Part shown: positions 1-63,853 of the stretch, one piece after another | Numbering within the stretch: position 1 is the stretch's first letter | How the letters are laid out: each line of letters begins with the position of its first letter | Virus record (IMG/VR): IMGVR_UViG_3300036821_000178 | Span: 1-63,853 of that record | Direction: 5' to 3' (one strand) | DNA length: 63,853 nucleotides | Source of the DNA: a virus | Lineage: Duplodnaviria > Caudoviricetes | The notes under the pieces: generated by a model | Database searches by the model: none | What the model saw: the letters and a program-made list of their open reading frames with translations, nothing else | What the model was told of the DNA's origin: nothing | Position numbers and translations under genes: made by a program

Positions 1-37
1 GGAGAGGGTCCGGCCCGGCCTGCTCCAGGGGTGCGGG

Positions 38-1945
38 TTACGACCAGGTGCCCACGGAGCCGGAGCGGTCCGACTTCTGGATGCCCTGCATAAGGCCACA
101 GTAAAAGGGCGCATTTAGGACAAGAGCTCCGAAAAGGAACATCGAGTACCTAAAGGACGCATCGATCACAGGCCACGAAATGGACAAATAGTCCTGAACC
201 GCCACAAACTCCATCACATTGGACACGTTCGACCACGCGAACGGCATCGTGTAGCTCAGGAGCAGGACGTTGCCCTGCGGCAGCCAGGGGTGGACGACGA
301 CCCGGACGACGGACCGGGTGATCGGGTTCTGGAACTCGGACACGGCCGCGCCCAGGCGCACGCCCGGGACCTCGCTCTGCTCGATGAACAGGCGGTAGTT
401 GGTGGCCGTGCCGGACTGGACGATGTCGTTGCTCAGGCGCATCACGTCGCCGCCCTCGGCGATGATCTCCGCCGGGTCGGCGCGGTACGACCCGTAGGTC
501 GTGTTGCCGGTGCCGTCCCAGAGCTGCTGGAAGGCGGTGTTCAGGTTGGACGTGCGGAGCGTGTCGCCGACGGTCTGGCTGAAGTACCCCGCCTGCCAGT
601 TGGCCGGGTACACGGCCGAGCCGCCGCCCGTGGCGCTGTGGCCGGACAGGACCGCGAACAGGCCTTCCTCGTCGTTCGCCGAGGAAGTGCCCGAATCAGA
701 GCCCGGCGGCTGCGCCGTGGTGGTCGGCAGGGCACCCTGCAGCGTGAAGTACTGGCCGCCGACCTGGGCCTGGAACAGGTGATAGGTCCCGGCCGAGGCA
801 CCCGTGGTGGCGTAGATGTTGTACCACATCGCCCCGGCGACAGGGCTGATCTGGACGTCGACGACCTGGCCGGACGACCAGGCCACAGACTGCGAGGAGC
901 CTGCAGCCGTCTCGCCGAAGAAGGTGGCCGCAGTCACCTCAACGAAGACGTTCGTGGTGATGCCGGACAGGGCGGTCTCGCCGGAGTTGGCCGCGCGGGC
1001 GGTCAGCACCGGCGCCGCCGGGGCGCTCAGCGCGATCGAGGTGGCGCCGAGGTGGCTGGCCTCCTCGTTCAGCATGAACTCCTGCAGGAGCAGGAGGTTG
1101 GCCAGTGCGCTGATGTCTTCGAAGCCCTGACCAGAGAACTGCGCAAGCCAGCTCAGGTTTTCGGAAAGTCCCCAGAACCTGTAAGGAACCTTCAGATCGA
1201 CGGCGTCCTGGGAGCCCGTACCGGGCAGGTTCAGCGGCCAGGTGACCTGGCTGGCGGTGCCGCTGATCGCCGGGGTGTTCGCGGTCTGCACCAGCTCGGG
1301 GATGGCCAGGCGGACGAACTTGCCGCCGCTCGGGCCGGTCTGCGAGCCGGAGATGCCGGTGATGACCTTGCGCTGCCGGATCGTGCCCTGGCCCGGCACC
1401 CGCGGCAGCTTGTTGCGCAGCGGGGAGTAAACCGGGTAGATCAGGCTCGAAGGGGCAACCAGGTCGAACGGGACGAAGCCTGTCGACAGGGGCGACGTCA
1501 GGGTGATCGACTTGCCCAGCGCCTCGCTCAGCTGGTTGTTCAGCTGGCCGACGAGCTGCTGGAGCGCCTGGTTCTGCGGGCTGGCGGACATGAACGCGCC
1601 GAACTGGCCGGCGAACTCGGGTGCCATGCCCTTGATGACCTCGCCCGGGCTGTCAATCCCGGACTTGATCGCCCGGCGGAAGGCCGTCTCGGCCTTCATG
1701 GACCGCCGGAAGATCTGCTCGTCGTCCGACAGCGGCATGTTGCCGCCGACCTTCGCGAAGCCCGCGCCCTTGACCAGGGCGGGCATCTTGTCGCTGAGCA
1801 TGAGGTCGGGGGTGCGGTAGTTGTGCGCGTCCGCGTCGGCGTACCACGAGTCGACGTTGTCGCCGGCCTCGCGGGCAGCCTTCAGGGCCGGCGCTGCGGC
1901 CGTCCCGTACGGGACCTCGGCCGTGGCCAAGGCGGTGTCAGTCAT
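38..1945 (-). CDS. Major capsid protein (putative)
   Basis: 635 aa directly downstream of the protease gene; GGAGG RBS; capsid-like motifs (DLVAPSSLIYPVYSPLRNKLPRV, VVVHPWLPQG). Confidence 0.75.
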   Translation of the reverse strand: MTDTALATAEVPYGTAAAPALKAAREAGDNVDSWYADADAHNYRTPDLMLSDKMPALVKGAGFAKVGGNMPLSDDEQIFRRSMKAETAFRRAIKSGIDSPGEVIKGMAPEFAGQFGAFMSASPQNQALQQLVGQLNNQLSEALGKSITLTSPLSTGFVPFDLVAPSSLIYPVYSPLRNKLPRVPGQGTIRQRKVITGISGSQTGPSGGKFVRLAIPELVQTANTPAISGTASQVTWPLNLPGTGSQDAVDLKVPYRFWGLSENLSWLAQFSGQGFEDISALANLLLLQEFMLNEEASHLGATSIALSAPAAPVLTARAANSGETALSGITTNVFVEVTAATFFGETAAGSSQSVAWSSGQVVDVQISPVAGAMWYNIYATTGASAGTYHLFQAQVGGQYFTLQGALPTTTAQPPGSDSGTSSANDEEGLFAVLSGHSATGGGSAVYPANWQAGYFSQTVGDTLRTSNLNTAFQQLWDGTGNTTYGSYRADPAEIIAEGGDVMRLSNDIVQSGTATNYRLFIEQSEVPGVRLGAAVSEFQNPITRSVVRVVVHPWLPQGNVLLLSYTMPFAWSNVSNVMEFVAVQDYLSISWPVIDASFRYSMFLFGALVLNAPFYCGLMQGIQKSDRSGSVGTWS

Positions 1946-1963
1946 GCATGCCTCCGGGGCATG

Positions 1964-1988
1964 AAAAAAGCCCCCGCAGGGCGGGGGC
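1964..1988 (-). terminator. Intrinsic terminator-like hairpin upstream of capsid gene
   Basis: Minus strand GCCCCCGC-CCT-GCGGGGGC followed by TTTTTT. Confidence 0.6.
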
Positions 1989-2005
1989 CAGAGCGTGCTG
2001 GCGGG

Positions 2006-4915
2006 TCAGGCAGCGGGCCGGACGGCGGCCATCTTGTCGAGGACCGCCAGGGCGCGCTCGCGCACCTTGGGATCGCCGCTGCGGGACTGCATCTCGACGT
2101 AGGACTCGAATTCTTCGCGATCTGCCATGTCGCGGACGCGCACGCGCGTGGCGTGCTCGTCAACGAGGCTCCGCTTCTCCACGGGAGCGGCGGCACCTCC
2201 CCGGGCCATCTGCCCGCGCACGGGGGACAGGGCCGGGTCCGGCTGCGAGCCCAGGTCCTCGACCTGCTTGCGCAGGCCGGCGATCTGGCGCTCGTAGGCT
2301 TCAGCGAGGGGGGCGATCTGCTCGGCGACCAGCGCCTTCACGGCCTCAGCGTCCGTGACGACGCCCAGCTGGCCGGTCAGCTCGGCGGCCTTCTCGACCG
2401 ACAGTGGCTCGGTCAGCACCAGGCCATGCCGGGCGGCCTCGGCCATGAGCTCGTACTTGGACATCTTGCGGCGCTTCTTCTTCCCCCCGGCCTCACCTGG
2501 CGCGGTGCCGGCGTCCTGGTGCGCAGCGCGGGCCCCGCCCGCAGCACCATCGGCCGGGCCGGCCAGGCTCTCGCCCTTGCCGACGCCGGGGACGCCGCCC
2601 TGGTCGGACACGCTCACCGGGCGGGGGGAGGCACTGGCGTTCATGTCGTCGCTCATGTCTGCCTTCCGGCTGGAGGCCATCGGGCACATGTCGGGGAACT
2701 GGGCCGAGATGTGGTCGTGCACGCTCTGCATTGCCGCCCGGGCCGCATCGCGCGCGTTGTTGGTGTAGTAGGTCCTCGACGCGCCGGTGCCGACGGGCCC
2801 GCGGTTGTTCGGGGCGCGGTTGGCCGGGCTGTCGGCCTCGTGGCCGGCGGTGATCAGGCCCCGGTCGAACTGCTCGGGCTCCGGCGTGTGCGCCGGTGAC
2901 GGGATGTCCGGGCCGCCGTTATGCGCCGCATTCTCAGCCGCGTGGCCCGAGGTGAGGTAGGGCCGCTCGTAGGAGCCGGGCTTCGGCGGCTGCGACGGCG
3001 AGCAGCGCTCGTCCGGGTACATGTCGGTGAACGCCTTGTGCAGCGACGCGGCCGCGTCGGCCAGCGCGGCCGGCTCGGCGCCCTTGAGCAGGCCCGCGCT
3101 GGCGGCCAGCGCGGTGAGCTCGGCGGCCTTAGCGCTGTCGCCGGCCTGGACAGCCCGGGCGGCCTCGCCGGTGAACCAGCCCGCGTCGGCGGCGTCGGCC
3201 GCCGACTTCATCGCCGGGTACTCGGCCAGGACCTCCGCCGGGTCGTAGGCGGCGCAGAAGGCGTCGTGCATCCGCTTGGCCGCGTACGGCCAGTTCTGCG
3301 GGATCTCGCCTTCCTGCGCCTTGCCGGCCATCGGGCCGGTCCAGACCGCGTCAGGGACGTTATCGGGGCGCCGGTCTGGGTCAGTATGCATATCCGCCTG
3401 GTGCTCGAGGACCTCGACGCCTGTGGTGCCGTCCGGCTCGCGGTGCATCCCCGCAGACCGGGTGTCGGACGGCAGCGGGCGCGTGCCCTTCTCCGAGCCG
3501 GCCAGCCCGGCGGCCGCGAAGATGGCCTCAGCGGCGTCAGCGGTGATCAGGCCGGTCGCAACCGACTTGCCCACGGTCTCGGCGAGCTGCGACAGCGCAG
3601 CGGCCTTGCGGGCCTTCTTGCCGTCCTTGAGCGGGTTGGCCACGCCGAGCTCCCTCGCGCGCCGGGCGATCAGCTTCTTCGCCGCGGTGACGTTGCCGTG
3701 CCCGGAGCGGGCCAGGACGGCGGCATTCTGCAGGTCGCCGGCGCTGGCGATCGGGTAGCTGCCGTCCGGGAGGGCGTGGCCCTGCGAAGCGAGGCGCTTG
3801 CGCTCGCCGGTACTGATGTCGCGCTTGGCCGCCTCTGGCCCGGCGGCCTTGCCTGCCTCGGCCCCGGCGTCCTCGTCCGCGGCGTCCGCAGGCTCGCTCC
3901 CGGCACCGGAGTCCGGAGTCTCCCCGGCATCCTCGCCAGGCCCGGCCCCGCTGGCCGCCTTGACCAGCGTCAGCGCGCCGTAGGTGCCGCCCTGCGCGGC
4001 CAGCCACCGCCCGGCACCCTCGCGAGTGCCGTCCAGTCCCTCGTCGCCGCCGCGGGCGTCCCACCGCTGCCACTCGGCGCGCTTGGCCAGGTACTCGGTG
4101 CCGCCGATGACGTCCTTGTAGCTGGGCTCGGCGTCCAGCCACGCCTTGCGCTCGGCGCGGTAGGCGTCCCCGGCGGCCTTCAGCGCCGCCGAGCCGTCGA
4201 ACGCGGCCTTGACTGCCTCGCCGCCGTCGTCATCCCCGGCGTCGCCGTCCTCGTCGTCGACCGAGTCGTCCTCGCTGCCGCCGTCGCCGGCTTTGACGAT
4301 GTCGGCCTGGTCGACCTCCTCGTCGCTGCCAGTTCCCTGGCTGTCCTGGTCGCCGGGCTCGTCGTCGACGTCACCGCCGGCGGCCTTGGCCAGCAGGTCG
4401 TCCAGGTCGCCGATCGTCCAGGGCACCTCGTGGTCCTCGCTCTTGGCCAGGGTCAGCTGGCAGCTGCGGTTCGCCGGCCGGTCAACAAGGCTCACCTCGC
4501 AGAGCTCGCCGCCCTCGACGAGGCCGCCGGCGGCCTTGCCGGAGGGGTCGCGGCGGATCACCGGGTTGGAGATGCCGACCGACCAGGCGCGCAGGACCTT
4601 GTTCTTGACCAGCTTCTTGGCGGTGTCCTCGACGATCAGGCCCTTGAGGGTGTGCGCGAAGTCGCCGAGGTCGACCTGCAGGCCGCGGCCTGCCGGGTAC
4701 AGGTGCGGGGAGTGCATCACGCGGAGATTCGGGCCGGAGTCCATCCAGGTCGTCAGGGCCTTCGCCGACCACTGCGGCGAGACAATCTGCCGGTCAGTGT
4801 CGACACTCCCGTCAGTCACGATCCCCTCGACCACGAGGTTGCCGTCGGCGTCTTCCTCGTACTTCGAGATGGGAAAAGAGACGTACGTGAGCTCGTCCGC
4901 GGTGGTGTGAGCCAC
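2006..4915 (-). CDS. Prohead protease / scaffold fusion protein
   Basis: N-terminal HK97-type protease motifs (LRVMH, AWSVG, EVSLVDRPAN); acidic linker; coiled-coil-like C-terminus; GTG start at 4915 after GGAGG. Confidence 0.8.
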   Translation of the reverse strand: MAHTTADELTYVSFPISKYEEDADGNLVVEGIVTDGSVDTDRQIVSPQWSAKALTTWMDSGPNLRVMHSPHLYPAGRGLQVDLGDFAHTLKGLIVEDTAKKLVKNKVLRAWSVGISNPVIRRDPSGKAAGGLVEGGELCEVSLVDRPANRSCQLTLAKSEDHEVPWTIGDLDDLLAKAAGGDVDDEPGDQDSQGTGSDEEVDQADIVKAGDGGSEDDSVDDEDGDAGDDDGGEAVKAAFDGSAALKAAGDAYRAERKAWLDAEPSYKDVIGGTEYLAKRAEWQRWDARGGDEGLDGTREGAGRWLAAQGGTYGALTLVKAASGAGPGEDAGETPDSGAGSEPADAADEDAGAEAGKAAGPEAAKRDISTGERKRLASQGHALPDGSYPIASAGDLQNAAVLARSGHGNVTAAKKLIARRARELGVANPLKDGKKARKAAALSQLAETVGKSVATGLITADAAEAIFAAAGLAGSEKGTRPLPSDTRSAGMHREPDGTTGVEVLEHQADMHTDPDRRPDNVPDAVWTGPMAGKAQEGEIPQNWPYAAKRMHDAFCAAYDPAEVLAEYPAMKSAADAADAGWFTGEAARAVQAGDSAKAAELTALAASAGLLKGAEPAALADAAASLHKAFTDMYPDERCSPSQPPKPGSYERPYLTSGHAAENAAHNGGPDIPSPAHTPEPEQFDRGLITAGHEADSPANRAPNNRGPVGTGASRTYYTNNARDAARAAMQSVHDHISAQFPDMCPMASSRKADMSDDMNASASPRPVSVSDQGGVPGVGKGESLAGPADGAAGGARAAHQDAGTAPGEAGGKKKRRKMSKYELMAEAARHGLVLTEPLSVEKAAELTGQLGVVTDAEAVKALVAEQIAPLAEAYERQIAGLRKQVEDLGSQPDPALSPVRGQMARGGAAAPVEKRSLVDEHATRVRVRDMADREEFESYVEMQSRSGDPKVRERALAVLDKMAAVRPAA

Positions 4916-4933
4916 GGTTCCTCCGAGCATGAG

Positions 4934-4961
4934 AAAAGGCCGCCGGGTATCCGGCGGCCTT
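4934..4961 (-). terminator. Terminator-like hairpin upstream of protease gene
   Basis: AAGGCCGCCGG / CCGGCGGCCTT inverted repeat with T-run on the minus strand. Confidence 0.5.
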
Positions 4962-5017
4962 CGCGTGCATGCGCCCCTGCAGGGCGCCCGGCTATGCGGG
5001 AATGGCGGTGCGGGCGC

Positions 5018-5794
5018 TCAGGGAGCGGGGGTAAGCCCGAGCCAGTATCGTGCTGTCTGCCATGACGGGAATGTGCGCACGAACGGCCGGTCGCCCGGCG
5101 GGGAATAGGGACGCGCTGGCGTCCATACCTCAGTGCCGGGCCCGGCAACGGTCATGCGGGCAGCGGGATTGTCGTCGATGAGGACGCAGGGAGAACCGGG
5201 CCCGTAATGCGCCCGGATGAAGGCAGGCTTCTGGCCCCTGCCGACAGCATACACGTCACACCCTGCAAGGCCCCACTCGCCGAGCCAGCGCATGGTAATA
5301 TCCGCAGCCTCGGGCTCGCGCTCGGTGACGACAAGGGCCCGGATTCCGGCGTCGCGGGCCGCCGAGAATGCGTCGAACGCGCGGAAGTCAGGCGCGATGG
5401 CCAGCAGGAACGCCGGGTCGCGGAACAGTTCCGAGGCAAAGACCCCCTGCTCGGGAGCGAGCACGCCGGTGTCGAGCCGCCCGGGGAAGAACGACTGCGC
5501 CAGCGCGTCGTATGACGTGCCGAAGGCCGCGTTAAGCGAGGCGACCAGCGCCTCGGCGGTAAAGGCGAGAATGCCGTCGCAGTCGAACAGGACATCAGGG
5601 TGATCACGCGCCTGCGCGATACCCGGCGGCCATTCAGGCGACATCGCCGCGGCGATCGTGCGGGGGATATTCCACGCCGCCTCGGGTGCCGGCAGCCCCG
5701 CAGCCCAGGCGGCTGATGCCAGCACCGGGAGGGTAATATTCGCCGGGTCGCCGTGAGTCTCGGCCGGCAGGAAGCAGCCGCAGGTAAGGCAGAT
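5018..5794 (-). CDS. HAD-superfamily nucleotidase-like protein with N-terminal Cys-rich domain
   Basis: VLFDCDGIL (DxD) and LIDD motifs; frame extends upstream to an ATC codon at 5794 preceded by AAAGGAGG. Confidence 0.6.
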   Translation of the reverse strand: MCLTCGCFLPAETHGDPANITLPVLASAAWAAGLPAPEAAWNIPRTIAAAMSPEWPPGIAQARDHPDVLFDCDGILAFTAEALVASLNAAFGTSYDALAQSFFPGRLDTGVLAPEQGVFASELFRDPAFLLAIAPDFRAFDAFSAARDAGIRALVVTEREPEAADITMRWLGEWGLAGCDVYAVGRGQKPAFIRAHYGPGSPCVLIDDNPAARMTVAGPGTEVWTPARPYSPPGDRPFVRTFPSWQTARYWLGLTPAP

Positions 5795-5938
5795 TCCCCG
5801 GCCCTCCTTTGCTCTCGCGGTGCCCCAGGCGGGGCGTAGGGATTATCAGCATGCGCGATGTCCCGCCCAGGCGGGCCAGGCGAGGGACTTCCCGGAAGCC
5901 CGGCTGGCCGGCGAGCGCGGACTCAGGCACCGCGCGTT

Positions 5939-6610
5939 CTAGCGGGGCCAGTCTGCGAACCGCTTGCGCAGGACTGCGATGTCCTGTGCGCAGAGGTCGT
6001 ACTGGGCGAACAGCGCATCCGGCATCCGGTCCAGGCGGGCCGCTGCGTCGGTGAATTCGCGGGCGGCGAGGCCGGGATCGAGCCGCCGGGCCCAGCGGAT
6101 CAGGATGTCGGCACGGTAGTGAGCCAGGGCGGCCGCAGTGTCGATGTAGTCGCGCGGCTCGGATCGCGCCGCAAGCGCGGCCACCTTGCCGCCCAGGACG
6201 TCCTCGACGTCGAGGACCGGGCCGACGCCGGCTATCTCAACCGCCGGCAGAGCCCGGTCGAAAAAAGACATCTGCAGCATCACCGCGCTGCCGGGCCCGG
6301 CGAGCGTGCTCTCGCTGACGACGTACTCGGCCAGCCCCTCGCCCATTCCCGGGAAGATGTCGGCCAGGCCGCCGCCTGTCTTGTCGCGCGGCTGGACCCG
6401 GAACCCTGCGCGGCGCAGGGCGTCCTGCACGTCGTCAGCTGCAGCCTCGACTGCCCCGGGCGTGCTGGTGAACAGGTCGACGTCGGAGGTGGGCCGGCTG
6501 CCGATGCCGTGGGCGATCAGCGCGTTGCCGCCGGCGAGGGCGAAGCCCTGTCCGTGCGTCGCCTTCAGGACGGTGCTGGCGATCTTACGGTGCAGGCGCT
6601 TAATCGGCAC
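5939..6610 (-). CDS. AbiEii/AbiGii-family nucleotidyltransferase toxin
   Basis: FALAGGNAL, RPTSDVDLF, KVAAL..R.EPRDYID motifs. Confidence 0.85.
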   Translation of the reverse strand: MPIKRLHRKIASTVLKATHGQGFALAGGNALIAHGIGSRPTSDVDLFTSTPGAVEAAADDVQDALRRAGFRVQPRDKTGGGLADIFPGMGEGLAEYVVSESTLAGPGSAVMLQMSFFDRALPAVEIAGVGPVLDVEDVLGGKVAALAARSEPRDYIDTAAALAHYRADILIRWARRLDPGLAAREFTDAAARLDRMPDALFAQYDLCAQDIAVLRKRFADWPR

Positions 6611-6962
6611 GGGCTGCCTCCGTGCGACCCAGGCGCACCCACTGGAGCACGTGGTGGCTTTCCTCCCACCCGCAGCGGACGCCGTCGGGCAGTACCAGGT
6701 CCGGCCATATCTCGATGAGCCGGGCCCCGTTGATGAACCGGGTCAGCTCCCCGAGGAGGGTCGCCTCGCGGAGCACCATCTGGTACACCCACGGCAGGAT
6801 TCCCGGCACGTCCAGGTCGAAGGTGTGATTGGGGTGCCAGAACAACTGCGGAGGCAGGTCGATGGTCCCGCTGACCGGGCCCTGCAGGTCGGCGAGGTCG
6901 AGGGCGACCAGGACCGGCCGTCCTGGGCGGGCCAGGTGGGGAGCAAGCCGTGCCGCCGTCAT
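6600..6962 (-). CDS. Putative antitoxin partner of the AbiEii-type toxin
   Basis: Overlaps toxin start; small protein (YQMVLREA...LIEIWPDLVLP); TACTAT -10 box 7 nt before ATG. Confidence 0.6.
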   Translation of the reverse strand: MTAARLAPHLARPGRPVLVALDLADLQGPVSGTIDLPPQLFWHPNHTFDLDVPGILPWVYQMVLREATLLGELTRFINGARLIEIWPDLVLPDGVRCGWEESHHVLQWVRLGRTEAARAD

Positions 6963-7227
6963 GGCCTCGATAGTACGCGCGGACTCTAGCCGTGACCAGC
7001 GGAGGATGGCGGTCACCGTAGCATACCGGTGCTGATCTGACCGGCAAGTCGGCGGAGTGTGCCTGCGATGGCCTGGCGGAATCCGTCGGGGCCGTCGTTG
7101 ACCTCGTCCTTGTATGCCAGGTCAAACTGGCCGTCGGGCTGGACGATAAGGACCAGGGAGGCGTTCCGGGACAGTTCGGGGGTGATCTCGACGCTGCCGT
7201 CAGGGAGCCGGGGCAGGCCGCCGGCGC

Positions 7228-7560
7228 TCATGACTGCCATCCCGTGACCACGACGGGGGTGACCCAGTACATCGGCTCATGGTGCGGGAGAGCGACGAGC
7301 CTGCATTCACGCATTCTGCGCATGCCGCCGTGTACCAGCATGACCGGGTGGTTCAGAAGAGAACCGACCTGCTCGGTCAGCTGCCCCGCCGGGACATCAC
7401 GGGGCAGGTCGATGGTGAACAGGTCGTCTTCCTGCGGCTCGTGCAGGTCGAGCTGATCCAGGGGCTGGAGTGCCCACCACCCGTGACTCCCTGGCGGGAG
7501 GAGCCATTCGGGGATCCACGCTAATGCGTGGGTCGGCATCACCTGCGTGTACTGCGTCAT
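7228..7560 (-). CDS. Hypothetical protein
   Basis: ORF with TAGAAT 6 nt before ATG; protein-like composition. Confidence 0.5.
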   Translation of the reverse strand: MTQYTQVMPTHALAWIPEWLLPPGSHGWWALQPLDQLDLHEPQEDDLFTIDLPRDVPAGQLTEQVGSLLNHPVMLVHGGMRRMRECRLVALPHHEPMYWVTPVVVTGWQS

Positions 7561-7626
7561 GACTAGATTCTAGGATCCGGTCTTGTCCGCATCTGGTCGC
7601 GACTCGCGGAGTGTTACTGTTCCCTG

Positions 7627-8079
7627 GTGAACCTCCATCCAGTGGAGACCCTGGTCACACCAGGCGGGGACCCGGCCGACATCGATGTCGAGATGGTCCC
7701 GGTGATCCGGGCGCTGTGGTCTGCCGGATTCAAGACCGTGAGCTGCTGCCAGGATGCAGGCGAGAGCGGTGGCAGGATCAGCAGGCGCAGTCGTCAGCTA
7801 TGGACCGGCTACGCGCTGATCGAACTGCCGCCTGACGATGCCCTCGTCCTGATCGATGGCGTCAAGGGAACGCTGCAGTTCCGCAAGCGCATGCACTGGG
7901 CCGACTCCGGGGCATGGGAAATGCACATGCCAGTGCTGCCCTACATGCCACCGGAGGAGTTCGCGGGAGTCTACCCGTCGGTGCAGATCCGCTTTCCGAA
8001 AGACCAGCTCGAAGATCTTGCCGAGGTGATCCGCACCGAGTGGCGGCCTGCTGCCCTGGGGGCACGCAGCACTCGCTAG
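7627..8079 (+). CDS. Hypothetical protein
   Basis: 150 aa ORF with GFKTVSCCQD motif; protein-like composition. Confidence 0.55.
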   Translation: MNLHPVETLVTPGGDPADIDVEMVPVIRALWSAGFKTVSCCQDAGESGGRISRRSRQLWTGYALIELPPDDALVLIDGVKGTLQFRKRMHWADSGAWEMHMPVLPYMPPEEFAGVYPSVQIRFPKDQLEDLAEVIRTEWRPAALGARSTR

Positions 8080-8226
8080 TCGGGGCGCTCCCGATGGCTC
8101 CGGTTATGCTCGCGGAAGTCCTGCAGTAGCACCAGCGTGAGGATGGTGGCGCTCAGCAGGAGGTTGACGACGCTTTCGCACAGTACGCCTCCTCGCAAAC
8201 CCGGGCGCCTGCAAAATCGCTCCGAC

Positions 8227-10404
8227 TCATTTATGCGACGCACGCAGGCTCTCCCATTCCGCTAGGGCGCGACGAGCGGCTGCGACTACCTCTGGGTGTA
8301 TGTGACGGTTTCCCCAATGCAGGTCTCCACGGGCCCAGCGTTTTATGGCGTTGATAGCCGTAGCGATAGCCTGGCTTTCGTTCATGGAGTGGTCTCGCAT
8401 CAGGGCCCGGGCGATGTTCTGGGCGTACGCTGGGAGCTGCTGCATGTACCCGACGTGCCGGTCGGGAGTGTGCCAGAGCCCTTCAGTGCCGAGCGGGTGA
8501 TGGACCGTGGAAACGACCGGCGTCTGCGGTGACTTGGCAACAGGCGCAGGAGCGGGCAGGAGAGCGCATCGGCAGTTGTGGGTTAGAATGCCATTGCCGA
8601 TGTACCACCCATTCGCTGCTTCAAGGTTGTAAACGTGCGTCGTTACAACATCCTGCTTGACGTTGACGATCTCGTCGGGCGCTACGTCGCTGGAGAAAGC
8701 GAGAAGTCGCTCGCAGAATCCCTCGGAGTCGACCGAGGCGTCATCCGCCGCCGCCTCATTAATGCTGGCATCAAGCCGCGCGGTCGCAGTGCAGCTATGC
8801 GCGTCAGGATGGAGCAGGCGGGAGCCGACGGACGCGCGGAGCTCGTAGCCGCCGCCCACGAGTCCGTTCGCGGCAAGCCCAAGACTCCGGAGTTCCTCAT
8901 AGCACGCGCTCTCGGCATCGAGCGCAAGGGTGCTGAGCATGGAAACGTCTCCGCGTCCGAGATCATGCTCGCAGGCATGATGAGCAACGCCGGGCTGACC
9001 GTCATCCACCAGAAGGCCATCGGCCCGTATAACGCAGATATCGCTTCCGGCACCGTCGCCGTGGAAGTCCTCGGAGGAAGTTGGCACCGCACCAAAAAGC
9101 ACGGGGAACGTCTTCGCTACATCCTCGATGCAGGGTGGGATGTCATTTACATCTGGGTCGACGGACGCCGCTTTCCACTCGGCCCGCGTGCTGCTGAGTA
9201 CGTAGTCACCTACTGTCAGTTCCGCAGCCGGAACCCATCCGCCGCGCGTGGCTACCGGGTGATTCGGGGTGACGGAAAGCTCGTAGCCGAGGGCGGTGCG
9301 CAGGGTGATGATCTCCCCGACATACTCCCGATCAGTGACCGCCCGGATGTTCCGCCGGCCGAAGCCCTCTACGGCTTCTGTCATTGCGGATGCGGTCACC
9401 TGACTTCCGTCGCGGCCGTGACACGGCGAGAGCGGGGTCAGGTCGCCGGATTCCCGCTCCGCTATATCAGCGGGCACAACAATCCGGCCAGGTGCCGCAA
9501 CGCGAGTTGAGCCGAGGACGCACCGCGGGTGCGCCGGCGGGAACTTGTCTCCCGAAGGGAACCGCTTGCCGATCTCGCGGGACCCGGCAGCCTGGTTAGC
9601 GCGGCAGGCGGCGCAGACGCGGCTGTCGTTCTCGGTCTGCCAGCGGACGCGGGCGATCCCGGCACCGGCATACGCGTCCAGCGCGGCGGCCGAGGAAGCC
9701 CAGGTCACCTCGCTCTGCGCGATGGCCAGCGCGGCGGCGGGGCTGCCGAGGATGGCGGTGATCTCGGCAGCGAGCGAGTCCGCGCCGGCACCGGAGTCCA
9801 GTGCTGCGGTGAGCACCCGGGCGAGCCGGCTGATCCGCGTTTCCACAATCGCGGGAAGGCGGCCCTGCCCCTCGGCCAGGAGGGCATCCAGCGCCGCCCA
9901 GGCTGCTGCGAGCTCACCCGCGCCGAGGACCTGCAGGACTGCCTCGCGGCCGAGTCGCCAGGCCAGCTGCCATAGCTGCCGCAGGACGTCCAGCAGTGCC
10001 GCCGTCAGCGCGGCGGGAACGCCCGCCATGGTGAGGTACAGGCGCGCGTTCGGCCAGGAGGGCTGGCGCTGCGTGACAGGCCGCTGCCGGCGCTGCGGCT
10101 GCCCGGCGGGCGCGGGGCCCGGGGACTGCGCCGGCGGCTCGTGAGGGCGGTGCCGGCGGCGGTGCCGGTGGTGCACGCCGACAGCTTCCTGCTGGCCGGC
10201 GAGCCAGCCCTCGGCCAGCAGGCTCGGGCTGACGGCCGCCGCGAGGGCGGCGGCGATCTGCTGCGCGAACTCAGCGGCGATCTGCTCATCGCGCCACCAG
10301 CCGGGCCACTGCTGGGTGGTGGCCTTGTCCAGCACGTGCCGCTGCACGGTCCGGGCGATGCTGCTGCCGTCTGCCTCGATCGTGACCGGGATGGTCAGGT
10401 CCAC
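8227..10404 (-). CDS. Head morphogenesis (MuF/gp7-like) protein containing an intein
   Basis: WQTENDSRVCAAC and, after intein removal, PPAHPR|CRC; lies downstream of portal. Confidence 0.85.
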   Translation of the reverse strand: MDLTIPVTIEADGSSIARTVQRHVLDKATTQQWPGWWRDEQIAAEFAQQIAAALAAAVSPSLLAEGWLAGQQEAVGVHHRHRRRHRPHEPPAQSPGPAPAGQPQRRQRPVTQRQPSWPNARLYLTMAGVPAALTAALLDVLRQLWQLAWRLGREAVLQVLGAGELAAAWAALDALLAEGQGRLPAIVETRISRLARVLTAALDSGAGADSLAAEITAILGSPAAALAIAQSEVTWASSAAALDAYAGAGIARVRWQTENDSRVCAACRANQAAGSREIGKRFPSGDKFPPAHPRCVLGSTRVAAPGRIVVPADIAERESGDLTPLSPCHGRDGSQVTASAMTEAVEGFGRRNIRAVTDREYVGEIITLRTALGYELSVTPNHPVATRGGWVPAAELTVGDYVLSSTRAEWKAASVDPDVNDIPPCIEDVAKTFPVLFGAVPTSSEDFHGDGAGSDICVIRADGLLVDDGQPGVAHHACEHDLGRGDVSMLSTLALDAESACYEELRSLGLAANGLVGGGYELRASVGSRLLHPDAHSCTATARLDASINEAAADDASVDSEGFCERLLAFSSDVAPDEIVNVKQDVVTTHVYNLEAANGWYIGNGILTHNCRCALLPAPAPVAKSPQTPVVSTVHHPLGTEGLWHTPDRHVGYMQQLPAYAQNIARALMRDHSMNESQAIATAINAIKRWARGDLHWGNRHIHPEVVAAARRALAEWESLRASHK
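8575..9522 (-). mobile_element. Intein in MuF-like gene
   Basis: Starts CVLGST, block B TPNHPV, ends VYNLE...ILTHN followed by Cys; no LAGLIDADG motif seen in the sense frame. Confidence 0.9.
8635..9510 (+). CDS. Putative Vsr/DUF559-like endonuclease encoded antisense within the intein
   Basis: N-terminal HTH (SEKSLAESLGVDRGVIRRRL), SASE, HQKAIGPYNADIA..VAVEVLGGSWH, GWDVIYIW, C-terminal CHCGCG...YISGHN motif. Confidence 0.75.
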   Translation: MRRYNILLDVDDLVGRYVAGESEKSLAESLGVDRGVIRRRLINAGIKPRGRSAAMRVRMEQAGADGRAELVAAAHESVRGKPKTPEFLIARALGIERKGAEHGNVSASEIMLAGMMSNAGLTVIHQKAIGPYNADIASGTVAVEVLGGSWHRTKKHGERLRYILDAGWDVIYIWVDGRRFPLGPRAAEYVVTYCQFRSRNPSAARGYRVIRGDGKLVAEGGAQGDDLPDILPISDRPDVPPAEALYGFCHCGCGHLTSVAAVTRRERGQVAGFPLRYISGHNNPARCRNAS

Positions 10405-10408
10405 CGGA

Positions 10409-13400
10409 TCAGTCCTGCGCGGACTTGGCCAGCGGGATGCGCTCGCGGTTCATCTGGCCGTCCCACGGGCCGTCGGCCTCGTCGACCTCGCCGATCCACG
10501 CGGATACCTGCGTCTTCCCGGCGTGCTTCAGGCCGAGGGTGCGGTGCCAGCCGTCGGCGATCTTGTACTTGCCGCCGCCGGGGGTGTCGACCAGGACGAC
10601 GGGATGCAGGTGCTGCCCGGCGCTGGCATCGGCGGCGATCTGCGCGACGCGCTGCTCACTGCGGGCCCCGCCGGGCCGGCGCCCCATGTCGATGTCAGAC
10701 AGGCTGACGGTGACCGGGCCGCGCCACCGGGCCTTCCTGACCCAGCCCAGCACGCTGGCCGGGTACTGGCGGGTCAGGTAGGCGTAGACGTGCTCGGTGT
10801 CGTCGCCGTGGCCATGGCCGGCCGTGACTTCCCCGGCGGCCTCGGGCAGCAGCCCGGCGGCGATGTCGCAGGCCTGGTCGGCGGTAAGTCCCTTGCCCAG
10901 ATCCTCGGACAGCAGTTCCAGCACCTGGGCCGGGATGTCGCGCGGCTCCCACGCGGCCAGGTTCCCGCCGCGCCGCAGGTGCGACTTGAGCAGGCTCAGC
11001 TCGCGCTCCGCGCCGGCTGACTTGCGCACCGGCCGCCGCGTGCCCGCCAGCCCGCTCTCGGCCCGGGCGTTGGCCATGTCGGCCTCATGCGCGGGCGTCG
11101 GCCGGGCGTTCGCGGCTTCCTGCTGCCGGCCGGTGATCCCGGCGGCCTGGTCGCGGCGCGTCGAGCGCGTGGCCCGGTTGCGCGGCACCCCGGCCCCGGC
11201 GCCGGCGGGCAGCGACGGCGCACCGGTGTGCCGGATGTCGCCGGGCTCCTCCAGGTCGGCCGGCTGGCCCGCGCCGGGCGGCTTCGGGGCTGGCGGCGCA
11301 TTGCCCGGTGCCGGCGCGCCGCCCTGCGGGTTCGCGGTGGCCGTGGAAATGCCGGTGAGAGGAACGAAACCACCCCACTGGGTAGCCCATCCCGGGTCGG
11401 ACGTGATAGGAAGGCCCCACGGGTCGCGGCCAAGCTCCTGCCGCGCCTCGTCAATAGAGCAAAGACCGGCACCCAGCTGCTCGACCAGAAGATCGGTGAG
11501 CAACTTGGAGTCTTCATCTTCTTCAAGTCCCTCCCATTGCCACTCCATATCGTGCATTCCGCACACGTCCTGAATAATGCGATCGAAAATCGCCATCTTC
11601 AGGAAAAGGAGAAGCGGGACGGTAGACTTGCGCTCCTGGATATCCTGGGCCGCGGTGGCCATCTGACGTGCGGCACCGGACGCGACCGTGGTCGAGACCT
11701 CGGGCATGATGCCCAGCTCGAACGGCATTACGTCGAATGCCATGCAGTTATGGCAAACGCCGCCAGTCGTCACGTAAGAGTTGTCGTCCTCCACTTCTAG
11801 GTTATAGACGACGTGTCCGGTGTAATCGGACAATTCGTTAGACCGGACCGGCGACGTCAGGTGCGGGCCGTCGATACGGTAGGTGCCGCGTCGCTCCTGC
11901 TTCCGGACGACCTGGAGAACGTAGATGGTGTCGCTACCCTGGATCTTCCTTCCGTCGATCTCCGACTGAGTCTGCCGCTGAGCACGCAACTGTGACTCCA
12001 GTCCGCAGGCCAGTGCGACCATCCGCATCTGCCAAGCCAGGGTTTCGCTCGTGGTGTAGCCGCGCCAGCCGCTTGGCGTCAGCGTTCCGTCACCAGCGCT
12101 CCAGCCCCAAAGCAGGGATGCGTAGAACTCCGCCGAGCCATCCCAGGCCCATTCGGGCAGCTTCTTACTCTGAGCGGTACCACAGGAGAAAAGTTCCGCC
12201 AGCAGAACACTGGAGCATTCCACTCGCACGCACTTCTCATTGAACATCGGAGTGATCTTCGCGGTAAGTCCGAACACTGCAGAAAGGTCATCGAGTACCT
12301 GCTGCTGATAGGCGACTTCGTCTTCATGGAACGCCCAGGTCACCTGCCCGGCACCAGTGCACCCTTCGGCCATGTAGAAACCGAGGAGGCGTCCGAGGGC
12401 GGCGTTCATTGGCACCTCGCCCGGGATCGGGTTGCAGCGACCAGCGATCTTCAGAAGACCGTCGCCCGGATCAAGCACCCACTTCCGCCTGCGTACGTGG
12501 TCCATGATTCGCAGCCGTGCATCAGCTGAGCCGGTCACCGGGAGCGGGAGCGTCAGCGCGTCGAATTCGCCGCCTGTGTCCTTCGGCCGCGCGTCGCTCG
12601 CCGCAATCCAGCGCGTCTCCTCGTAGGACTGACGATGAGTCCGCGACTGGCTATACCGGGCGCTCCAGATGGGATGATTGCCGGTGACCTCAAGCGGGGC
12701 GAGCCCCTTGGCGGTGATCTTCCGTACTGGCGCGTGTACCGGATTTGACATGGTCTTGCTCACCGCACGCCAGCGTCCGCGATGAGTCATGACCCGATCG
12801 CCGACGCGGACGTCCTCGATTGCCACGAGCCCGCGGCGAGTCATCACCTTCGTGCCAGGAACGCAGCACGTCTGGATCATGATGACGTTGTCGAATGCGT
12901 CGGCAAGCGTCAGGGGCTTCTGCGGATCGACTTTCGAGCCGCCCGGCAGGACGATAATCTTGTGCTGCCAGGACTGGTCCGTGGCCACCGCATTAAGGGC
13001 GTCCTGCAGTTCCCGGAGCTGATTCGGGGTCATGTTGGGATCGCCGGGGGAGACGAACATGCCCGGCACTGACCGGTCGTCGAAGTAGTTGAGGACCCAC
13101 TGCTGCTTGCGCAGCCCGGCCATGATCGGCATGATCGCCCGCTCGACCGGCGCCTGCCCGTAGGGCGACCACACCCGCGGGGTGTACGGCAGGTACATCA
13201 GCTGCGAGTCGCTGTACTCCGCGGCCAGTCCCTTGTCGTCGGTGTCCTCGTCTAGAATCAGGGTCATAAGGTCAACACGGGGCACACCGTGCAAATACTG
13301 CTGAAAAGCGACGTTGGGGGGCGGCGGGCGCTCGCCGCGGACGTTGACGAGGGGCCTGACCAGAGAGCCGTCGATCAGGTCCAGGGCGGCGACGTCGGAC

Positions 13401-14071
13401 CCGAACAGTCCCTTGCCGTGCAGCCGCGAAGGGTGGATGTAGATCGACAGGGCGTCGGTGACGAGCATCTCCTCGAGGACCGCGTCGAACCAGGCGGTGA
13501 AGTCGGAGTAGTTCGGGTCCGGCCGCCGGAAGAACCGGACGGCCTCGGCTCGGCGGGCCGCGAACTCGGCCATTCCCTTGTGGTCGCCGCGCATGGCCTT
13601 GGAGGCGTGCTTGGTCGGCGCGATATCCCAGCCGACGCCTCGCAGTTCCGATTTGCGTAGATTTATGCAACTACGCGCTACGGAGTACAAGTCCGCTAGG
13701 GTGCGTAGTGTCTGAAAGTCCGCGAGCTTTCCGATACCCTCAGTTCCTGGTGCAGCCTGGGGCATATCCCAGCCCACCGGGTACTGCCAGCGACGCGGCT
13801 GGGAGTGGCCCTCGCCCGCAGGCGGCAGGTCGACCGGGACCGGGCCGATCGGGGACAGCGGGCCGAACATGCCGCCCAGGAACTGCATCCACTCGCGTGG
13901 CAGAGCCTGCTGCTGGCCGTAGGCGTGGCCCGAGGTCCACTCGTTGTAGCTGGCCACCAGGGGCGAGGGGCCAGGGCTCAGGAACGGCGGCGGCGCGGAG
14001 CCGTAGCCGCCCATCTGCGAGGGCGCGGTCGCCTTCAGGGCACGCATGATCGCCCGCTGGCTCGTGGCCAA
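10409..14071 (-). CDS. Portal protein with intein and C-terminal ParB-like domain
   Basis: Portal motifs (YGQAPVE, SIDEARQELGRDP); C-terminal PVVLV...IADGWHR. Confidence 0.85.
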   Translation of the reverse strand: MATSQRAIMRALKATAPSQMGGYGSAPPPFLSPGPSPLVASYNEWTSGHAYGQQQALPREWMQFLGGMFGPLSPIGPVPVDLPPAGEGHSQPRRWQYPVGWDMPQAAPGTEGIGKLADFQTLRTLADLYSVARSCINLRKSELRGVGWDIAPTKHASKAMRGDHKGMAEFAARRAEAVRFFRRPDPNYSDFTAWFDAVLEEMLVTDALSIYIHPSRLHGKGLFGSDVAALDLIDGSLVRPLVNVRGERPPPPNVAFQQYLHGVPRVDLMTLILDEDTDDKGLAAEYSDSQLMYLPYTPRVWSPYGQAPVERAIMPIMAGLRKQQWVLNYFDDRSVPGMFVSPGDPNMTPNQLRELQDALNAVATDQSWQHKIIVLPGGSKVDPQKPLTLADAFDNVIMIQTCCVPGTKVMTRRGLVAIEDVRVGDRVMTHRGRWRAVSKTMSNPVHAPVRKITAKGLAPLEVTGNHPIWSARYSQSRTHRQSYEETRWIAASDARPKDTGGEFDALTLPLPVTGSADARLRIMDHVRRRKWVLDPGDGLLKIAGRCNPIPGEVPMNAALGRLLGFYMAEGCTGAGQVTWAFHEDEVAYQQQVLDDLSAVFGLTAKITPMFNEKCVRVECSSVLLAELFSCGTAQSKKLPEWAWDGSAEFYASLLWGWSAGDGTLTPSGWRGYTTSETLAWQMRMVALACGLESQLRAQRQTQSEIDGRKIQGSDTIYVLQVVRKQERRGTYRIDGPHLTSPVRSNELSDYTGHVVYNLEVEDDNSYVTTGGVCHNCMAFDVMPFELGIMPEVSTTVASGAARQMATAAQDIQERKSTVPLLLFLKMAIFDRIIQDVCGMHDMEWQWEGLEEDEDSKLLTDLLVEQLGAGLCSIDEARQELGRDPWGLPITSDPGWATQWGGFVPLTGISTATANPQGGAPAPGNAPPAPKPPGAGQPADLEEPGDIRHTGAPSLPAGAGAGVPRNRATRSTRRDQAAGITGRQQEAANARPTPAHEADMANARAESGLAGTRRPVRKSAGAERELSLLKSHLRRGGNLAAWEPRDIPAQVLELLSEDLGKGLTADQACDIAAGLLPEAAGEVTAGHGHGDDTEHVYAYLTRQYPASVLGWVRKARWRGPVTVSLSDIDMGRRPGGARSEQRVAQIAADASAGQHLHPVVLVDTPGGGKYKIADGWHRTLGLKHAGKTQVSAWIGEVDEADGPWDGQMNRERIPLAKSAQD
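11747..12868 (-). mobile_element. Intein with LAGLIDADG homing endonuclease in portal gene
   Basis: CCVPGTKV start, TGNHPI, LLGFYMAEG and LLWGWSAGDG, ends VYNLEV...VCHN|C. Confidence 0.9.
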
Positions 14072-14116
14072 GGAAGCGCCCCCGTCCGTGTTGTCGGAAT
14101 AGGCTTCAGGCGGGGG

Positions 14117-14350
14117 GTGAGGACGTGCCGGACAGCGGGGGTCTCGGCCAGCGAGGCAGCGAGATTCCTGAACGTCTCGCAGCCGTATGTGGAGGGACTG
14201 ATCGAGACGGGGGTACTGCCGGGCGCGTGCCCGGGCTGCGGACTCATCGACGTCGCAGCGCTGCTTGACTTCGAGCGCCGGGGTGGTGAGCGACTCCGCG
14301 CGGTCGCTGATGAGATAACGCGCCTCGGCGAGGAGCTTCAGGAATCATGA
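14117..14350 (+). CDS. Excisionase-like HTH DNA-binding protein
   Basis: SASEAARFLNVSQPYVEGLIETGVLP motif. Confidence 0.6.
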   Translation: MRTCRTAGVSASEAARFLNVSQPYVEGLIETGVLPGACPGCGLIDVAALLDFERRGGERLRAVADEITRLGEELQES

Positions 14351-14598
14351 AGAGCTGGTACGGACGCCGGGTTCACTTGCACGGGCCGCAGTGGCGGGAG
14401 CGAGGCGATGTCCCGTGGCACAAAGTCTGGGGCGGCCACGCCGGCGACGAATACGGGAACTGCTCGCTTTACCTGCAGACGCTGTTCTTCGGGATCACCG
14501 TGTTCCCCGGCCCGCACTACCAGGACAAGGTGCTACTGCCGTCCGCGCACGATACCGGGGGAAGGTGGCAGGCATGGCTGGAAGCCCGCCGGCAGTAG
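14347..14598 (+). CDS. Hypothetical protein
   Basis: ATGA overlap with upstream gene. Confidence 0.45.
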   Translation: MKSWYGRRVHLHGPQWRERGDVPWHKVWGGHAGDEYGNCSLYLQTLFFGITVFPGPHYQDKVLLPSAHDTGGRWQAWLEARRQ

Positions 14599-14617
14599 TA
14601 GCCGGCTCATGCAACCC

Positions 14618-14983
14618 TCAGGCGGGGACTAGCTCCCCGTCGCGCAGCCACCAGTGGCCGTCGCCCTCGCCGCGCCGCCAGCATCCGCAGCCCAGCGACG
14701 GGGTGAGCGTCGGCCGCTCACGGGTGCCGGTGTTCACCCATCGCGGGCGGTCCCAGCCGCTGACGGGCTGCTCACCGAGCTGGCCGTAGCACAGCCCGGC
14801 GCAGGCCGGGCAGCAGTACGTGAACGCGTCGTAGCGGCCTTCTTCGTCTTCCCACCAGACGAACACCGTCGTCCCGGTGCGCTCCATCTCCGCCCGCTCG
14901 AAAGCCGAGCGGCTCAGGCCGCTGGCGCGGAAGCGCTGGTTGCGCTCGCGCGCCTCGACGGCGGAAAGGACGGTAACGCGCAT
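14618..14983 (-). CDS. Hypothetical Cys/His protein (DUF6527-like)
   Basis: CPAC, PTLTPSL, HWWLRDG motifs. Confidence 0.45.
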   Translation of the reverse strand: MRVTVLSAVEARERNQRFRASGLSRSAFERAEMERTGTTVFVWWEDEEGRYDAFTYCCPACAGLCYGQLGEQPVSGWDRPRWVNTGTRERPTLTPSLGCGCWRRGEGDGHWWLRDGELVPA

Positions 14984-15564
14984 CAGGCCGTTGCCTCCCC
15001 GGCCGCGTCCTCATGCGGGCGCCAGCGCACGCTCCCGTCACCAGCGAACTCAAAGCACAGCCCGCTGACCCGCTGGATCGTCTCACGGGCTGTCTCGCTG
15101 ACGTCCGGGTCAGCCAGGTGCATGGTGTAGAACTTCGCGTAGTGGGCAGCGCGGGTGCCGAACTGGTAGTAGTCGCTGTGGTCGTCCCGGGTGACGCTCC
15201 AGCCGTCGCGCCGGGCAAGGGCCCGCTGCTGGCGGGTCAGCCTCTCGAAGGCGACCCACCCCGCCCCGCCGGGCCGGGCCCCCGGCGCCGGGGCTGGCCA
15301 CCGGCACCCGCGGTGTGAGCCGATGACAAACAGCGTGGCCGGGGACCGGTTCGGAATGTCTATGTAAAATTTGTGGGGGAAATTATATTTCCTGTCGGCC
15401 CACTCGGCTTTCCATGCCGGCTCGGCCGCCAGGTCCTCAGGACGAATCGAGCCGCAGTAGGAGCACCGGCGGAAATGCTCGCCGCTGGCTGGCCGGTCCC
15501 AGGACCAGCCGCCCCATCGCTCTGCCTGCCCGAGGTGGACCGGGTCGAGGCGGGGCTCGCTCAT
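14983..15564 (-). CDS. Hypothetical protein
   Basis: CSYCGS motif; translationally coupled to neighbours. Confidence 0.5.
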   Translation of the reverse strand: MSEPRLDPVHLGQAERWGGWSWDRPASGEHFRRCSYCGSIRPEDLAAEPAWKAEWADRKYNFPHKFYIDIPNRSPATLFVIGSHRGCRWPAPAPGARPGGAGWVAFERLTRQQRALARRDGWSVTRDDHSDYYQFGTRAAHYAKFYTMHLADPDVSETARETIQRVSGLCFEFAGDGSVRWRPHEDAAGEATA

Positions 15565-15818
15565 GCCGCGTCCTGAGGGTCCGGCCCATCCTCGAGCGGG
15601 AAGTAGCACCCGCCAGGCAGGGCACTCGCAGCCCGTGCTTCCCCGGCCTCGGTCCGCTGGCGCAGGCGCGCCAGCAGTCGCTTGGCGTCGCGCTTGGCGA
15701 CCTGGGGGGACTTGCCGGTCACCGAGCCGATCTCGCGCCAGGTCGTGCCGCGCTGGCGCAGGACCGAGATCATCCGGAATGTGGCCAGGTCCGCGTCGAT
15801 GCCGGTGCTCTTACTCAT
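15561..15818 (-). CDS. Small HTH protein
   Basis: GTTWREIGSVTGKSPQVA. Confidence 0.5.
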   Translation of the reverse strand: MSKSTGIDADLATFRMISVLRQRGTTWREIGSVTGKSPQVAKRDAKRLLARLRQRTEAGEARAASALPGGCYFPLEDGPDPQDAA

Positions 15819-16785
15819 CCAGCCCGGCCTCCCAGTCGCCTTCGGCCATGAACCAGGGCGCGATGGGGAAAGAGCCCGGGAAGCCGATCGTCAGATTGCC
15901 GTCCGCGTGCAGCTGCTCGAACGTGGCGCGGTCCTCGTCGCCCAGGTGCCGGAACCGGAAATCGCTGCGCCGCTGACCGCTCAGGAAAGGCAGCCAGTGC
16001 TCTTCCCACTCGCGGTCAAGGGCCCGGGTAACGGGAGCCTCGGTACGGTAGCGCGGAGCGGTTTCGGCGCGGATGGCCGCAGCGATCCCGTCGGGGATGG
16101 CGAGCCACCCGGCTTTCGCCCGGGTCACCTGCTCAGGGGTGGCGGGCTCGGCGATGGTCACCTGATCATCGGAGTCGCCCGGTATCAGCGTCCAGCTCCG
16201 CGCGAGGATCATGAACCACCGGGGCTGCAGGGACCCGCACCACGAGCAGGTCGGGCCGGGTGCCCTGCAGGGATCATCATGATCCACCCAGGTGTCCTTG
16301 CTGCGCTTTGCGTATGAAGGCCTCGCCGCCCGGACCCGGCAGGGGCAGGTATGGCGCCCGGCAGTCACGCCGCCCGCTGCCCCGGCGGCACGCAGTCGCC
16401 GCACGTGCACTGACAGCACCCGCAGTGCGGGGGACGCGGGCGTGCGCCGCAGGTCACCAGTGCCGCGTCCGTGGTCATGCGGTCCCAGCGCGGCAGGTCG
16501 AACGGGGTCCTCGCGCAGCACGCCGTCACCTGCCAGCCGGGCGGCGGGCAGGCGTGCGTGATCTCCTGCGGGTGCCGCACGGAAATCCCCCTCCGGGAAG
16601 AGGGGGGAGACGCCTGCCGGGAAGAGGGGGGCCCCGGCAGTCCCAGTTCCTGCCGAGGCGGCCTCGCGAGCCAGTCCCCGTAAAACACGCTGCCCCCGGG
16701 CGGCGCGCGCCGGGGGGCAGGGCGTTCTCTGTAGGAGAGAGGGCTTCAGGTTACGCCCCGCGTAACGCGGAGGCAAGCATCCCCC

Positions 16786-17175
16786 TCAGCCGGGGGGGTC
16801 GTCCTGACTGTCCTCGGCGGGGTCGGGGGGCAGCGATTCCGGCCACAGGATGCCGTCGTCGCTCCAGTCGCCACGCGGCCAGAACTCGACTGACGCCAGC
16901 TTGGAGTCGGCGTGGAAACGGAACTTGCGCACGCGCGGGCACGCCCGGGCGTGCGCGCCGCCGCAGTGCTGGCAGCGGCGACGGCGGAACTCCTCGCGCA
17001 GCGCGGCGGCCTCGTCGCCCTGCAGCGCAGGCTCTGCCGGTACCTCGCGGAGCCTGCGCAGGGTGGCCAGTGCCCGCTCGACGGCGGCCGCAGCGTCGCC
17101 GCCGATGACGTCGATTCCGGCGGCGCTCAGGGCGCGGCGGATCTGGCTGACCTGGCGGCCTGCGCGGAACATCAC
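16786..17175 (-). CDS. Hypothetical protein
   Basis: CQHCGGAH..ACPRV motif; coupled ORF. Confidence 0.5.
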   Translation of the reverse strand: MMFRAGRQVSQIRRALSAAGIDVIGGDAAAAVERALATLRRLREVPAEPALQGDEAAALREEFRRRRCQHCGGAHARACPRVRKFRFHADSKLASVEFWPRGDWSDDGILWPESLPPDPAEDSQDDPPG

Positions 17176-17710
17176 CCGGCGTCGCCGCCGGCGGCCGGGT
17201 CGTTCTTGGCCAGGAACTGCGGCTCAGCGGCAGCGCTCTTCGGGCACTCGTGCGAGGGCACCCAGGGGGCCAGGACCAGGCCGCACCCGGCGCACTGCCA
17301 GCCCTGCGCGTGGGCGGCCACAGGAGTGACGGCGGCTGGTGCTGTCGTCCGGCCGGCAGGCGCCCACTGGTACCAGATCCCGTTCGACCAGTATCCGCCG
17401 TCGCCGGCGATGGTCCAGGTGCTGCAGTTGACGGCGGGGCTGTAGGTCATCTAGTCCTCCGGAGGTGTCCAGCCCATGGCGAGCAGGGCCTGGCGCGCGG
17501 AATCGTCAAGGAGCACCACGGCGGGTACCGCAGTGGTGAGGTCGTCGAGTACGAGCAGGGACAGTTCGAGCACGGGCAGCGGGGAGTCGGCGTCAAGCGT
17601 GAGCCTGGCCCGCGTGCAGGTGCGCAGTTCATGGCCGTCGATCGTGATCTGCAGGCGCCCGGATGCGCCGGTGATGGCGACCTGGTGGGTGGGGAGCTCG
17701 TGACGGCTGA

Positions 17711-18034
17711 TCACGTGATCACCAGCGATCCGGGAGTGAAGACGGGGATCTCCGGACTGTCGGTGATCTGCACCCAGATGGCATAGGTGCCGGGCCCGAG
17801 GTCCTTGCCGCCGTTCTGAGGGCCGACTAGGCACTGGGCCAGGTAGATGCCGGGCGCGGTGGAATCGGACCAGGACGCGGCGAGCCAGTCGGAGTCTTCC
17901 GGCAGTGCCCAGCCGGACATGAAGGCCATCCGCACGATGTCACCGGTCGGGTTGTAGGCCGCCCCGCTGATGATGGCCTCGACCGGGACCTGGACGTACT
18001 GCGTTGACAGCCGGGACATGCGCACCGAGGGCAC
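17711..18034 (-). CDS. Putative beta-rich virion accessory protein
   Basis: GTYAIWVQITDSPEIPV beta-sandwich-like pattern, within the structural module. Confidence 0.4.
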   Translation of the reverse strand: MPSVRMSRLSTQYVQVPVEAIISGAAYNPTGDIVRMAFMSGWALPEDSDWLAASWSDSTAPGIYLAQCLVGPQNGGKDLGPGTYAIWVQITDSPEIPVFTPGSLVIT

Positions 18035-18545
18035 AGCGTCACTCCGCTGCCGGCGGCCGGGTCCAGGTCAGGTACTTCAGTGCCTGGTCCTCGGTGAACC
18101 CGGCGGCGGTCAGGGCGCTGAATGCCTCGTGCAGCGAGATCGCCGCCTGGTGCAGCGGGCTGGACAGGTCCGTGAAGCCCGCAGGTGCCGGCCGGGGCGC
18201 GGCGGAGGCCGGGTGACGGGCCGCGCTCAGGGCGCGCATGATGCCGGCGGCGTCCTCGTCGGTGAACCGCTCTCCGTCGGGCCCGGAGCTCAGGCCGAGC
18301 CGGCGCAGGTAGGCGGCAAATCCGTCAGGTGCGGTCATGCGGGCACGCTTCCTTCTTGTCGGGCGGGCGGGCGCGCTACGCTGAGCGCCACCCGGCCAGC
18401 AGAGAGGCGAGATGCTCAGGCACATGCGCAGGTGGGTGCGGGAATGGCGGGTGACGCTGGCGCTGCGGTTGCGCGAGCCGGAGATCTACGGCCGGGATCC
18501 GGAGCCGTTCGACGTGGACGACTTCACCGAGGCCGGGCCACCGGA

Positions 18546-19112
18546 ATGAGGCCCTGGCTGCTGGTCGACGTCGACGACGTGCTGCTGTGGCAGAAGCGGG
18601 AAGGGGCAGGCAAGGACGATCCGCCGCACTGCAGGCACCCGCATCACCGGCACCTGCGCAAGCAGATGTTCGGCGTCAGCGCACGTCACGTCGACCGGAC
18701 AATGGGCGTGAAGCTGATGCGGGTGGCCGAGGAGACCGGTGCCGAGCTGGGCTGGTGCACCGGCTGGACGGACGGGGCCAACATCTACGTCTCGCCGGTC
18801 TTCGGCCTGCCGCAGCTGCCTGTTGTCCGCATCATGGACTACCCGGCTGAGATGAAAGACCGGCCGCCCGAGGGCGTATGGAAGTGCCTGAACCTGATCA
18901 CGTGGCTGGCGAGCCCTGGCGGCCAGCATGTCCGCACGGAGCAGATGCGCCCGTTCTGCTGGCTGGACAACGACCCGGACATCCCCGGCTACCTGGCGCA
19001 GGCGCACGGCCTGCCGGAGTTCAGGGTGGTTACGGTCGACCCGGAAACCGCGCTGACCGACGCGAACCTCGCCGAGGCGCGGGGGTGGCTGCGGTCACTG
19101 GGCGGCGCCTAG
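18546..19112 (+). CDS. HAD-superfamily protein
   Basis: LLVDVDDVL and RPFCWLDND motifs. Confidence 0.65.
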   Translation: MRPWLLVDVDDVLLWQKREGAGKDDPPHCRHPHHRHLRKQMFGVSARHVDRTMGVKLMRVAEETGAELGWCTGWTDGANIYVSPVFGLPQLPVVRIMDYPAEMKDRPPEGVWKCLNLITWLASPGGQHVRTEQMRPFCWLDNDPDIPGYLAQAHGLPEFRVVTVDPETALTDANLAEARGWLRSLGGA

Positions 19113-19444
19113 CCGCAGGTGACGGGAGGCGCTGCGCAGCATCTGCTCGCAGTCGGCGCCGGTGGTGCGCGCATCGTCGTAGAAGGCGCTCAGCACCATC
19201 CCCGCAGGGCCGGCGCGCTCGGGGAAATAGGCGATCATGACGGCGCACAGGATCTCGACGGCGGCCGCGACGTCGCGGCCGCTGGCGTCCGTTGCCCAGG
19301 CCGCGCAGTCCAGCGCGCCCGCGATGTCGTGCGGCGCGGCCGGGTTCTCCCGCGGTCCGGTCTCGCCCCGGGGTGCCCAGCCGCCGGCCCGGGCCACGCC
19401 GAGCGCGGTTTCCAGCAGGTCCAGGACAGCCTCGCGGCTCGCCA

Positions 19445-21085
19445 TCAGGCCGCCTCCTCGTCTTCGCGCCCGAGGGGTGCCCGGCAGTAGGGGCACTCGG
19501 TGCGGCCTTCCTTGCGGACCTGGGCGCGCTCGCATTTCTCGCAGACGATGACGTTGTAGGCGTCCAGCCAGGAGATCCCCGAGCCCCAGCACGCCTGCAT
19601 GACCGCGTCGCCGTGGTCGGTGGACCGGCCGATGCGCTTGCGGATGTCATCCTTGGACTCGACCATGATCTTGCCGCCGGACATCGGCTTGTAGTGCACC
19701 GCAGTCAGGTCGCCGGTCAGCAGGTCATCCGGCGGCAGGGCGAGGGTGGCCCCGCGGGCCGGGTCGAGCATCTCGCGCAGGTTCCACCACCCGGCGCTGC
19801 GCAGGTTCGAGAAGCCCAGCTCGCCCGAGGCGTCACGGCGCCGGGTAGCAGCCGAGGCGGTGAACGCCTCGACCTTTGCCTTCATCTCCCGCAGCCGGTC
19901 GACGACGCCCGCTCCGATGCCGATAACGTCGACGATCGCCGTGGCGTCGGGGTTGGCGTCCAGCATGCCCTTGACACGGCCGGTGGTGGCCATGGTGTCC
20001 TCGCGGACCGCAGTGCGCAGCTCGGTGATGACCGGGCCTGAGCGCAGGGCCAGGACGCTGCGGTCGGATCCGGACCGGGCGATGTCGACGCCGATAATGT
20101 AGGGGCCGGGCTGCTGCGGCCGCCCGTCGGCTGTCCACTCGCGCCACCGCTCGTTCGATGCCTCGATCCACGACAGCGGGACGATGGCGTCCTCGTCGCT
20201 GCTCCAGAACTCGCCCAGGACGCGGTTGTTGTAGACGGCCGTAGTGGTGCCCCACTGCAAGGCGCGCTGGTCAGCCCACTTACGGGACACGCGGCGGGCC
20301 TCGATGGCCTCGTTCAGCGTGACGTGCCGGGTCCACCAGTCTTCCGTGCCGGGGGCCCTGCAGTGAATCTCGTAAAACCGCCCGGACGGCTCGCCGGGGG
20401 TGGACATGGCCAGCGCGTACGCTTCCATGCCGTCGCCAGCCTCGGCACCGGAGAATGCGCCCTCGGCGGCATCGAACGTCCCGGCAATGATCGCCTTGGA
20501 CTCATCGAAGATATAGAGGATCGAGTCGGCGTGCGCGCCCTCGATCAGTTCCGGCTTGTCGGACGCCGCAGCGAACGCCTCGCCCATCCGCAGCTTCAGC
20601 TTCAGGGCCATGAGCTCGTTGCGCTCGTCGAACGGGCTGCGGCCAATCTCGTTCCAGACCAGGCGCTTGGACCACTTGCGAACCTCGGGCCACAGGTAGT
20701 GCTCCAGCTGGCGCCAGCCCCCGGCCGTGGCCACGCACTTCCAGTCGCAGCCTGTCGCCTCGCGAGTCAGTGCAAACCATAGGATGACAAGTGCTGATAC
20801 GCCCGTTTTGCCCAGTCCGTGGGGCCCGCGCACTGCGACGCGCTTGCGGTCGACCAGGGCCTGCATGATCTCGCGCTGATAGGAAGTCAGCCCGGTGCTG
20901 CCGCGGAAGGACACGCAGTTGTCGACGAAGCCCACAGGGTCGTGCACGTAGCGGCCGATGCCCTCGTCCATGGCCTGCTGCTGCATCTCGGCGGCCTGGA
21001 AGGCGCGCGCGAGCTCCAGGAACTGCCGGTACTGCAGCGGATCCCACTGCGGGTCGGCGCTAGCGGCCCGGGGGCGTCCCGCCAC
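19445..21085 (-). CDS. terL: Terminase large subunit
   Basis: Walker A (GPHGLGKT), Walker B (YIFDE), STP, nuclease GVDIARSGSD, C-terminal DHGDA. Confidence 0.9.
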   Translation of the reverse strand: MAGRPRAASADPQWDPLQYRQFLELARAFQAAEMQQQAMDEGIGRYVHDPVGFVDNCVSFRGSTGLTSYQREIMQALVDRKRVAVRGPHGLGKTGVSALVILWFALTREATGCDWKCVATAGGWRQLEHYLWPEVRKWSKRLVWNEIGRSPFDERNELMALKLKLRMGEAFAAASDKPELIEGAHADSILYIFDESKAIIAGTFDAAEGAFSGAEAGDGMEAYALAMSTPGEPSGRFYEIHCRAPGTEDWWTRHVTLNEAIEARRVSRKWADQRALQWGTTTAVYNNRVLGEFWSSDEDAIVPLSWIEASNERWREWTADGRPQQPGPYIIGVDIARSGSDRSVLALRSGPVITELRTAVREDTMATTGRVKGMLDANPDATAIVDVIGIGAGVVDRLREMKAKVEAFTASAATRRRDASGELGFSNLRSAGWWNLREMLDPARGATLALPPDDLLTGDLTAVHYKPMSGGKIMVESKDDIRKRIGRSTDHGDAVMQACWGSGISWLDAYNVIVCEKCERAQVRKEGRTECPYCRAPLGREDEEAA

Positions 21086-21632
21086 TGCCCTTCTCCTCGT
21101 GCGGCGCGGCCGGCAGCGCCGCGATCGCCCGGGCTGCGGCGAGCGGGTCGGGGATGCCCAGGGCCTTGCCCTGCTCTTCCAGCGCCGACTTGATGGTGTC
21201 GTAGTCCATCCGCAGCTCGACGCTGCGCTTGGGCGCGTCGGCCCCGTACAGCCGGGCCCGGCGCTCCTCTATCGCCGAGATCGCCAGCGCGGCGCGGATG
21301 GTCTTGTCGTAGTCGACCATCGGCTGGCCGTCCGGGCCGCGGACGAGCTCTCCCTGGGGGGTGTAGATGTAGGTGGTGTAGTCGAGGACCTCCATCAGCC
21401 GGTGGATGGCCCTGTCCAGCCGGGCGCTGCCCAGGCGCCGGACTTCCTCGGCGGTCTCGGCCGGGAAGCGGGCGAGGTACCGGTTGACCATCCGCCGGGC
21501 AGCCTCGGGGGTGGCCACGCCGAGCTCGTCGGCGATCTCGCGCAGCGTCAGGCCGCGGGCGGCCAGTTCAGCTGCGCGCTCGTCCTTGCGTGCCTGGTCG
21601 ATCCTCCCGGCCAGCGTCAGCTTCGGCGGCAT
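21060..21632 (-). CDS. terS: Terminase small subunit (putative)
   Basis: HTH (GLTLREIADELGV) and ERRARLYGADAP; overlaps terL start. Confidence 0.7.
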   Translation of the reverse strand: MPPKLTLAGRIDQARKDERAAELAARGLTLREIADELGVATPEAARRMVNRYLARFPAETAEEVRRLGSARLDRAIHRLMEVLDYTTYIYTPQGELVRGPDGQPMVDYDKTIRAALAISAIEERRARLYGADAPKRSVELRMDYDTIKSALEEQGKALGIPDPLAAARAIAALPAAPHEEKGSGGTPPGR

Positions 21633-23032
21633 GCCCCTCCCCTCACGCGGAACGAGAAAGCACCCCGGCGGAACCGGAGGCGCTTTCGAGGGCGGGGCGG
21701 GTCAGGCGGGAAGCACGACCGCAGATTCAAGCCAGGAGACGGCGACGTCCCAGTCCGGCGCGGTGATCAGGAACCCGGCGCGCGTGCTGATCACCGGCTG
21801 GGCGCTCACGAGGGCGACCTCGGACGGCCAGTCCTCGTCCGCCGAGGCCAGGTGGCCGGCCAGCCGGGTGGCGATCCGGGCGACGGCCGCGAACGACAGG
21901 CCGCGCAGTTCGGGATCCTCCAGCATGAGCGTCAGGCGGATGAAGGGGTCGGGCATCTCGCCCGGCTCCGGTGAGACTCCCTCGTAGGCCGCGCAGATCA
22001 CGGCCGGCATCGCGGTGACCACGCGGGCCGGGGCCAGGTACAGCCGCGGCGAGGTCTCGCCACCGTACCAGGCGCAGACCCGCAGGCCGCCGGGAACTTC
22101 GGTCACGCTGTGATTATCCCGGATAACGCACCGGGACCGCATGGAACAGTGCTTCCGCGCGCCGGGCTGCGCCGAGCGCGCCCGGGACGCAGGGCAGCTG
22201 GCGGACCGCAGGCGGCGGCGCATCCTCAAGCGGCGCGGAAGAGTGACCGGCCCACGGCACCGCCATCAGGCGGGCGCCCAGGCGCGCGGCCAGGACGGCC
22301 TCGGTGGCGTCCTTGAGGGTGACTAGCTCCGCGCCGCGCAGCTGGCGGCTGACCAGGTCCAGGACCTGCCGCTCGCGCAGCGGCGGCCGGCCGTCGCCGC
22401 CGGGGGCAATCTGGGGGTGGCGGGCGCGGATATCACGCAGTGCGCTGCAGTCGGCGCCGTCTAGGTCAAGATCCGCCTGATGGACGAACCAGACGAACTC
22501 ATCACGCCGGGGACCGCGCCAGACGACAAGCGCGACTTCCCAGAACCGGCAGCCGGGGAGCCCGGAAGTCACCTCAGCTGCAGCGAAGCAGATACGAGTA
22601 TCGCTCACGGCGCGTGATGATGCCACGACGCGCGCCGCGACGCAGCCGGGTTTGCCCGGATTAGCCCGGTGCAGGGGACTTAGCTGACAATCTCGTACTG
22701 CGCGAGCCGCCGGTCGCCGGGCTGGCGCATCAGGGAGACCCCGGCGATGCGGCCGGTGACGAGCGGCCGGCCGCGCCCGGAGGGATGCATGACCGCGCTG
22801 GTGACGTGCAGCCCGAGCCACGGGCAGGCCCGCAGCAGGGACGCCGGGGCGCCGACCCTGGCCTCGGCCCAGATGATGCCGTCCGGGTCGCGGGTCAGTG
22901 CCGCAGTGCCGATGACGCGGCGGCGGTCGAAGCCGACGGTGACCGGCACCTCGGCCGGGAGCGCGACCGTGCGGCTCAGCCGCCAGGCGCGACGGTGCCC
23001 GGTCAGGGCCCGGCCGCGGATCAGCGCCGGGC

Positions 23033-23545
23033 TCACCCGGCGGCGGCCTTCTCGAGCACGAGCTCGACGTCGGCACGCGTGCGCCGCTGCGCGGGGACGC
23101 CCCCGCACCCGGGGGCATCGTTGAACCCGATCATCGCGTTCTGCGCGGCACGGCCGCGGTCGGGGGCGAATCCGGCGGCAGCCACCGGGTGGAACTGCTC
23201 GCGGATGATGTCCGCGCACTTCTCCAGCACGGCGATGGCCAGGGGGCATGGCAGCTGCCCGGCCCAGGCGGGCAGCCACTGATCGCCTGCGGCTGCCATG
23301 AAGACCGCGCCCCCGCCGCAGACAGCACCGTCTGCGGCGAGGGTGACATGCTGCGCCCAGCCGCGCTCGCGGAGGATCTCCAGCGCCCGGGCAGCTGCCT
23401 GCGGGACTGCGGCGGCATCGCAGGCGCGGGGACGCTCGGCCTCTTCCGGGAAGAGAGTCTGCAGCCCGAACATGTCCCCCGCATACCGTCCGGGGACCGG
23501 CACCAGGACGGTGCCCGCCGCTGATGCCCCTGCAGCCTTACGCAT
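23033..23545 (-). CDS. Hypothetical phage protein
   Basis: RGWAQ...GAVC..GA...FNDAPG pattern; start uncertain. Confidence 0.4.
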   Translation of the reverse strand: MRKAAGASAAGTVLVPVPGRYAGDMFGLQTLFPEEAERPRACDAAAVPQAAARALEILRERGWAQHVTLAADGAVCGGGAVFMAAAGDQWLPAWAGQLPCPLAIAVLEKCADIIREQFHPVAAAGFAPDRGRAAQNAMIGFNDAPGCGGVPAQRRTRADVELVLEKAAAG

Positions 23546-24236
23546 TCTCGCTACCCCCCGCATCCGATCGCTCACCGGGAGTGTAGGAGAAGGCGGCATG
23601 AACCTCTACCGGATCGGCATTACTGGCGTAAGCGGAGCGAGTACGGGAAACCATCGAGCTCATCCCGCTGACTGAGCCGCAGGTGCCGGCTGCGCTCGCA
23701 TGCCAGTCCATCGTCGCATCGCGGGCGATGCCCAGGGACCCGGCCACGGCGAAAGCGTCCTGGTTGGCGCCGAGGTAGGTGAACAGCCACCCGGCATCCT
23801 GCAGCTCGCCCGTCAGGGCCCGGACGCCAGCCGGCGTCCACTCGCGCGAGATGTTCTCCGCGCCGTCGGTGATGACCACGACAACCGGGTGCGGCCGCCG
23901 CGCAGCCGGGAGCGCCTCGTACCGCGCACGCTCGCGGGTCAGCACGGTGCCCATGGCGTCGAGCAGGGGAGTGCGGCCGCCGGGGATCAGCCTCAGCGGG
24001 GGCGCGATGGCCAGCGGGCAGTCCTCGTAGACCTTCTTCAGGTCCAGGCCCAGGCCGTCGTGGTGGAACTGGTAGAGGGTGACCGTGCACTCGCCGGGCT
24101 GCTCGCGCTGCTCGGCGATAAAGGCGCCGAATGCGCCTTCCATGTCCGTGCGGACGGAGTTCATCGACCCGGACCGGTCGAGGATTACGGTAATCGCGAC
24201 CCGTCGCGAGGGCCGGTGGTCGTGGGCGTCGCGCAC
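23538..24236 (-). CDS. von Willebrand factor A domain protein
   Basis: MIDAS DRSGSM, TPLLDA, VVITDGAEN. Confidence 0.85.
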   Translation of the reverse strand: MRDAHDHRPSRRVAITVILDRSGSMNSVRTDMEGAFGAFIAEQREQPGECTVTLYQFHHDGLGLDLKKVYEDCPLAIAPPLRLIPGGRTPLLDAMGTVLTRERARYEALPAARRPHPVVVVITDGAENISREWTPAGVRALTGELQDAGWLFTYLGANQDAFAVAGSLGIARDATMDWHASAAGTCGSVSGMSSMVSRTRSAYASNADPVEVHAAFSYTPGERSDAGGSENA

Positions 24237-24442
24237 TGCTCCCCCTGACTGGCAACTGCCGGTGCCAGCGGGAACGGCCGGGGGGAACGACCGGGAAAGC
24301 CACTGCACCCGCTAGCTGGCATGTTACCCGTAACGCCGGCCCCGTGCGCAGCCGCTACGGTAGACCGCATTCCCCCCGAGGTTCCTGCTGCCAGAGAGCG
24401 TGGCTTTCCTGGCTGCCTATTCCGGGGGGAAAGGGAAAATTC

Positions 24443-25372
24443 ATGCCCGCAACGATGTGGGTCGCCATCATCTTCGCAATCCTCGCGATCGCCGCGGCCC
24501 TCCTGTCGCTGGCACTGAACGGCACCAGCCGCGACGAGGCCGCGCAGCGGGCCGCCGTGCGGGGCGTCGCGGCCGTGCTCGGGGGCCTGGCGGTCCTGAT
24601 GGTGGTGGTGTCATCGCCGGTGGTGGTCAGCACGCAGGCGATCGGCGTCGAGACGAACTTCGGCCGGCCGACGGGAGACCTGGGCGACGGCCTGCACTTC
24701 AAGGCGCCGTGGGACAACGTCACCGAGATGGACGGGGCGATCCAGACCACCACCGACGCCGGCGCGGACTGCCTGAGCGTGCGCATCGGCGGCCAGCAGA
24801 CCGCCTGCGTGGACATCACGATCCAGTGGCGGATCCGGCCCCGCGCCGCAGACGCGCTGTACCGCAGCTACCACAGCTTCTCCGACGTCCGGGCAGCGCT
24901 GGTCGACCGGGAGCTGGAGCAGGCTGTCAACCAGCAGCTGGCCGGCTACTCGCCGATCGCCGACCTGGCGGCCAGCGGGACGTCGGGCACCACCGAGTGG
25001 ACCGGGTTCTCGGGGCAGATCGCCGCGCAGATGCGCCGGGAGATCGGCGCTCAGATCGACGTGCTCAAGGTGATCATGCCCTACGTCACCTACGACCAGG
25101 CCACGCAGGCGCGGCTGAACTCGCTGCAGCAGCAGATCGCCTCGACGCTCATCGCCCAGCAGGCCGTGCACACCGCGCAGCAGGAGTCCGCGGCGAACAA
25201 GGAGCTCGCGGCGTCCGTCAGCCACGACCCGGACGTGCTGGTCTCCAGGTGCCTGGACTTGCTCAGCCAGATGATCAAGCAGGGCCAGGCCGTCCCGGCC
25301 GGGTTCTCGTGCTGGCCCGGCGGCTCGGCGGCCGCTGTCATCGCGAACGGCAGTTCCGGCTCAGGAGGCTGA
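24443..25372 (+). CDS. SPFH/band-7 domain membrane protein
   Basis: Two N-terminal hydrophobic segments; GVETNFGRP..GLHFKAPW. Confidence 0.8.
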   Translation: MPATMWVAIIFAILAIAAALLSLALNGTSRDEAAQRAAVRGVAAVLGGLAVLMVVVSSPVVVSTQAIGVETNFGRPTGDLGDGLHFKAPWDNVTEMDGAIQTTTDAGADCLSVRIGGQQTACVDITIQWRIRPRAADALYRSYHSFSDVRAALVDRELEQAVNQQLAGYSPIADLAASGTSGTTEWTGFSGQIAAQMRREIGAQIDVLKVIMPYVTYDQATQARLNSLQQQIASTLIAQQAVHTAQQESAANKELAASVSHDPDVLVSRCLDLLSQMIKQGQAVPAGFSCWPGGSAAAVIANGSSGSGG

Positions 25373-25543
25373 CAAAGCGCAGCGCCGGATCCCTCGGGCC
25401 TAGGCACGGAGGGATCCGGCGCTGGTTACCCTGTCAAGGCAATCTAACTTGAGAGGAGAGATCAGCATGACAGGCACCCGCCCGGTTAAGGACGGGCCGA
25501 GCCAAAGACTACAGGACGCCCCCCAGGGGCACGCAAGGTGCCG

Positions 25544-26449
25544 CTATGCGGGAACCTGCAGCCCGGTGCCGGCCAGATCGGCCCGCCGGGGCGGCTCCGC
25601 GAAGACCGGGGAGGTAAGGCGCGGGCAGTAGAAGGACGGGATCCGGTTCAGCGCCCGGGTGCGGTACCCGCGGGCGAAAGCCAGGCAGTTAGCCTCTGTC
25701 TTGTGCCCGGGGCTGCAGCCCCTGACGTGGCGCCCGCGGTCAGACCATGCCGACGAGTCGCAGGAGCGCAGGTCGTGGGCGTACTTGCTCAGCCCGAGCG
25801 CCTTGACGCCGAAGCCGTGCAGCGCCAGTCCCGTGTCTGCGAACTCGGCGGCGATGGCCGCGATCTCGCCGGTGTCCTGGCGGCGGCACACGCTGCCCAG
25901 GCCGACGCGCCACCAGTCTGGGCGCTGCGGGTACAGGTGGGAGGCGTTCAGCAGGTCGATGCCCGCTTTCTCGTACCTGTCGCGGCAGCGGAGGTACTCC
26001 GCGATGGTATAGCCCTGCAGGACGGGGATGACCGGCAGCGTGGCATCCAGCCACATCAGGTCCATGTAATTCCATACCGTGCGCTCCTGATGGACCGGCA
26101 CTGTCAGTTTCGTGCCGACAAAGTACGAGCGGCGGCCCGGTCGGCCGTACCACCCCCCCCTGATCACCGCGTCCTCGCACATGCGGTCCATGGGCGCGGC
26201 CCACTCCATCTTGCCGATCTCGTCGCGGAACCGGCGCACATTGCGGACGTACTCGGCGGCGGAGAACGTCCACCGGCCGAAGTCCTTCAGCATGGTGAAT
26301 CCCATGCTGTCCAGTGCCCACGGGTGAGTAGAGACGGGCAGCGTCCGGCGCCTGAACAGCCGGTTATAGGAGATGAAGAGCTCGAAATCGACCCCGGGGT
26401 CGGCCAGCCAGGACGGCATGTGCGTCCCCAGGTAGAACACGGGGCTCAT
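25544..26449 (-). CDS. DpdA / tRNA-guanine transglycosylase-like protein (7-deazaguanine DNA modification)
   Basis: ALDSMGF, MDRMCE, IPVLQG, LHGFGVK, SCDSSAW; coupled to queD. Confidence 0.7.
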   Translation of the reverse strand: MSPVFYLGTHMPSWLADPGVDFELFISYNRLFRRRTLPVSTHPWALDSMGFTMLKDFGRWTFSAAEYVRNVRRFRDEIGKMEWAAPMDRMCEDAVIRGGWYGRPGRRSYFVGTKLTVPVHQERTVWNYMDLMWLDATLPVIPVLQGYTIAEYLRCRDRYEKAGIDLLNASHLYPQRPDWWRVGLGSVCRRQDTGEIAAIAAEFADTGLALHGFGVKALGLSKYAHDLRSCDSSAWSDRGRHVRGCSPGHKTEANCLAFARGYRTRALNRIPSFYCPRLTSPVFAEPPRRADLAGTGLQVPA

Positions 26450-26808
26450 GGCGGCAGTTCACCGCAGTACACGCATCCTGCCCCGGCGTGCTCGCGGACC
26501 GTGACCTGGACGAGGTCAAGCTGCGCGCTCAGGTGATCCCAGATCCAGCAGGCGAGATACTCGCAGGTCGGGTTAGCCAGGCCGGGCACGTCATTGAGAC
26601 AGTGATGATCGAGTTGCCGACGCAGCGGCTCGAACGCCGACGTAATGTCTGCAAAGTCCGTTACCCATCCCTTTTCATGATCAAGAGGGCCGGTTATGTG
26701 GATCTCCACCTGATAAGAATGGCCGTGCAGCCTGGCGCACTTGTGCCCATCGGGCACGGCAGGCAGGGAGTGCGCTGCCTCGAAGGAGAACTCGCGGAAA
26801 ACCTGCAT
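26446..26808 (-). CDS. queD: 6-carboxy-5,6,7,8-tetrahydropterin synthase
   Basis: FEAAHSL, CARLHGHSY, LDHHCLN, NPTCE. Confidence 0.9.
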   Translation of the reverse strand: MQVFREFSFEAAHSLPAVPDGHKCARLHGHSYQVEIHITGPLDHEKGWVTDFADITSAFEPLRRQLDHHCLNDVPGLANPTCEYLACWIWDHLSAQLDLVQVTVREHAGAGCVYCGELPP

Positions 26809-28894
26809 GCCAGACCCGTCCCTGCAGAAAAGACCGGATGATTAGCATACGACGTCAGGATGCGCGCCATAGCGTGACGACACGCATCAGGTCACCGCCA
26901 ACTGCTCGGATTCACGGCGCCCCGGCGTCCGCTGCGCCGCGCAGTGCGAGCAGGTACTTAAAGGCGCGGTCTGCCTGAGCGGTGCTGATCCCGGTTCCGA
27001 TCATGGCCTCACTGACGAGATCGTCGGACTCGGCGGCCTCGGCCATCTCGAGGAACTGCAGGGCAATCTGGCGCGCGTCAGCGGCCGGGATGGTGGCCTT
27101 CTGCGTCCCGCGGCGCATGGTGACTGCCGCCTCGCCTGTCTTCGAGCTCCCGGCTGGGCCGAGCATCATCGTGGCGGGGGTGCCGAGCAGTCCGGCGCGG
27201 CCGGACTTGCGCAGGGCAGCCGCGCCCAGCCTGGTGACATGCTCCGGGGGCAGTCCCATGTCCGAGACGACCATCATCATCTCGGCACAGGCGGCGCAGG
27301 TCAGCAGGTCCAGCGCCGTCGGCCGGACGTCAGCCACTGAGGCATAGAACTGCACCGGGTCCCAGGTGATCAGGCACTGGGACTCACCATCAGGATTGCG
27401 GCGGGACTCGATCCAGACTGAGAGCTCGTCCTCCTCGCGCCCGGCTGCGGCGGGGTCCCGCGTCACGGCATGATCCAGCGAGCCAGGCGCAGGCGCAGAC
27501 GGGTCAGGGCCGGTGCCGCGCGCAGCCGGGCAGCGTAGATATCCTGCGCTTCCCCGATACTGCACACCCCGGCCTCGATCTGGGCGAGCAGCAGATGCTT
27601 CAGGAGGCGCTGCTCGCGCCGCCTGGCCGTGATCATCATCGTTCCCCCGCTGACCATGGTATGAAGCGCCAGGATCCCGGCGTCAGTCCCCCGCCGTTGC
27701 ACCAGCGCCCGTCACGCAGCCGGTGCGCGCCGACCGCATCCGGCCGCGACTCCGCGACCCCCTGCCAGCAGCGCGGGCAGATCCAGGCAAGCTCGCCCGC
27801 AGCGTACACCGCCCGCAGCGCGCCCGGGTGCCCGCTGCGGACAGCGGCGGCGACAGCAGCGGACAGCATCCGGGCGGCGATAGCGTGCCACTCGGCCAGC
27901 CACGGCGGGATGACTGCCAGGAACCGGGCTGCCAGCCGGACACGCAGCGCCCTCACTGCCGGTTCCGGTTCCTGTTCCGCAGCTCGCAGATCAGCCGCTC
28001 GCCGGTCGCCTCCGCCCAGCCGACGATGGCGCCTATCCCCAGTGCGGCCAGGATGATGTCGTGCAAGGGCCACGACAGGGCCCCGGCCCAGGTGTTCAGG
28101 ACTGCCCAGATGCCCGTGCAAATCACCCATATGATGATCAGCGCCCGGCACTCGCGGAATATCACCCCGGCCGGCGCCCGGTGCCTGCTCACTTTTCCGG
28201 GGTCCCCTCGTCTTCCGCGCCGGCGAGGCCCGACGGGTACCACGCGGGCCCTGCGGGGACCGCGCCGGGGTCTTCTTCCCACTCAGGCATGCACAGAGCC
28301 CGGCGGGCGTCGCTGACGGCGATCTCGCCGTGCCGGACAAGCTGCAGGGCCAGGTCGGCGATCGCGTCGCGCAGGTGAACCGCCTCTGACCGGCGGCCTG
28401 TCGGCTCGTGCACCAGGCACACGCAGTCGCGCCAGGGCCGCTTCCCCCAGGTGATGCGCACCTGGTCCATGAAGCAGGCCGGCGGCGGCTCGAAGCTGAC
28501 CAGCGGGTAGCTCCAGCGCCGGGAAGGGAGTTCAGGGCCGGCCGGCTCCGGCGGCCAGGGCAGCCCGAGCGCCGCCGCGATATCCCGGTGCGCAGCGATA
28601 TGGCCGGTCATGCCGGAGACGGCGTCCTCGTCGAGCCCGGCTGTCATGCCGCGGGCCCGGGGCCGAATCTGAAGCCGGTGATGCACCCGCCGGCGATCAC
28701 GGCGTCGCAGCCGGGGATGTCGGTGGTCACCGAGCCGTCCTCGTGCACCTCGTAGCGGATCTCGTCCTGCAGGGCCGGATCGCCGCTGATCCCGAGGACG
28801 ACCACGCCGCCGCCCAGGCCATCGATCCGGATACCCCCGGCGGGGATGTTAGTCCGGGCGGTCCCTTCCGGCGGTGTCACGCTGACGAGCACGC

Positions 28895-29251
28895 TCATGA
28901 TGCCTGCTCATCATCCGGGCGCAGGGCCTCGACGATGGCGGCGAACAGCACGTCCTTGCGGCGCTGGCCGGCGGGAAGCTGATCCCAGGGCACCAGGCCG
29001 GGATGCGTGCGCGCGACCGCGTCCTTGACCGGGCCGTGCGTCCAGCCGTCGGCATACCTGGACTCGCACCAGGCATCGTGCTGCTGGCGCGGGGTGAGCC
29101 TGCGCGCGAGTGCCGCGGCTACGCCCTCGCGGGCGGACTCGCGCTGCCAGGCAGGAGCCAGTTCCCAGTGCGGCGAGGGCTCCTCGCCTGAGGCCGCCTG
29201 CAGGACCCGGTTGGCCTCATGGCAGGCCCGGGCGATGTACTCGGCATCCAT
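28895..29251 (-). CDS. RyR-domain protein
   Basis: HDAW....ADGWTHGPVKD...THPGLVPWDQL....RRKD. Confidence 0.7.
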   Translation of the reverse strand: MDAEYIARACHEANRVLQAASGEEPSPHWELAPAWQRESAREGVAAALARRLTPRQQHDAWCESRYADGWTHGPVKDAVARTHPGLVPWDQLPAGQRRKDVLFAAIVEALRPDDEQAS

Positions 29252-29300
29252 TCCCCGTGCTCCCGTTGATCGGGTACATCGGGGGGATGTCAGTCACACG

Positions 29301-29585
29301 CTAGCAGCCGCCGGGCCCCAGCCATTCTGCGGCGAGCCGGCCCCCGGCCTCGGTCAGCCAGTAATGCTTCCGCGCCGGGCGCCGAGCGGCACGGGTGATC
29401 TCGGGATCCTCCCACCTGCCCGCGATATAGCCGCGGCCCTCCAGCCGCCCCAGGGCCGGGTACACCACGCCGCTGCGGACACCGGTCGCCCTGATGATCT
29501 CCCGTCCGTAAGCCCCCGGGCTGGACCGGATCGCGGCCAGGATCGCGCAGGAAGGCGGCGTCTTCCGGGGTGGCGCATCAGGCAT
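29301..29585 (-). CDS. PadR-family transcriptional regulator
   Basis: YGREI...SGVVYPALGRLE..GYI, RKHYWLTEAG. Confidence 0.8.
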   Translation of the reverse strand: MPDAPPRKTPPSCAILAAIRSSPGAYGREIIRATGVRSGVVYPALGRLEGRGYIAGRWEDPEITRAARRPARKHYWLTEAGGRLAAEWLGPGGC

Positions 29586-29615
29586 GATCTTATTCTAGCT
29601 TGGTAGGATTAAGGC

Positions 29616-30008
29616 ATGACAGAGGAACCAGCACCCCCCGCTGGCCCTGCGGCAGGCCTGACCCGCCTGCGCGTCGGCGGCGCCGATGTCATCCGGGCCG
29701 GAGACGAGCTGGACGTTTACTTTCTCCCGGCGCTGAGGCAAGCCGCTGCCGACGCGGCGCTGGTGGCCCGCGGGCGGCTGGTGATCGACCTGACCGGAAC
29801 CCAGTTTCTCGATCGCTTCTGCCTGGGCGAGCTCCATGACACGCTCAAGCGCATCCGGGCTGCCGGCGGCCTCATGAGCATCGCGTGCGACGGCAGGAAC
29901 GTGCGCCAGGCGATAAAGGACGTCGGCCTCAGCCGGATGCTGCCTGTCTGCGACAGCCTGGACGCGGCGGTCAGTGCTGTGACGAGCGACAGCAGGGAGT
30001 TAGCGTGA
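29616..30008 (+). CDS. STAS domain anti-sigma factor antagonist-like protein
   Basis: ELDVY, LVIDLTGTQFLD..CLGEL. Confidence 0.75.
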   Translation: MTEEPAPPAGPAAGLTRLRVGGADVIRAGDELDVYFLPALRQAAADAALVARGRLVIDLTGTQFLDRFCLGELHDTLKRIRAAGGLMSIACDGRNVRQAIKDVGLSRMLPVCDSLDAAVSAVTSDSRELA

Positions 30009-30983
30009 TCGCGATCGAGATGAGCCTGGTCCGGTGAGCAGCGCAGGGGGTCAGCCGCACGGCAAAGTGCACCGGGCCGCGCGAGCGCGGCGGGCTGGCG
30101 CGTGCGGCGAGCATGACATCGGGACCTGTTACACCACGAACGAGGCGCAGGTCTCGTGCACCAGGTGCCGCCTGGCAACGTCGCCCTATGCGTGGCTGGA
30201 ATTCGAGCGCTGCGGCACCCTGCAGATGGCCGAGAGCATCCTGACGGACCTCACCACCTGGTTCGGCTACCTGGCCGCTTACGATGGCAGCGCCGCAAGC
30301 GCGCTCACGTGGATGGCCTTCACGCGATGGCGCCGCAGCCGCCAGGCCGCCTGGCCGCTCGCGGCCGCCGGGATGTCGGCATACGTGCGCGAGGTGTTCC
30401 TGGCCGACCCGGAGATCCTGCGGGCGTCGGCCGGGGTACTGCAGATGCAGCTGCGTGACACCGCAGAGCGGCCCGGGGCACCCGCTGCCCGGCTGGACAA
30501 GGACCGGTTCCTGTGACTGCTGCTGGAGAACTGCGCGCAGCCGCCGCGTTACATCGCCCTCATGGACCCGCTCGTCGGCAGCGCGCTGGCGGACTGGCTG
30601 GAACGCGAGGCCGGGCTGCTCGACGCGCAGGTGCTCGCGCAGTCCGGCCCGGCGATGGAACGCTGCCCGCTCGCCGTGGCGCGGGCGGTCCTGCGTTCCG
30701 AGGGCGCAGGGAACTAGCACGATCACGAGAGGAGAGATCGCATCATGACACAGCAGGTTTTCCAGATCAGGCTCCACGACAGGGAATCGGAGGAGTGCAT
30801 CGGCGAGGTGCTCGAGTGGCCCGGCCTGCCTGTTGTCGGCATGGCCATCGTCTGCAGTGACGGTGTCTGGCGTGTCGAGGACCTCCAGGTCATGTCGGTC
30901 AGCCCAGGTTCGATCGCCGCCCGCAACGGCGACCCGGTGCTCGTGAGCGCGATCGTCTCCCGCGGAGAAGGGATCTTCCGGAC

Positions 30984-31205
30984 GTGAACGCGTCGCAGAT
31001 GTCCCCGCTCCCGCCGTACAGCGGCCAGTCGACCTGCTGTCCGAAATGCGGAGCCGGCCTAGGCACCACATGGCACGCCACGTGCTGCCTGCGGTTCGGC
31101 CCGGACCGGGAGCACCTGTGCCGGGTATGTCCAGTCTGCAGATGGTTCACGGTTGAGGCCACGAAGGACACCGCGGAACCCGGGGCAAAGGAGGTGCCCC
31201 AGTGA
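30984..31205 (+). CDS. Small zinc-finger protein
   Basis: CPKC...EHLCRVCPVC; similar to 38958-39233. Confidence 0.5.
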   Translation: MNASQMSPLPPYSGQSTCCPKCGAGLGTTWHATCCLRFGPDREHLCRVCPVCRWFTVEATKDTAEPGAKEVPQ

Positions 31206-31477
31206 AGATCCGGCTGATGGACACGCCGGGCGAGTGCGCCCGGCACCTCGCCGCGCTGGTGGCGTCCCCCTTCCATCACGTCGTCTCGATCTCCGAGCCT
31301 CGCGAGAACCACCGCGAGACATCGGCCCAGGTGCGGGTATACGTCGAGATCCGGCTCCCCGGCGACCCCGGCACCGACGCGGCCGAGCCGGACATGCCTG
31401 CGTGGACGGCCGAGTATGTCCGCATGCAGTCACCGGCCGGCCTGCCCGGGAATCTGACGCAGCCCTGATCTTCGTGC

Positions 31478-31879
31478 TCAGGGGCCGGCAGGCAATCCCA
31501 GGTGCTCGCGGACCGGCGGGAACATGCCTGGCATCAGGTCCAGAGCTGCGGCCGGCGTCAGCCACGCGATCGCGGGCAGCGCGCCCGCAGGCCACTTCAG
31601 GTTCGCCATAATCGGCACGCACGCTATGTAGGCAACCAGGACCTCTGTGGCCGGATGCAGGCCCCCGCCGAGCCACTCGCGGGCGGAGACAACGACGCCC
31701 GTCTCCTCGTAGCACTCGCGCTCGGCGCAGTCCGCCGGCGACTCACCCGGCTGGATCTTCCCGCCGGGGAACACCCACGGCGGAGTGCCGTCCTCGCGCA
31801 GGGCGGCCAGCACGCGGCCGCCGTGGAAGACGACGGCAACGGCGACGGGCACAGGGCCCGCGCTGCCTGATTCAGTCAT
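31478..31879 (-). CDS. NUDIX hydrolase
   Basis: GGKIQPGESPADCAERECYEETG Nudix box. Confidence 0.9.
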   Translation of the reverse strand: MTESGSAGPVPVAVAVVFHGGRVLAALREDGTPPWVFPGGKIQPGESPADCAERECYEETGVVVSAREWLGGGLHPATEVLVAYIACVPIMANLKWPAGALPAIAWLTPAAALDLMPGMFPPVREHLGLPAGP

Positions 31880-32133
31880 GCAGGCCATCCTTCCACCGGG
31901 CCGCAGGCGCCCCTGCGGAAACTCGCGGAAATAGTGTTTGCGCTTCAGCGTCACTGTCCCTACTCTTGAAACAAGGCCAGTGAAAGGCAGGAGAGACCGA
32001 TGGTGTACCGATCAGACCCCAGGCGGGCGAAGTGGCATGAGCGCATGCCGAATTTCGTCCAGCCCACGGCGAGTCTGGGTACCCAGATCGCCGGGACACA
32101 CCCGGGGTAAGCCTGCCAGCCTGACAGACAGGT

Positions 32134-32173
32134 AACCGCCCCGGGAGAAGTCCACCCGGGGCGGTTTTGCTTT
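32134..32173 (+). terminator. Intrinsic terminator
   Basis: AACCGCCCCGGG / CCCGGGGCGGTT followed by TTGCTTT. Confidence 0.6.
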
Positions 32174-32218
32174 ACATCCCCCCGTAGTACCAGCAGTTGT
32201 ATTTGGCGTGCCTTTCTT

Positions 32219-32290
32219 AGGGATGAGCCAGCGGTTAGGCGGCCGGTCTCCAAAACCGGCGGAATGGGGGTCCGACTCCCTCCGTCCCTG
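32219..32290 (+). tRNA. tRNA-Trp(CCA)
   Basis: Cloverleaf; loop CT CCA AA. Confidence 0.75.
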
Positions 32291-32383
32291 CGAGCACCAC
32301 CCTGCGGGGTGAACGTGCCGGTTAATTGACAGCTCAATAGCGTGAAGCACCAAACGGCGGCGGGCGCCATCCCGCCGCCACCT

Positions 32384-32456
32384 GGGCTGCTAGCTCATCA
32401 GGTAGAGCACCTGTGTCGCATACAGGAGGTAGACGGTTCGAGCCCGTCGCGGTCCA
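32384..32456 (+). tRNA. tRNA-Ala(CGC)
   Basis: Cloverleaf; G3-U70; loop GT CGC AT. Confidence 0.85.
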
Positions 32457-32529
32457 CCGCACTGTCAGATGGCAGCACTACCTTGTGCATGTCGATCCCC
32501 CCAGTCGCGTCTCAGGGGAATCGCCGACC

Positions 32530-32937
32530 ATGGGGTACGCAGGGGAGAAGAAGCGTCAGTATCAGCTCGCATGGCTGACTGAACGCCGGGCCAGGGGGGT
32601 CACTCTCCTCGGCGGGAAGTGCGTCCGGTGCGGGTCAACTGAGAACCTGCAGTTCGACCATGTGGATCCAGCAACAAAGTCGCCGGTCCTCCGGAGATAT
32701 CACACCAGCTCCTTCTGGTCCTGGAAGTGGTCTCGCGTGGAAGAAGAGCTGAGCAAGTGCCAGCTGCTCTGCACGCCTTGTCACCGCAGGAAGACCAAAG
32801 AGGACCTCTATCCAGAGGTTCACGGCAGTCACACCACATACGTCCGGCATGGCTGTCGATGCGACGCCTGCAAGGCGGCGCACGCGGCCACAAACCGGCT
32901 GTGGCGTCAGCGTCGCAAGCGGAATGTAGCTCAGTAG
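32530..32937 (+). CDS. HNH endonuclease
   Basis: CVRCGSTENLQFDHVDP...CQLLCTPCH; stop codon lies inside tRNA-Pro. Confidence 0.8.
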   Translation: MGYAGEKKRQYQLAWLTERRARGVTLLGGKCVRCGSTENLQFDHVDPATKSPVLRRYHTSSFWSWKWSRVEEELSKCQLLCTPCHRRKTKEDLYPEVHGSHTTYVRHGCRCDACKAAHAATNRLWRQRRKRNVAQ

Positions 32938-32993
32938 GTCAGAGCGCGCGCTTCGGGAGCGCGAGGCCGCCCGTTCGAGCCGGGCCATTCCGA
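32920..32993 (+). tRNA. tRNA-Pro(CGG)
   Basis: Cloverleaf; loop TT CGG GA. Confidence 0.9.
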
Positions 32994-32994
32994 C

Positions 32995-33069
32995 CGGGGT
33001 GTCGCGTACCGGCTAGCGCACCTGCTTTGGGAGCAGGAAGAGGGTGTTCGACCCACCCCTCCCCGACCA
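32995..33069 (+). tRNA. tRNA-Pro(TGG)
   Basis: Cloverleaf; loop TT TGG GA; CCA end. Confidence 0.8.
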
Positions 33070-33070
33070 C

Positions 33071-33144
33071 GCCGCCTTAGCTCAGTTGGAACGAGCGTCC
33101 GGTTGAAACCCGGAAGGTCCCAGGTTCGGCTCCTGGAGGTGGCA
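33071..33144 (+). tRNA. tRNA-Phe(GAA)
   Basis: Cloverleaf; loop TT GAA AC. Confidence 0.9.
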
Positions 33145-33148
33145 CCGT

Positions 33149-33220
33149 GCGGATGTGGCCGAATGGCTCAGGCACCTGCCTTCCAAGCAGGCTACGCAGG
33201 TTCGATCCCTGTCATCCGCT
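33149..33220 (+). tRNA. tRNA-Gly(TCC)
   Basis: Cloverleaf; loop CT TCC AA. Confidence 0.9.
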
Positions 33221-33224
33221 CTGA

Positions 33225-33298
33225 GCGTCGCTAGCACAAGTGGGCAGTGCACCGGACTCTTAATCCGGGTTGTGAGGGATCGTGGCCCTCGCGGCGCA
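33225..33298 (+). tRNA. tRNA-Lys(CTT)
   Basis: Cloverleaf; loop CT CTT AA. Confidence 0.8.
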
Positions 33299-33299
33299 C

Positions 33300-33374
33300 G
33301 CGGGCGTGACGGGAAGTGGCATACCTGGCCCGCTCAAAACGGGTCGTCTGGGAGTTCGAGGCTCCCCGCCCGTA
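33300..33374 (+). tRNA. tRNA-Leu(CAA)
   Basis: Cloverleaf; loop CT CAA AA; short variable loop. Confidence 0.8.
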
Positions 33375-33383
33375 CGTACTCGA

Positions 33384-33458
33384 TGGGGTATGGGGGAACT
33401 GGCAAACCCGCCCGGCTCTGGACCGGGAGCTTTCCAGGTTCGAAGCCTGGTACCCCAG
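33384..33458 (+). tRNA. tRNA-Gln(CTG)
   Basis: Cloverleaf; loop CT CTG GA. Confidence 0.85.
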
Positions 33459-33462
33459 CTTT

Positions 33463-33534
33463 GCCGCCGCGCACGGCTTGCGGCCCCGCCCCCGTAAGGC
33501 GGGAGGCCCGGCTCGACACCGGGTGGCGGCTCCA
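33463..33534 (+). tRNA. tRNA-Thr(CGT), degenerate D arm
   Basis: Acceptor, anticodon and T stems present; loop CC CGT AA; CCA end. Confidence 0.6.
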
Positions 33535-33684
33535 GATCCACCGGACAGTGAACGACGGTGCGTCGTTGAACACCTTCATGGACGACATCGACGCCCAGTG
33601 GCAGGACATCTGCGCCGCGGTCTATCTCTCGGGGCTGGCGACCTGGGACGACTGGATCAGCCTCGGCCGCCGCGATCCTGCCGG

Positions 33685-33757
33685 GTCCTCGTAGCCCAAC
33701 GGCAGAGGCACAGCCTTGAGGTGGCTGCCAGTGCAGGTTCAATTCCTGTCGAGGACA
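33685..33757 (+). tRNA. tRNA-Leu(GAG)
   Basis: Cloverleaf; loop TT GAG GT. Confidence 0.85.
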
Positions 33758-34036
33758 CTCACGGATGGCGGCGCTCGCGGACCTTACCTTCAGGAGGCAC
33801 CAGCTGGTGCCCGGCGAAGGGACGGCCGGCGTGAGCGAGTCATCTGCAGATCCCGAGATCGAGCGGATCGGGGAACTGTTCCGCGACGTGTTCGACCTTG
33901 CCGGCGAGCTCGCCGGCCGGATCAGCGACGAGCACGTGGAGGAGCGCCTGCGCGCTCTCCTGGCCCTCCGGACCGGCGTCCGGCCGTCCCCTGTAAGGAC
34001 AGCTCGCTCAGGTCGGCACTGAGGGAGGGCTCGCGA

Positions 34037-34110
34037 TGGCGGCTGGGGTAACGGCAGCCCTGCGGGTTTTGGCCCCGCCAGTCCTGGTCCGAGTCTAGGG
34101 CCGCCAGCCA
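34037..34110 (+). tRNA. tRNA-Gln(TTG)
   Basis: Cloverleaf; loop TT TTG GC; CCA end. Confidence 0.8.
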
Positions 34111-34129
34111 GGTAGACAACTTAAACCAG

Positions 34130-34201
34130 GCCCTCGTAGCTCAATGGCGGAGCACGTGCTCGGTACGCACGAGGATGCAGGATCGGTCCCTGCCGAGGGC
34201 T
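34130..34201 (+). tRNA. tRNA-Thr(GGT)
   Basis: Cloverleaf; loop TC GGT AC. Confidence 0.8.
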
Positions 34202-34202
34202 C

Positions 34203-34460
34203 TCAGTAAGAAAACCCCGGGCGGACCGCGCTGGGCGACGAGTCCGGGGTCCTCCAGTCCTTAGCGGGACCACCCAGAGCCTCACGGAGTCGGTCTCCGA
34301 CTGCAAGCCAGTCCTGCGCCGTGGCGCGAGCATCTGGGTCTGCTGGTGCAGCCGTCCTGTTGTACTCAGTCAGCGAGTCACCGAAGTCCACAAGCCGACC
34401 AACGCCCTCCTGCCAGGACGGGAGCGCGAAGAGGAACGTGGACCGGACATTCTCACCCAA
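34203..34460 (-). CDS. Small hypothetical protein antisense to the tRNA cluster
   Basis: FLFALPSWQEGVGRLVDFG..LTEYN...DWLAVGDRLREA; TTG start after GAGGGAG; fills a gap between tRNAs. Confidence 0.55.
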   Translation of the reverse strand: MGENVRSTFLFALPSWQEGVGRLVDFGDSLTEYNRTAAPADPDARATAQDWLAVGDRLREALGGPAKDWRTPDSSPSAVRPGFSY

Positions 34461-34520
34461 TGGTCTCGACTCCCTCAGCCGCGGAATCTGAGTGTATATC
34501 CTACCGCAGGTAGGGGGCAT

Positions 34521-34591
34521 GCGGATGTAGCGCAGTGGCAGCGCATCACCTTGCCATGGTGAGGGCCCGGGTCCGATTCCCGGTATCCGCT
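34521..34591 (+). tRNA. tRNA-Gly(GCC)
   Basis: Cloverleaf; loop TT GCC AT. Confidence 0.85.
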
Positions 34592-34594
34592 CAA

Positions 34595-34684
34595 GGGGAG
34601 AGGTCGCGGGTTCGACTCCCGCCCGGGCGCAAAATAAGGGGCTCCGGTCCTGGCGCCTGGTAGCTCAGCGGCAGAGCGCTCCCC
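34595..34684 (+). ncRNA. Circularly permuted tRNA-like RNA (YrlA/Y-RNA-like topology)
   Basis: 3' half (GGGGAG-AGGTC-GCGGGTTCGACTCCCGC-CCGGGCGC) precedes 5' half (GCGCCTGG-TA-GCTCAGCGGCAGAGC-G-CTCCCC); acceptor stem closed by a 22-nt loop. Confidence 0.7.
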
Positions 34685-34693
34685 GTAGATCAA

Positions 34694-34778
34694 GCGCTGG
34701 TGGCGGAATGGTAGACGCGCCGGTCTCAGGAACCGGTGTCCCTGACGGGGCGTGAGGGTCCGAATCCCTCCTGGCGTA
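34694..34778 (+). tRNA. tRNA-Leu(CAG)
   Basis: Cloverleaf with long variable arm; loop CT CAG GA. Confidence 0.9.
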
Positions 34779-34857
34779 CGCAGTGAGGCGGGGAGATCAC
34801 GGCCATGCGGGTCTGCGCGTACCCGCAGACTCGCCTGTCCCCGCCCACCGCCGTCAA

Positions 34858-34942
34858 GGAGAGTGAACCGGACAGGCGTGCCGGGCTCCGTTGCTAGCGG
34901 ATGCGCGTCGAAAGGCGTGGCGATCGTGTCGTCCGCTCTCCG
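34858..34942 (+). tRNA. tRNA-Ser(GCT)
   Basis: Long variable arm; loop TT GCT AG. Confidence 0.75.
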
Positions 34943-34947
34943 CTCGT

Positions 34948-35037
34948 GGAAACCGAACCGGACAGGCGTGCCGGCTTCGCCTGGAAAGCGAATGGGCCGG
35001 GCGACCGGCTGAGGCTCAGGTCCTCCGGTTTCCGCCA
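34948..35037 (+). tRNA. tRNA-Ser(GGA)
   Basis: Long variable arm; loop CT GGA AA; CCA end. Confidence 0.75.
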
Positions 35038-35038
35038 T

Positions 35039-35122
35039 GGATGGTGAAGCTGCCGGGCGGCAGCCCTCGCCCCGAAAGCGAGTGGGCGCGCAAGCGCTGG
35101 AGGTCGGGTCTTCCGCCATCCG
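35039..35122 (+). tRNA. tRNA-Ser(CGA)
   Basis: Long variable arm; loop CC CGA AA. Confidence 0.7.
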
Positions 35123-35126
35123 CAAT

Positions 35127-35212
35127 GGAGCGCACCCCGCCGGCGCGGGAACGGGTCTTGAAAGCCCGTGCGCGGCCGAAACGCCGTGGAGGCTCGACAC
35201 CTCTGCGCTCCG
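35127..35212 (+). tRNA. tRNA-Ser(TGA)
   Basis: Long variable arm; loop CT TGA AA. Confidence 0.7.
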
Positions 35213-35217
35213 CTCAA

Positions 35218-35291
35218 TGGCCGCGACCCAGCTGGTCGACGGGGCCTGTCTGATGAACAGGTATCGCTCGGTTCGATTCCGAGGCGGCCAA
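35218..35291 (+). tRNA. tRNA-Ile(GAT)
   Basis: Cloverleaf; loop CT GAT GA. Confidence 0.7.
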
Positions 35292-35292
35292 C

Positions 35293-35372
35293 TGGCCGGT
35301 AGCTCAGTGGTAAGAGCGCCGAGCTTATATCTCGGGAATCAGTCGCGGGTTCAATCCCCGCCCGGCCGACCA
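35293..35372 (+). tRNA. tRNA-Ile(TAT)
   Basis: Cloverleaf; loop CT TAT AT; CCA end. Confidence 0.8.
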
Positions 35373-35373
35373 G

Positions 35374-35448
35374 CCCTCCGTAACTCAGTCTGGCCAGAGT
35401 ACCGTCCTTTTAAGTCGGGAGCCGAGCGTTCAAATCGCTCCGGGGGGA
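35374..35448 (+). tRNA. tRNA-Lys(TTT)
   Basis: Cloverleaf; loop CT TTT AA. Confidence 0.85.
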
Positions 35449-35456
35449 CTTTCTAA

Positions 35457-35528
35457 GCGTAGCTGGCGCAATGGAAGCGCGGCTCCCTTCTAAGGAGACG
35501 GTTCAGAGTTCAAGTCTCTGGCTACGCA
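35457..35528 (+). tRNA. tRNA-Arg(TCT)
   Basis: Cloverleaf; loop CT TCT AA. Confidence 0.85.
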
Positions 35529-35529
35529 C

Positions 35530-35600
35530 GGCCGCATCGTCTAGTGGCAGGACAGCTGATTCTCAGTCAGCGGGGCGGAGTTCAATTCTCCGTGCGGCTA
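35530..35600 (+). tRNA. tRNA-Glu(CTC)
   Basis: Cloverleaf; loop TT CTC AG. Confidence 0.85.
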
Positions 35601-35612
35601 CGTAAGTTACAT

Positions 35613-35684
35613 GGCCCCATCGTCTAATGGCTAGGATACTGCCCCTTCAAGGCGGGGGAGACGGGTCGGAACCGTCTGGGGCCA
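35613..35684 (+). tRNA. tRNA-Glu(TTC)
   Basis: Cloverleaf; loop CC TTC AA. Confidence 0.8.
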
Positions 35685-35685
35685 C

Positions 35686-35759
35686 TGCGGACAGCAGCAC
35701 CGGTTGTGCTGAGCGGCCTCATAAGCCGATGCAGCTGAGTTCGACTCTCAGGTCCGCAA
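35686..35759 (+). tRNA. tRNA-Met(CAT)
   Basis: Cloverleaf; loop CT CAT AA; Met versus Ile2 identity not resolved. Confidence 0.7.
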
Positions 35760-35768
35760 CGTTACCGA

Positions 35769-35839
35769 TCCGGCGTAGTTCAACGGCAGAACAGCGGGCT
35801 GTTAACCCGTAAATGTTGGTCCGATTCCAGCCGCCGGAG
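35769..35839 (+). tRNA. tRNA-Asn(GTT)
   Basis: Cloverleaf; loop CT GTT AA. Confidence 0.85.
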
Positions 35840-35892
35840 CTAAACTGGTAGTGCCACCCCCGGTCAGCCATTAACGCGACCGGGGAGAGTCC

Positions 35893-36321
35893 ATGCCGTA
35901 CGCAGACCTCGACCAGCAGCGTGCTTATCAGCGCGAGTGGGTCGCGAGACGCCGAGCCGAGTGGCTCGCCGCGAACGGGCCCTGCGTGGACTGCGGCTCG
36001 TGGAAGAATCTGCAACTAGACCATGTCGACAGTTCCGCCAAGGTTTCGCACAGAGTGTGGTCGTGGTCGCGCATGCGGCGAGAAGCGGAGCTCGCCAAGT
36101 GCGCCGTCAGATGCGGCCCGTGCCACAGCGCCAAGACAACGGCGCACCACGAGCGGCCCCACGGCGAACGCAACGGCCAGGCGCGCGTCACTGAACGGGA
36201 CGTGCGCGAAATACGAGACTCGGCGCACACCGAGCGCGCCCTCGCCAGGCAGTTCGGAATATCCAACTCGGCGGTCCATCGAATTCGGGCTCGCGAGACA
36301 TGGCGACACCTAGAGTTATAG
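35893..36321 (+). CDS. HNH endonuclease with C-terminal HTH
   Basis: CVDCGSWKNLQLDHVD...CAVRCGPCH; HGERNGQARVTE...LARQFGIS. Confidence 0.8.
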   Translation: MPYADLDQQRAYQREWVARRRAEWLAANGPCVDCGSWKNLQLDHVDSSAKVSHRVWSWSRMRREAELAKCAVRCGPCHSAKTTAHHERPHGERNGQARVTERDVREIRDSAHTERALARQFGISNSAVHRIRARETWRHLEL

Positions 36322-36326
36322 ATCAA

Positions 36327-36403
36327 GGTCCTGTAGGGGAGTTGGAGTCCCCGCCACCCTGTCAAGGTGGAGATCGCCGGTTCGAGTCCGGTCTGGGCCG
36401 CCA
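36327..36403 (+). tRNA. tRNA-Asp(GTC)
   Basis: Cloverleaf; loop CT GTC AA; CCA end. Confidence 0.9.
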
Positions 36404-36404
36404 T

Positions 36405-36476
36405 ACCCGCGTAGCTCAATGGCGGAGCACCTGGACGACAGCCAGGAGGTCGCAGGCTCGGTACCTGCCGCGGGTA
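36405..36476 (+). tRNA. tRNA-Val(GAC)
   Basis: Cloverleaf; loop AC GAC AG. Confidence 0.75.
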
Positions 36477-36481
36477 CGCAA

Positions 36482-36555
36482 GTCCCGGCGGTCCAGCGGA
36501 TAAGGACACCTGACTACGAATCAGGAGATCGCAGGTTCGAGCCCTGCCCGGGACG
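36482..36555 (+). tRNA. tRNA-Arg(ACG)
   Basis: Cloverleaf; loop CT ACG AA. Confidence 0.85.
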
Positions 36556-36564
36556 CTTTATCTA

Positions 36565-36636
36565 GCCCGCTTAGCTCAACGGGAGAGCACTGCCGTCACG
36601 AGGCAGGGGTCGGGGGGTCAGCACCTCCAGCGGGTA
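36565..36636 (+). tRNA. tRNA-Val(CAC)
   Basis: Cloverleaf; loop GT CAC GA. Confidence 0.75.
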
Positions 36637-36638
36637 CT

Positions 36639-36709
36639 GAGGGCGTAGCACAAAGGCAGTGCGTCCGGTTGTGAGCCGGGATATGCGGTTTCAAGATCCG
36701 TCGCCCTCC
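36639..36709 (+). tRNA. tRNA-His(GTG)
   Basis: Cloverleaf; loop TT GTG AG; C discriminator. Confidence 0.75.
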
Positions 36710-36711
36710 CC

Positions 36712-36794
36712 GCCAGGTTGGCTGAGTCAGGACGAAAGCGCCCGGCTGTAAACCGGGATCCACGGACACGGAGGTTCAAATCCTTCACCTGGCA
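36712..36794 (+). tRNA. tRNA-Tyr(GTA)
   Basis: Long variable arm; loop CT GTA AA. Confidence 0.85.
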
Positions 36795-36798
36795 CCTC

Positions 36799-36870
36799 GT
36801 CCCCGGCAGCGGATCTGCCGCGGAGATTCCGAATCTCGGCTGTCCAGTCCGACTCTGGACGGGGGCACCA
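36799..36870 (+). tRNA. tRNA-Arg(CCG)
   Basis: Loop TT CCG AA; reduced D arm; CCA end. Confidence 0.65.
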
Positions 36871-36871
36871 T

Positions 36872-36943
36872 GGCGCATGTCTCGCCGGCGCGGGAGGCGG
36901 CCTGCAAAGCCGTCGCAGCTCGGTTCGACCCCGAGATGCGCCT
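36872..36943 (+). tRNA. tRNA-Cys(GCA)
   Basis: Loop CT GCA AA; U discriminator. Confidence 0.75.
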
Positions 36944-36948
36944 CTGAA

Positions 36949-37024
36949 CGGCCTGTGGCGCAACGGATAGCGCAGCTGCTTCCTAAGCAGAGGGTTGCGG
37001 GTCCGACTCCCGCCAGGCCGGCCA
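36949..37024 (+). tRNA. tRNA-Arg(CCT)
   Basis: Cloverleaf; loop TT CCT AA; CCA end. Confidence 0.85.
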
Positions 37025-37068
37025 GGTGCTCACGCTATTGGGATGCATCCCTCCGTATAGTGACCAGC

Positions 37069-37575
37069 ATGCCCTCCGATAACGACCTGGCGGCCGCCGA
37101 AGACTCGGAAAGACGCAAGCGCATCGCCTCGTTCAGCGGCGAGTTCGCCTTCTTGTCCAATTTCCACCCGGCCCCGCTGCGCTACGGCGGCGTGACCTGG
37201 CCGACCGTTGAGCACGCCTTCCAGGCGTACAAGACCACGGACCAGCAGACCCGGCTCGCAATCTGCGAGCTGGCCACGCCCGCCGAGGCCAAGCGGGCCG
37301 GGCGGTCGCTGAACCTGCGACCGGACTGGGACCAGATCCGCAAGCAGGTCATGCTCGACCTGCTCATCGCCAAGTTCCGCCACCAGGGCACCCTCGCCGC
37401 ACGGCTCGGCGCCACCCGCAGCCGGCTGCTGGTCGAGGGCAACACCTGGCACGACCAGTACTGGGGCTCGTGCGAGTGCGGCCGCGAGGCGTGCCGCCCG
37501 GCCGGCTACAACTACCTCGGCCGCCTGCTCATGGCCGTCCGGCTCACCTACCTGCCCGACGACCAGGCACAATGA
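37069..37575 (+). CDS. NADAR (YbiA-like) family protein
   Basis: FLSNFHPAP, WPTVEHAFQAYK, LVEGNTWHDQYWG, NYLGRLLM. Confidence 0.9.
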   Translation: MPSDNDLAAAEDSERRKRIASFSGEFAFLSNFHPAPLRYGGVTWPTVEHAFQAYKTTDQQTRLAICELATPAEAKRAGRSLNLRPDWDQIRKQVMLDLLIAKFRHQGTLAARLGATRSRLLVEGNTWHDQYWGSCECGREACRPAGYNYLGRLLMAVRLTYLPDDQAQ

Positions 37576-38502
37576 GCCATGGCCACCGCAGCCCCGAACC
37601 CGGCGAGAAGACCCCCCGAGACCACATGGCTCCGGATGCACCGCGGGCACGGCGACGAGCCGAAGATCGTCCACCGCACCGCCCTCGGCGCCTGGTGGCA
37701 CAAGCGCGATCTCGTCCGGCGCATCAAGGTCGACTCCGACACCCTGGCCATCTACCCGTGCTGGTTCACCGACGGCAACACTTTCGGCTCCCGGCACTGG
37801 CATGTCGGCCACACGCGCCAAGTGCTCTCGGTCACGGGATCGCAGAAGCCGCGGGTGCGCGCTGCGGGCAGGGGCGGCTACCTGCTCACCATTTCCCTGA
37901 CCGAGCCTGAACTGCGCCAGCTGGAACAGATGGCCGGCGACCGCCCCGTCCAGGAGTTCGCGGTGCGCGCCGTCCTGGGCGTCGCCCGCACCGGCGTTTC
38001 CTGCTGCCACCTCACCCCGGGCAACTGTGTCATGGACGCCAGCCGGAACACCAGGCGAGCGCAAGTCGCGCGATGAGGCCACCGAGGATGCGGCGCGGCG
38101 GGTGGACCAGCGAGCGCCAGCGAGCCGCCCAGCGCGACCGCAGCGCCGACCTGCTGACGGCCATTGCCGACCAGGGCGATGGGACGCGTCTTCCCCTACA
38201 TCGGCTGCGGCAGCCTGCTGTTATCGAACCGGTGACCGTGGACCCGCGCGGCCGACTCAATCCTCATCAGGCGCTCGGTGACCGTGCTCTGCGGGAACCG
38301 GGCCTCCCGTGAGGCCCCCTTCTCATCGCGGTAGAGCAGCACGTAGAAGCGGGCCCCGTGGTCGGGGTCGGGCCGGGTCGAGTACTCGAAGTGGATGATG
38401 CCCTCGGCGTGCAATCTGCCGATGTACTCGTCGACCGGGCTGCTCGCGCTCATGGCGGCAAGTCTAGCCGTACTGTGGCCATCCGCGTAATAAGATGACG
38501 GC

Positions 38503-38961
38503 GTGACATCATGCCTGACCCTGAAGATCCCCGAGGACCTTGCGGAGCGCCTGGCCGCGGCCGCAGAGACCAGCTTCCGGACACCCGATCAGCAGGCGCT
38601 CTGGATCCTTCACCGCGCGCTGCCCGAGCAGGGCGCCCGTAAGGTCCGGGAACGCGGCAACCTCCGCGTTCCCGTCACCCCCCAGGCACGCCTGCTGCTG
38701 GAGGCGCTGCGGGAACTGCTCAAGAATGCGGGGGAGCCGTCATCGCGTCAGATAGCGTCCCGGACCGAGATCAGCCACACCACGGTCAACGAGGCGCTCC
38801 GCGGGGAAACCGTCCCGAACTGGAAGGTCACGAGGGCGATCGTGGCCGCACTGGGCGGCGACCCCGAGCAATTCCTGACCGCCTGGGAACTCGCGTACAT
38901 GGGCGGCGCAGGCCGGCTGAACAGCGACGACCAGCACCGCGACGCAGGGTCATCGTCATGA
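38503..38961 (+). CDS. Transcriptional regulator (RHH-like plus XRE HTH)
   Basis: LTLKIPEDLAERL; PSSRQIASRTEISHTTVNEALRG. Confidence 0.7.
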   Translation: MTSCLTLKIPEDLAERLAAAAETSFRTPDQQALWILHRALPEQGARKVRERGNLRVPVTPQARLLLEALRELLKNAGEPSSRQIASRTEISHTTVNEALRGETVPNWKVTRAIVAALGGDPEQFLTAWELAYMGGAGRLNSDDQHRDAGSSS

Positions 38962-39233
38962 CCGACTTCATCTGGCCGAGCGAACTGCCCCCGTTTGACG
39001 AGGACGCCGACTGTCCTAAATGCCGCGCGAGCGGTGTGCGCGTGATCTTCCATTCCCTCCACATGAAGGGCTTCCCCTGCATGCAGGCGCTCGCCACCTG
39101 GGTACTAGGCGAGCACCTGTGCCGAGTCTGCCCCCGATGCGGCTACGGATGGGCCGAGGCACCCGCTGACATGAACGCCAGCCGCAAGCGTGACCTGCGG
39201 GTTGCATCAGGGATACAGAAGCAGCCCGAGTGA
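38958..39233 (+). CDS. Small zinc-finger protein
   Basis: CPKC...EHLCRVCPRCGYGW. Confidence 0.55.
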   Translation: MTDFIWPSELPPFDEDADCPKCRASGVRVIFHSLHMKGFPCMQALATWVLGEHLCRVCPRCGYGWAEAPADMNASRKRDLRVASGIQKQPE

Positions 39234-40158
39234 CCCATGGCATCCGGATCGCACACCTCACCCGGGCTTGACTTCGACAACACGGGCAAGCCGAACTCGG
39301 CCGCCGCCTGCCGGACGCTGGAATGGGAACTGCTGTGGTGGCGCGGCCCGCACCTGCTGCTGCGCGGTGCCTGCTGGCGCTGCGGCCGCTCGACTGTGTT
39401 CGCCGGCCCCGGCGGGCGCCCGTGCCACCTGGAGCCCCTCGACATCCCGGACCCCGCGGCACTGCTGTACCGCGGCTCAGGGCCCGCACCCCCCGAGAGG
39501 AGAGCAGATGTCCAGCGTCTACAACGAGGATCCCGACACCGGCCTGCCGCGTGACCGGCGGCCCTTCGAGAATCCGCCGGATCCTTGTGAGCCCGGCATG
39601 GCCGCCAGCTACCACGCCTACCTCGACTCACGCAATTACGGCGAGACCTGGGAGCACTGGGCCGCCCGGCAGTCCCCGGGTCAGGGCGAGCCCTGATGCA
39701 GATCTGAGTGACTAGGGGTCACCCGCCGGCCCGTCACGGCGGCGGTAACCCCAGATCGCGGCGTCAGCATCCGGCAGCTCGACCACCTCCGGCAGGGCAC
39801 CCAGGTCCGTCAGGTCCTGGCCGGCGAGCCACCGGAGGAACGGCTCGTAGAGCGGGCACACCCGGATCCCGTGCTCACTGTTCAGCTCCGTCGCCATGTG
39901 GCGGCCGGGGCAGAACCGGGCACCCTCGCCGGTGGCCAGGTCCAGGACCCAGATGTCATCCGGGCCGCCGTGCAGGCTCAGGACCGGGACGCGGCGGTCC
40001 CGGTCGACGCGACTGATCTGGCGTCTCTCGGCATCGGGCCGCATGATGAGGAACTTCCCCCAGTTCGGGCCGCGCTCAATGTCCTGCGTCGCCTCGACGA
40101 TGGCCGTTTCCACGGTCCCGATCGTAACGCCCGCAAGAAGCTGGCAGGCTAGGCAATC

Positions 40159-40571
40159 GTGGAAGTCAAGCAGGTCATCGTCATCCGCTCGGACCTGGGC
40201 ATGCCCCGCGGCAAGCAGGTAGCCCAGGGCACGCACGCCTCGACGGCATGGCTCGCCGAGCGCCTGACGCGCTGGCAGCGCCTGGCGGTCAGCGGGCCCG
40301 CAGCGGGCCTGTGGGAGGCGCGGGCGTGCTTCACTGACGCCGAGCAGGCGTGGCTGTGCGGCAGCTTCACCAGGATCTGCTGCCGGGCCCGCAGCGTGGA
40401 GGACCTGCTCGGGATTCACGATGCCGCCTGCGCTGCCGGGCTGAAGTCGGTGATCATCAATGACGAGGGCGCACCGTGTTCCGCGGCAAGGCGACCGAGA
40501 CGGCCGTGGCCGTCGGCCCGGATCTGGCTGAACGAATCGACCCGGTCACCGGGCACCTCGAGCTGTACTAA
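40159..40571 (+). pseudogene. pth2: Peptidyl-tRNA hydrolase Pth2, frameshifted
   Basis: KQVIVIRSDLGMPRGKQVAQGTHAS; after DEG at about 40471 the expected C-terminus (TVFRGKATETAVAVGP...VTGHLELY*) is in another frame. Confidence 0.8.
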
Positions 40572-40651
40572 GTCCCGCCGCACCCTTTCTGGTTTGACTC
40601 CCTTACTTCCGGATTTGCCGGGCATGAGGTGCGCGGCAGTCCTTGTCTTGA

Positions 40652-40704
40652 TGTACGAACCTTCGTACAGTCTCGTGGTGTACGAGAACTCGTACACCAC
40701 GAGA
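40652..40704. promoter_or_regulatory. Tandem palindromic operator-like sites
   Basis: TGTACGA-N4-TCGTACA at 40652-40669 and 40679-40696; the second is nested in a perfect inverted repeat with 16-bp arms (40671-40704). Confidence 0.6.
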
Positions 40705-40714
40705 GGAGAGAATC

Positions 40715-41032
40715 ATGACCTCGGAAGGCACTTTTCCCATCCCCAGGGAACTCCTGGCCGACGACGGCACGCTCTTCCTGATGCAAGCCCCCGACGACAC
40801 GATGGCCGGACTCGGGATCTGCAAGGGCGACTGGGCGATCGTCCGCGAGCAGAACGACGCCGAAAATGACGACTACGTCGTCACCATGATCGAGGGCGCA
40901 GCCGCAATCCGGTTCCTGGGAACGATCCACGGTGACCGCGTGCTGTTCGCCAGCTCCATATCCGAGCCGGTGATCCCGGCCAGGGACGCCGTGATCACCG
41001 GCCGCGTCGTGGCCGTCCTGCGGCAGATCTGA
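40715..41032 (+). CDS. LexA/S24 peptidase-like domain protein, apparently catalytically degenerate
   Basis: LFLMQAPDDTM..GICKGDWAIVREQNDAENDDYVV...ITGRVVAVLR; no N-terminal HTH. Confidence 0.7.
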   Translation: MTSEGTFPIPRELLADDGTLFLMQAPDDTMAGLGICKGDWAIVREQNDAENDDYVVTMIEGAAAIRFLGTIHGDRVLFASSISEPVIPARDAVITGRVVAVLRQI

Positions 41033-41041
41033 GAGTAAATC

Positions 41042-41467
41042 ATGCTCGAATTTGCGCACGGCGACCGTGCACGACAAGGCGGCACTGACCTGATCATCAG
41101 CCTGACGCCGGAGCAGGCGCAGTCTCTCGGAGACGACGCCGGGCACCTGGCCGACTGGCTCAATACCGCGCTCACCGCAATCTCCCGGCTCCGCAGCGAT
41201 CAGCAGGCGGAACCCCGGTACAGCGGCTGGGGCGGAATCATCACCGAACTCGACTACTACCTGCTGCCCAGGATCGGGGGCGCGCTGACTGCGGCCATCC
41301 GCGACTACGTGCAGAAGGACGGCGCCAGCATTGCCGACGTCGCCCGCGCCACCGGAGTCTCGCGCAGCACCGCCCAGTCGCGGCTCGATAAGCTGCTCGG
41401 CTCGCCCGCCACCAGGTACGAGGAGTGGGCGCGCGGCAATCCGGACGCTCCGGGGGTGACCGGGTGA
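41042..41467 (+). CDS. HTH domain protein
   Basis: GASIADVARATGVSRSTAQSR. Confidence 0.6.
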   Translation: MLEFAHGDRARQGGTDLIISLTPEQAQSLGDDAGHLADWLNTALTAISRLRSDQQAEPRYSGWGGIITELDYYLLPRIGGALTAAIRDYVQKDGASIADVARATGVSRSTAQSRLDKLLGSPATRYEEWARGNPDAPGVTG

Positions 41468-42047
41468 CCTCCTTCCTGGCCAGGCACATCGACACCCTGT
41501 ACTTCGGCTACCGTCCGGTAGCCGGGCACATGGAGAACTGCTCACGGCGCGGCACCGACATCTGGGAGGTCACCCGGTATGTCGAGGACGTGCCGGAGTG
41601 GAGCAACCGGGAGGCGGAGGTCACGCTGCGGCTGGCCTGCCATGAGTGCGGCGTAGTCCACTTCGAGACCTCGCACGGCTTCGGGAGCTCCGAGACGGCG
41701 CTCGCCCGCAACACCGGGTACGGCTCGAAGCCGGAGAAAGTACTCGGCGCGTTCCTGTACCCTGGGCCGCCCGTCATCTACGACGACAAGCGCGGCCCGG
41801 TGTCCTACCTGGTGACCTCATCAAAGAACCTGCCGCTGCGGCCGGAGGACGTGCTCGGCCGCGTCGGGTGGGTACGCGGGCCCCGCGGCGGCGTGAAGTG
41901 GGGTGCCGGGGCGGGCTGGAATGACGGGGGCACCGTCGCGAAGCCCGGCGGCCAGGACTTCGCCTCGAAGCGCGCCGCAGTCGCCTGGGTGCTCGCGAAC
42001 TGCGACCCGCGGCAGACCGGCCCTGAGCCATCCTGAAGGAGAATCTG

Positions 42048-42548
42048 ATGTTTGCACGCCAGCCAGTTCCCTGCTGGGATCGCGACTCAGGCGACTGGTC
42101 ATCCGCAGCCGAGCTCCGGAAAGCACAGAAGCTAGCGATAGCGATCACCGGGCCGCAGGTCCGCCTGATCGACGAGTTAACCCGTCACTGCGAGGACGCG
42201 CTCCGGAAAGGCCGTCCCGACATGGCGGGCGGCCACAGCTGGGACGCTGAGCAGCGGCGCCAGAAGCTGGTCCGCGACCTGTACGAGCGGGCGGGTGCCG
42301 CCTCGGCCGACGACGGCGACCTGCAGACGGTCCCGCTGACCCTGGAGGAGATCCGGATCATCGAGAAGATCCGGAATGACATCCGGTACTTCACGGATTA
42401 CTACATGCACGACCGCCGCGACCCGATGCTCAGTCAGGCCGACGACCTGATCAATCAGCTGCATTTCCTGGCTGGCCGCGCCCGCGCGACTGGCGACTCC
42501 GGCGGTGTCATCGTATTCGCCGGCCAGCGCGCCCTTCCCGGATCATGA
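42048..42548 (+). CDS. Hypothetical protein
   Basis: AAGGAG RBS; protein-like composition. Confidence 0.55.
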   Translation: MFARQPVPCWDRDSGDWSSAAELRKAQKLAIAITGPQVRLIDELTRHCEDALRKGRPDMAGGHSWDAEQRRQKLVRDLYERAGAASADDGDLQTVPLTLEEIRIIEKIRNDIRYFTDYYMHDRRDPMLSQADDLINQLHFLAGRARATGDSGGVIVFAGQRALPGS

Positions 42549-44023
42549 AGGAGAATCCGATGTCCGAGATGGCCATCAGCTTCACCCAGCAGGACGCGGA
42601 CAGATCCGACATCATCATTCTCGTCGGCACCGACGCCGGCGTGCGGGCCGCAATCGGTGTGGGCACGAAGTCCTGGAGTCCGGAGCACCGCGAGCGCGTC
42701 GTCGCGGCACTCCGGCAGATCGTCAGCCGGATCGAAGCCGGATCGTAAGGCTGCATGCACGGACCCGGCCCGCAGGCGCGCGAGCGCCCCGGCCGGGTCC
42801 GTGCTCTGCTTGCACGCCTCGACGACGCCAGCCGGCGAGACCGGCGGCACTCCCCCGGCGCTGGCCAGCGGGGCGTCGTAGTACCGGGAGATCAGCCGCG
42901 CGGTCATCTGCTCGCCCGCCAGGCCGAAGTGCTCGGTCAGGTCGATGCGGCCGGGCCGCACGAGAGCCTCGTCAAGGACCTCGGGCGTGTTGGTCGTCAG
43001 GATCGTCAGCAGCCCGTGCGGGGTGGCCATGCCGTCCAGGGCATTGAGCACGCCCGACAGGGTCAGCCCGTTATCGTCGTCGCGCTCCCTGGCCGCGTGG
43101 ACGACGTCGATGTCCTCCAGCAGGAGAACAGACCGGCTGCCGATGCTGGTGATCGTACGCAGCAGCGTGCCGTCTTTCTTCACATCGGCCAGCGGCAGGT
43201 ACCACACGTCCAGGCCGAAGTGCGCGGCCACGGCGCGGGCGACTGAGGTCTTGCCGGTGCCCGGCGGCCCCTCGTACAGATGCCCGCGGTGCCAGGGGAT
43301 GCACCGGCGCGCGTAATCCGCCTCGCTGGCCAGGAACTGGCCGACGTCGGCGATGATGCGCTCCATCTGGCCCGGCGGCAGGATGACGCTGGCCGGGGTG
43401 CGCGCCGGCAGGTCATCCAGCCGCGTCCAGTCACCCCACTGGTCAAGCATGCGGAACACCGGCCGCTGGCGCCCGGCGTGCGAGCGGGCCAGCACCTGCC
43501 TCATCTCCCCGAGGAGGGCATCGCGGCCTGCTGCCGAGGCGGCGGTGAAGGTGATCTCGGGCGGCTTCCATCCCGGGCCCTCCTCGCGGCGGGTGATCTC
43601 GGAGACCACGACGCGCACGGCGTGGGCGCCGACGCTGATCTCCTGCTCGCGGGTGCCGTCGTAGCGCAGCCGCAGCACCGGAGCCTGCCGTCGCGCGGGG
43701 GAGCCCGGGACGCTGACTGCCTCGCCGTTCATGCAGGGCCGGCGCGAGGACCAGGCGACTAGGGCACGCTGCTCGCCGGCGGGCAGCAGCCCGAGCACCC
43801 ACTCGTGCAGGTCATCGAAGATATCGTCCGTGCTCGTGACGCGCACGGTGTAGGTGGCGCGCTCGCGGGCCTTCTCCCGCAGGTGCGAGACTGCGGGCCA
43901 CGCGAGCTTCGCGGCTGCCAGGGCCATGGCCGCGCGCGGGCGCGTGTCGCGCAGCGTGGCAATCAGGTCGGAGCCGAGGCCTGCAGGGATAGCGCGCTGG
44001 GCGACTTCGCGCGGCAAGGACAT
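42455..44023 (-). CDS. BCS1-like AAA ATPase
   Basis: PWHRGHLYEGPPGTGKTS, LLLEDID, TLSGVLNALDG, ALVRPGRID; 3' tail overlaps convergent ORFs. Confidence 0.85.
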   Translation of the reverse strand: MSLPREVAQRAIPAGLGSDLIATLRDTRPRAAMALAAAKLAWPAVSHLREKARERATYTVRVTSTDDIFDDLHEWVLGLLPAGEQRALVAWSSRRPCMNGEAVSVPGSPARRQAPVLRLRYDGTREQEISVGAHAVRVVVSEITRREEGPGWKPPEITFTAASAAGRDALLGEMRQVLARSHAGRQRPVFRMLDQWGDWTRLDDLPARTPASVILPPGQMERIIADVGQFLASEADYARRCIPWHRGHLYEGPPGTGKTSVARAVAAHFGLDVWYLPLADVKKDGTLLRTITSIGSRSVLLLEDIDVVHAARERDDDNGLTLSGVLNALDGMATPHGLLTILTTNTPEVLDEALVRPGRIDLTEHFGLAGEQMTARLISRYYDAPLASAGGVPPVSPAGVVEACKQSTDPAGALARLRAGSVHAALRSGFDPADDLPECRDDALAVLRTPGLRAHTDCGPHAGVGADENDDVGSVRVLLGEADGHLGHRILLHDPGRARWPANTMTPPESPVARARPARKCS

Positions 44024-44187
44024 CCTTCCGGGCATGACACGGCGGGGGAAAGGCCAGGCTATCGCCATCCTGCGGTTACCCGCGAGCCAGATCAAAACAG
44101 GAGGAGAAAGCGGGTCTTATGCTATTCTGGCATAGCCGGGGAGGGAAGAGCCGGGTAGCTCTACCCGCCTTCCCCGGCTCCATTTTT

Positions 44188-45147
44188 TCAGGCCGCTGCC
44201 CCGCCCAGTTCTGCTGCGGTCATGTCGTCTAGGCTCGGCTGGTACCTGAACTCGCACGAACTGCACAGCGGACCTGCGCCCGACGGCCTCTCCCTGCCAG
44301 CCCCCCACCCCCACTTGCAGCGCGACGGCTCGGCCACGGCAGAATCGAGCGCCCGGCGCTCCAGACCCCGGATCCGGTCAGCCGCATAAGGGAAGTAGTC
44401 GCCGATCTCCTCCAGCTCGCCAGAATGGGCAAAGGCCCCGCAAAGACACTCACCAGACATGTGGAGAAGATCGGATACCTCGTTGCGCGGCACGTCGTTC
44501 AGTGCCCGGTAGGTATTCAGGTCCTCGTTAGTCCAGTTGACGAGGGGGCTGACGAAAACTGCCGACCCCTTCACGTCCAGGTACTTGATCTTCTGGCGCC
44601 TCTTAGACTCCGCCCGGCGGCGGCCGCCGATGAGGATAACTCGCTGCCTGCGAGGCATCTGGCAGAGACGGACCTTGAGCGCGTCGATCGCGCGCTCCTT
44701 GAGGAAGGCGAACATCGTGCTGTGCGAGCCCGGCCCGGGAAAGCCCTTGAACTTGATCATCTGGCCTGGGCGGCGCAGGTCAGGGACCTGGCCGAGTACC
44801 AGCTCATCGTAGCCGCGGCCCGGGCGCGTGTGGTTCTCGATCAGCGGCAGATTCCACGTACTCGCCATATCACGGACGAAAACGCGCGTTTCCTCAATGC
44901 CGATGCCCGTATTGGCATGAAAGGCATGCGTCGCCTGATCGCGGAACAGGTGGACAAGTGTAGTCGAATCGTTGCCGCCGGAGAACAGCAGCACGGTGCC
45001 GCGCACGTCATAGCCGGCACATGCCTCTTCCCGTGCCTGACTCATGATCTCCCGTGACTCGGCGAGCTTCAGGTTCAGTCGGTAAATCCGCTCAGGCGAC
45101 AGGAACGCGCCTCTCGGAAGGGAGGCTGCCGGGGCAAGAGATGACAT
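44188..45147 (-). CDS. PAPS-reductase family (PP-loop) protein
   Basis: LLFSGGNDST, GGRRRAESKRR, SPLVNWT, SGECLCGAF. Confidence 0.85.
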   Translation of the reverse strand: MSSLAPAASLPRGAFLSPERIYRLNLKLAESREIMSQAREEACAGYDVRGTVLLFSGGNDSTTLVHLFRDQATHAFHANTGIGIEETRVFVRDMASTWNLPLIENHTRPGRGYDELVLGQVPDLRRPGQMIKFKGFPGPGSHSTMFAFLKERAIDALKVRLCQMPRRQRVILIGGRRRAESKRRQKIKYLDVKGSAVFVSPLVNWTNEDLNTYRALNDVPRNEVSDLLHMSGECLCGAFAHSGELEEIGDYFPYAADRIRGLERRALDSAVAEPSRCKWGWGAGRERPSGAGPLCSSCEFRYQPSLDDMTAAELGGAAA

Positions 45148-48100
45148 GGGGTGACTCCGGGCGGAGCGAAGGGGCATTGAGCAGCATGCTAACGCATGTC
45201 ATCTCTCACAACGGTGCGCCGCGCTGGTACCTATTCTCCAGTTTTTCTGTGCATGCACACTCAGCGCCCTCGATCTCCTCATTGCCCGCGCTTTTAGCAA
45301 AGATCACGAAAAAAGCGTTCGATGGCCGTCGGCACTGCCAGTCAAGCTCGGCCTGCCCGGCGGCGGTGATCTTCCAGATGATGGGCCTTACCCCGGCGGC
45401 GGCCGTCGCCCGGCCGGCCACTTTCACCCAGCCGGCCCGCTCCAGCCGGCGCAGCAGCTGGCCGCACAGGACAATCATCTTCGCCCGCGGCACGGGCTCG
45501 CCTAGGTGCTGCTCTAACTGCGAGGTCGTCATGCCGGCCGGGTGGCAGTCCAGCACCCCCAGCACCCGCAGCGGCCGGCCCCTCATCGCGACGACCATAC
45601 TGCGCTCGCAGGACGCGAGGTGGGATCATCGGTCCATGACGGATCCTGATCCTGATCCGGGTGATCTGGCGCGCGCCGGTGCCGCCGCAGTCCGCGACAA
45701 CGACCTGGCCAAGGAGGCCAGCGCGGCAAGCGCGCCGTTCAGCGTCAGCCTGCGGCGGCGGACAGCGGCGGAACGTCTGCGCTACCTGGCCGGGCTGCTG
45801 CACCGGGGCGAGGCGTACCGGCTGGCTGTCGCAGTGTCCCTGGAGGACCTGGCCCGCGAGCTTGAAGGCAGTCAGGCTGCAGCCAGGGGGTGAGGCGGGA
45901 CGGCCGCCAGCCTAGCTGCCTCGTCGCCAGGCCGGGCGTAATATGAGCGCGGGGTCCCCGGCCGCTCCGGACATGCGCACCCACCGTGCCGGGGGCCCTG
46001 TCAGTCACCCTCACCGCCAGCCCGGGCGTTACCGGGAATCCAAGGTGCACCATGACGGGAACACCCGGCGCCGCGAGCGCCGCCATCACAAGGCGATGAA
46101 GTCCGCCCGGCACGAGACCGGGCACGACGCGAAGATCCGCAAGGCAAAGCGGCGCGGCGTTCGCGAAATCTGCACCATCTGCGGGAGGCCCACATACCAG
46201 CGGCGACGGAAGGCGGCTGACCCTCCGGGGTTAGGCTTGCCCGGTGGGCCAGGACCAGGACCAGGATCTGAAGCGCGAGCAGTACGGGTGGTTCGGCGAG
46301 CCGTGGCCATCAGGCATCTGCTATGACGACGACGGCAGGCTGAGGACTGAGGATCGCAAGGACTTCCCGGCCGGGAAGTCCTGCTTCTGGTGCGGGGTCG
46401 CATTCGACGAGGCGGCCGGCGACGGCGGGAAGGCACTGCCTCATCTCGGCGCGGCCGGGGACACGATGCGCATCGTTCACGCGCACAGGGAGTGCCTGCT
46501 GCGCCAGGTCACCGGAAGCCTGGCGCATCTGGAAGGCCGGTGCTCTTGCCGCGGCGGCGATGACGTCCGCGAGCCTGCAGACCGGCGCGCCGAAGCCCTC
46601 GCCGTCTGGGACCGGATCCGGACCCGGGGGAGCGGCCGGGGTCGGATGGCCGCCCCCCCTCATCCTCATCGCCGCGGGTCAGTGCCTCCCGCGCGGTGAT
46701 CACCGGGAACTGAGCGTAGCGGGAACTGAGCTGCGTGCGGGGCGCTTCCGAGCATCTCGGTACGAGACACCGGAGCCCAGGCAATCGCGTCCTGCCGGAA
46801 TTGCCGGGCCAGGGCGGCCAGCTGCGACTTCAGGGAGCGCGCGCCGGCGGGAGTGGTCCTGATGCACCAGCAGGCGTTCTGGAAGGGCGCGGTCACGGCG
46901 CTGAAGAATGCCCCGTGGATCTCGTCCGCGCTCATGCACACGGCGTCGACAGCCAGGATGAGGTCGTGCCACTCACGCTGAGTCAGCCTGTCGTCACTGT
47001 TGCCGATGCTGACGTAGATATTCATGGCGTCCCCTTCAGGCGCTGGGCGGTGCAGCTCGTACCCCACGGGACTACGCCGCAGCGTCCGCGTGTCGCGTGC
47101 CCGCGAACAGCGCGGCTATGACGGCCTTCTGCCGGTCACTGGGGAGAGGTGCCTGGGCGTCGATCTCGCGCCCGTACTCCTCGTTGTCGCGCTCCTGGCG
47201 CGCGGCCGCGTCGCCAGGCCCGGCGCTCATCGTGCCGCCTCTTCCCACTGGTAGGCGGCCCCGCGCAGGAGATAGGGCGAGCCGGGCCAGCCGGGCAGCG
47301 AGCCCTCGGCGGTCTTCACGTAGCGGCCGGTGCTGTCGTAGTCCAGGACGTCGGGCAGCGGCCAGGTCCACGCCCCGGTCCCGTCGGAGTTGGCCACGCA
47401 CACCTCGCCGTCGCACGGGCCGCCCTCGGCGCGCAGCAGAAAGCGCTCAGGCGCGGTCACGGCCATCCCCGCAGGATGTCACGCACGGGGGGTGCCGGGC
47501 TTATCTCCCCCGGGACGGGGGCGCAGGGGCCGCCGCGCGGGGCCTGCCGGCATCAGGCGCTCAGGGTGAGCCGGATCGCCGTACCAGGCGTGCCAGTAAG
47601 CGTCACGGGCCGGGTCGAGCATCGCGTCCGCGCGGCGAATGATCTGATGCCCGGGGCTGCCCGGTGTGTCACTCATGGTGTCCGTGCACCTCGCCGAGCA
47701 CGTCAGCGGCGCGGGAGTCGTCGTAGTGCGGCGGCTCGTGAACGGTCGCGAGCAGGATGGCGAGCTGGCGGCCTGACATGATGCGCAGCCGGGCCAGGGC
47801 CGCAGACACTGCGGCGGCGGCGATGATGTCAGCGCCGCCGGCCACGGTGACGTCTTCCCGGATCCCGGCGGTCAGGGAGCGGCGCACGCGGGCGTGCAGC
47901 AGGTCGCGCAGCACCTCACGCTCGGCTGCGAGGGACAGGATCTGCGGGCGGCCGGCCTCAGCCATGATCCTCGCCTGCCTGCCGGCTGGCGGCGCTCGCG
48001 TTCACCGCGAGCGTCCACCCGCGGGCGTAAGCGGCTGACACAGCCGACCAGGTCAGCGCGCCGGCGGTATAGCCGGCCATGAGGCCGTAGTCACCGCGCA

Positions 48101-49195
48101 GGCCGCAGCGGACGGCAAGAGCCGCCGCAGCCGAGGCAAGTGCGGCCGTCAGCAGCGCCGCCGGGCCGGTCAGCGGGAGAAATCCCGGATCAGCCAGCGG
48201 CGAGTCCCTGATCCTCATGATCCCGATCCTGCCATGCGCCCCGTCATGCCCCGTCTCCTGATCCTAAGTCCGGCCACTGCAGGTGCCAGCAGTCGTGCCA
48301 GGGCCAGCGCCCGCAGCGGCCCGTGACGCGCCAGACCTGAACGGCGCCCCCGGCAGTGCAGACCGAGCGCAGGACGGCCCCGGTGTAGTCGCTGCGGACG
48401 CCGCCGGGCTCGAGCGTGACCCGGGCGCGGGGAAAAGCAGCCGGGTCGTCCAGTCCCGCAGCGGCCATGCTCAGGAACAGGCGCGAGGCGCGAAGCCGCG
48501 GCGGGGCCTGGCGGCCGCCCGTCACCGGCGGCCAGCTGTCGCACTCGCAGGGTTCCCTCACGGGGACGCCCCCGGCCCGCGCTTTTCCAGGTGCCAGCGG
48601 CCGCGGTGGGAGCAGGTGCCCGTCACCTCGTAGTCCAGGGCGCCGTGCGGGAGCTCGGCGTGCAGGATGGCGCCAGTCATGTCGTCCGGCCCGGCGCCCG
48701 GCCGGCGTGTCAGGGTGCGGCCGAAGCCGTCAGCCGGGGGGCCGGCGATCTCGCGCAGAACCCGGTGGCTGATCACGGCGCGGTCATCGGCGCGCATGCA
48801 CCTGCTCAGCCACCTGCCGCCCAGCCGGTACGGGTACAGCACCAGGGCCGGGCCGGGGTCGCCGGGATTCAGCCACATATCGCAGGCGCAGGTGCTCAGT
48901 CCGGCCACCTGGCCTCGCAGCAGCCGCCCGGGATCACGATCACGGCGCCCCGGGACGGTGGCGGGAAGAACCGGATCTGCGGCACGGTCACCGGTGCCAC
49001 CGGGCCCGGTACTCATCGTGTTCCCGGTCGTAGGCGATCAGGACCGCCCTCAGCGGCTCGCCGTCGCCCGGGCTGCCGCAGGACCGGCACGGCTGCCGGA
49101 AGGAGAACACGTACCCGGCGGGCCAGGGCGGCGCGCCTTCCGACAGCCCGGCGTACCACCGCAGGAGGGCACCGGGCAGCGTGAGCTCCGCGCGG

Positions 49196-49597
49196 TCAGT
49201 CACCGGGGATGTCCTCGCGCAGGTGCAGGGCGAGGCGGGCGATCAGCTGCAGCCCCGGCCCGGCGGCGGTGATGACCCGGGTCAGCGCGGCCGCCTCCCC
49301 GGCGGGCAGCGCCGCACGGGCTGCCCGCGGCAGGTCCCAGGCCGGCGACGCGGCCGGCTCGCTGAGCACGGCCAGCACGGCGCCCGGCGGCCAGCGCAGG
49401 GCCGTCTCGAGGCGGGCCAGGGACGTGGCGTAGTACCGGCAGGGCTGACCGCGCTCGACCCGCACCAGCGTGGCATGCGAGGGACCGCCGGCCTGCTCGA
49501 CGTCGCGGAAGGACATCCGGAGCTCCGCCCGCCGCCGCTGCACGCACTGCGCCAGGCGCTCCGCGCTTTCCGGGGTGGTCGCCGGCGCACTGCTCAC
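49196..49597 (-). CDS. XRE-family HTH regulator
   Basis: RRAELRMSFRDVEQAGGPSHATLVRVERG. Confidence 0.7.
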   Translation of the reverse strand: MSSAPATTPESAERLAQCVQRRRAELRMSFRDVEQAGGPSHATLVRVERGQPCRYYATSLARLETALRWPPGAVLAVLSEPAASPAWDLPRAARAALPAGEAAALTRVITAAGPGLQLIARLALHLREDIPGD

Positions 49598-49800
49598 GAG
49601 GACCTCAGCAGGAGGTCCGGAGGCACCGGCAGGACGGACGCCACCTGCAGCAGGTGCGCCAGCGCCGGGACGCGGTACCCGGTCTCCCGGTGGCTCACCG
49701 ACACCTGCGAGACGCCCGCCGCAGCGGCCAGGTCGACCCAGGTCAGCCTGGCGGCCTCGCGCGCTATCCGGACGGCAGCTGCGACTGACGCCCGGCTCAC
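49594..49800 (-). CDS. XRE-family HTH regulator
   Basis: AREAARLTWVDLAAAAGVSQVSVSHRETG. Confidence 0.7.
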   Translation of the reverse strand: MSRASVAAAVRIAREAARLTWVDLAAAAGVSQVSVSHRETGYRVPALAHLLQVASVLPVPPDLLLRSS

Positions 49801-50123
49801 TCCCACCGGCCCGCCAGCGCGACGATCGCCTCGGCTGCGGCCGACATGCGCTGCAGGTCCCCGGCGGGCATGGTGACGATCCCGGACAAGGACTCGTCCT
49901 CGCCCGCGAGTACCGAGACGCGCACGCACGCGGCCCGGGCCGCGTGCAGCAGGTGGAACGCCGACATCTGCCGGCGGCCGGCCTCCCACATCGCCCAGGC
50001 GCTGCGGCTCACGCCGCACGCGGTCGCGGCGGACTCCTGCGACAGGCGCGCGGCGACGCGCGCGGCAGCCAGGCGGCGCCCGGTCTCGCGGGCGTAAGCC
50101 TGAGCAGAATTGTCACCAGACAT
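49797..50123 (-). CDS. XRE-family HTH regulator
   Basis: ARVAARLSQESAATACGVSRSAWAMWEAG. Confidence 0.75.
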   Translation of the reverse strand: MSGDNSAQAYARETGRRLAAARVAARLSQESAATACGVSRSAWAMWEAGRRQMSAFHLLHAARAACVRVSVLAGEDESLSGIVTMPAGDLQRMSAAAEAIVALAGRWE

Positions 50124-50894
50124 CGGTCTCCCGCCGGCGGCGTTGTTAAAGCTACGCTACAGAACAAAGGGACAACCGCCCGCGATTGCATTCATAGCGG
50201 AAAGACCGCGAAGGAACGCGAAGGGCAGTCCCATGCGCTGATCATGCCACGAGCTGCGGCGGGGCGCGAAAAGGATCGTGACAAGAGACGGGCACCGGGA
50301 TGGAAATAGCGCAGGAACTGGTATTTAGAGGGAAAGCGCGGGCGTGCCCGTTTACGGGGACACCCTTACCGTTTCCGGCTATACTGGAATGGTGCGTACC
50401 AATATTTCTGCAACTGCGGAAGAGGCCTGATGAGCACCCCGCCCGATGGCGCCATCAGGCTGGCCGAGAAGGCGCTGCGGGCCCGCGCTGCGCGACGACG
50501 GCGCTGCTGCCGGGGAGGCTGTCCAGGCGGTCAGCGACCAGTACGGCGGAGACGGCATAACCGGCATGCTCTGCGCCTGGAGCGACTGGCTCGAGGCAGT
50601 GCACCCCGCGGCCGCGAAAATGCGCGCCGGCGGCGCCCGGCCCGGCTGGACTAACGAGGACGCCGTCATCAGGACAGCCGGCGACATGGACCCGGCACCG
50701 CGCTGGGCGGGCCAGTTCGCCATGGCGCGCATGCGCATGGACCACGAGATGTGCTCGGCGCTCATCGCCGCGATCCCGGCCGGGAAGGTCCCGGAGTACG
50801 TCATCGCGCTGCTGGTCAGCGTCGCCGAGACCATGAAGGCGATCGGCGACGGGCGGCTGGCAGCAGCTGCGAGGCGGGCTGGCGAGGACGGCCG

Positions 50895-51194
50895 GTGACC
50901 GGGCGCCGCGAGCTCAGCCGGGACTGGACCATTGCCCCGGCCGCCATCCTCCGGGAGTGGATGAAGGAACACGACCTGGCCGCCGGGGCACTAGCGCGCC
51001 GGTACGGGCGCGGCGAGTCCGACATCGAGGCCGACCTGCCGATCGAGGACGTACTGGACAGGAAGCCGCTGGGGGAGTCGCACGCGGAGTCGCTGGAGCG
51101 CGGCACCGGCATCCCGGCGCGGTTCTGGCTGAACCTGGAGGCCGGCTACCGCCGGGATCTGGAGGCCGGGCGCAAGGACACGACGGATGACTGA
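50895..51194 (+). CDS. HigA-like HTH protein
   Basis: APAAILREWM...LERGTGIPARFWLNLEAGY. Confidence 0.7.
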   Translation: MTGRRELSRDWTIAPAAILREWMKEHDLAAGALARRYGRGESDIEADLPIEDVLDRKPLGESHAESLERGTGIPARFWLNLEAGYRRDLEAGRKDTTDD

Positions 51195-52951
51195 CGCCGG
51201 GGGGATGCGGGCAGTGCGCGGCTCGTCAGGCGCCGGCCAGGCGCTTCAGTGCCCGGTATGCCTCATGCTTGTCCGTCAGGCCGGCGAACTCCTCGCGATG
51301 GGCTGCGATCAGGTCCGCGACGGCCTGCAGTTCCGCCTCCAGGTGCCCGTCCCGGTGCCCGGAGGGCGCCGCGGGCCAGTTCGGCGAGTCGCACTCCTCC
51401 GCCATGACGGATATGGCGCTGGCAGCCCACTCACGGCAGGACCACATCCGGGTGTGGCACGCCAGGCAGACCACCCCGCCGATGATTATCTTCCACCGGG
51501 CCGCGCCTGCGCCCAGGCGCTCCTGCCGGGGGCGCGGGTCCCACTTCTCAGCCACGGCAGCGCGGATAAGGGCCTGCGCCTCAGCCAGCGTGATGCCCTG
51601 CACCCCGCGCAGGTCGCGGCCGCACAGGGCGCGCACGGGATCGCGCCAGGGCAGCACCGGGCGGATGATATGCGGCTTAGGCCCAGGCGGCATGGCTGGC
51701 TATCCGGGGAAGCAGGCCGGGCAGGTGTCCGCCTCGGCATCGGTGGCGTGGGAGTGCTCCTGCCTGCGGTTCCAGGCGGAGGCGCAGGCATCGCAGCAGA
51801 ACCAGCAGCCGTACCGGTCGGTACCGCGGTGAATGGTGCCGTGGCAGAAGTCGCACCTCCCGGTCTCGTGACCGGGCTCGGCGCTGGCCGGGCCCGCGGT
51901 CGCCAGCTTCGCGAACTCGGTGCGGATCTCGTCCTCAGCGGTCATGAGTCAGTCCTCCTCGGGCTTGTAGTAGGTGCTTTCCTCGACCAGGACGTAGACC
52001 GTATGCCTGGTGTCCCTCACGTGAGCGCGGACCTCGGCACGAGTCGGCTCGACGGGCAGAACCCCGTTGCAGCCCTCGCACTCGGCCATCGGCTGGCCGC
52101 GCGCACGGAAGATCGCGATCCCAGAGGTCACGGGTCAGCCCTCCCGCTTCAGCAGCTTCTCGGCGTCGTCCAGGTACTCTCCGGCCACGCCGAGCTCGCG
52201 GTAGCCAAGGTGCTCCACGGCCGCCAGGAGGCACCTGGCCGCCTGCGTGCTCAGCTTCAGGTTCCGGCTGATGGCCTTGACGTCCGCCGGGTTCGACGGC
52301 AGCAGCGACGACATCTCGCTGAGGCAGCCGTAAACGCGGGCCATGACCGCGCGCTCCCTGGCGTTCACCGGGAGTCCTCCGGCGGCTCGTGGATCTCGGC
52401 AGCGCGGGCCCGGCGCTCGGCCTCAGCCGCCAGGCGCGCCCCGGGCAGGAAGCGGATCATGGCGCGGGTCATGGCCTCATAGTGCCCGCAGGGCCAGGTG
52501 CCGCCCTCGGTGAGGCAGCCCGTGCGGTTCCTCGTGATCTGCACTGGCCTGTGGTAGGCGAGCGCCGCGTCTACTACGGCCAGGAGCAGGGGAACGTCGG
52601 CGGCCGACTCCATCAGGGCCTGAACGGCAGGATGGGAGACGGGAAGGCCGCCAGGGTGGGGGAGCGGCCGGTCACTGCGCTCGCGGATGGCGGCCAGCCC
52701 GGCCGCCAGGAGATCCTCAGGCATGGCCGGTTTCCTCGACCTCGTCTTTCACCTCGCGGGGCCCGGGCATGTCGCCCGAGGTCTCCCATTCGTAGTTCTG
52801 GACGTCAGCCCCGACCATGAAGACAGCCTGATCCGGGGTGCTCCAGCCGTTTGAGGAGCCGAAGCCGATCTCAGTGAAGTCGTCCTCGCCGTCGCGGCGA
52901 CGCTGGACGGAGTAGTCAATGCGGTAGAGGGTCTCGCTCACTGCGTGCTCC

Positions 52952-52983
52952 TTCAGGTATACCGTTACCCTTTCAGGTATACC
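52952..52983. promoter_or_regulatory. Direct repeat operator-like pair in a divergent intergenic region
   Basis: TTCAGGTATACC at 52952-52963 and 52972-52983. Confidence 0.5.
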
Positions 52984-53012
52984 ACAAAGGCAGCATCCGT
53001 ATACTCAAACTT

Positions 53013-53390
53013 ATGGGACGGCAGGCTAAGCCAGACGGCAGGCGCGTCACGCTGTCCTTCAAGGCCAGCGAGGACCTCGCGGCGGCCGTCGGCGCTCAGA
53101 TCGGACCGGGAGAGAGCCGCTCAGCATGGCTGCTGGACGCTGTCATGAGCAAGCTGGAGCGCGGTAGCGGCGGGACTCGCAGTCTGGGGTGCCCCGGCAG
53201 TGCCGGGGGCTGCCAGCGTGCCCGTGAAGCCGCGCGGGAGAGCAGGTCACCAGGGCCGCCGGGGGCATGCCTGCAGTACAAAGAGGGGCATGAGCGAGAG
53301 CCCTGTAGTACAGCTCCGCGTCCCGGCGGATACCCTGGGCCCGCATCGACGACGTCCGCGGCGGCCTGGCGCGATCAGCGTGGTTCCTGA
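53013..53390 (+). CDS. Ribbon-helix-helix-like regulator
   Basis: RVTLSFKASEDLAAAV...ESRSAWLLDAV; TATACT 7 nt before ATG. Confidence 0.5.
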   Translation: MGRQAKPDGRRVTLSFKASEDLAAAVGAQIGPGESRSAWLLDAVMSKLERGSGGTRSLGCPGSAGGCQRAREAARESRSPGPPGACLQYKEGHEREPCSTAPRPGGYPGPASTTSAAAWRDQRGS

Positions 53391-53570
53391 CCCTGGCGGA
53401 CGCCCGGCTCAGCGGGAAGCCCTGTACTACAGCAGGGGCGCGTACTACAGCTCCGGCCCCGTCCCTGGCCAGCGGGACGCCCAGTCTGGGGCACGGCCTG
53501 CATGGCCCCCCGGCCGCGCGGCGAAGGACGCGCGAAAGCGGCCAGGGGTGCCTGACGGCCAGCCTCAGCC

Positions 53571-53942
53571 TCACCTGGAGCCGGGGACGGGGCGCAGGCC
53601 GGAGCAGGGCCGGGTGCGCTCGCGCATGGCGGCAACCATGGCCGCGCGCAGCCTGCGGGCCCGGTCGCTGAGCGCCTCGATGAGACGGCGGCGGCCGCGG
53701 CGTCGTCGTCGCAGTTCCAGCCAGAGCCATGCCATGAAGACCGCGATCAGGGCATCAAACGCAGCGCCGGGCCAGAAACACTCTGCGGCAAAGCCTGCCG
53801 AGCCGGCGATCCAGGCCAGGGACATGAGGCCGCAGTAGAACTCGACGGCGCGCTCCAGCCGGCGCGTGAGGCCCAGGAAGCTGCAGGCTATCGCGGCGAC
53901 CGCGAGCAGCGCCTGCAGCGCAAGAAACGCGAGATGGGTCAT
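53571..53942 (-). CDS. Membrane protein
   Basis: Three hydrophobic segments plus Arg-rich tail. Confidence 0.55.
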   Translation of the reverse strand: MTHLAFLALQALLAVAAIACSFLGLTRRLERAVEFYCGLMSLAWIAGSAGFAAECFWPGAAFDALIAVFMAWLWLELRRRRRGRRRLIEALSDRARRLRAAMVAAMRERTRPCSGLRPVPGSR

Positions 53943-54328
53943 GACCGGGCCCCCTGCGGGGCCGGGTGCAGGACAGGCCCGGGCCGGGGCCCGGGTGACG
54001 TCTCGCGCATGACGCGGACCAGGGCGACCCGGGCGGCGCGGCCGCGCTCGCTGAGCAGGGCGCGGACGCGGCGGCGCGAGGGACTGCGGGGCATCTTGCG
54101 CCACACGATGATGAAGGCGGCGGCGTAGACGGCGGCCATCGTCCACTGGGTCAGGATCACCGACAGGAGAAGGCCCGCGGCGAAGGACGCCAGGGCAGCG
54201 GCGTAGGCGCGCAGGACCCGCGTCAGCATGCGGGGCGAGGGAGGATGCAGCAGGGCCGGGAAGACGAGGGCCCAGGAGACGGCGGCGCCTGCCAGCAGCG
54301 GCAGGAGGCAGATGACCGGGGGGCTCAT
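53939..54328 (-). CDS. Membrane protein, similar architecture to 53571-53942
   Basis: Three hydrophobic segments plus Arg-rich tail; TAAACT 7 nt before ATG. Confidence 0.55.
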   Translation of the reverse strand: MSPPVICLLPLLAGAAVSWALVFPALLHPPSPRMLTRVLRAYAAALASFAAGLLLSVILTQWTMAAVYAAAFIIVWRKMPRSPSRRRVRALLSERGRAARVALVRVMRETSPGPRPGPVLHPAPQGARS

Positions 54329-54528
54329 GAGGGTGAGTTTAACCGCGGGCGCGAAGGAGGGAGGGCTTCGGGCGCGGGAAATGCTGCGTGAAAACTGGGA
54401 GGGGGTCGCTCAGGGTGATTCAGGCCGCTCGTGGCGCGCGCGAAAGTGGCGGGGTGCGCGCCCCGCACGCGCGCCGCGCGCGCACCCAGGTCGCACCTGG
54501 CCAGCGAGCTGGCGGTGCGTCTGGGCGT

Positions 54529-54567
54529 GCCTGACTACCGGTAACTCCCGATTACCGGTAGTCAGGC
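54529..54567. repeat. Perfect 16-bp inverted repeat
   Basis: GCCTGACTACCGGTAA-CTCCCGA-TTACCGGTAGTCAGGC. Confidence 0.8.
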
Positions 54568-55020
54568 CGGGCCCGCGCACAGGCCTGAGAGCAACGCTGC
54601 GGGCCCGTGCGTGCGGGCCCGCACGCGACCACCTGAACCGGTCCGTTCGGCGGCCAGCCGTGCTCACGCGCGCGTGCGCGGGGACATGGGGGAGATCTGG
54701 ACGCGCGTGCGCACCCGTCCCCGCATCCCCCCTCACCCCTGATTATTGTCACTCGATGACGATATCCCCTACCTCTCCTGACCAGCCGTAACCGTTTGCC
54801 CTGAACAATCTTGGTTCTACGTCTTGCACAGACGTCCGAACGCACGCTATCTTGGTGTCTGTCGGCAAGGGCGAGAGCCCGGAACCCCCGCCCTTCCCCC
54901 CTACAGGGGAAGGGTCACCGATGGGGCTAACTTCACAACAAGCGCGCTGAGGAGAGATCCCCTGCACTGTCACTACCTCGCAAGAGGCAAGCCAACTGGG
55001 GATGCCCGCAGAGAGGCCCG

Positions 55021-55371
55021 GGGATAGCATCGCCGGCGCAGAGACCATGCGGACTGAAGCGCGGACCCTTCCCCCTACGGGGACAGTGAATATGACCGGG
55101 GCGAACAGGCCCCGGATGCACTAGCGGGTAACTAATCTCCACACGCCTGGTGTGGCACTGCCGGACAATCTTCCGTGTACTCGGACAGTCGGCAAGCCCG
55201 GGGCTGAAGCCAGATCCGCTAGCGCATGGTCCGAGCACTACAGTCCGGCAACGGGCTAGGTTCTCGCGCGTTTGCTCCGCGAGACTCCGGCGTCACAGCA
55301 TGCGGACCGCATATCTCTCTCTCACTCTCACAAGAGTGAGGTACGGGGCTATCCCTTGCGGATGGCCCCGT
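55021..55371 (+). ncRNA. Candidate structured leader/ncRNA upstream of the array
   Basis: Nested complementary segments and several local hairpins; no convincing ORF. Confidence 0.35.
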
Positions 55372-55425
55372 GTCTCGCCCGGAGCGCACGTGCATGCCGC
55401 ACGCGCGCTGAGAGGAGAGACCCGG

Positions 55426-55719
55426 ATGCTTCCCTACATTGAGCGCGGCGAGGCTGGCATGGTCATTCTCGCCGAGGACGACAGCACGGGCACCTACTAC
55501 TGGTCAGAGCCCGTGAGCAGGCTTGACACGCACGCACCCGCGGGCGTGTCTCACGTGGTGCTGGCAGACGGCGGTGTCCTTGCCGGCTGGATAGCCGACA
55601 TGACACCTGTCCGCCCGGGCACGACCGCGCGCGCACTCAGCGCTGACGGTGCCGCTCTGCCTAGCCGGCACGGGGACTTTGAAGGTGCCATGACGGCTGT
55701 TATCGACAACCATTCCTGA
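55426..55719 (+). CDS. Array ORF 1, hypothetical
   Basis: GAGAGGAGAGA RBS then ATG. Confidence 0.7.
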   Translation: MLPYIERGEAGMVILAEDDSTGTYYWSEPVSRLDTHAPAGVSHVVLADGGVLAGWIADMTPVRPGTTARALSADGAALPSRHGDFEGAMTAVIDNHS

Positions 55720-55720
55720 T

Positions 55721-55780
55721 CCTGACCTGTTGCGGGGGAGATGTGCCTGACCGGGCGCGTCTCCCCCGTTGCATGCCAGG
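55721..55780 (+). repeat. Array hairpin R1 (class A variant, CCTG...CAGG ends)
   Basis: CCTGACCTGTTGC-[stem]-GTTGCATGCCAGG. Confidence 0.75.
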
Positions 55781-55808
55781 CAGCATGCACGCGAGAGGAG
55801 AGATCACG

Positions 55809-56033
55809 ATGGCCATCTTCCGCCCGGTTATCGCGGACAACGACACGCCGGCAGACATGACTGAGGACGCGGCGCAGATGTACGCGCGCTCACTTGCCCG
55901 TGCGCACAGGCAGGCAATGTCCGTACTTCAGCGCGGCGGGGACTACCTGATCCTTGCCGCGTCGTCGTTCACCGCCGGCGAGGCGCGGTACGCCGCTGAC
56001 GGCTGGCACCTGATCGGCACGCAGCAGGCCTAG
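55809..56033 (+). CDS. Array ORF 2, hypothetical
   Basis: Array RBS; TAG stop inside R2. Confidence 0.7.
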   Translation: MAIFRPVIADNDTPADMTEDAAQMYARSLARAHRQAMSVLQRGGDYLILAASSFTAGEARYAADGWHLIGTQQA

Positions 56034-56082
56034 ACACTGCCTGTGCTGCCCGGCACCGCCGGGCAGTGCGGAGTGTGCCTAG
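56030..56082 (+). repeat. Array hairpin R2 (class B)
   Basis: CTAGACACTGCCTGTG-[stem]-TGCGGAGTGTGCCTAG. Confidence 0.85.
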
Positions 56083-56112
56083 ACGGGTGCACGAGAGAGG
56101 AGAGAAACCCCG

Positions 56113-56433
56113 ATGGAATTGCATGGCACCTACACGGGCCCCAGCTACGGCACGATGGATTACCGCGACGGACTGGAGAGTTTCACCTCGCTCCGGCAGG
56201 CACAGGAACGTTTCTCCGAGCGCCTTCACACCTCCGGGGCGTGGCCGCTGGATGTCACTCGCGTGACGTTCAGCGATGACGGCTCCGCATGGACCGAAGA
56301 AGCGGAGTTCGTCTGCTTCCCCGCGACCACCTATGAGGATGTGCTGACGCTGTACGTTCCCGGTAATTACGACAACATCGCCTGGCAGATCACGGCCGGA
56401 CCGCACGGCGGGGTCAGGACAGAGCGAGGCTGA
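56113..56433 (+). CDS. Array ORF 3, hypothetical
   Basis: Array RBS. Confidence 0.7.
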   Translation: MELHGTYTGPSYGTMDYRDGLESFTSLRQAQERFSERLHTSGAWPLDVTRVTFSDDGSAWTEEAEFVCFPATTYEDVLTLYVPGNYDNIAWQITAGPHGGVRTERG

Positions 56434-56444
56434 GTGAACCGCAC

Positions 56445-56498
56445 CCAGCGCGTTGCGGGCGGCACGGGATCACTTCCGTGCCGCCCGCTGCCCGCTAG
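56445..56498 (+). repeat. Array hairpin R3 (class A)
   Basis: CCAGCGCGTTGC-[stem]-GCTGCCCGCTAG. Confidence 0.85.
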
Positions 56499-56519
56499 GG
56501 CAAGCGAGAGGAGAGAACG

Positions 56520-56744
56520 ATGGACGGTGTTATCACGCTGGTCAACGGTCACGGGACGTTCACTGCTCCCGCGATCACTGTTCAGCAGCGCCTTAACTGG
56601 TACGCAGGGTTCGGCGATGATGCCCCGCAGCGCGCACGGGCCGATTTTGCGCGCCGGCTGGGAGCGCCGGCGTTCGCCTACTGGGATGTGCCCGACACGC
56701 TTTCACTGTCGGTCATGCTCGTGCACGCGGAGCAGCATTCCTAG
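56520..56744 (+). CDS. Array ORF 4, hypothetical
   Basis: Array RBS; stop inside R4. Confidence 0.7.
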   Translation: MDGVITLVNGHGTFTAPAITVQQRLNWYAGFGDDAPQRARADFARRLGAPAFAYWDVPDTLSLSVMLVHAEQHS

Positions 56745-56793
56745 CGCGTTGCGGGGTGCACGAGACTGGCTCGTGCACCCCGTTGCCCGCTAG
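56741..56793 (+). repeat. Array hairpin R4 (class A)
   Basis: CTAGCGCGTTGC-[stem]-GTTGCCCGCTAG. Confidence 0.9.
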
Positions 56794-56852
56794 GGCAGTA
56801 AGGAACGGCCGCACGGGCGGCAGCTTGATCGCTTGGCATGAGAGGAGAGACA

Positions 56853-57149
56853 GTGAAGGTCAGGACGAACAACACCCCGCGCGACGTCATAGACGGAAGT
56901 CAGCTCACGCCGGCGGAGCGTGCGAAGTTTGACTATCTGGACTGGCCGGCTATCGAGGCCGGGACTGACAGCGCCTTGTTCTTCCGCTATCGCGGGACCG
57001 TGCATGACATGAGTGAGTTCATGCGCACGACAGGCGAGCTCGCAGACGCCGGCTGGCAGGGGTACAGCAGTGACTCCTACTCCTCCGCCACCGTCATCCG
57101 CATTACCGACGATGGCGAAGGAGTAGTTGTCGGCTATGCCACAACCTAG
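56853..57149 (+). CDS. Array ORF 5, hypothetical
   Basis: Array RBS, GTG start; stop inside R5. Confidence 0.7.
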   Translation: MKVRTNNTPRDVIDGSQLTPAERAKFDYLDWPAIEAGTDSALFFRYRGTVHDMSEFMRTTGELADAGWQGYSSDSYSSATVIRITDDGEGVVVGYATT

Positions 57150-57200
57150 CGCGTTGCGTGCGACCTGGGCGACATGTCCGGACCGCGCGCTGCCCGCTAG
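57146..57200 (+). repeat. Array hairpin R5 (class A)
   Basis: Class A arms. Confidence 0.9.
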
Positions 57201-57229
57201 GGCAGAGGTACCCGAGAGGAGAGATCACG

Positions 57230-57451
57230 ATGGACCCTGACGTTGCCCTGTCTAATGCTCGCGACGCCCTGACCCGCTACCGGTTCGCTCAGGATGCGCA
57301 GGAACGGGAAGAAGACCAGACGTCGCCGGCGTCCGATCAGCACCGGGTTAACGCCGAGGATGCGGCTTCCGATCTGGCCGGCGCATTCGAGGCGCTTGAC
57401 GGATGGATGTCCGGGCGGGGATTCGCGCCGGCCGCATGGCCGCGCCCGTAA
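57230..57451 (+). CDS. Array ORF 6, hypothetical
   Basis: Array RBS; MDPD...FEALDGWMSGRGFAPAAW. Confidence 0.7.
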   Translation: MDPDVALSNARDALTRYRFAQDAQEREEDQTSPASDQHRVNAEDAASDLAGAFEALDGWMSGRGFAPAAWPRP

Positions 57452-57455
57452 GTTC

Positions 57456-57505
57456 CTAGCGCGTTGCATGGCTACCGGCCAGCCGGTAACCGTGTTGCCC
57501 GCTAG
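57456..57505 (+). repeat. Array hairpin R6 (class A)
   Basis: Class A arms. Confidence 0.9.
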
Positions 57506-57528
57506 GGCAAACGAGAGGAGAGAACACG

Positions 57529-57843
57529 ATGGCACGAATCGTCGGCACATCCTTTGCTATCGTCGCGCTGGTCATTGCCGGCGCGTTCGCGTGGGCGGCG
57601 CTGACCGGCAGTCCGCCGGCCGTCTCCCGGGTGCCCGGGGGCATCGGGGCCGGGTGCATCGGCACGGGCTACTACCCCTCGCCCGTGCCGTGCACGGCCA
57701 GCCGGCTGCACTCGCTCATGGGGGCAATCGTGCACGGCCAGACCATCACGATTGACGGCCGGACCTACCGCGCAGCTCACTGCCAGCGCGAACGGGGACA
57801 TGCTCCCGGCCAGCGCTCGCACTGGCAGGTGATGTGCGGCTAG
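57529..57843 (+). CDS. Array ORF 7, putative membrane/secreted protein
   Basis: Array RBS; N-terminal hydrophobic segment, four Cys. Confidence 0.7.
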   Translation: MARIVGTSFAIVALVIAGAFAWAALTGSPPAVSRVPGGIGAGCIGTGYYPSPVPCTASRLHSLMGAIVHGQTITIDGRTYRAAHCQRERGHAPGQRSHWQVMCG

Positions 57844-57850
57844 ACCGCAG

Positions 57851-57918
57851 CTGGACACTGCCCGTGATCCCCAGGGAGCTCACTGTAGCTGGCCCCGGGG
57901 GTCGCGGAGTGTGCCCAG
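57851..57918 (+). repeat. Array hairpin R7 (class B, CTGG...CCAG ends)
   Basis: CTGGACACTGCCCGTG-[stem]-CGCGGAGTGTGCCCAG. Confidence 0.85.
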
Positions 57919-57946
57919 ACAGGCACGCGAGAGGAGAGAAGCAAAC

Positions 57947-58285
57947 ATGACCGATGCTCACTGGCACGCTTACAGCAATGTGGCGGGCTATCTGTCAGAG
58001 CAGGATGAGATTCCCGCGATGGACTGGGAAGACGCGCGCGGTTCGCTCGACCACGACATAGAGCGTGAGCGCGATTCGCTGGATTACGCCCCGGAAACAG
58101 ATTCCGATGAAGACGACCGGACTCAGGCGCTCTATAACTCGCTTACAGACGCGCTGACCGCCGTACGGAATGCGACCCCCGGTCAGGACTTCCTGGCCTA
58201 CACCGACGATGGCACGTCGCACACCATACCGACCGCGTGGCAGATCGTCTCGTGCACGGAAACCGACTGCCAGCCGGCAGAGTGA
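57947..58285 (+). CDS. Array ORF 8, acidic hypothetical
   Basis: Array RBS. Confidence 0.7.
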   Translation: MTDAHWHAYSNVAGYLSEQDEIPAMDWEDARGSLDHDIERERDSLDYAPETDSDEDDRTQALYNSLTDALTAVRNATPGQDFLAYTDDGTSHTIPTAWQIVSCTETDCQPAE

Positions 58286-58288
58286 GCG

Positions 58289-58339
58289 CTAGCGCGTTGC
58301 ATGACTCCCGGTCCCCCCGGGAGCCGTGCTGCCCGCTAG
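58289..58339 (+). repeat. Array hairpin R8 (class A)
   Basis: Class A arms. Confidence 0.9.
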
Positions 58340-58362
58340 GGCAGGCGAGAGGAGAGAAAACT

Positions 58363-58716
58363 ATGCAGTGCAAGCACGGCGATGGCGCGATTCACGACGA
58401 CGGCCATCGCCATGACGGTGCAAGCCCGTGCTACGTGCACTCCGCTACCGGAATGCACGTCTGCCACACGGAAGACGGCTACCTCAGCACTAATGCGGAA
58501 CCGCTGACCACTGAGGAGCAGGTCACCCGGGCGCGCCGGCTAGGCGCGGTTCACTACGGGGCCGGCGTCCATCTGGACATGCAAGACGAAGACTCCGCGC
58601 AGCTCATGGACGCGCTGAACGAAACCGGCCCGACCACTGAGGACAACCATCCGGCGCGCTACCGGATGTGCGAGGCATACGAGGATGGCCGGCAGGCAGC
58701 TGCCGGCGGGGCATGA
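58363..58716 (+). CDS. Array ORF 9, Cys/His-rich hypothetical
   Basis: Array RBS. Confidence 0.7.
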   Translation: MQCKHGDGAIHDDGHRHDGASPCYVHSATGMHVCHTEDGYLSTNAEPLTTEEQVTRARRLGAVHYGAGVHLDMQDEDSAQLMDALNETGPTTEDNHPARYRMCEAYEDGRQAAAGGA

Positions 58717-58730
58717 CTGACCCCCCTTGA

Positions 58731-58780
58731 CCTGACCTGTTGCGGGCGGCACGGGATTTACCCCCCGTGCCGCGCGCCGC
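58731..58780 (+). repeat. Array hairpin R9 (class A variant, right arm lost)
   Basis: CCTGACCTGTTGC left arm identical to R1; inner stem like R3; no right arm or RBS. Confidence 0.65.
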
Positions 58781-58952
58781 GCCGCGCGCTGGCCGCATGG
58801 TCACCAGCGCCGCCTGGCGCGGCGGGCACGGGCGCCACCGCGGGCACCGTAAGGCGCGGTAAGTTGCACGGCCCCGGGTGGCACCTGCATAACCTGATCG
58901 CCGCTCTTGTCCTTAGCTGGGCAGAGCGCGCACTGCGGAGGAGGTACCAGCA

Positions 58953-59006
58953 CTAGGCGCGTTGCGGCGCGCACGGGATCACCCGTGCGCGCCGTTGCCC
59001 GCCTAG
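58953..59006 (+). repeat. Array hairpin R10 (class A with extra G-C pair)
   Basis: CTAGGCGCGTTGC-[stem]-GTTGCCCGCCTAG. Confidence 0.9.
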
Positions 59007-59027
59007 GGCAGATGAGAGGAGAGATAC

Positions 59028-59447
59028 ATGAGCGAGATCACCGGCTACACGTTCAGCGCTGACCAGTACTGCCCCGACGACATGCGCCAGATGACGCTAG
59101 AGCGTCTCTGGACACTAGGCGAGCGACGTGCTGACAGGTTCGCGCCGGGTGCGGAAGATGTCCTAGATGAACTGGCACGCATCCTCGGCGTTAACCGCGC
59201 CGATGAATACTCATTCGACTCCGGTTACTTCCCGAAGGTCATATTCGGCAGCATGGCGCACGACGGATGCAGCACGGCCAGCGGGTACGACCCGGGCCAG
59301 TGCGGGGACGCATGCGGAGCATGCGGTTACCCGCTGGGCGGCCCATGCCCGAACGGATACGAGGGCCCGAACACCATTCCGGCCGGGACAGGTGACGCTG
59401 TCGCCCGCACTGCTCACTACGAGGAGCGCACGGCCGACCGGCGCTAG
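59028..59447 (+). CDS. Array ORF 11, hypothetical
   Basis: Array RBS; DEYSFDSGYFPKVIF, CGACG; stop inside R11. Confidence 0.7.
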   Translation: MSEITGYTFSADQYCPDDMRQMTLERLWTLGERRADRFAPGAEDVLDELARILGVNRADEYSFDSGYFPKVIFGSMAHDGCSTASGYDPGQCGDACGACGYPLGGPCPNGYEGPNTIPAGTGDAVARTAHYEERTADRR

Positions 59448-59496
59448 CGCGTTGCGTGCGGCGCGGGATCTTCCCGCGCGGCGCGTTGCCCGCTAG
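59444..59496 (+). repeat. Array hairpin R11 (class A)
   Basis: Class A arms. Confidence 0.9.
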
Positions 59497-59522
59497 GGCA
59501 CGAGAGAGGAGAGACTGTAACC

Positions 59523-59903
59523 ATGAGTGACAGCCTTAACGACATCATGGAATTTGACCACGTGATACAGGTCAGCCCCGATGGCACCGTCAGTGACGGG
59601 CCGGCGGGCATCTACGCCCCGGAATCGGTGATCGATACCGACGATGACGGTCAGATCGGGCTGCCCGACGAGACGGAATGGCAGGAATCCCTTAGCCGGC
59701 AGGGCTGGGAAGTCCTGACGGGCTACTCCGGTCAGGATCGCTACCCGGGTCCGATCATGCACGCCTCCGAGTCCATCGGCGGCGCGCTGGCCGGCCACAT
59801 CCGGGCGACCCCCGGGCTGTGGGTCGCGGTGTCCGTCGAGACGCTAGACGATTCCGGAGAGGCGACCGGCTGGGCGGTATGCCACCGTGACCTGCCGGAA
59901 TGA
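59523..59903 (+). CDS. Array ORF 12, hypothetical
   Basis: Array RBS; LTGYSGQDRYPGPIMHASESIGG. Confidence 0.7.
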   Translation: MSDSLNDIMEFDHVIQVSPDGTVSDGPAGIYAPESVIDTDDDGQIGLPDETEWQESLSRQGWEVLTGYSGQDRYPGPIMHASESIGGALAGHIRATPGLWVAVSVETLDDSGEATGWAVCHRDLPE

Positions 59904-59909
59904 CAAGCG

Positions 59910-59964
59910 CTAGCGCGTTGCGTGCGGCCTGGACGACACATCCGGGGCGCGCGTTGCCCGCTAG
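59910..59964 (+). repeat. Array hairpin R12 (class A)
   Basis: Class A arms. Confidence 0.9.
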
Positions 59965-59991
59965 GGCACCTAACCGAGAGGAGAGATCACG

Positions 59992-60360
59992 ATGGACTCA
60001 CCAATAGAGACACGTCATGTGGAATCCGGCGGTCTGGGCTTCACTATCTCGCTCTACCGGGATCCGGACGTGGATATCACCGATTCCGACGCCTATTCGG
60101 AAGCCGACATCGCTGCATGGAAGCGTGATGAATGGACTTTCGTAACGGTGGAGGTCCGTTCGGACGTCGGCGGGATCTATGACGACCTCGGCGCGTGCGC
60201 GTTCGGGACCGGCGACGGATGGACCGTCAGTATGGACAGGATGGTTACCGAGTATCCCGTGCCCGACATGCTGAGCGCGGTCAAGCGCAAGATGCGGCGC
60301 GACCTGCCCGCCATGCGCGCCGAGATCGACGCTGCCATAGCCGCAACCAAGAGCGCCTAG
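59992..60360 (+). CDS. Array ORF 13, paralog of ORF 16
   Basis: Array RBS; DIAAWKRDEWTFV, EYPVPD; stop inside R13. Confidence 0.75.
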   Translation: MDSPIETRHVESGGLGFTISLYRDPDVDITDSDAYSEADIAAWKRDEWTFVTVEVRSDVGGIYDDLGACAFGTGDGWTVSMDRMVTEYPVPDMLSAVKRKMRRDLPAMRAEIDAAIAATKSA

Positions 60361-60410
60361 CGCGTTGCGTGATCCCCGGGCGCAAGCCCGGGGGTGGCGC
60401 TGCCCGCTAG
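60357..60410 (+). repeat. Array hairpin R13 (class A)
   Basis: Class A arms. Confidence 0.9.
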
Positions 60411-60432
60411 GGCAATGAGAGGAGAGATCACG

Positions 60433-60855
60433 ATGGCGCAGTTCAGGACCGGCGACGAAATCGCGGTCGACGACCCGAAGTACCCCGGCGTGTGGATTGT
60501 CCGGAAGGTCAACCCGACCACGTACGCGGCCGACCCGAAGGAAGGCGGGCGCGGGCTGAAGCTGCCGCACGCCATGGCGCTGCCGGCCAGCGAGGCCCGG
60601 GAGGCGGGCCCCGTGGGCATCGCGGCACCCGAGCGCCCGGAAGGACTCCGCACGGGCGCGCTCGTGCGCATCAAGCCGGGCCGCGTGCGCGGGATCAGTG
60701 ACCCCGCCGCGCTGTTCGTGGTGTTCGCGGACAAGTACGACACGGTGAACGTGACCATGCTCGGAGGCGACCCGGGCCGGCGCTACTGGCGCTTGCCGCC
60801 CAGCTGTATTACCGAGGTGATTGACCCGGCCCGGGTGACCGTGGCCGCGTCCTAG
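60433..60855 (+). CDS. Array ORF 14, possible tandem SH3-like barrels
   Basis: Array RBS; FRTGDEI and LRTGALV repeats; stop inside R14. Confidence 0.65.
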   Translation: MAQFRTGDEIAVDDPKYPGVWIVRKVNPTTYAADPKEGGRGLKLPHAMALPASEAREAGPVGIAAPERPEGLRTGALVRIKPGRVRGISDPAALFVVFADKYDTVNVTMLGGDPGRRYWRLPPSCITEVIDPARVTVAAS

Positions 60856-60901
60856 CGCGTTGCATGGCCCCTAGGCGACCGGGGACCGTGTTGCCCGCTA
60901 G
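60852..60901 (+). repeat. Array hairpin R14 (class A)
   Basis: Class A arms. Confidence 0.9.
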
Positions 60902-60927
60902 GGCAGAGGTACTAAGAGAGGAGAGAT

Positions 60928-61122
60928 ATGGAATACGTGGGATTCACGGTGTCCTTTTCGCTCGACAACGCCGAGGCGGAGGAGATGGGCACGGACATGG
61001 CCGTTCCCGCTTACCTCCGGCAAGTCGCTGACAAGGCGGAGGACGGTCAGACATCCGGCACTGTCCGCGACGGCAACGGCGTGACCATCGGCAGTTTCGA
61101 GGTCACCCGCACGCCGGCCTAG
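60928..61122 (+). CDS. Array ORF 15, hypothetical
   Basis: Array RBS; LRQVADK...GTVRDGNGVTIG; stop inside R15. Confidence 0.7.
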   Translation: MEYVGFTVSFSLDNAEAEEMGTDMAVPAYLRQVADKAEDGQTSGTVRDGNGVTIGSFEVTRTPA

Positions 61123-61171
61123 GCGCGTTGCGTGGTCCCCGGTTCACCCGGGGCCCGCGTTGCCCGCCTAG
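61119..61171 (+). repeat. Array hairpin R15 (class A with extra G-C pair)
   Basis: CTAGGCGCGTTGC-[stem]-GTTGCCCGCCTAG. Confidence 0.9.
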
Positions 61172-61199
61172 GGCAGATCGGAACGAGAGGAGAGGCAGA

Positions 61200-61604
61200 A
61201 TGAGCAGGCCATTTGAGACCCGTCATATCGAGGACAAGGGGCTTGGCTTCACGGTGGAGCTGTGGCCAGACGAGGACTCGACGACCGACGACGCCGAGTG
61301 CTACTCGCCCTCGGACATCGCGGCATGGCAGCGTGACGAGTGGTCGTTTATCGGCGTCGTCGTGCGCTCCGACACCGGGGACTTGCAAGAGTCCCTGTGG
61401 TCAGTCGAGTACGGCTCCTGTCCGGCCGAGACAGAGCCGTTCCAGGGCGGCATGCACGAGGCGTGGACCGTCGATACGGACAAGATCGTTTCCGAGTACC
61501 CAGTGCCGGACCTGCTGTCCGAACTGCGCTCACGCATGCACAAGGAACTTCCGGCGCTGCGCGAGCAGGTCAACGCGGCCATAGCCGCGACCGAGAGAGA
61601 CTAA
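61200..61604 (+). CDS. Array ORF 16, paralog of ORF 13
   Basis: Array RBS; DIAAWQRDEWSFI, EYPVPD. Confidence 0.75.
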   Translation: MSRPFETRHIEDKGLGFTVELWPDEDSTTDDAECYSPSDIAAWQRDEWSFIGVVVRSDTGDLQESLWSVEYGSCPAETEPFQGGMHEAWTVDTDKIVSEYPVPDLLSELRSRMHKELPALREQVNAAIAATERD

Positions 61605-61608
61605 GGGG

Positions 61609-61664
61609 CTAGACACTGCCCGTGTCACCCGGGGCGATTCCCGGATGGCGCGGAGTGTGCCTAG
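61609..61664 (+). repeat. Array hairpin R16 (class B)
   Basis: Class B arms. Confidence 0.9.
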
Positions 61665-61698
61665 ATCGCACACTGGCGAGAGGAGAGGTAAGAGACGC

Positions 61699-61947
61699 AT
61701 GGACATTTACACCGCCCTGTGCGACCCGATCGACGGGCACAGCCAGAAAACGGACCTGGTAGGGGTTTTCAGCACCGAGCCCAAGGCGCGCGACGCATGC
61801 CAGGTCCACGCCGACGAGGACGGAGACACCGGCCCGGACGACCCGGGCCGGCTGGTCCTGCAATGGAACGAGGACAGCGCCGAGGGGCGCGACGGCCGCA
61901 AGTACGTCGTGATTCTGGGCGACCTTGACCGGCGAACGGGCACCTAA
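61699..61947 (+). CDS. Array ORF 17, hypothetical
   Basis: Array RBS; LVGVFSTEPKA; TAA stop inside R17. Confidence 0.7.
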   Translation: MDIYTALCDPIDGHSQKTDLVGVFSTEPKARDACQVHADEDGDTGPDDPGRLVLQWNEDSAEGRDGRKYVVILGDLDRRTGT

Positions 61948-61997
61948 CGCACAGCGTGACCCCCGGGCAGGTGCCCGGGGGCTGCGCTGCCCGCTAG
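61944..61997 (+). repeat. Array hairpin R17 (class A, degenerate left arm)
   Basis: CTAACGCACAGC-[stem]-GCTGCCCGCTAG. Confidence 0.8.
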
Positions 61998-62018
61998 GGC
62001 AGACGAGAGGAGAGATGG

Positions 62019-62669
62019 ATGCTGTCAGAGATGATGGAAGTCCGCGACGCTACCCGGGCGTGGCAGCACGCGGCCGGCCGGCAGCGGGCGGACGCGGCTA
62101 GCGAGCTGGCCCTGCGCGCTGAGGAGCTGATGCAGGCCCTCGCATGGTGGGGCGTGGACACACCCGAGGCGCGCGCCCTGAAAGGCGCGCTGGGCGTGTA
62201 CCAGGCCGATCCGGAGACGTGGTATCGCAGTCCCGATGCCCCCGGCTCGCGCGCGGTCACAGATGCCATCGTGACCGCGTTCGATGCGTTCGCCCGGAGC
62301 GCCCACGGCCGCCAGGCCGAGGCCGGCGACCGGGATCCCGTAAGGGCCATGCCGGCCGAGGCCGGGCGCTGGGTATCGGAGGCGGCGTTCGGAGTGCCGG
62401 CCAACTGCGGCCAGATGGTGCTGCTGGCCTGCGCCCGCGGGTGGGTCAATCCCGCCGCGCTGGCACTGGCCGGGCGTGCCGTGGGCACGGGCCCGGCGCT
62501 GACCGAGGACGAGTCGTGCGCGCTGTGCGAGAAGTACGCGATCGAGGCTGAGTACTGGCTCAATGGGCACTGCGCCCCGCCCGGCTACCTGTTCGGGTGG
62601 AAAGATCTTTCGTTCTACTTCGAGAGCGCGGAATGGTGGGCCGAGCACGACGGGCCCGACCAGCTTTAG
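62019..62669 (+). CDS. Array ORF 18, hypothetical
   Basis: Array RBS; 216 aa. Confidence 0.7.
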   Translation: MLSEMMEVRDATRAWQHAAGRQRADAASELALRAEELMQALAWWGVDTPEARALKGALGVYQADPETWYRSPDAPGSRAVTDAIVTAFDAFARSAHGRQAEAGDRDPVRAMPAEAGRWVSEAAFGVPANCGQMVLLACARGWVNPAALALAGRAVGTGPALTEDESCALCEKYAIEAEYWLNGHCAPPGYLFGWKDLSFYFESAEWWAEHDGPDQL

Positions 62670-62728
62670 CTAGACACTGCCCGTGGCCACCCGGCGATGG
62701 ATGCCGGGTGACTGCGGAGTGTGCCTAG
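62670..62728 (+). repeat. Array hairpin R18 (class B)
   Basis: Class B arms. Confidence 0.9.
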
Positions 62729-62763
62729 ACCCCTAGGAACACTGACGAGAGGAGAGACGGGCT

Positions 62764-63033
62764 ATGCCGAAATACGACGTGGAAGTCAGCCACACAATCA
62801 CGGTCACGGTGCCGGTTCAGGCGGATTCGCCGGCAAAGGCGCACGAGACCGTAAGCCGGCGCGATTTCCCGCTGCCCCCGCGCGATCAGTGGACGGGCGG
62901 CAAAGACTGGTCTTATGTCGTATATGGCGAGGACGGCACCAAGCTGGGCGGCGACGACGGCGACGGAAGCGGCTACGGGTCCTGTGAGGACCTCCCCAGC
63001 GAGCACGAGTACGGCTGGTATGAGGAGAACTAG
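62764..63033 (+). CDS. Array ORF 19, hypothetical
   Basis: Array RBS; YDVEVSHTITVTVPVQADS..KA. Confidence 0.7.
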   Translation: MPKYDVEVSHTITVTVPVQADSPAKAHETVSRRDFPLPPRDQWTGGKDWSYVVYGEDGTKLGGDDGDGSGYGSCEDLPSEHEYGWYEEN

Positions 63034-63040
63034 ACCGGAC

Positions 63041-63093
63041 CTAGCGCGTTGCGGGGTGCGCGAGCATGTCTCGCGCACCCCGTTGCCCGCTAG
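63041..63093 (+). repeat. Array hairpin R19 (class A)
   Basis: Class A arms; inner stem related to R4. Confidence 0.9.
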
Positions 63094-63118
63094 GGGCAGC
63101 GCGAGAGGAGAAACGACC

Positions 63119-63376
63119 ATGAGGACTGCCGCCCAGAACAGCGTGAATCGCGCGGCGAAGTTCCATCCGGAAACGACTGACGACGAGCGGCCGGCTATCG
63201 AGGTTGCCGGCGTGCTGGTGTTCACCTACGTGAACGAGGATGGAATCCTGTGCGTCTCAGTCGATCTGGATACACCGGACCGTGACGTGTTCCCCGCCGA
63301 ATGCGTGCCACTGCGCGTGACGGTACAGGGTAATACGGTGTTCGCGGCCGACCAGGACGGCACCACCTGTAGCTAG
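63119..63376 (+). CDS. Array ORF 20, hypothetical
   Basis: Array RBS; stop inside R20. Confidence 0.7.
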   Translation: MRTAAQNSVNRAAKFHPETTDDERPAIEVAGVLVFTYVNEDGILCVSVDLDTPDRDVFPAECVPLRVTVQGNTVFAADQDGTTCS

Positions 63377-63426
63377 ACACTGCCCGTGGCGCGCGGGGAA
63401 ACCCGCGCGTTGCGGAGTGTGCCTAG
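63373..63426 (+). repeat. Array hairpin R20 (class B)
   Basis: Class B arms. Confidence 0.9.
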
Positions 63427-63457
63427 AACGGCACGCGAGAGAGGAGAGATGAGGGGA

Positions 63458-63853
63458 ATGGAACGATTCCGGCTAGTGGTCAAGGTCAGCCCGGATGACC
63501 CGGGCAGTGCGGCGCAAGAGGCGAAAGATCTCCTGTACGCGCCGGGCGCGCCCACCAGCAAGAGCGTTGCGGCCACGGTCGCATACCTCGCCACGCTGGA
63601 CGGCGGCGCGTCTGCGGGCTCACACGTCTATACCACGCTGCCCGTGTTTCTGGGCGAGCTGTGGGAGCGTGCAGGTAACTACCTGCTCACGTGGCGCGGG
63701 CCCGCTATCAAGCTGTACGAGATCCACGCCGACGAGCCTGCCGAAAAGGTTCTGTGTGGAGCACACGCGGGCGTTCACGACGAGAGGCCGGATTGCGCCT
63801 GGCCCCATTTCTTCCACGGACAGGGCCCGATGCCCGTTGTCGGTCACCCGCTT
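63458..63853 (+). CDS. Array ORF 21, hypothetical, runs off window end
   Basis: Array RBS; frame open from MERFRLVVKV to the end. Confidence 0.65.
   Translation, partial: MERFRLVVKVSPDDPGSAAQEAKDLLYAPGAPTSKSVAATVAYLATLDGGASAGSHVYTTLPVFLGELWERAGNYLLTWRGPAIKLYEIHADEPAEKVLCGAHAGVHDERPDCAWPHFFHGQGPMPVVGHPL

Follow-up and report, generated by a model that had tools for sequence, protein, structure and literature searches.

The known elements closest to the array presented here have been described in two groups of phages. Start-associated sequences (SAS) and extended SAS (ESAS) occur in Cluster K mycobacteriophages and Cluster EF Microbacterium phages (PMC3203893, PMC7302621). According to the available sections of these reports, they resemble our array in having an over-conserved RBS-containing motif a few nucleotides before the starts of a subset of non-structural genes, copies in one orientation, intergenic gaps of unusual length, imperfect inverted repeats that lie immediately upstream and enclose a variable spacer, and unrelated attached gene families; function is unassigned in both. 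PeSL (promoter-early stem-loop) cassettes of T4-type phages are, like our units, repeated composite units with a stem-loop between orphan early genes, and they likewise mark gene-content differences among related phages, as stated in the accessible part of the source (PMC2839356).

The window, a 63.9-kb virus record with 69% GC, comes from an uncultured soil phage (G0) whose nearest named relatives by terminase comparison are Streptomyces phage TurkishDelight and Actinoplanes phage phiAsp2. Between 55.7 and 63.5 kb, about 20 small orphan genes (function unassigned) are joined by a repeated element. We delimited 19 intergenic units of one common layout (left arm, variable GC hairpin, conserved right arm, short spacer, GAGAGGAGA, start codon), all on the + strand and running the same way as the genes. 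U1-U8 correspond to R1-R8 and U9-U19 to R10-R20 of an earlier sequence-only reading, R9 being a degenerate copy inside a 311-nt gap. GAGAGGAGA occurs 24 times (0.57 expected), 20 of the 24 within the array, and the intergenic gap measures 71-108 nt in 18/19 cases. The upstream TAG stop usually lies inside the left arm; a stop was found there in 13/19 units (TAG in 12, TAA in U16). The leader of the first array gene (U0, 55,383-55,428, +) has neither left nor right arm; its hairpin (55,383-55,409) adjoins the RBS (55,410-55,418), with the start codon at 55,426.

Each unit consists of three pairing strands and can adopt two folds. In the outer helix (21-24 bp), right arm and left arm lengthen the variable inner stem; in class A this gives 7 bp, a C.C mismatch, 2 bp, a U.U mismatch and 12-14 bp. 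In hairpin 2 (5-10 bp), the right arm pairs with the 8-20 nt downstream of it. Hairpin 2 begins exactly at the conserved U.U mismatch of the long helix, and its end lies 0-10 nt before the fixed polypurine RBS in 18/19 units, the exception being U4.

The class A right arm had been read as TGCCC-GCTA-GGGCA, and this sequence is present in 10 exact copies on the + strand (56,489 to 62,001), or 12 matches with up to two mismatches (1.02 expected). From CTAG to CTAGGG, the hairpin spans 52-57 nt in 12 class A units of G0, with unrelated inner sequences. Hairpin 2 reads TGCCCGCTAGGGCA in U3 (56,431-56,522; hairpin 2 at 56,489-56,502, present in the MFE fold; RBS 56,506), where the left arm CCCAGCG introduces a C.A mismatch into the outer helix, and also in U5 (57,147-57,232; 57,191-57,204; RBS 57,214), U12 (60,358-60,435; 60,401-60,414; RBS 60,417) and U13 (60,853-60,930; 60,892-60,905; RBS 60,916). 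It lies at 58,329-58,344 in U8 (58,283-58,365; RBS 58,347), at 59,487-59,500 in U10 (59,445-59,525; RBS 59,504) and at 59,955-59,968 in U11 (59,901-59,994; RBS 59,976). In U6 (57,449-57,531; hairpin 2 at 57,495-57,510; RBS 57,513), the stop TAA lies 8 nt ahead of an arm that still reads CCTAGCG, while in U16 (61,945-62,021; 61,987-62,002; RBS 62,005) the stop TAA within the left arm CCTAACG creates an A.C mismatch in the outer helix. U4 (56,742-56,855), also of class A, forms a 23-bp long hairpin, and its right arm (56,784-56,797) is separated from the RBS (56,840) by 42 nt that contain two extra small hairpins. Right-arm variants were found as TGCCCGCCTAGGGCA at 58,996 and 61,161 and as TGCCCGCTAGGGGCA at 63,084, the latter in the class A variant U18 (63,031-63,121; hairpin 2 at 63,081-63,101; RBS 63,103). 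Both class A' units, R10 within U9 and U14, combine a left arm CCTAGGCG with a right arm CGCCTAGG, the insertion of 1 nt in one arm being matched in the other. U9 occupies the 311-nt gap (58,714-59,030), in which R9 (about 58,727-58,790) shares its left arm with U1 and lacks both a right arm and an RBS, and R10 has hairpin 2 at 58,995-59,011 and its RBS at 59,014. In U14 (61,120-61,202), hairpin 2 spans 61,160-61,176 (RBS 61,185).

U1 (55,717-55,811; RBS 55,793) consists of the left arm CCTGACCTGTTGC, an inner hairpin and the right arm GTTGCATGC; its hairpin 2, TGCATGC-CAGGCA-GCATGCA (55,770-55,789), is in the MFE fold. Among the class B units, U2 (56,031-56,115; RBS 56,095) has a left arm CTAGACACTGCC containing the stop TAG and a right arm GCGGAGTGTGCCTAGA, and its 8-bp hairpin 2 (56,073-56,092) includes three G.U pairs (-10.5 on the + strand versus -4.1 on the - strand; spacer-shuffle P = 0.026). 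Hairpin 2 reads GTGTGCC-CAGACA-GGCACGC (57,909-57,928) in U7 (57,841-57,949; RBS 57,929; P = 0.017), GTGTGC-CTAGATC-GCACAC (61,655-61,673) in U15 (61,602-61,701; RBS 61,678; P = 0.068), AGTGT.CCTAG-ACCC-CTAGG.ACACT (62,718-62,743) in U17 (62,667-62,766; RBS 62,747; P = 0.041) and GTGTGCC-TAGAAC-GGCACGC (63,417-63,436) in U19 (63,374-63,460; RBS 63,439; P = 0.011). The last array gene, after U19, continues past the record end. The sequence-only reading had given the hairpins of R1, R16 and, as GTGTGCC-N6-GGCACGC, of R7 and R20 exactly as they stand at these positions. Its claim that every class has its own matching 3' strand was true and even understated, since this strand also varies inside class B, through different registers of one arm.

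Outer helix and hairpin 2 both use the right arm and are mutually exclusive, as had been claimed. When the 3' strand of hairpin 2 was blocked, nucleotides of its 5' strand paired leftward with the left arm in 17/18 units; the single miss was U4, in which the hairpin next to the RBS is a different one. Unconstrained MFE folds contained the outer helix in 11/19 units (U4, 5, 6, 8, 9, 10, 11, 12, 13, 14 and 16), hairpin 2 in 7/19 (U1, 2, 3, 7, 17, 18 and 19) and neither in U15 (1/19); U4 switched to hairpin 2 upon an altered 3' boundary. In class B, the uncut RNA favours hairpin 2 by about 3-6 kcal/mol, and the long helix may rarely form there. With the first 24 nt blocked, as a terminating ribosome would cover them, hairpin 2 formed in 16/18 units by automatic count, and TGCCC/GGGCA was still visible in the printed folds of the two misses (U4 and U12).

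This response, together with the stop codon within the left arm in most units, would agree with an uncleaved insulator or coupling device. The long hairpin would place the left-arm stop beside the next RBS and pass terminating ribosomes on with no nuclease; as the ribosome melts the left arm, hairpin 2 would park the right arm and prevent its mispairing with the SD. The RNA-level evidence given below is identical for this device and for a processing element. We consider the device rather unlikely. The SD was predicted to be unpaired with a probability of 0.62 when the left arm was free and of 0.60 when it was blocked, and predicted start-codon accessibility was likewise unchanged (0.42 vs. 0.41). 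Predicted RBS accessibility is equal in both folds, and therefore simple RBS gating is unsupported, as is the translation-coupled switch of the earlier reading in the role of an RBS gate. Moreover, the arms are intact although the gene ends earlier in U3, U6, U8, U11 and U15. U7 has lost the arm TAG and is compensated on the right arm (left CTGG/right CCAG, against CTAG/CTAG in the other four class B units), an A-U to G-C change in the outer helix, and we therefore conclude that the pairing matters and the stop itself does not.

Several further observations concern selection on the RNA. The inner stems differ entirely between copies yet are always paired, with double-sided changes in 11/13 inner pairs. 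Spacer-only shuffles gave significant spacer-to-arm complementarity (P < 0.05) in 11/13 class B/C units (Fisher's combined P = 1.7e-10, or 4.3e-7 once collapsed to 9 distinct 3' strands). Whole units folded better as sense RNA in 22/30 cases (P = 0.0025; 8 vs. 3 in the related phage G001 alone, P = 0.24), as did hairpin 2 in 11/13 class B/C units, with G.U pairs at 14/99 compared to 5/91 on the other strand. Over all 49 RBS-upstream tails, the strand asymmetry was not significant (29 vs. 20, P = 0.45). The better sense-strand folding of both hairpin 2 and whole units indicates RNA; the RNA-level function favoured by the earlier reading is supported, and the data support the units being sense-strand RNA elements. 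A hairpin of at least 5 bp and -8 kcal/mol or lower, ending at most 6 nt from the RBS, was found at 19/20 G0 sites and 20/29 G001 sites, compared to 38% of 3000 random 30-nt windows, although copies within a class are not independent. No Rfam family fits the units.

In class A, hairpin 2 comprises only 5 invariant bp, and therefore no covariation is seen within this class. Among 18 sequences drawn from three phages, 17-18 share without change the GCA that follows the outer helix on its 3' side as well as the U and the C that are mismatched in the right strand; only hairpin 2 accounts for these bases. The invariant right arm would also be compatible with a protein-binding site. The TGCCC-N4-GGGCA inverted repeat and the arm pairs could then be operators or activator sites for a phage DNA-binding protein, and the 14-bp class A site, invariant in 17/18 copies across the three phages, as well as several HTH proteins encoded by the phage, point in this direction. 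Pope et al. preferred DNA-binding proteins for ESAS (PMC3203893), and Cluster EG phages have short inverted repeats 14-22 bp upstream of start codons (PMC7302621), as far as the available text of both reports goes. We nevertheless find DNA-level sites distinctly improbable: the second halves in class B/C stay complementary although their sequence, their register and the length of the loop (4-10 nt) vary, the opposite strand folds worse in 11/13 units owing to G.U pairs, the inner stems always pair though unrelated in sequence, and all units share the single orientation of the genes.

Comparison with relatives raises another possibility, that arms and RBS are primarily short homology patches for orphan-gene swaps, with the hairpins secondary. 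G0 and G001 have TerL proteins 73% identical and nearly identical arms and RBS, and only one gene family among the 20 G0 array proteins recurs in the G001 array. Units of L146 and G001 align at 78-89% identity but the genes following the class A unit are unrelated; paralogues are present inside the G0 array, and PeSL cassettes offer a precedent in the accessible part of their description (PMC2839356). Such patches would, however, need neither hairpins nor compensatory changes nor a sense-strand G.U bias, and they leave the spacer complementarity in differing registers unexplained. Recombination as the primary role is therefore unlikely in our view; as an additional role it is compatible with an RNA function.

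No sigma-70-like promoter was found in the units, and none of three U-tract terminator-like sites lies within a unit hairpin. Terminators or attenuators without U-tracts have reportedly been found between genes of the phiC31 early region, and GC-rich hairpins directly after stop codons, similar to those after stops in TurkishDelight, would suit this type. It is highly improbable here. Purified mycobacterial RNA polymerase needs a U-tract to terminate, according to the portion of the source available (PMC3993855), and no unit has one; efficient termination would silence an array whose units have no promoter; and the 3' strand of hairpin 2 is transcribed only once the long hairpin is complete and therefore cannot act as an antiterminator.

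We tentatively propose, with somewhat less than even confidence, that the units constitute a processing and stability module like the RNase III sites of phage T7 or Bacillus phage SP82, with hairpin 2 capping the new 5' end. Those sites lie between the cistrons of polycistronic phage mRNAs as hairpins about two helical turns long that contain internal mismatches, and that of SP82 has a polypurine 5' stabiliser. The units would sit in one long early transcript spanning about 20 orphan genes. A double-strand-specific endonuclease, for which host RNase III is the obvious candidate, would recognise the long helix and cleave it on the 3' side, either at the conserved mismatches or close to them. 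The inner hairpin would then stay with the upstream cistron as a 3' block against exonucleases, while the freed right arm would refold into hairpin 2 at the extreme 5' end of the downstream cistron. There, hairpin 2 and ribosomes on the strong SD would guard against 5'-end-dependent RNase E/J, giving each orphan gene the same insulated 5' UTR; the conserved arms would probably serve as recombination joints too. Several findings count against this proposal. No phage-encoded nuclease was found among the ORFs scanned; the one PHROG "RNase E" label is on an ORF at the position expected for the small terminase subunit and is without Pfam or PDB support. The class B preference for hairpin 2 in the uncut RNA, the absence of covariation within class A, the non-significant strand comparisons over all tails and in G001 alone, and the compatibility of the invariant right arm with protein binding also weigh against it.

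The anatomy of the units fits this proposed order of cutting and capping, which the earlier reading had suggested. Stabilisation of mRNAs by 5' stem-loops and RBS-bound ribosomes, including an SP82 phage mRNA, is covered in the available part of a review (PMC7509114). The same part cites Sharp and Bechhofer for a hairpin 2-3 nt from the SD possibly impeding ribosome binding, which counts against capping. If the proposal is true, a two-state element would govern both the cutting and the protection of a long message.

Among known systems, integron attC sites resemble the array in that short promoterless genes alternate with imperfect inverted repeats, which contain unpaired bases and have conserved outer boxes around a central stem that varies. 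Unlike attC, the units lack GTTRRRY/RYYYAAC core sites, no integrase was found among 67 ORFs scanned, each unit includes a conserved RBS, and it is the sense strand that folds. T7 and SP82 sites share with our units the intercistronic position, a length of about two helical turns and internal mismatches, but are unrelated to them in sequence. Cleavage, which for the array we only infer, leaves the upstream RNA with a 3' hairpin and places a strong polypurine RBS close to the new 5' end; we know of no description of these sites in which the cut arm itself refolds as a 5' hairpin. The ompA-type 5'-terminal stem-loop stabilisers (Emory et al. 1992, via the accessible text of PMC7509114) are, like hairpin 2, small stable hairpins at an mRNA 5' end upstream of the SD; they occupy primary transcript ends, whereas hairpin 2 would become 5'-terminal only after a cut. 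PeSL cassettes, as described in the available part of their report, contain a strong sigma-70 promoter and a terminator stem-loop and have neither arm pairing nor an alternative fold, whereas our units have both of the latter. The array motif (GAGAGGAGAGA) is unrelated in sequence to that of SAS/ESAS (GGGATAGGAGCCC). Within the sections available, ESAS arms are given as 17 bp with a 4-13 bp spacer and without the inner hairpin of our units, RNA pairing is called unsupported by the authors, and a competing second hairpin is not described; the array units, in contrast, have such a hairpin and exhibit pairing, compensatory changes and a sense-strand bias.

Twenty small genes follow one another on the + strand from 55.4 kb to the end of the record, with intergenic gaps of 71-108 nt in 18 of 19 cases. 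The window has 24 copies of the motif GAGAGGAGA, where 0.57 would be expected; 20 of these lie in the array, one before each gene, and at the array genes and 4 others the motif sits 3-13 nt 5' of the start codon (measured from GGAG). The array proteins are orphans: none of the 20 reached the Pfam cut-off, and PHROG gave weak matches for seven, in six cases to families whose function is unknown. Two array genes (59,992-60,360 and 61,200-61,604) are paralogues with 47% amino acid identity, and this family is the only one with a homologue in the array of the viral-contig relative G001 (L065 rc 7,245-7,592).

Each of the 19 intergenic units (U1-U19) consists of a left arm, an inner GC hairpin, a right arm, a spacer, the polypurine RBS and the start codon. 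By arm sequence, 13 units belong to class A and five to class B, and U1 is of a further type. The arms measure 7-13 nt, and a perfect hairpin of 35-60 nt separates left from right. The class A left arm, CCTAGCG, usually includes the TAG stop of the upstream gene; the right arm reads CG(Y)GTTGCCCGCTAGGGCA and lies 2-10 nt from the RBS, and a variable GC-rich stem-loop lies between the two (52-57 nt from CTAG to CTAGGG in 12 units, folded alone). Class B has CTAGACACTGCCCGTG as left and GCGGAGTGTGCCTAGA as right arm. Several class B arms of both phages carry TAGCTAG, a stop in two frames, and in the left arm of one G001 unit (L065 rc ~9,285-9,300), CTAGGTAGCTAGC, every frame contains TAG. It seems that the arms are designed to terminate translation in whichever frame it arrives. 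The 311-nt gap at 58,717-59,027 holds a degenerate unit with the left arm of U1 and an inner hairpin, from which right arm and RBS are absent, and is apparently what remains of a lost gene.

Relatives were searched with composite arm and RBS patterns in viral, metagenome and genome contigs. The 15-mer alone gave 61 single matches in viral contigs, which we judged to be chance. The composite patterns yielded one true relative among the viral contigs (G001, 98.5 kb) and one among the metagenome contigs (L146, 3.4 kb); the genome-contig match, L064, was a chance hit, leaving no true relative in that set. The TerL of G001 is 73% identical to that of the window phage, and a 15-kb array lies on its minus strand. 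Class A and a third class, C, are present in both relatives, and class B also in G001. The module is absent from five further TerL relatives (G002-G006, 55-66% identity) and from Streptomyces phage TurkishDelight and Actinoplanes phage phiAsp2. While units of G001 and L146 are 78-89% identical, the genes 3' of the class A unit are unrelated, and the arrays of the window phage and G001 have one gene family in common. Differing genes between conserved units would suit recombination joints. We consider it distinctly unlikely that this is the main role of the units, given the signs of RNA folding described below, with which a part in recombination would be compatible.

The right arm can pair in two ways. 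With the left arm it forms a long outer helix, in class A three runs of 7, 2 and 12-14 bp separated by a C.C and then a U.U mismatch. The 5' parts of the right arms (TGCCC, GTGTGCC, TGCATGC) are also complementary to the bases directly 3', forming a second hairpin (hairpin 2) of 5-10 bp, the 3' end of which lies 0-10 nt from the RBS in 18 of 19 units; U4, with its class A arm 42 nt 5' of the RBS, is the exception. All right-arm and hairpin-2 strings quoted in the sequence-only reading were found in place. Its claim that the two folds are mutually exclusive is borne out in 17 of 18 units, in which the left arm is the partner of these nucleotides in the long fold, and the 3' strand does differ by class as it had described, the spacer strands using different registers of the same arm. 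Those of class B, in differing registers on one arm, are GGGTGCAC, GGCACGC, GCACAC, CCTAGG..ACACT and GGGGTAC; those of class C are GTGGGCAC, GTAGGCATGG and GGCACG.

Hairpins as such are frequent at this composition, and 38% of 3000 random 30-nt windows pass the hairpin criterion. An RBS-proximal hairpin was present at 19 of 20 sites in the window phage and 20 of 29 in G001, counts in which the copies of a class are not independent. In a stronger test, only the non-repeated spacer was shuffled, with the conserved arm fixed, in class B and C units from the three sources. The native spacer paired better than 95% of shuffles in 11 of 13 units (Fisher's combined p = 1.7e-10; 4.3e-7 for the nine distinct 3' strands). 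The observation of two folds is real and statistically supported.

The level at which the units act was addressed by covariation and strand bias. RNAalifold analysis of 18 class A sequences gave 13 inner pairs, with double-sided changes in 11. The outer helix carries one clean compensatory change, in U7 (CTGG left and CCAG right, vs CTAG and CTAG in the other four class B units), and both class A' units have a 1-nt insertion matched in left and right arms. Hairpin 2 of G001 shows the variants TGCCT..AGGCA and CGCCC..GGGCG, double-sided changes relative to TGCCC..GGGCA, and additionally CTGCCC-GTAC-GGGCAG and GATGCC..GGCATC. Of 30 whole units, 22 gave a more stable fold on the sense strand and 7 a less stable one, with one tie (P = 0.0025); the split was 14 vs 4 in the window phage and 8 vs 3, not significant, in G001. 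For class B and C hairpins 2 the sense strand was better in 11 of 13 (mean difference -3.0 kcal/mol, sign test P = 0.011), and 14 of 99 pairs were G.U there, vs 5 of 91 for the antisense strand. Taken across all 49 RBS-upstream tails, the split of 29 vs 20 was not significant. The class A hairpin-2 pairs are invariant and thus offer no covariation, and the sixth pair shows none either, because 9 of 13 are paired by hand count against ~9.8 expected from composition. In G001, a putative connection of the arms on either side of one gene (right arm of V9, left arm of V10) depended on single bases and was dropped. In class A, 17-18 of 18 sequences retain the GCA 3' of the outer helix and both right-strand bases of the "mismatches", a conservation that hairpin 2 alone explains. 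That the units are instead DNA-binding sites, as proposed for the ESAS repeats of other phages, would agree with the invariant pairs and is very unlikely in view of the covariation, the compensatory arm changes and the sense-strand bias, which support the RNA-level function favored in the sequence-only reading. What the predicted folds show is an RNA element of the sense strand with three strands and two states, linked to a fixed polypurine RBS.

Unconstrained folding of 19 units predicted the outer helix in 11 (class A with intact left arm), hairpin 2 in seven (class B units, U1 and two of class A in which the left arm is weakened) and neither in U15, so that the winning fold in these predictions varies with class. 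With the first 24 nt blocked, to imitate a left arm that is lost or covered by a terminating ribosome, an automatic count scored hairpin 2 in 16 of 18 units, and inspection of the folds showed it in the remaining two. Refolding behind a terminating ribosome could serve an uncleaved coupling or insulator device, which we regard as unlikely. The translation-coupled switch of the sequence-only reading found no support as a gate of the RBS: predicted SD accessibility is equal in both states (0.62 with the left arm free vs 0.60 with it blocked), so that by this prediction the RBS is not sequestered in one fold and released in the other.

RNase III sites of the T7/SP82 type comprise at least ~20 bp of double-stranded RNA, often with an internal loop, and the predicted 21-24 bp helix with the conserved class A C.C and U.U mismatches resembles them. 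A double-strand-specific nuclease might cut this helix on its 3' side, with the conserved mismatches as the cut position. The inner hairpin would remain as a 3' block, and the freed right arm would refold into hairpin 2, starting exactly at the U of the U.U mismatch, which would thereby become 5'-terminal and lie next to a strong SD. Such cleavage followed by capping is plausible as a function, and as the mechanism of the units we hold it to be a real possibility, somewhat short of probable. 5' stem-loops and RBS-bound ribosomes are established stabilizers of mRNA, phage SP82 included, according to a review (PMC7509114). More doubtful is that the device acts as an insulator, giving each orphan gene an identical protected 5' UTR (hairpin and polypurine SD) and a 3' hairpin, with arms that permit gene swap by homologous recombination.

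An intrinsic terminator is a GC hairpin directly followed by a U-tract. After the inner hairpins the sequence reads GTTGCC or TGCGG, and none of the three U-tract terminator-like sites found lies within a unit hairpin. Termination at these GC hairpins without U-tracts is extremely improbable, as mycobacterial RNA polymerase requires the U-tract (PMC3993855).

The window (63,853 bp, 69% GC) is a whole virus record encoding head and packaging genes, and its terminase is ~53% identical to those of TurkishDelight and phiAsp2. The last array gene runs past the record end, so the record is probably a fragment of a genome. A DNA search of window and array against the "phages" collection gave no match, near or distant, and the sole sequencing run containing the window DNA is a soil metagenome DNA run, which may be the source sample; no RNA run was among the matches. 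ARAGORN called 31 tRNA genes at 32,219-37,024 (24 by Rfam), with no amber suppressor among the 31. An Rfam "tRNA-Sec" match at 35,126-35,212, uncalled by ARAGORN, was rejected, since its anticodon UGA indicates a long-arm tRNA-Ser. Otherwise, tRNAs were the only Rfam matches at the gathering threshold, and in 54,700-63,853 Rfam matched nothing but miRNA-type hairpins, all below that threshold. The PHROG label "RNase E" at 21,060-21,632 was rejected as a nuclease lead; it is without Pfam or PDB support, and its gene lies at the expected place of the small terminase subunit. A Hint domain in the portal protein (1220 aa; 10,409-14,071, - strand) and an intein splicing domain in the MuF-like head protein (8,227-10,404, - strand) point to two inteins within structural genes. 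A DpdA family protein (E = 2e-63; 25,544-26,449) and a PAPS-reductase-domain protein (44,188-45,177), both on the - strand, suggest 7-deazaguanine-type DNA modification, and a protein with an AbiEii nucleotidyltransferase domain (type IV toxin-antitoxin) is encoded at 5,939-6,610 (- strand). The palindrome GTACGA-N4-TCGTAC occurs twice (40,653-40,668 and 40,680-40,695; 0.03 expected), directly 5' of a GAGAGGAGA RBS and a Peptidase_S24 (LexA/CI-like) domain gene (40,715-41,032), and is probably a repressor operator pair. Upstream of the array, ~600 nt (54,792-55,409) without a convincing ORF contain a (TC)n-rich hairpin, CTCACTCT-CACA-AGAGTGAG (~55,319-55,338), whose pyrimidine run is a partial complement of the polypurine RBS motif, and a 10-bp hairpin (~55,345-55,369); the region could be the array promoter, a leader or a small RNA.

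Integron attC sites have R''/R' core sites (RYYYAAC...GTTRRRY) and act with an IntI integrase. The arms here read CCTAGCG...CGCTAGG without integron core sites, and no integrase matched among the ORFs scanned in this probably fragmentary record. PeSL cassettes of T4-type phages carry a promoter and a terminator stem-loop (PMC2839356). A scan of 54,800-63,853 limited to the sigma-70 consensus found no sigma-70-like promoter. The units do contain stem-loops, outside which all three terminator-like sites lie, and between relatives the units are conserved and the array genes differ. TurkishDelight (L149, 74.5-90 kb) has a different, PeSL-like solution: its right-arm genes terminate with CCTGACC, after which come GC-rich hairpins lacking a U-tract, and a TTGACA-type promoter-like block is repeated in four intergenic regions.

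Ribozyme or Csy4 insulators are engineered devices in synthetic operons, of which cut-and-capped units, if real, would be a natural counterpart, accounting for the shuffling of unrelated orphan genes without upset expression. The closest described elements are SAS and ESAS. SAS of Clusters K and EF is a 13-bp conserved asymmetric RBS-containing motif 3-8 bp from the starts of non-structural genes only (PMC3203893, PMC7302621). An over-conserved RBS motif and upstream inverted repeats are common to both systems. The motif GAGAGGAGA differs from SAS GGGATAGGAGCCC, and the likeness is therefore one of kind, with homology not implied. In ESAS, two imperfect inverted repeats of 17 bp enclose a spacer of 4-13 bp and no inner hairpin, whereas the arms here flank a 35-60 nt hairpin; departures from symmetry in ESAS do not support RNA pairing according to its authors, whereas the present units show compensatory changes (PMC3203893). 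RBS-linked inverted repeats in actinobacteriophages have been reported since 2011 with no known mechanism, and the authors leaned to DNA-binding proteins (PMC3203893). A competing second hairpin in such repeats was not described in the full-text literature covered, which did not extend to the phiC31 early-region papers. If cleavage and capping are true, actinophages would have here their first described bistable intercistronic element with pre- and post-cleavage folds, and SAS/ESAS-type repeats, long unexplained, would gain a mechanism; the present units are the same in kind, and they clearly bear the marks of RNA folding and contain their own alternative fold.
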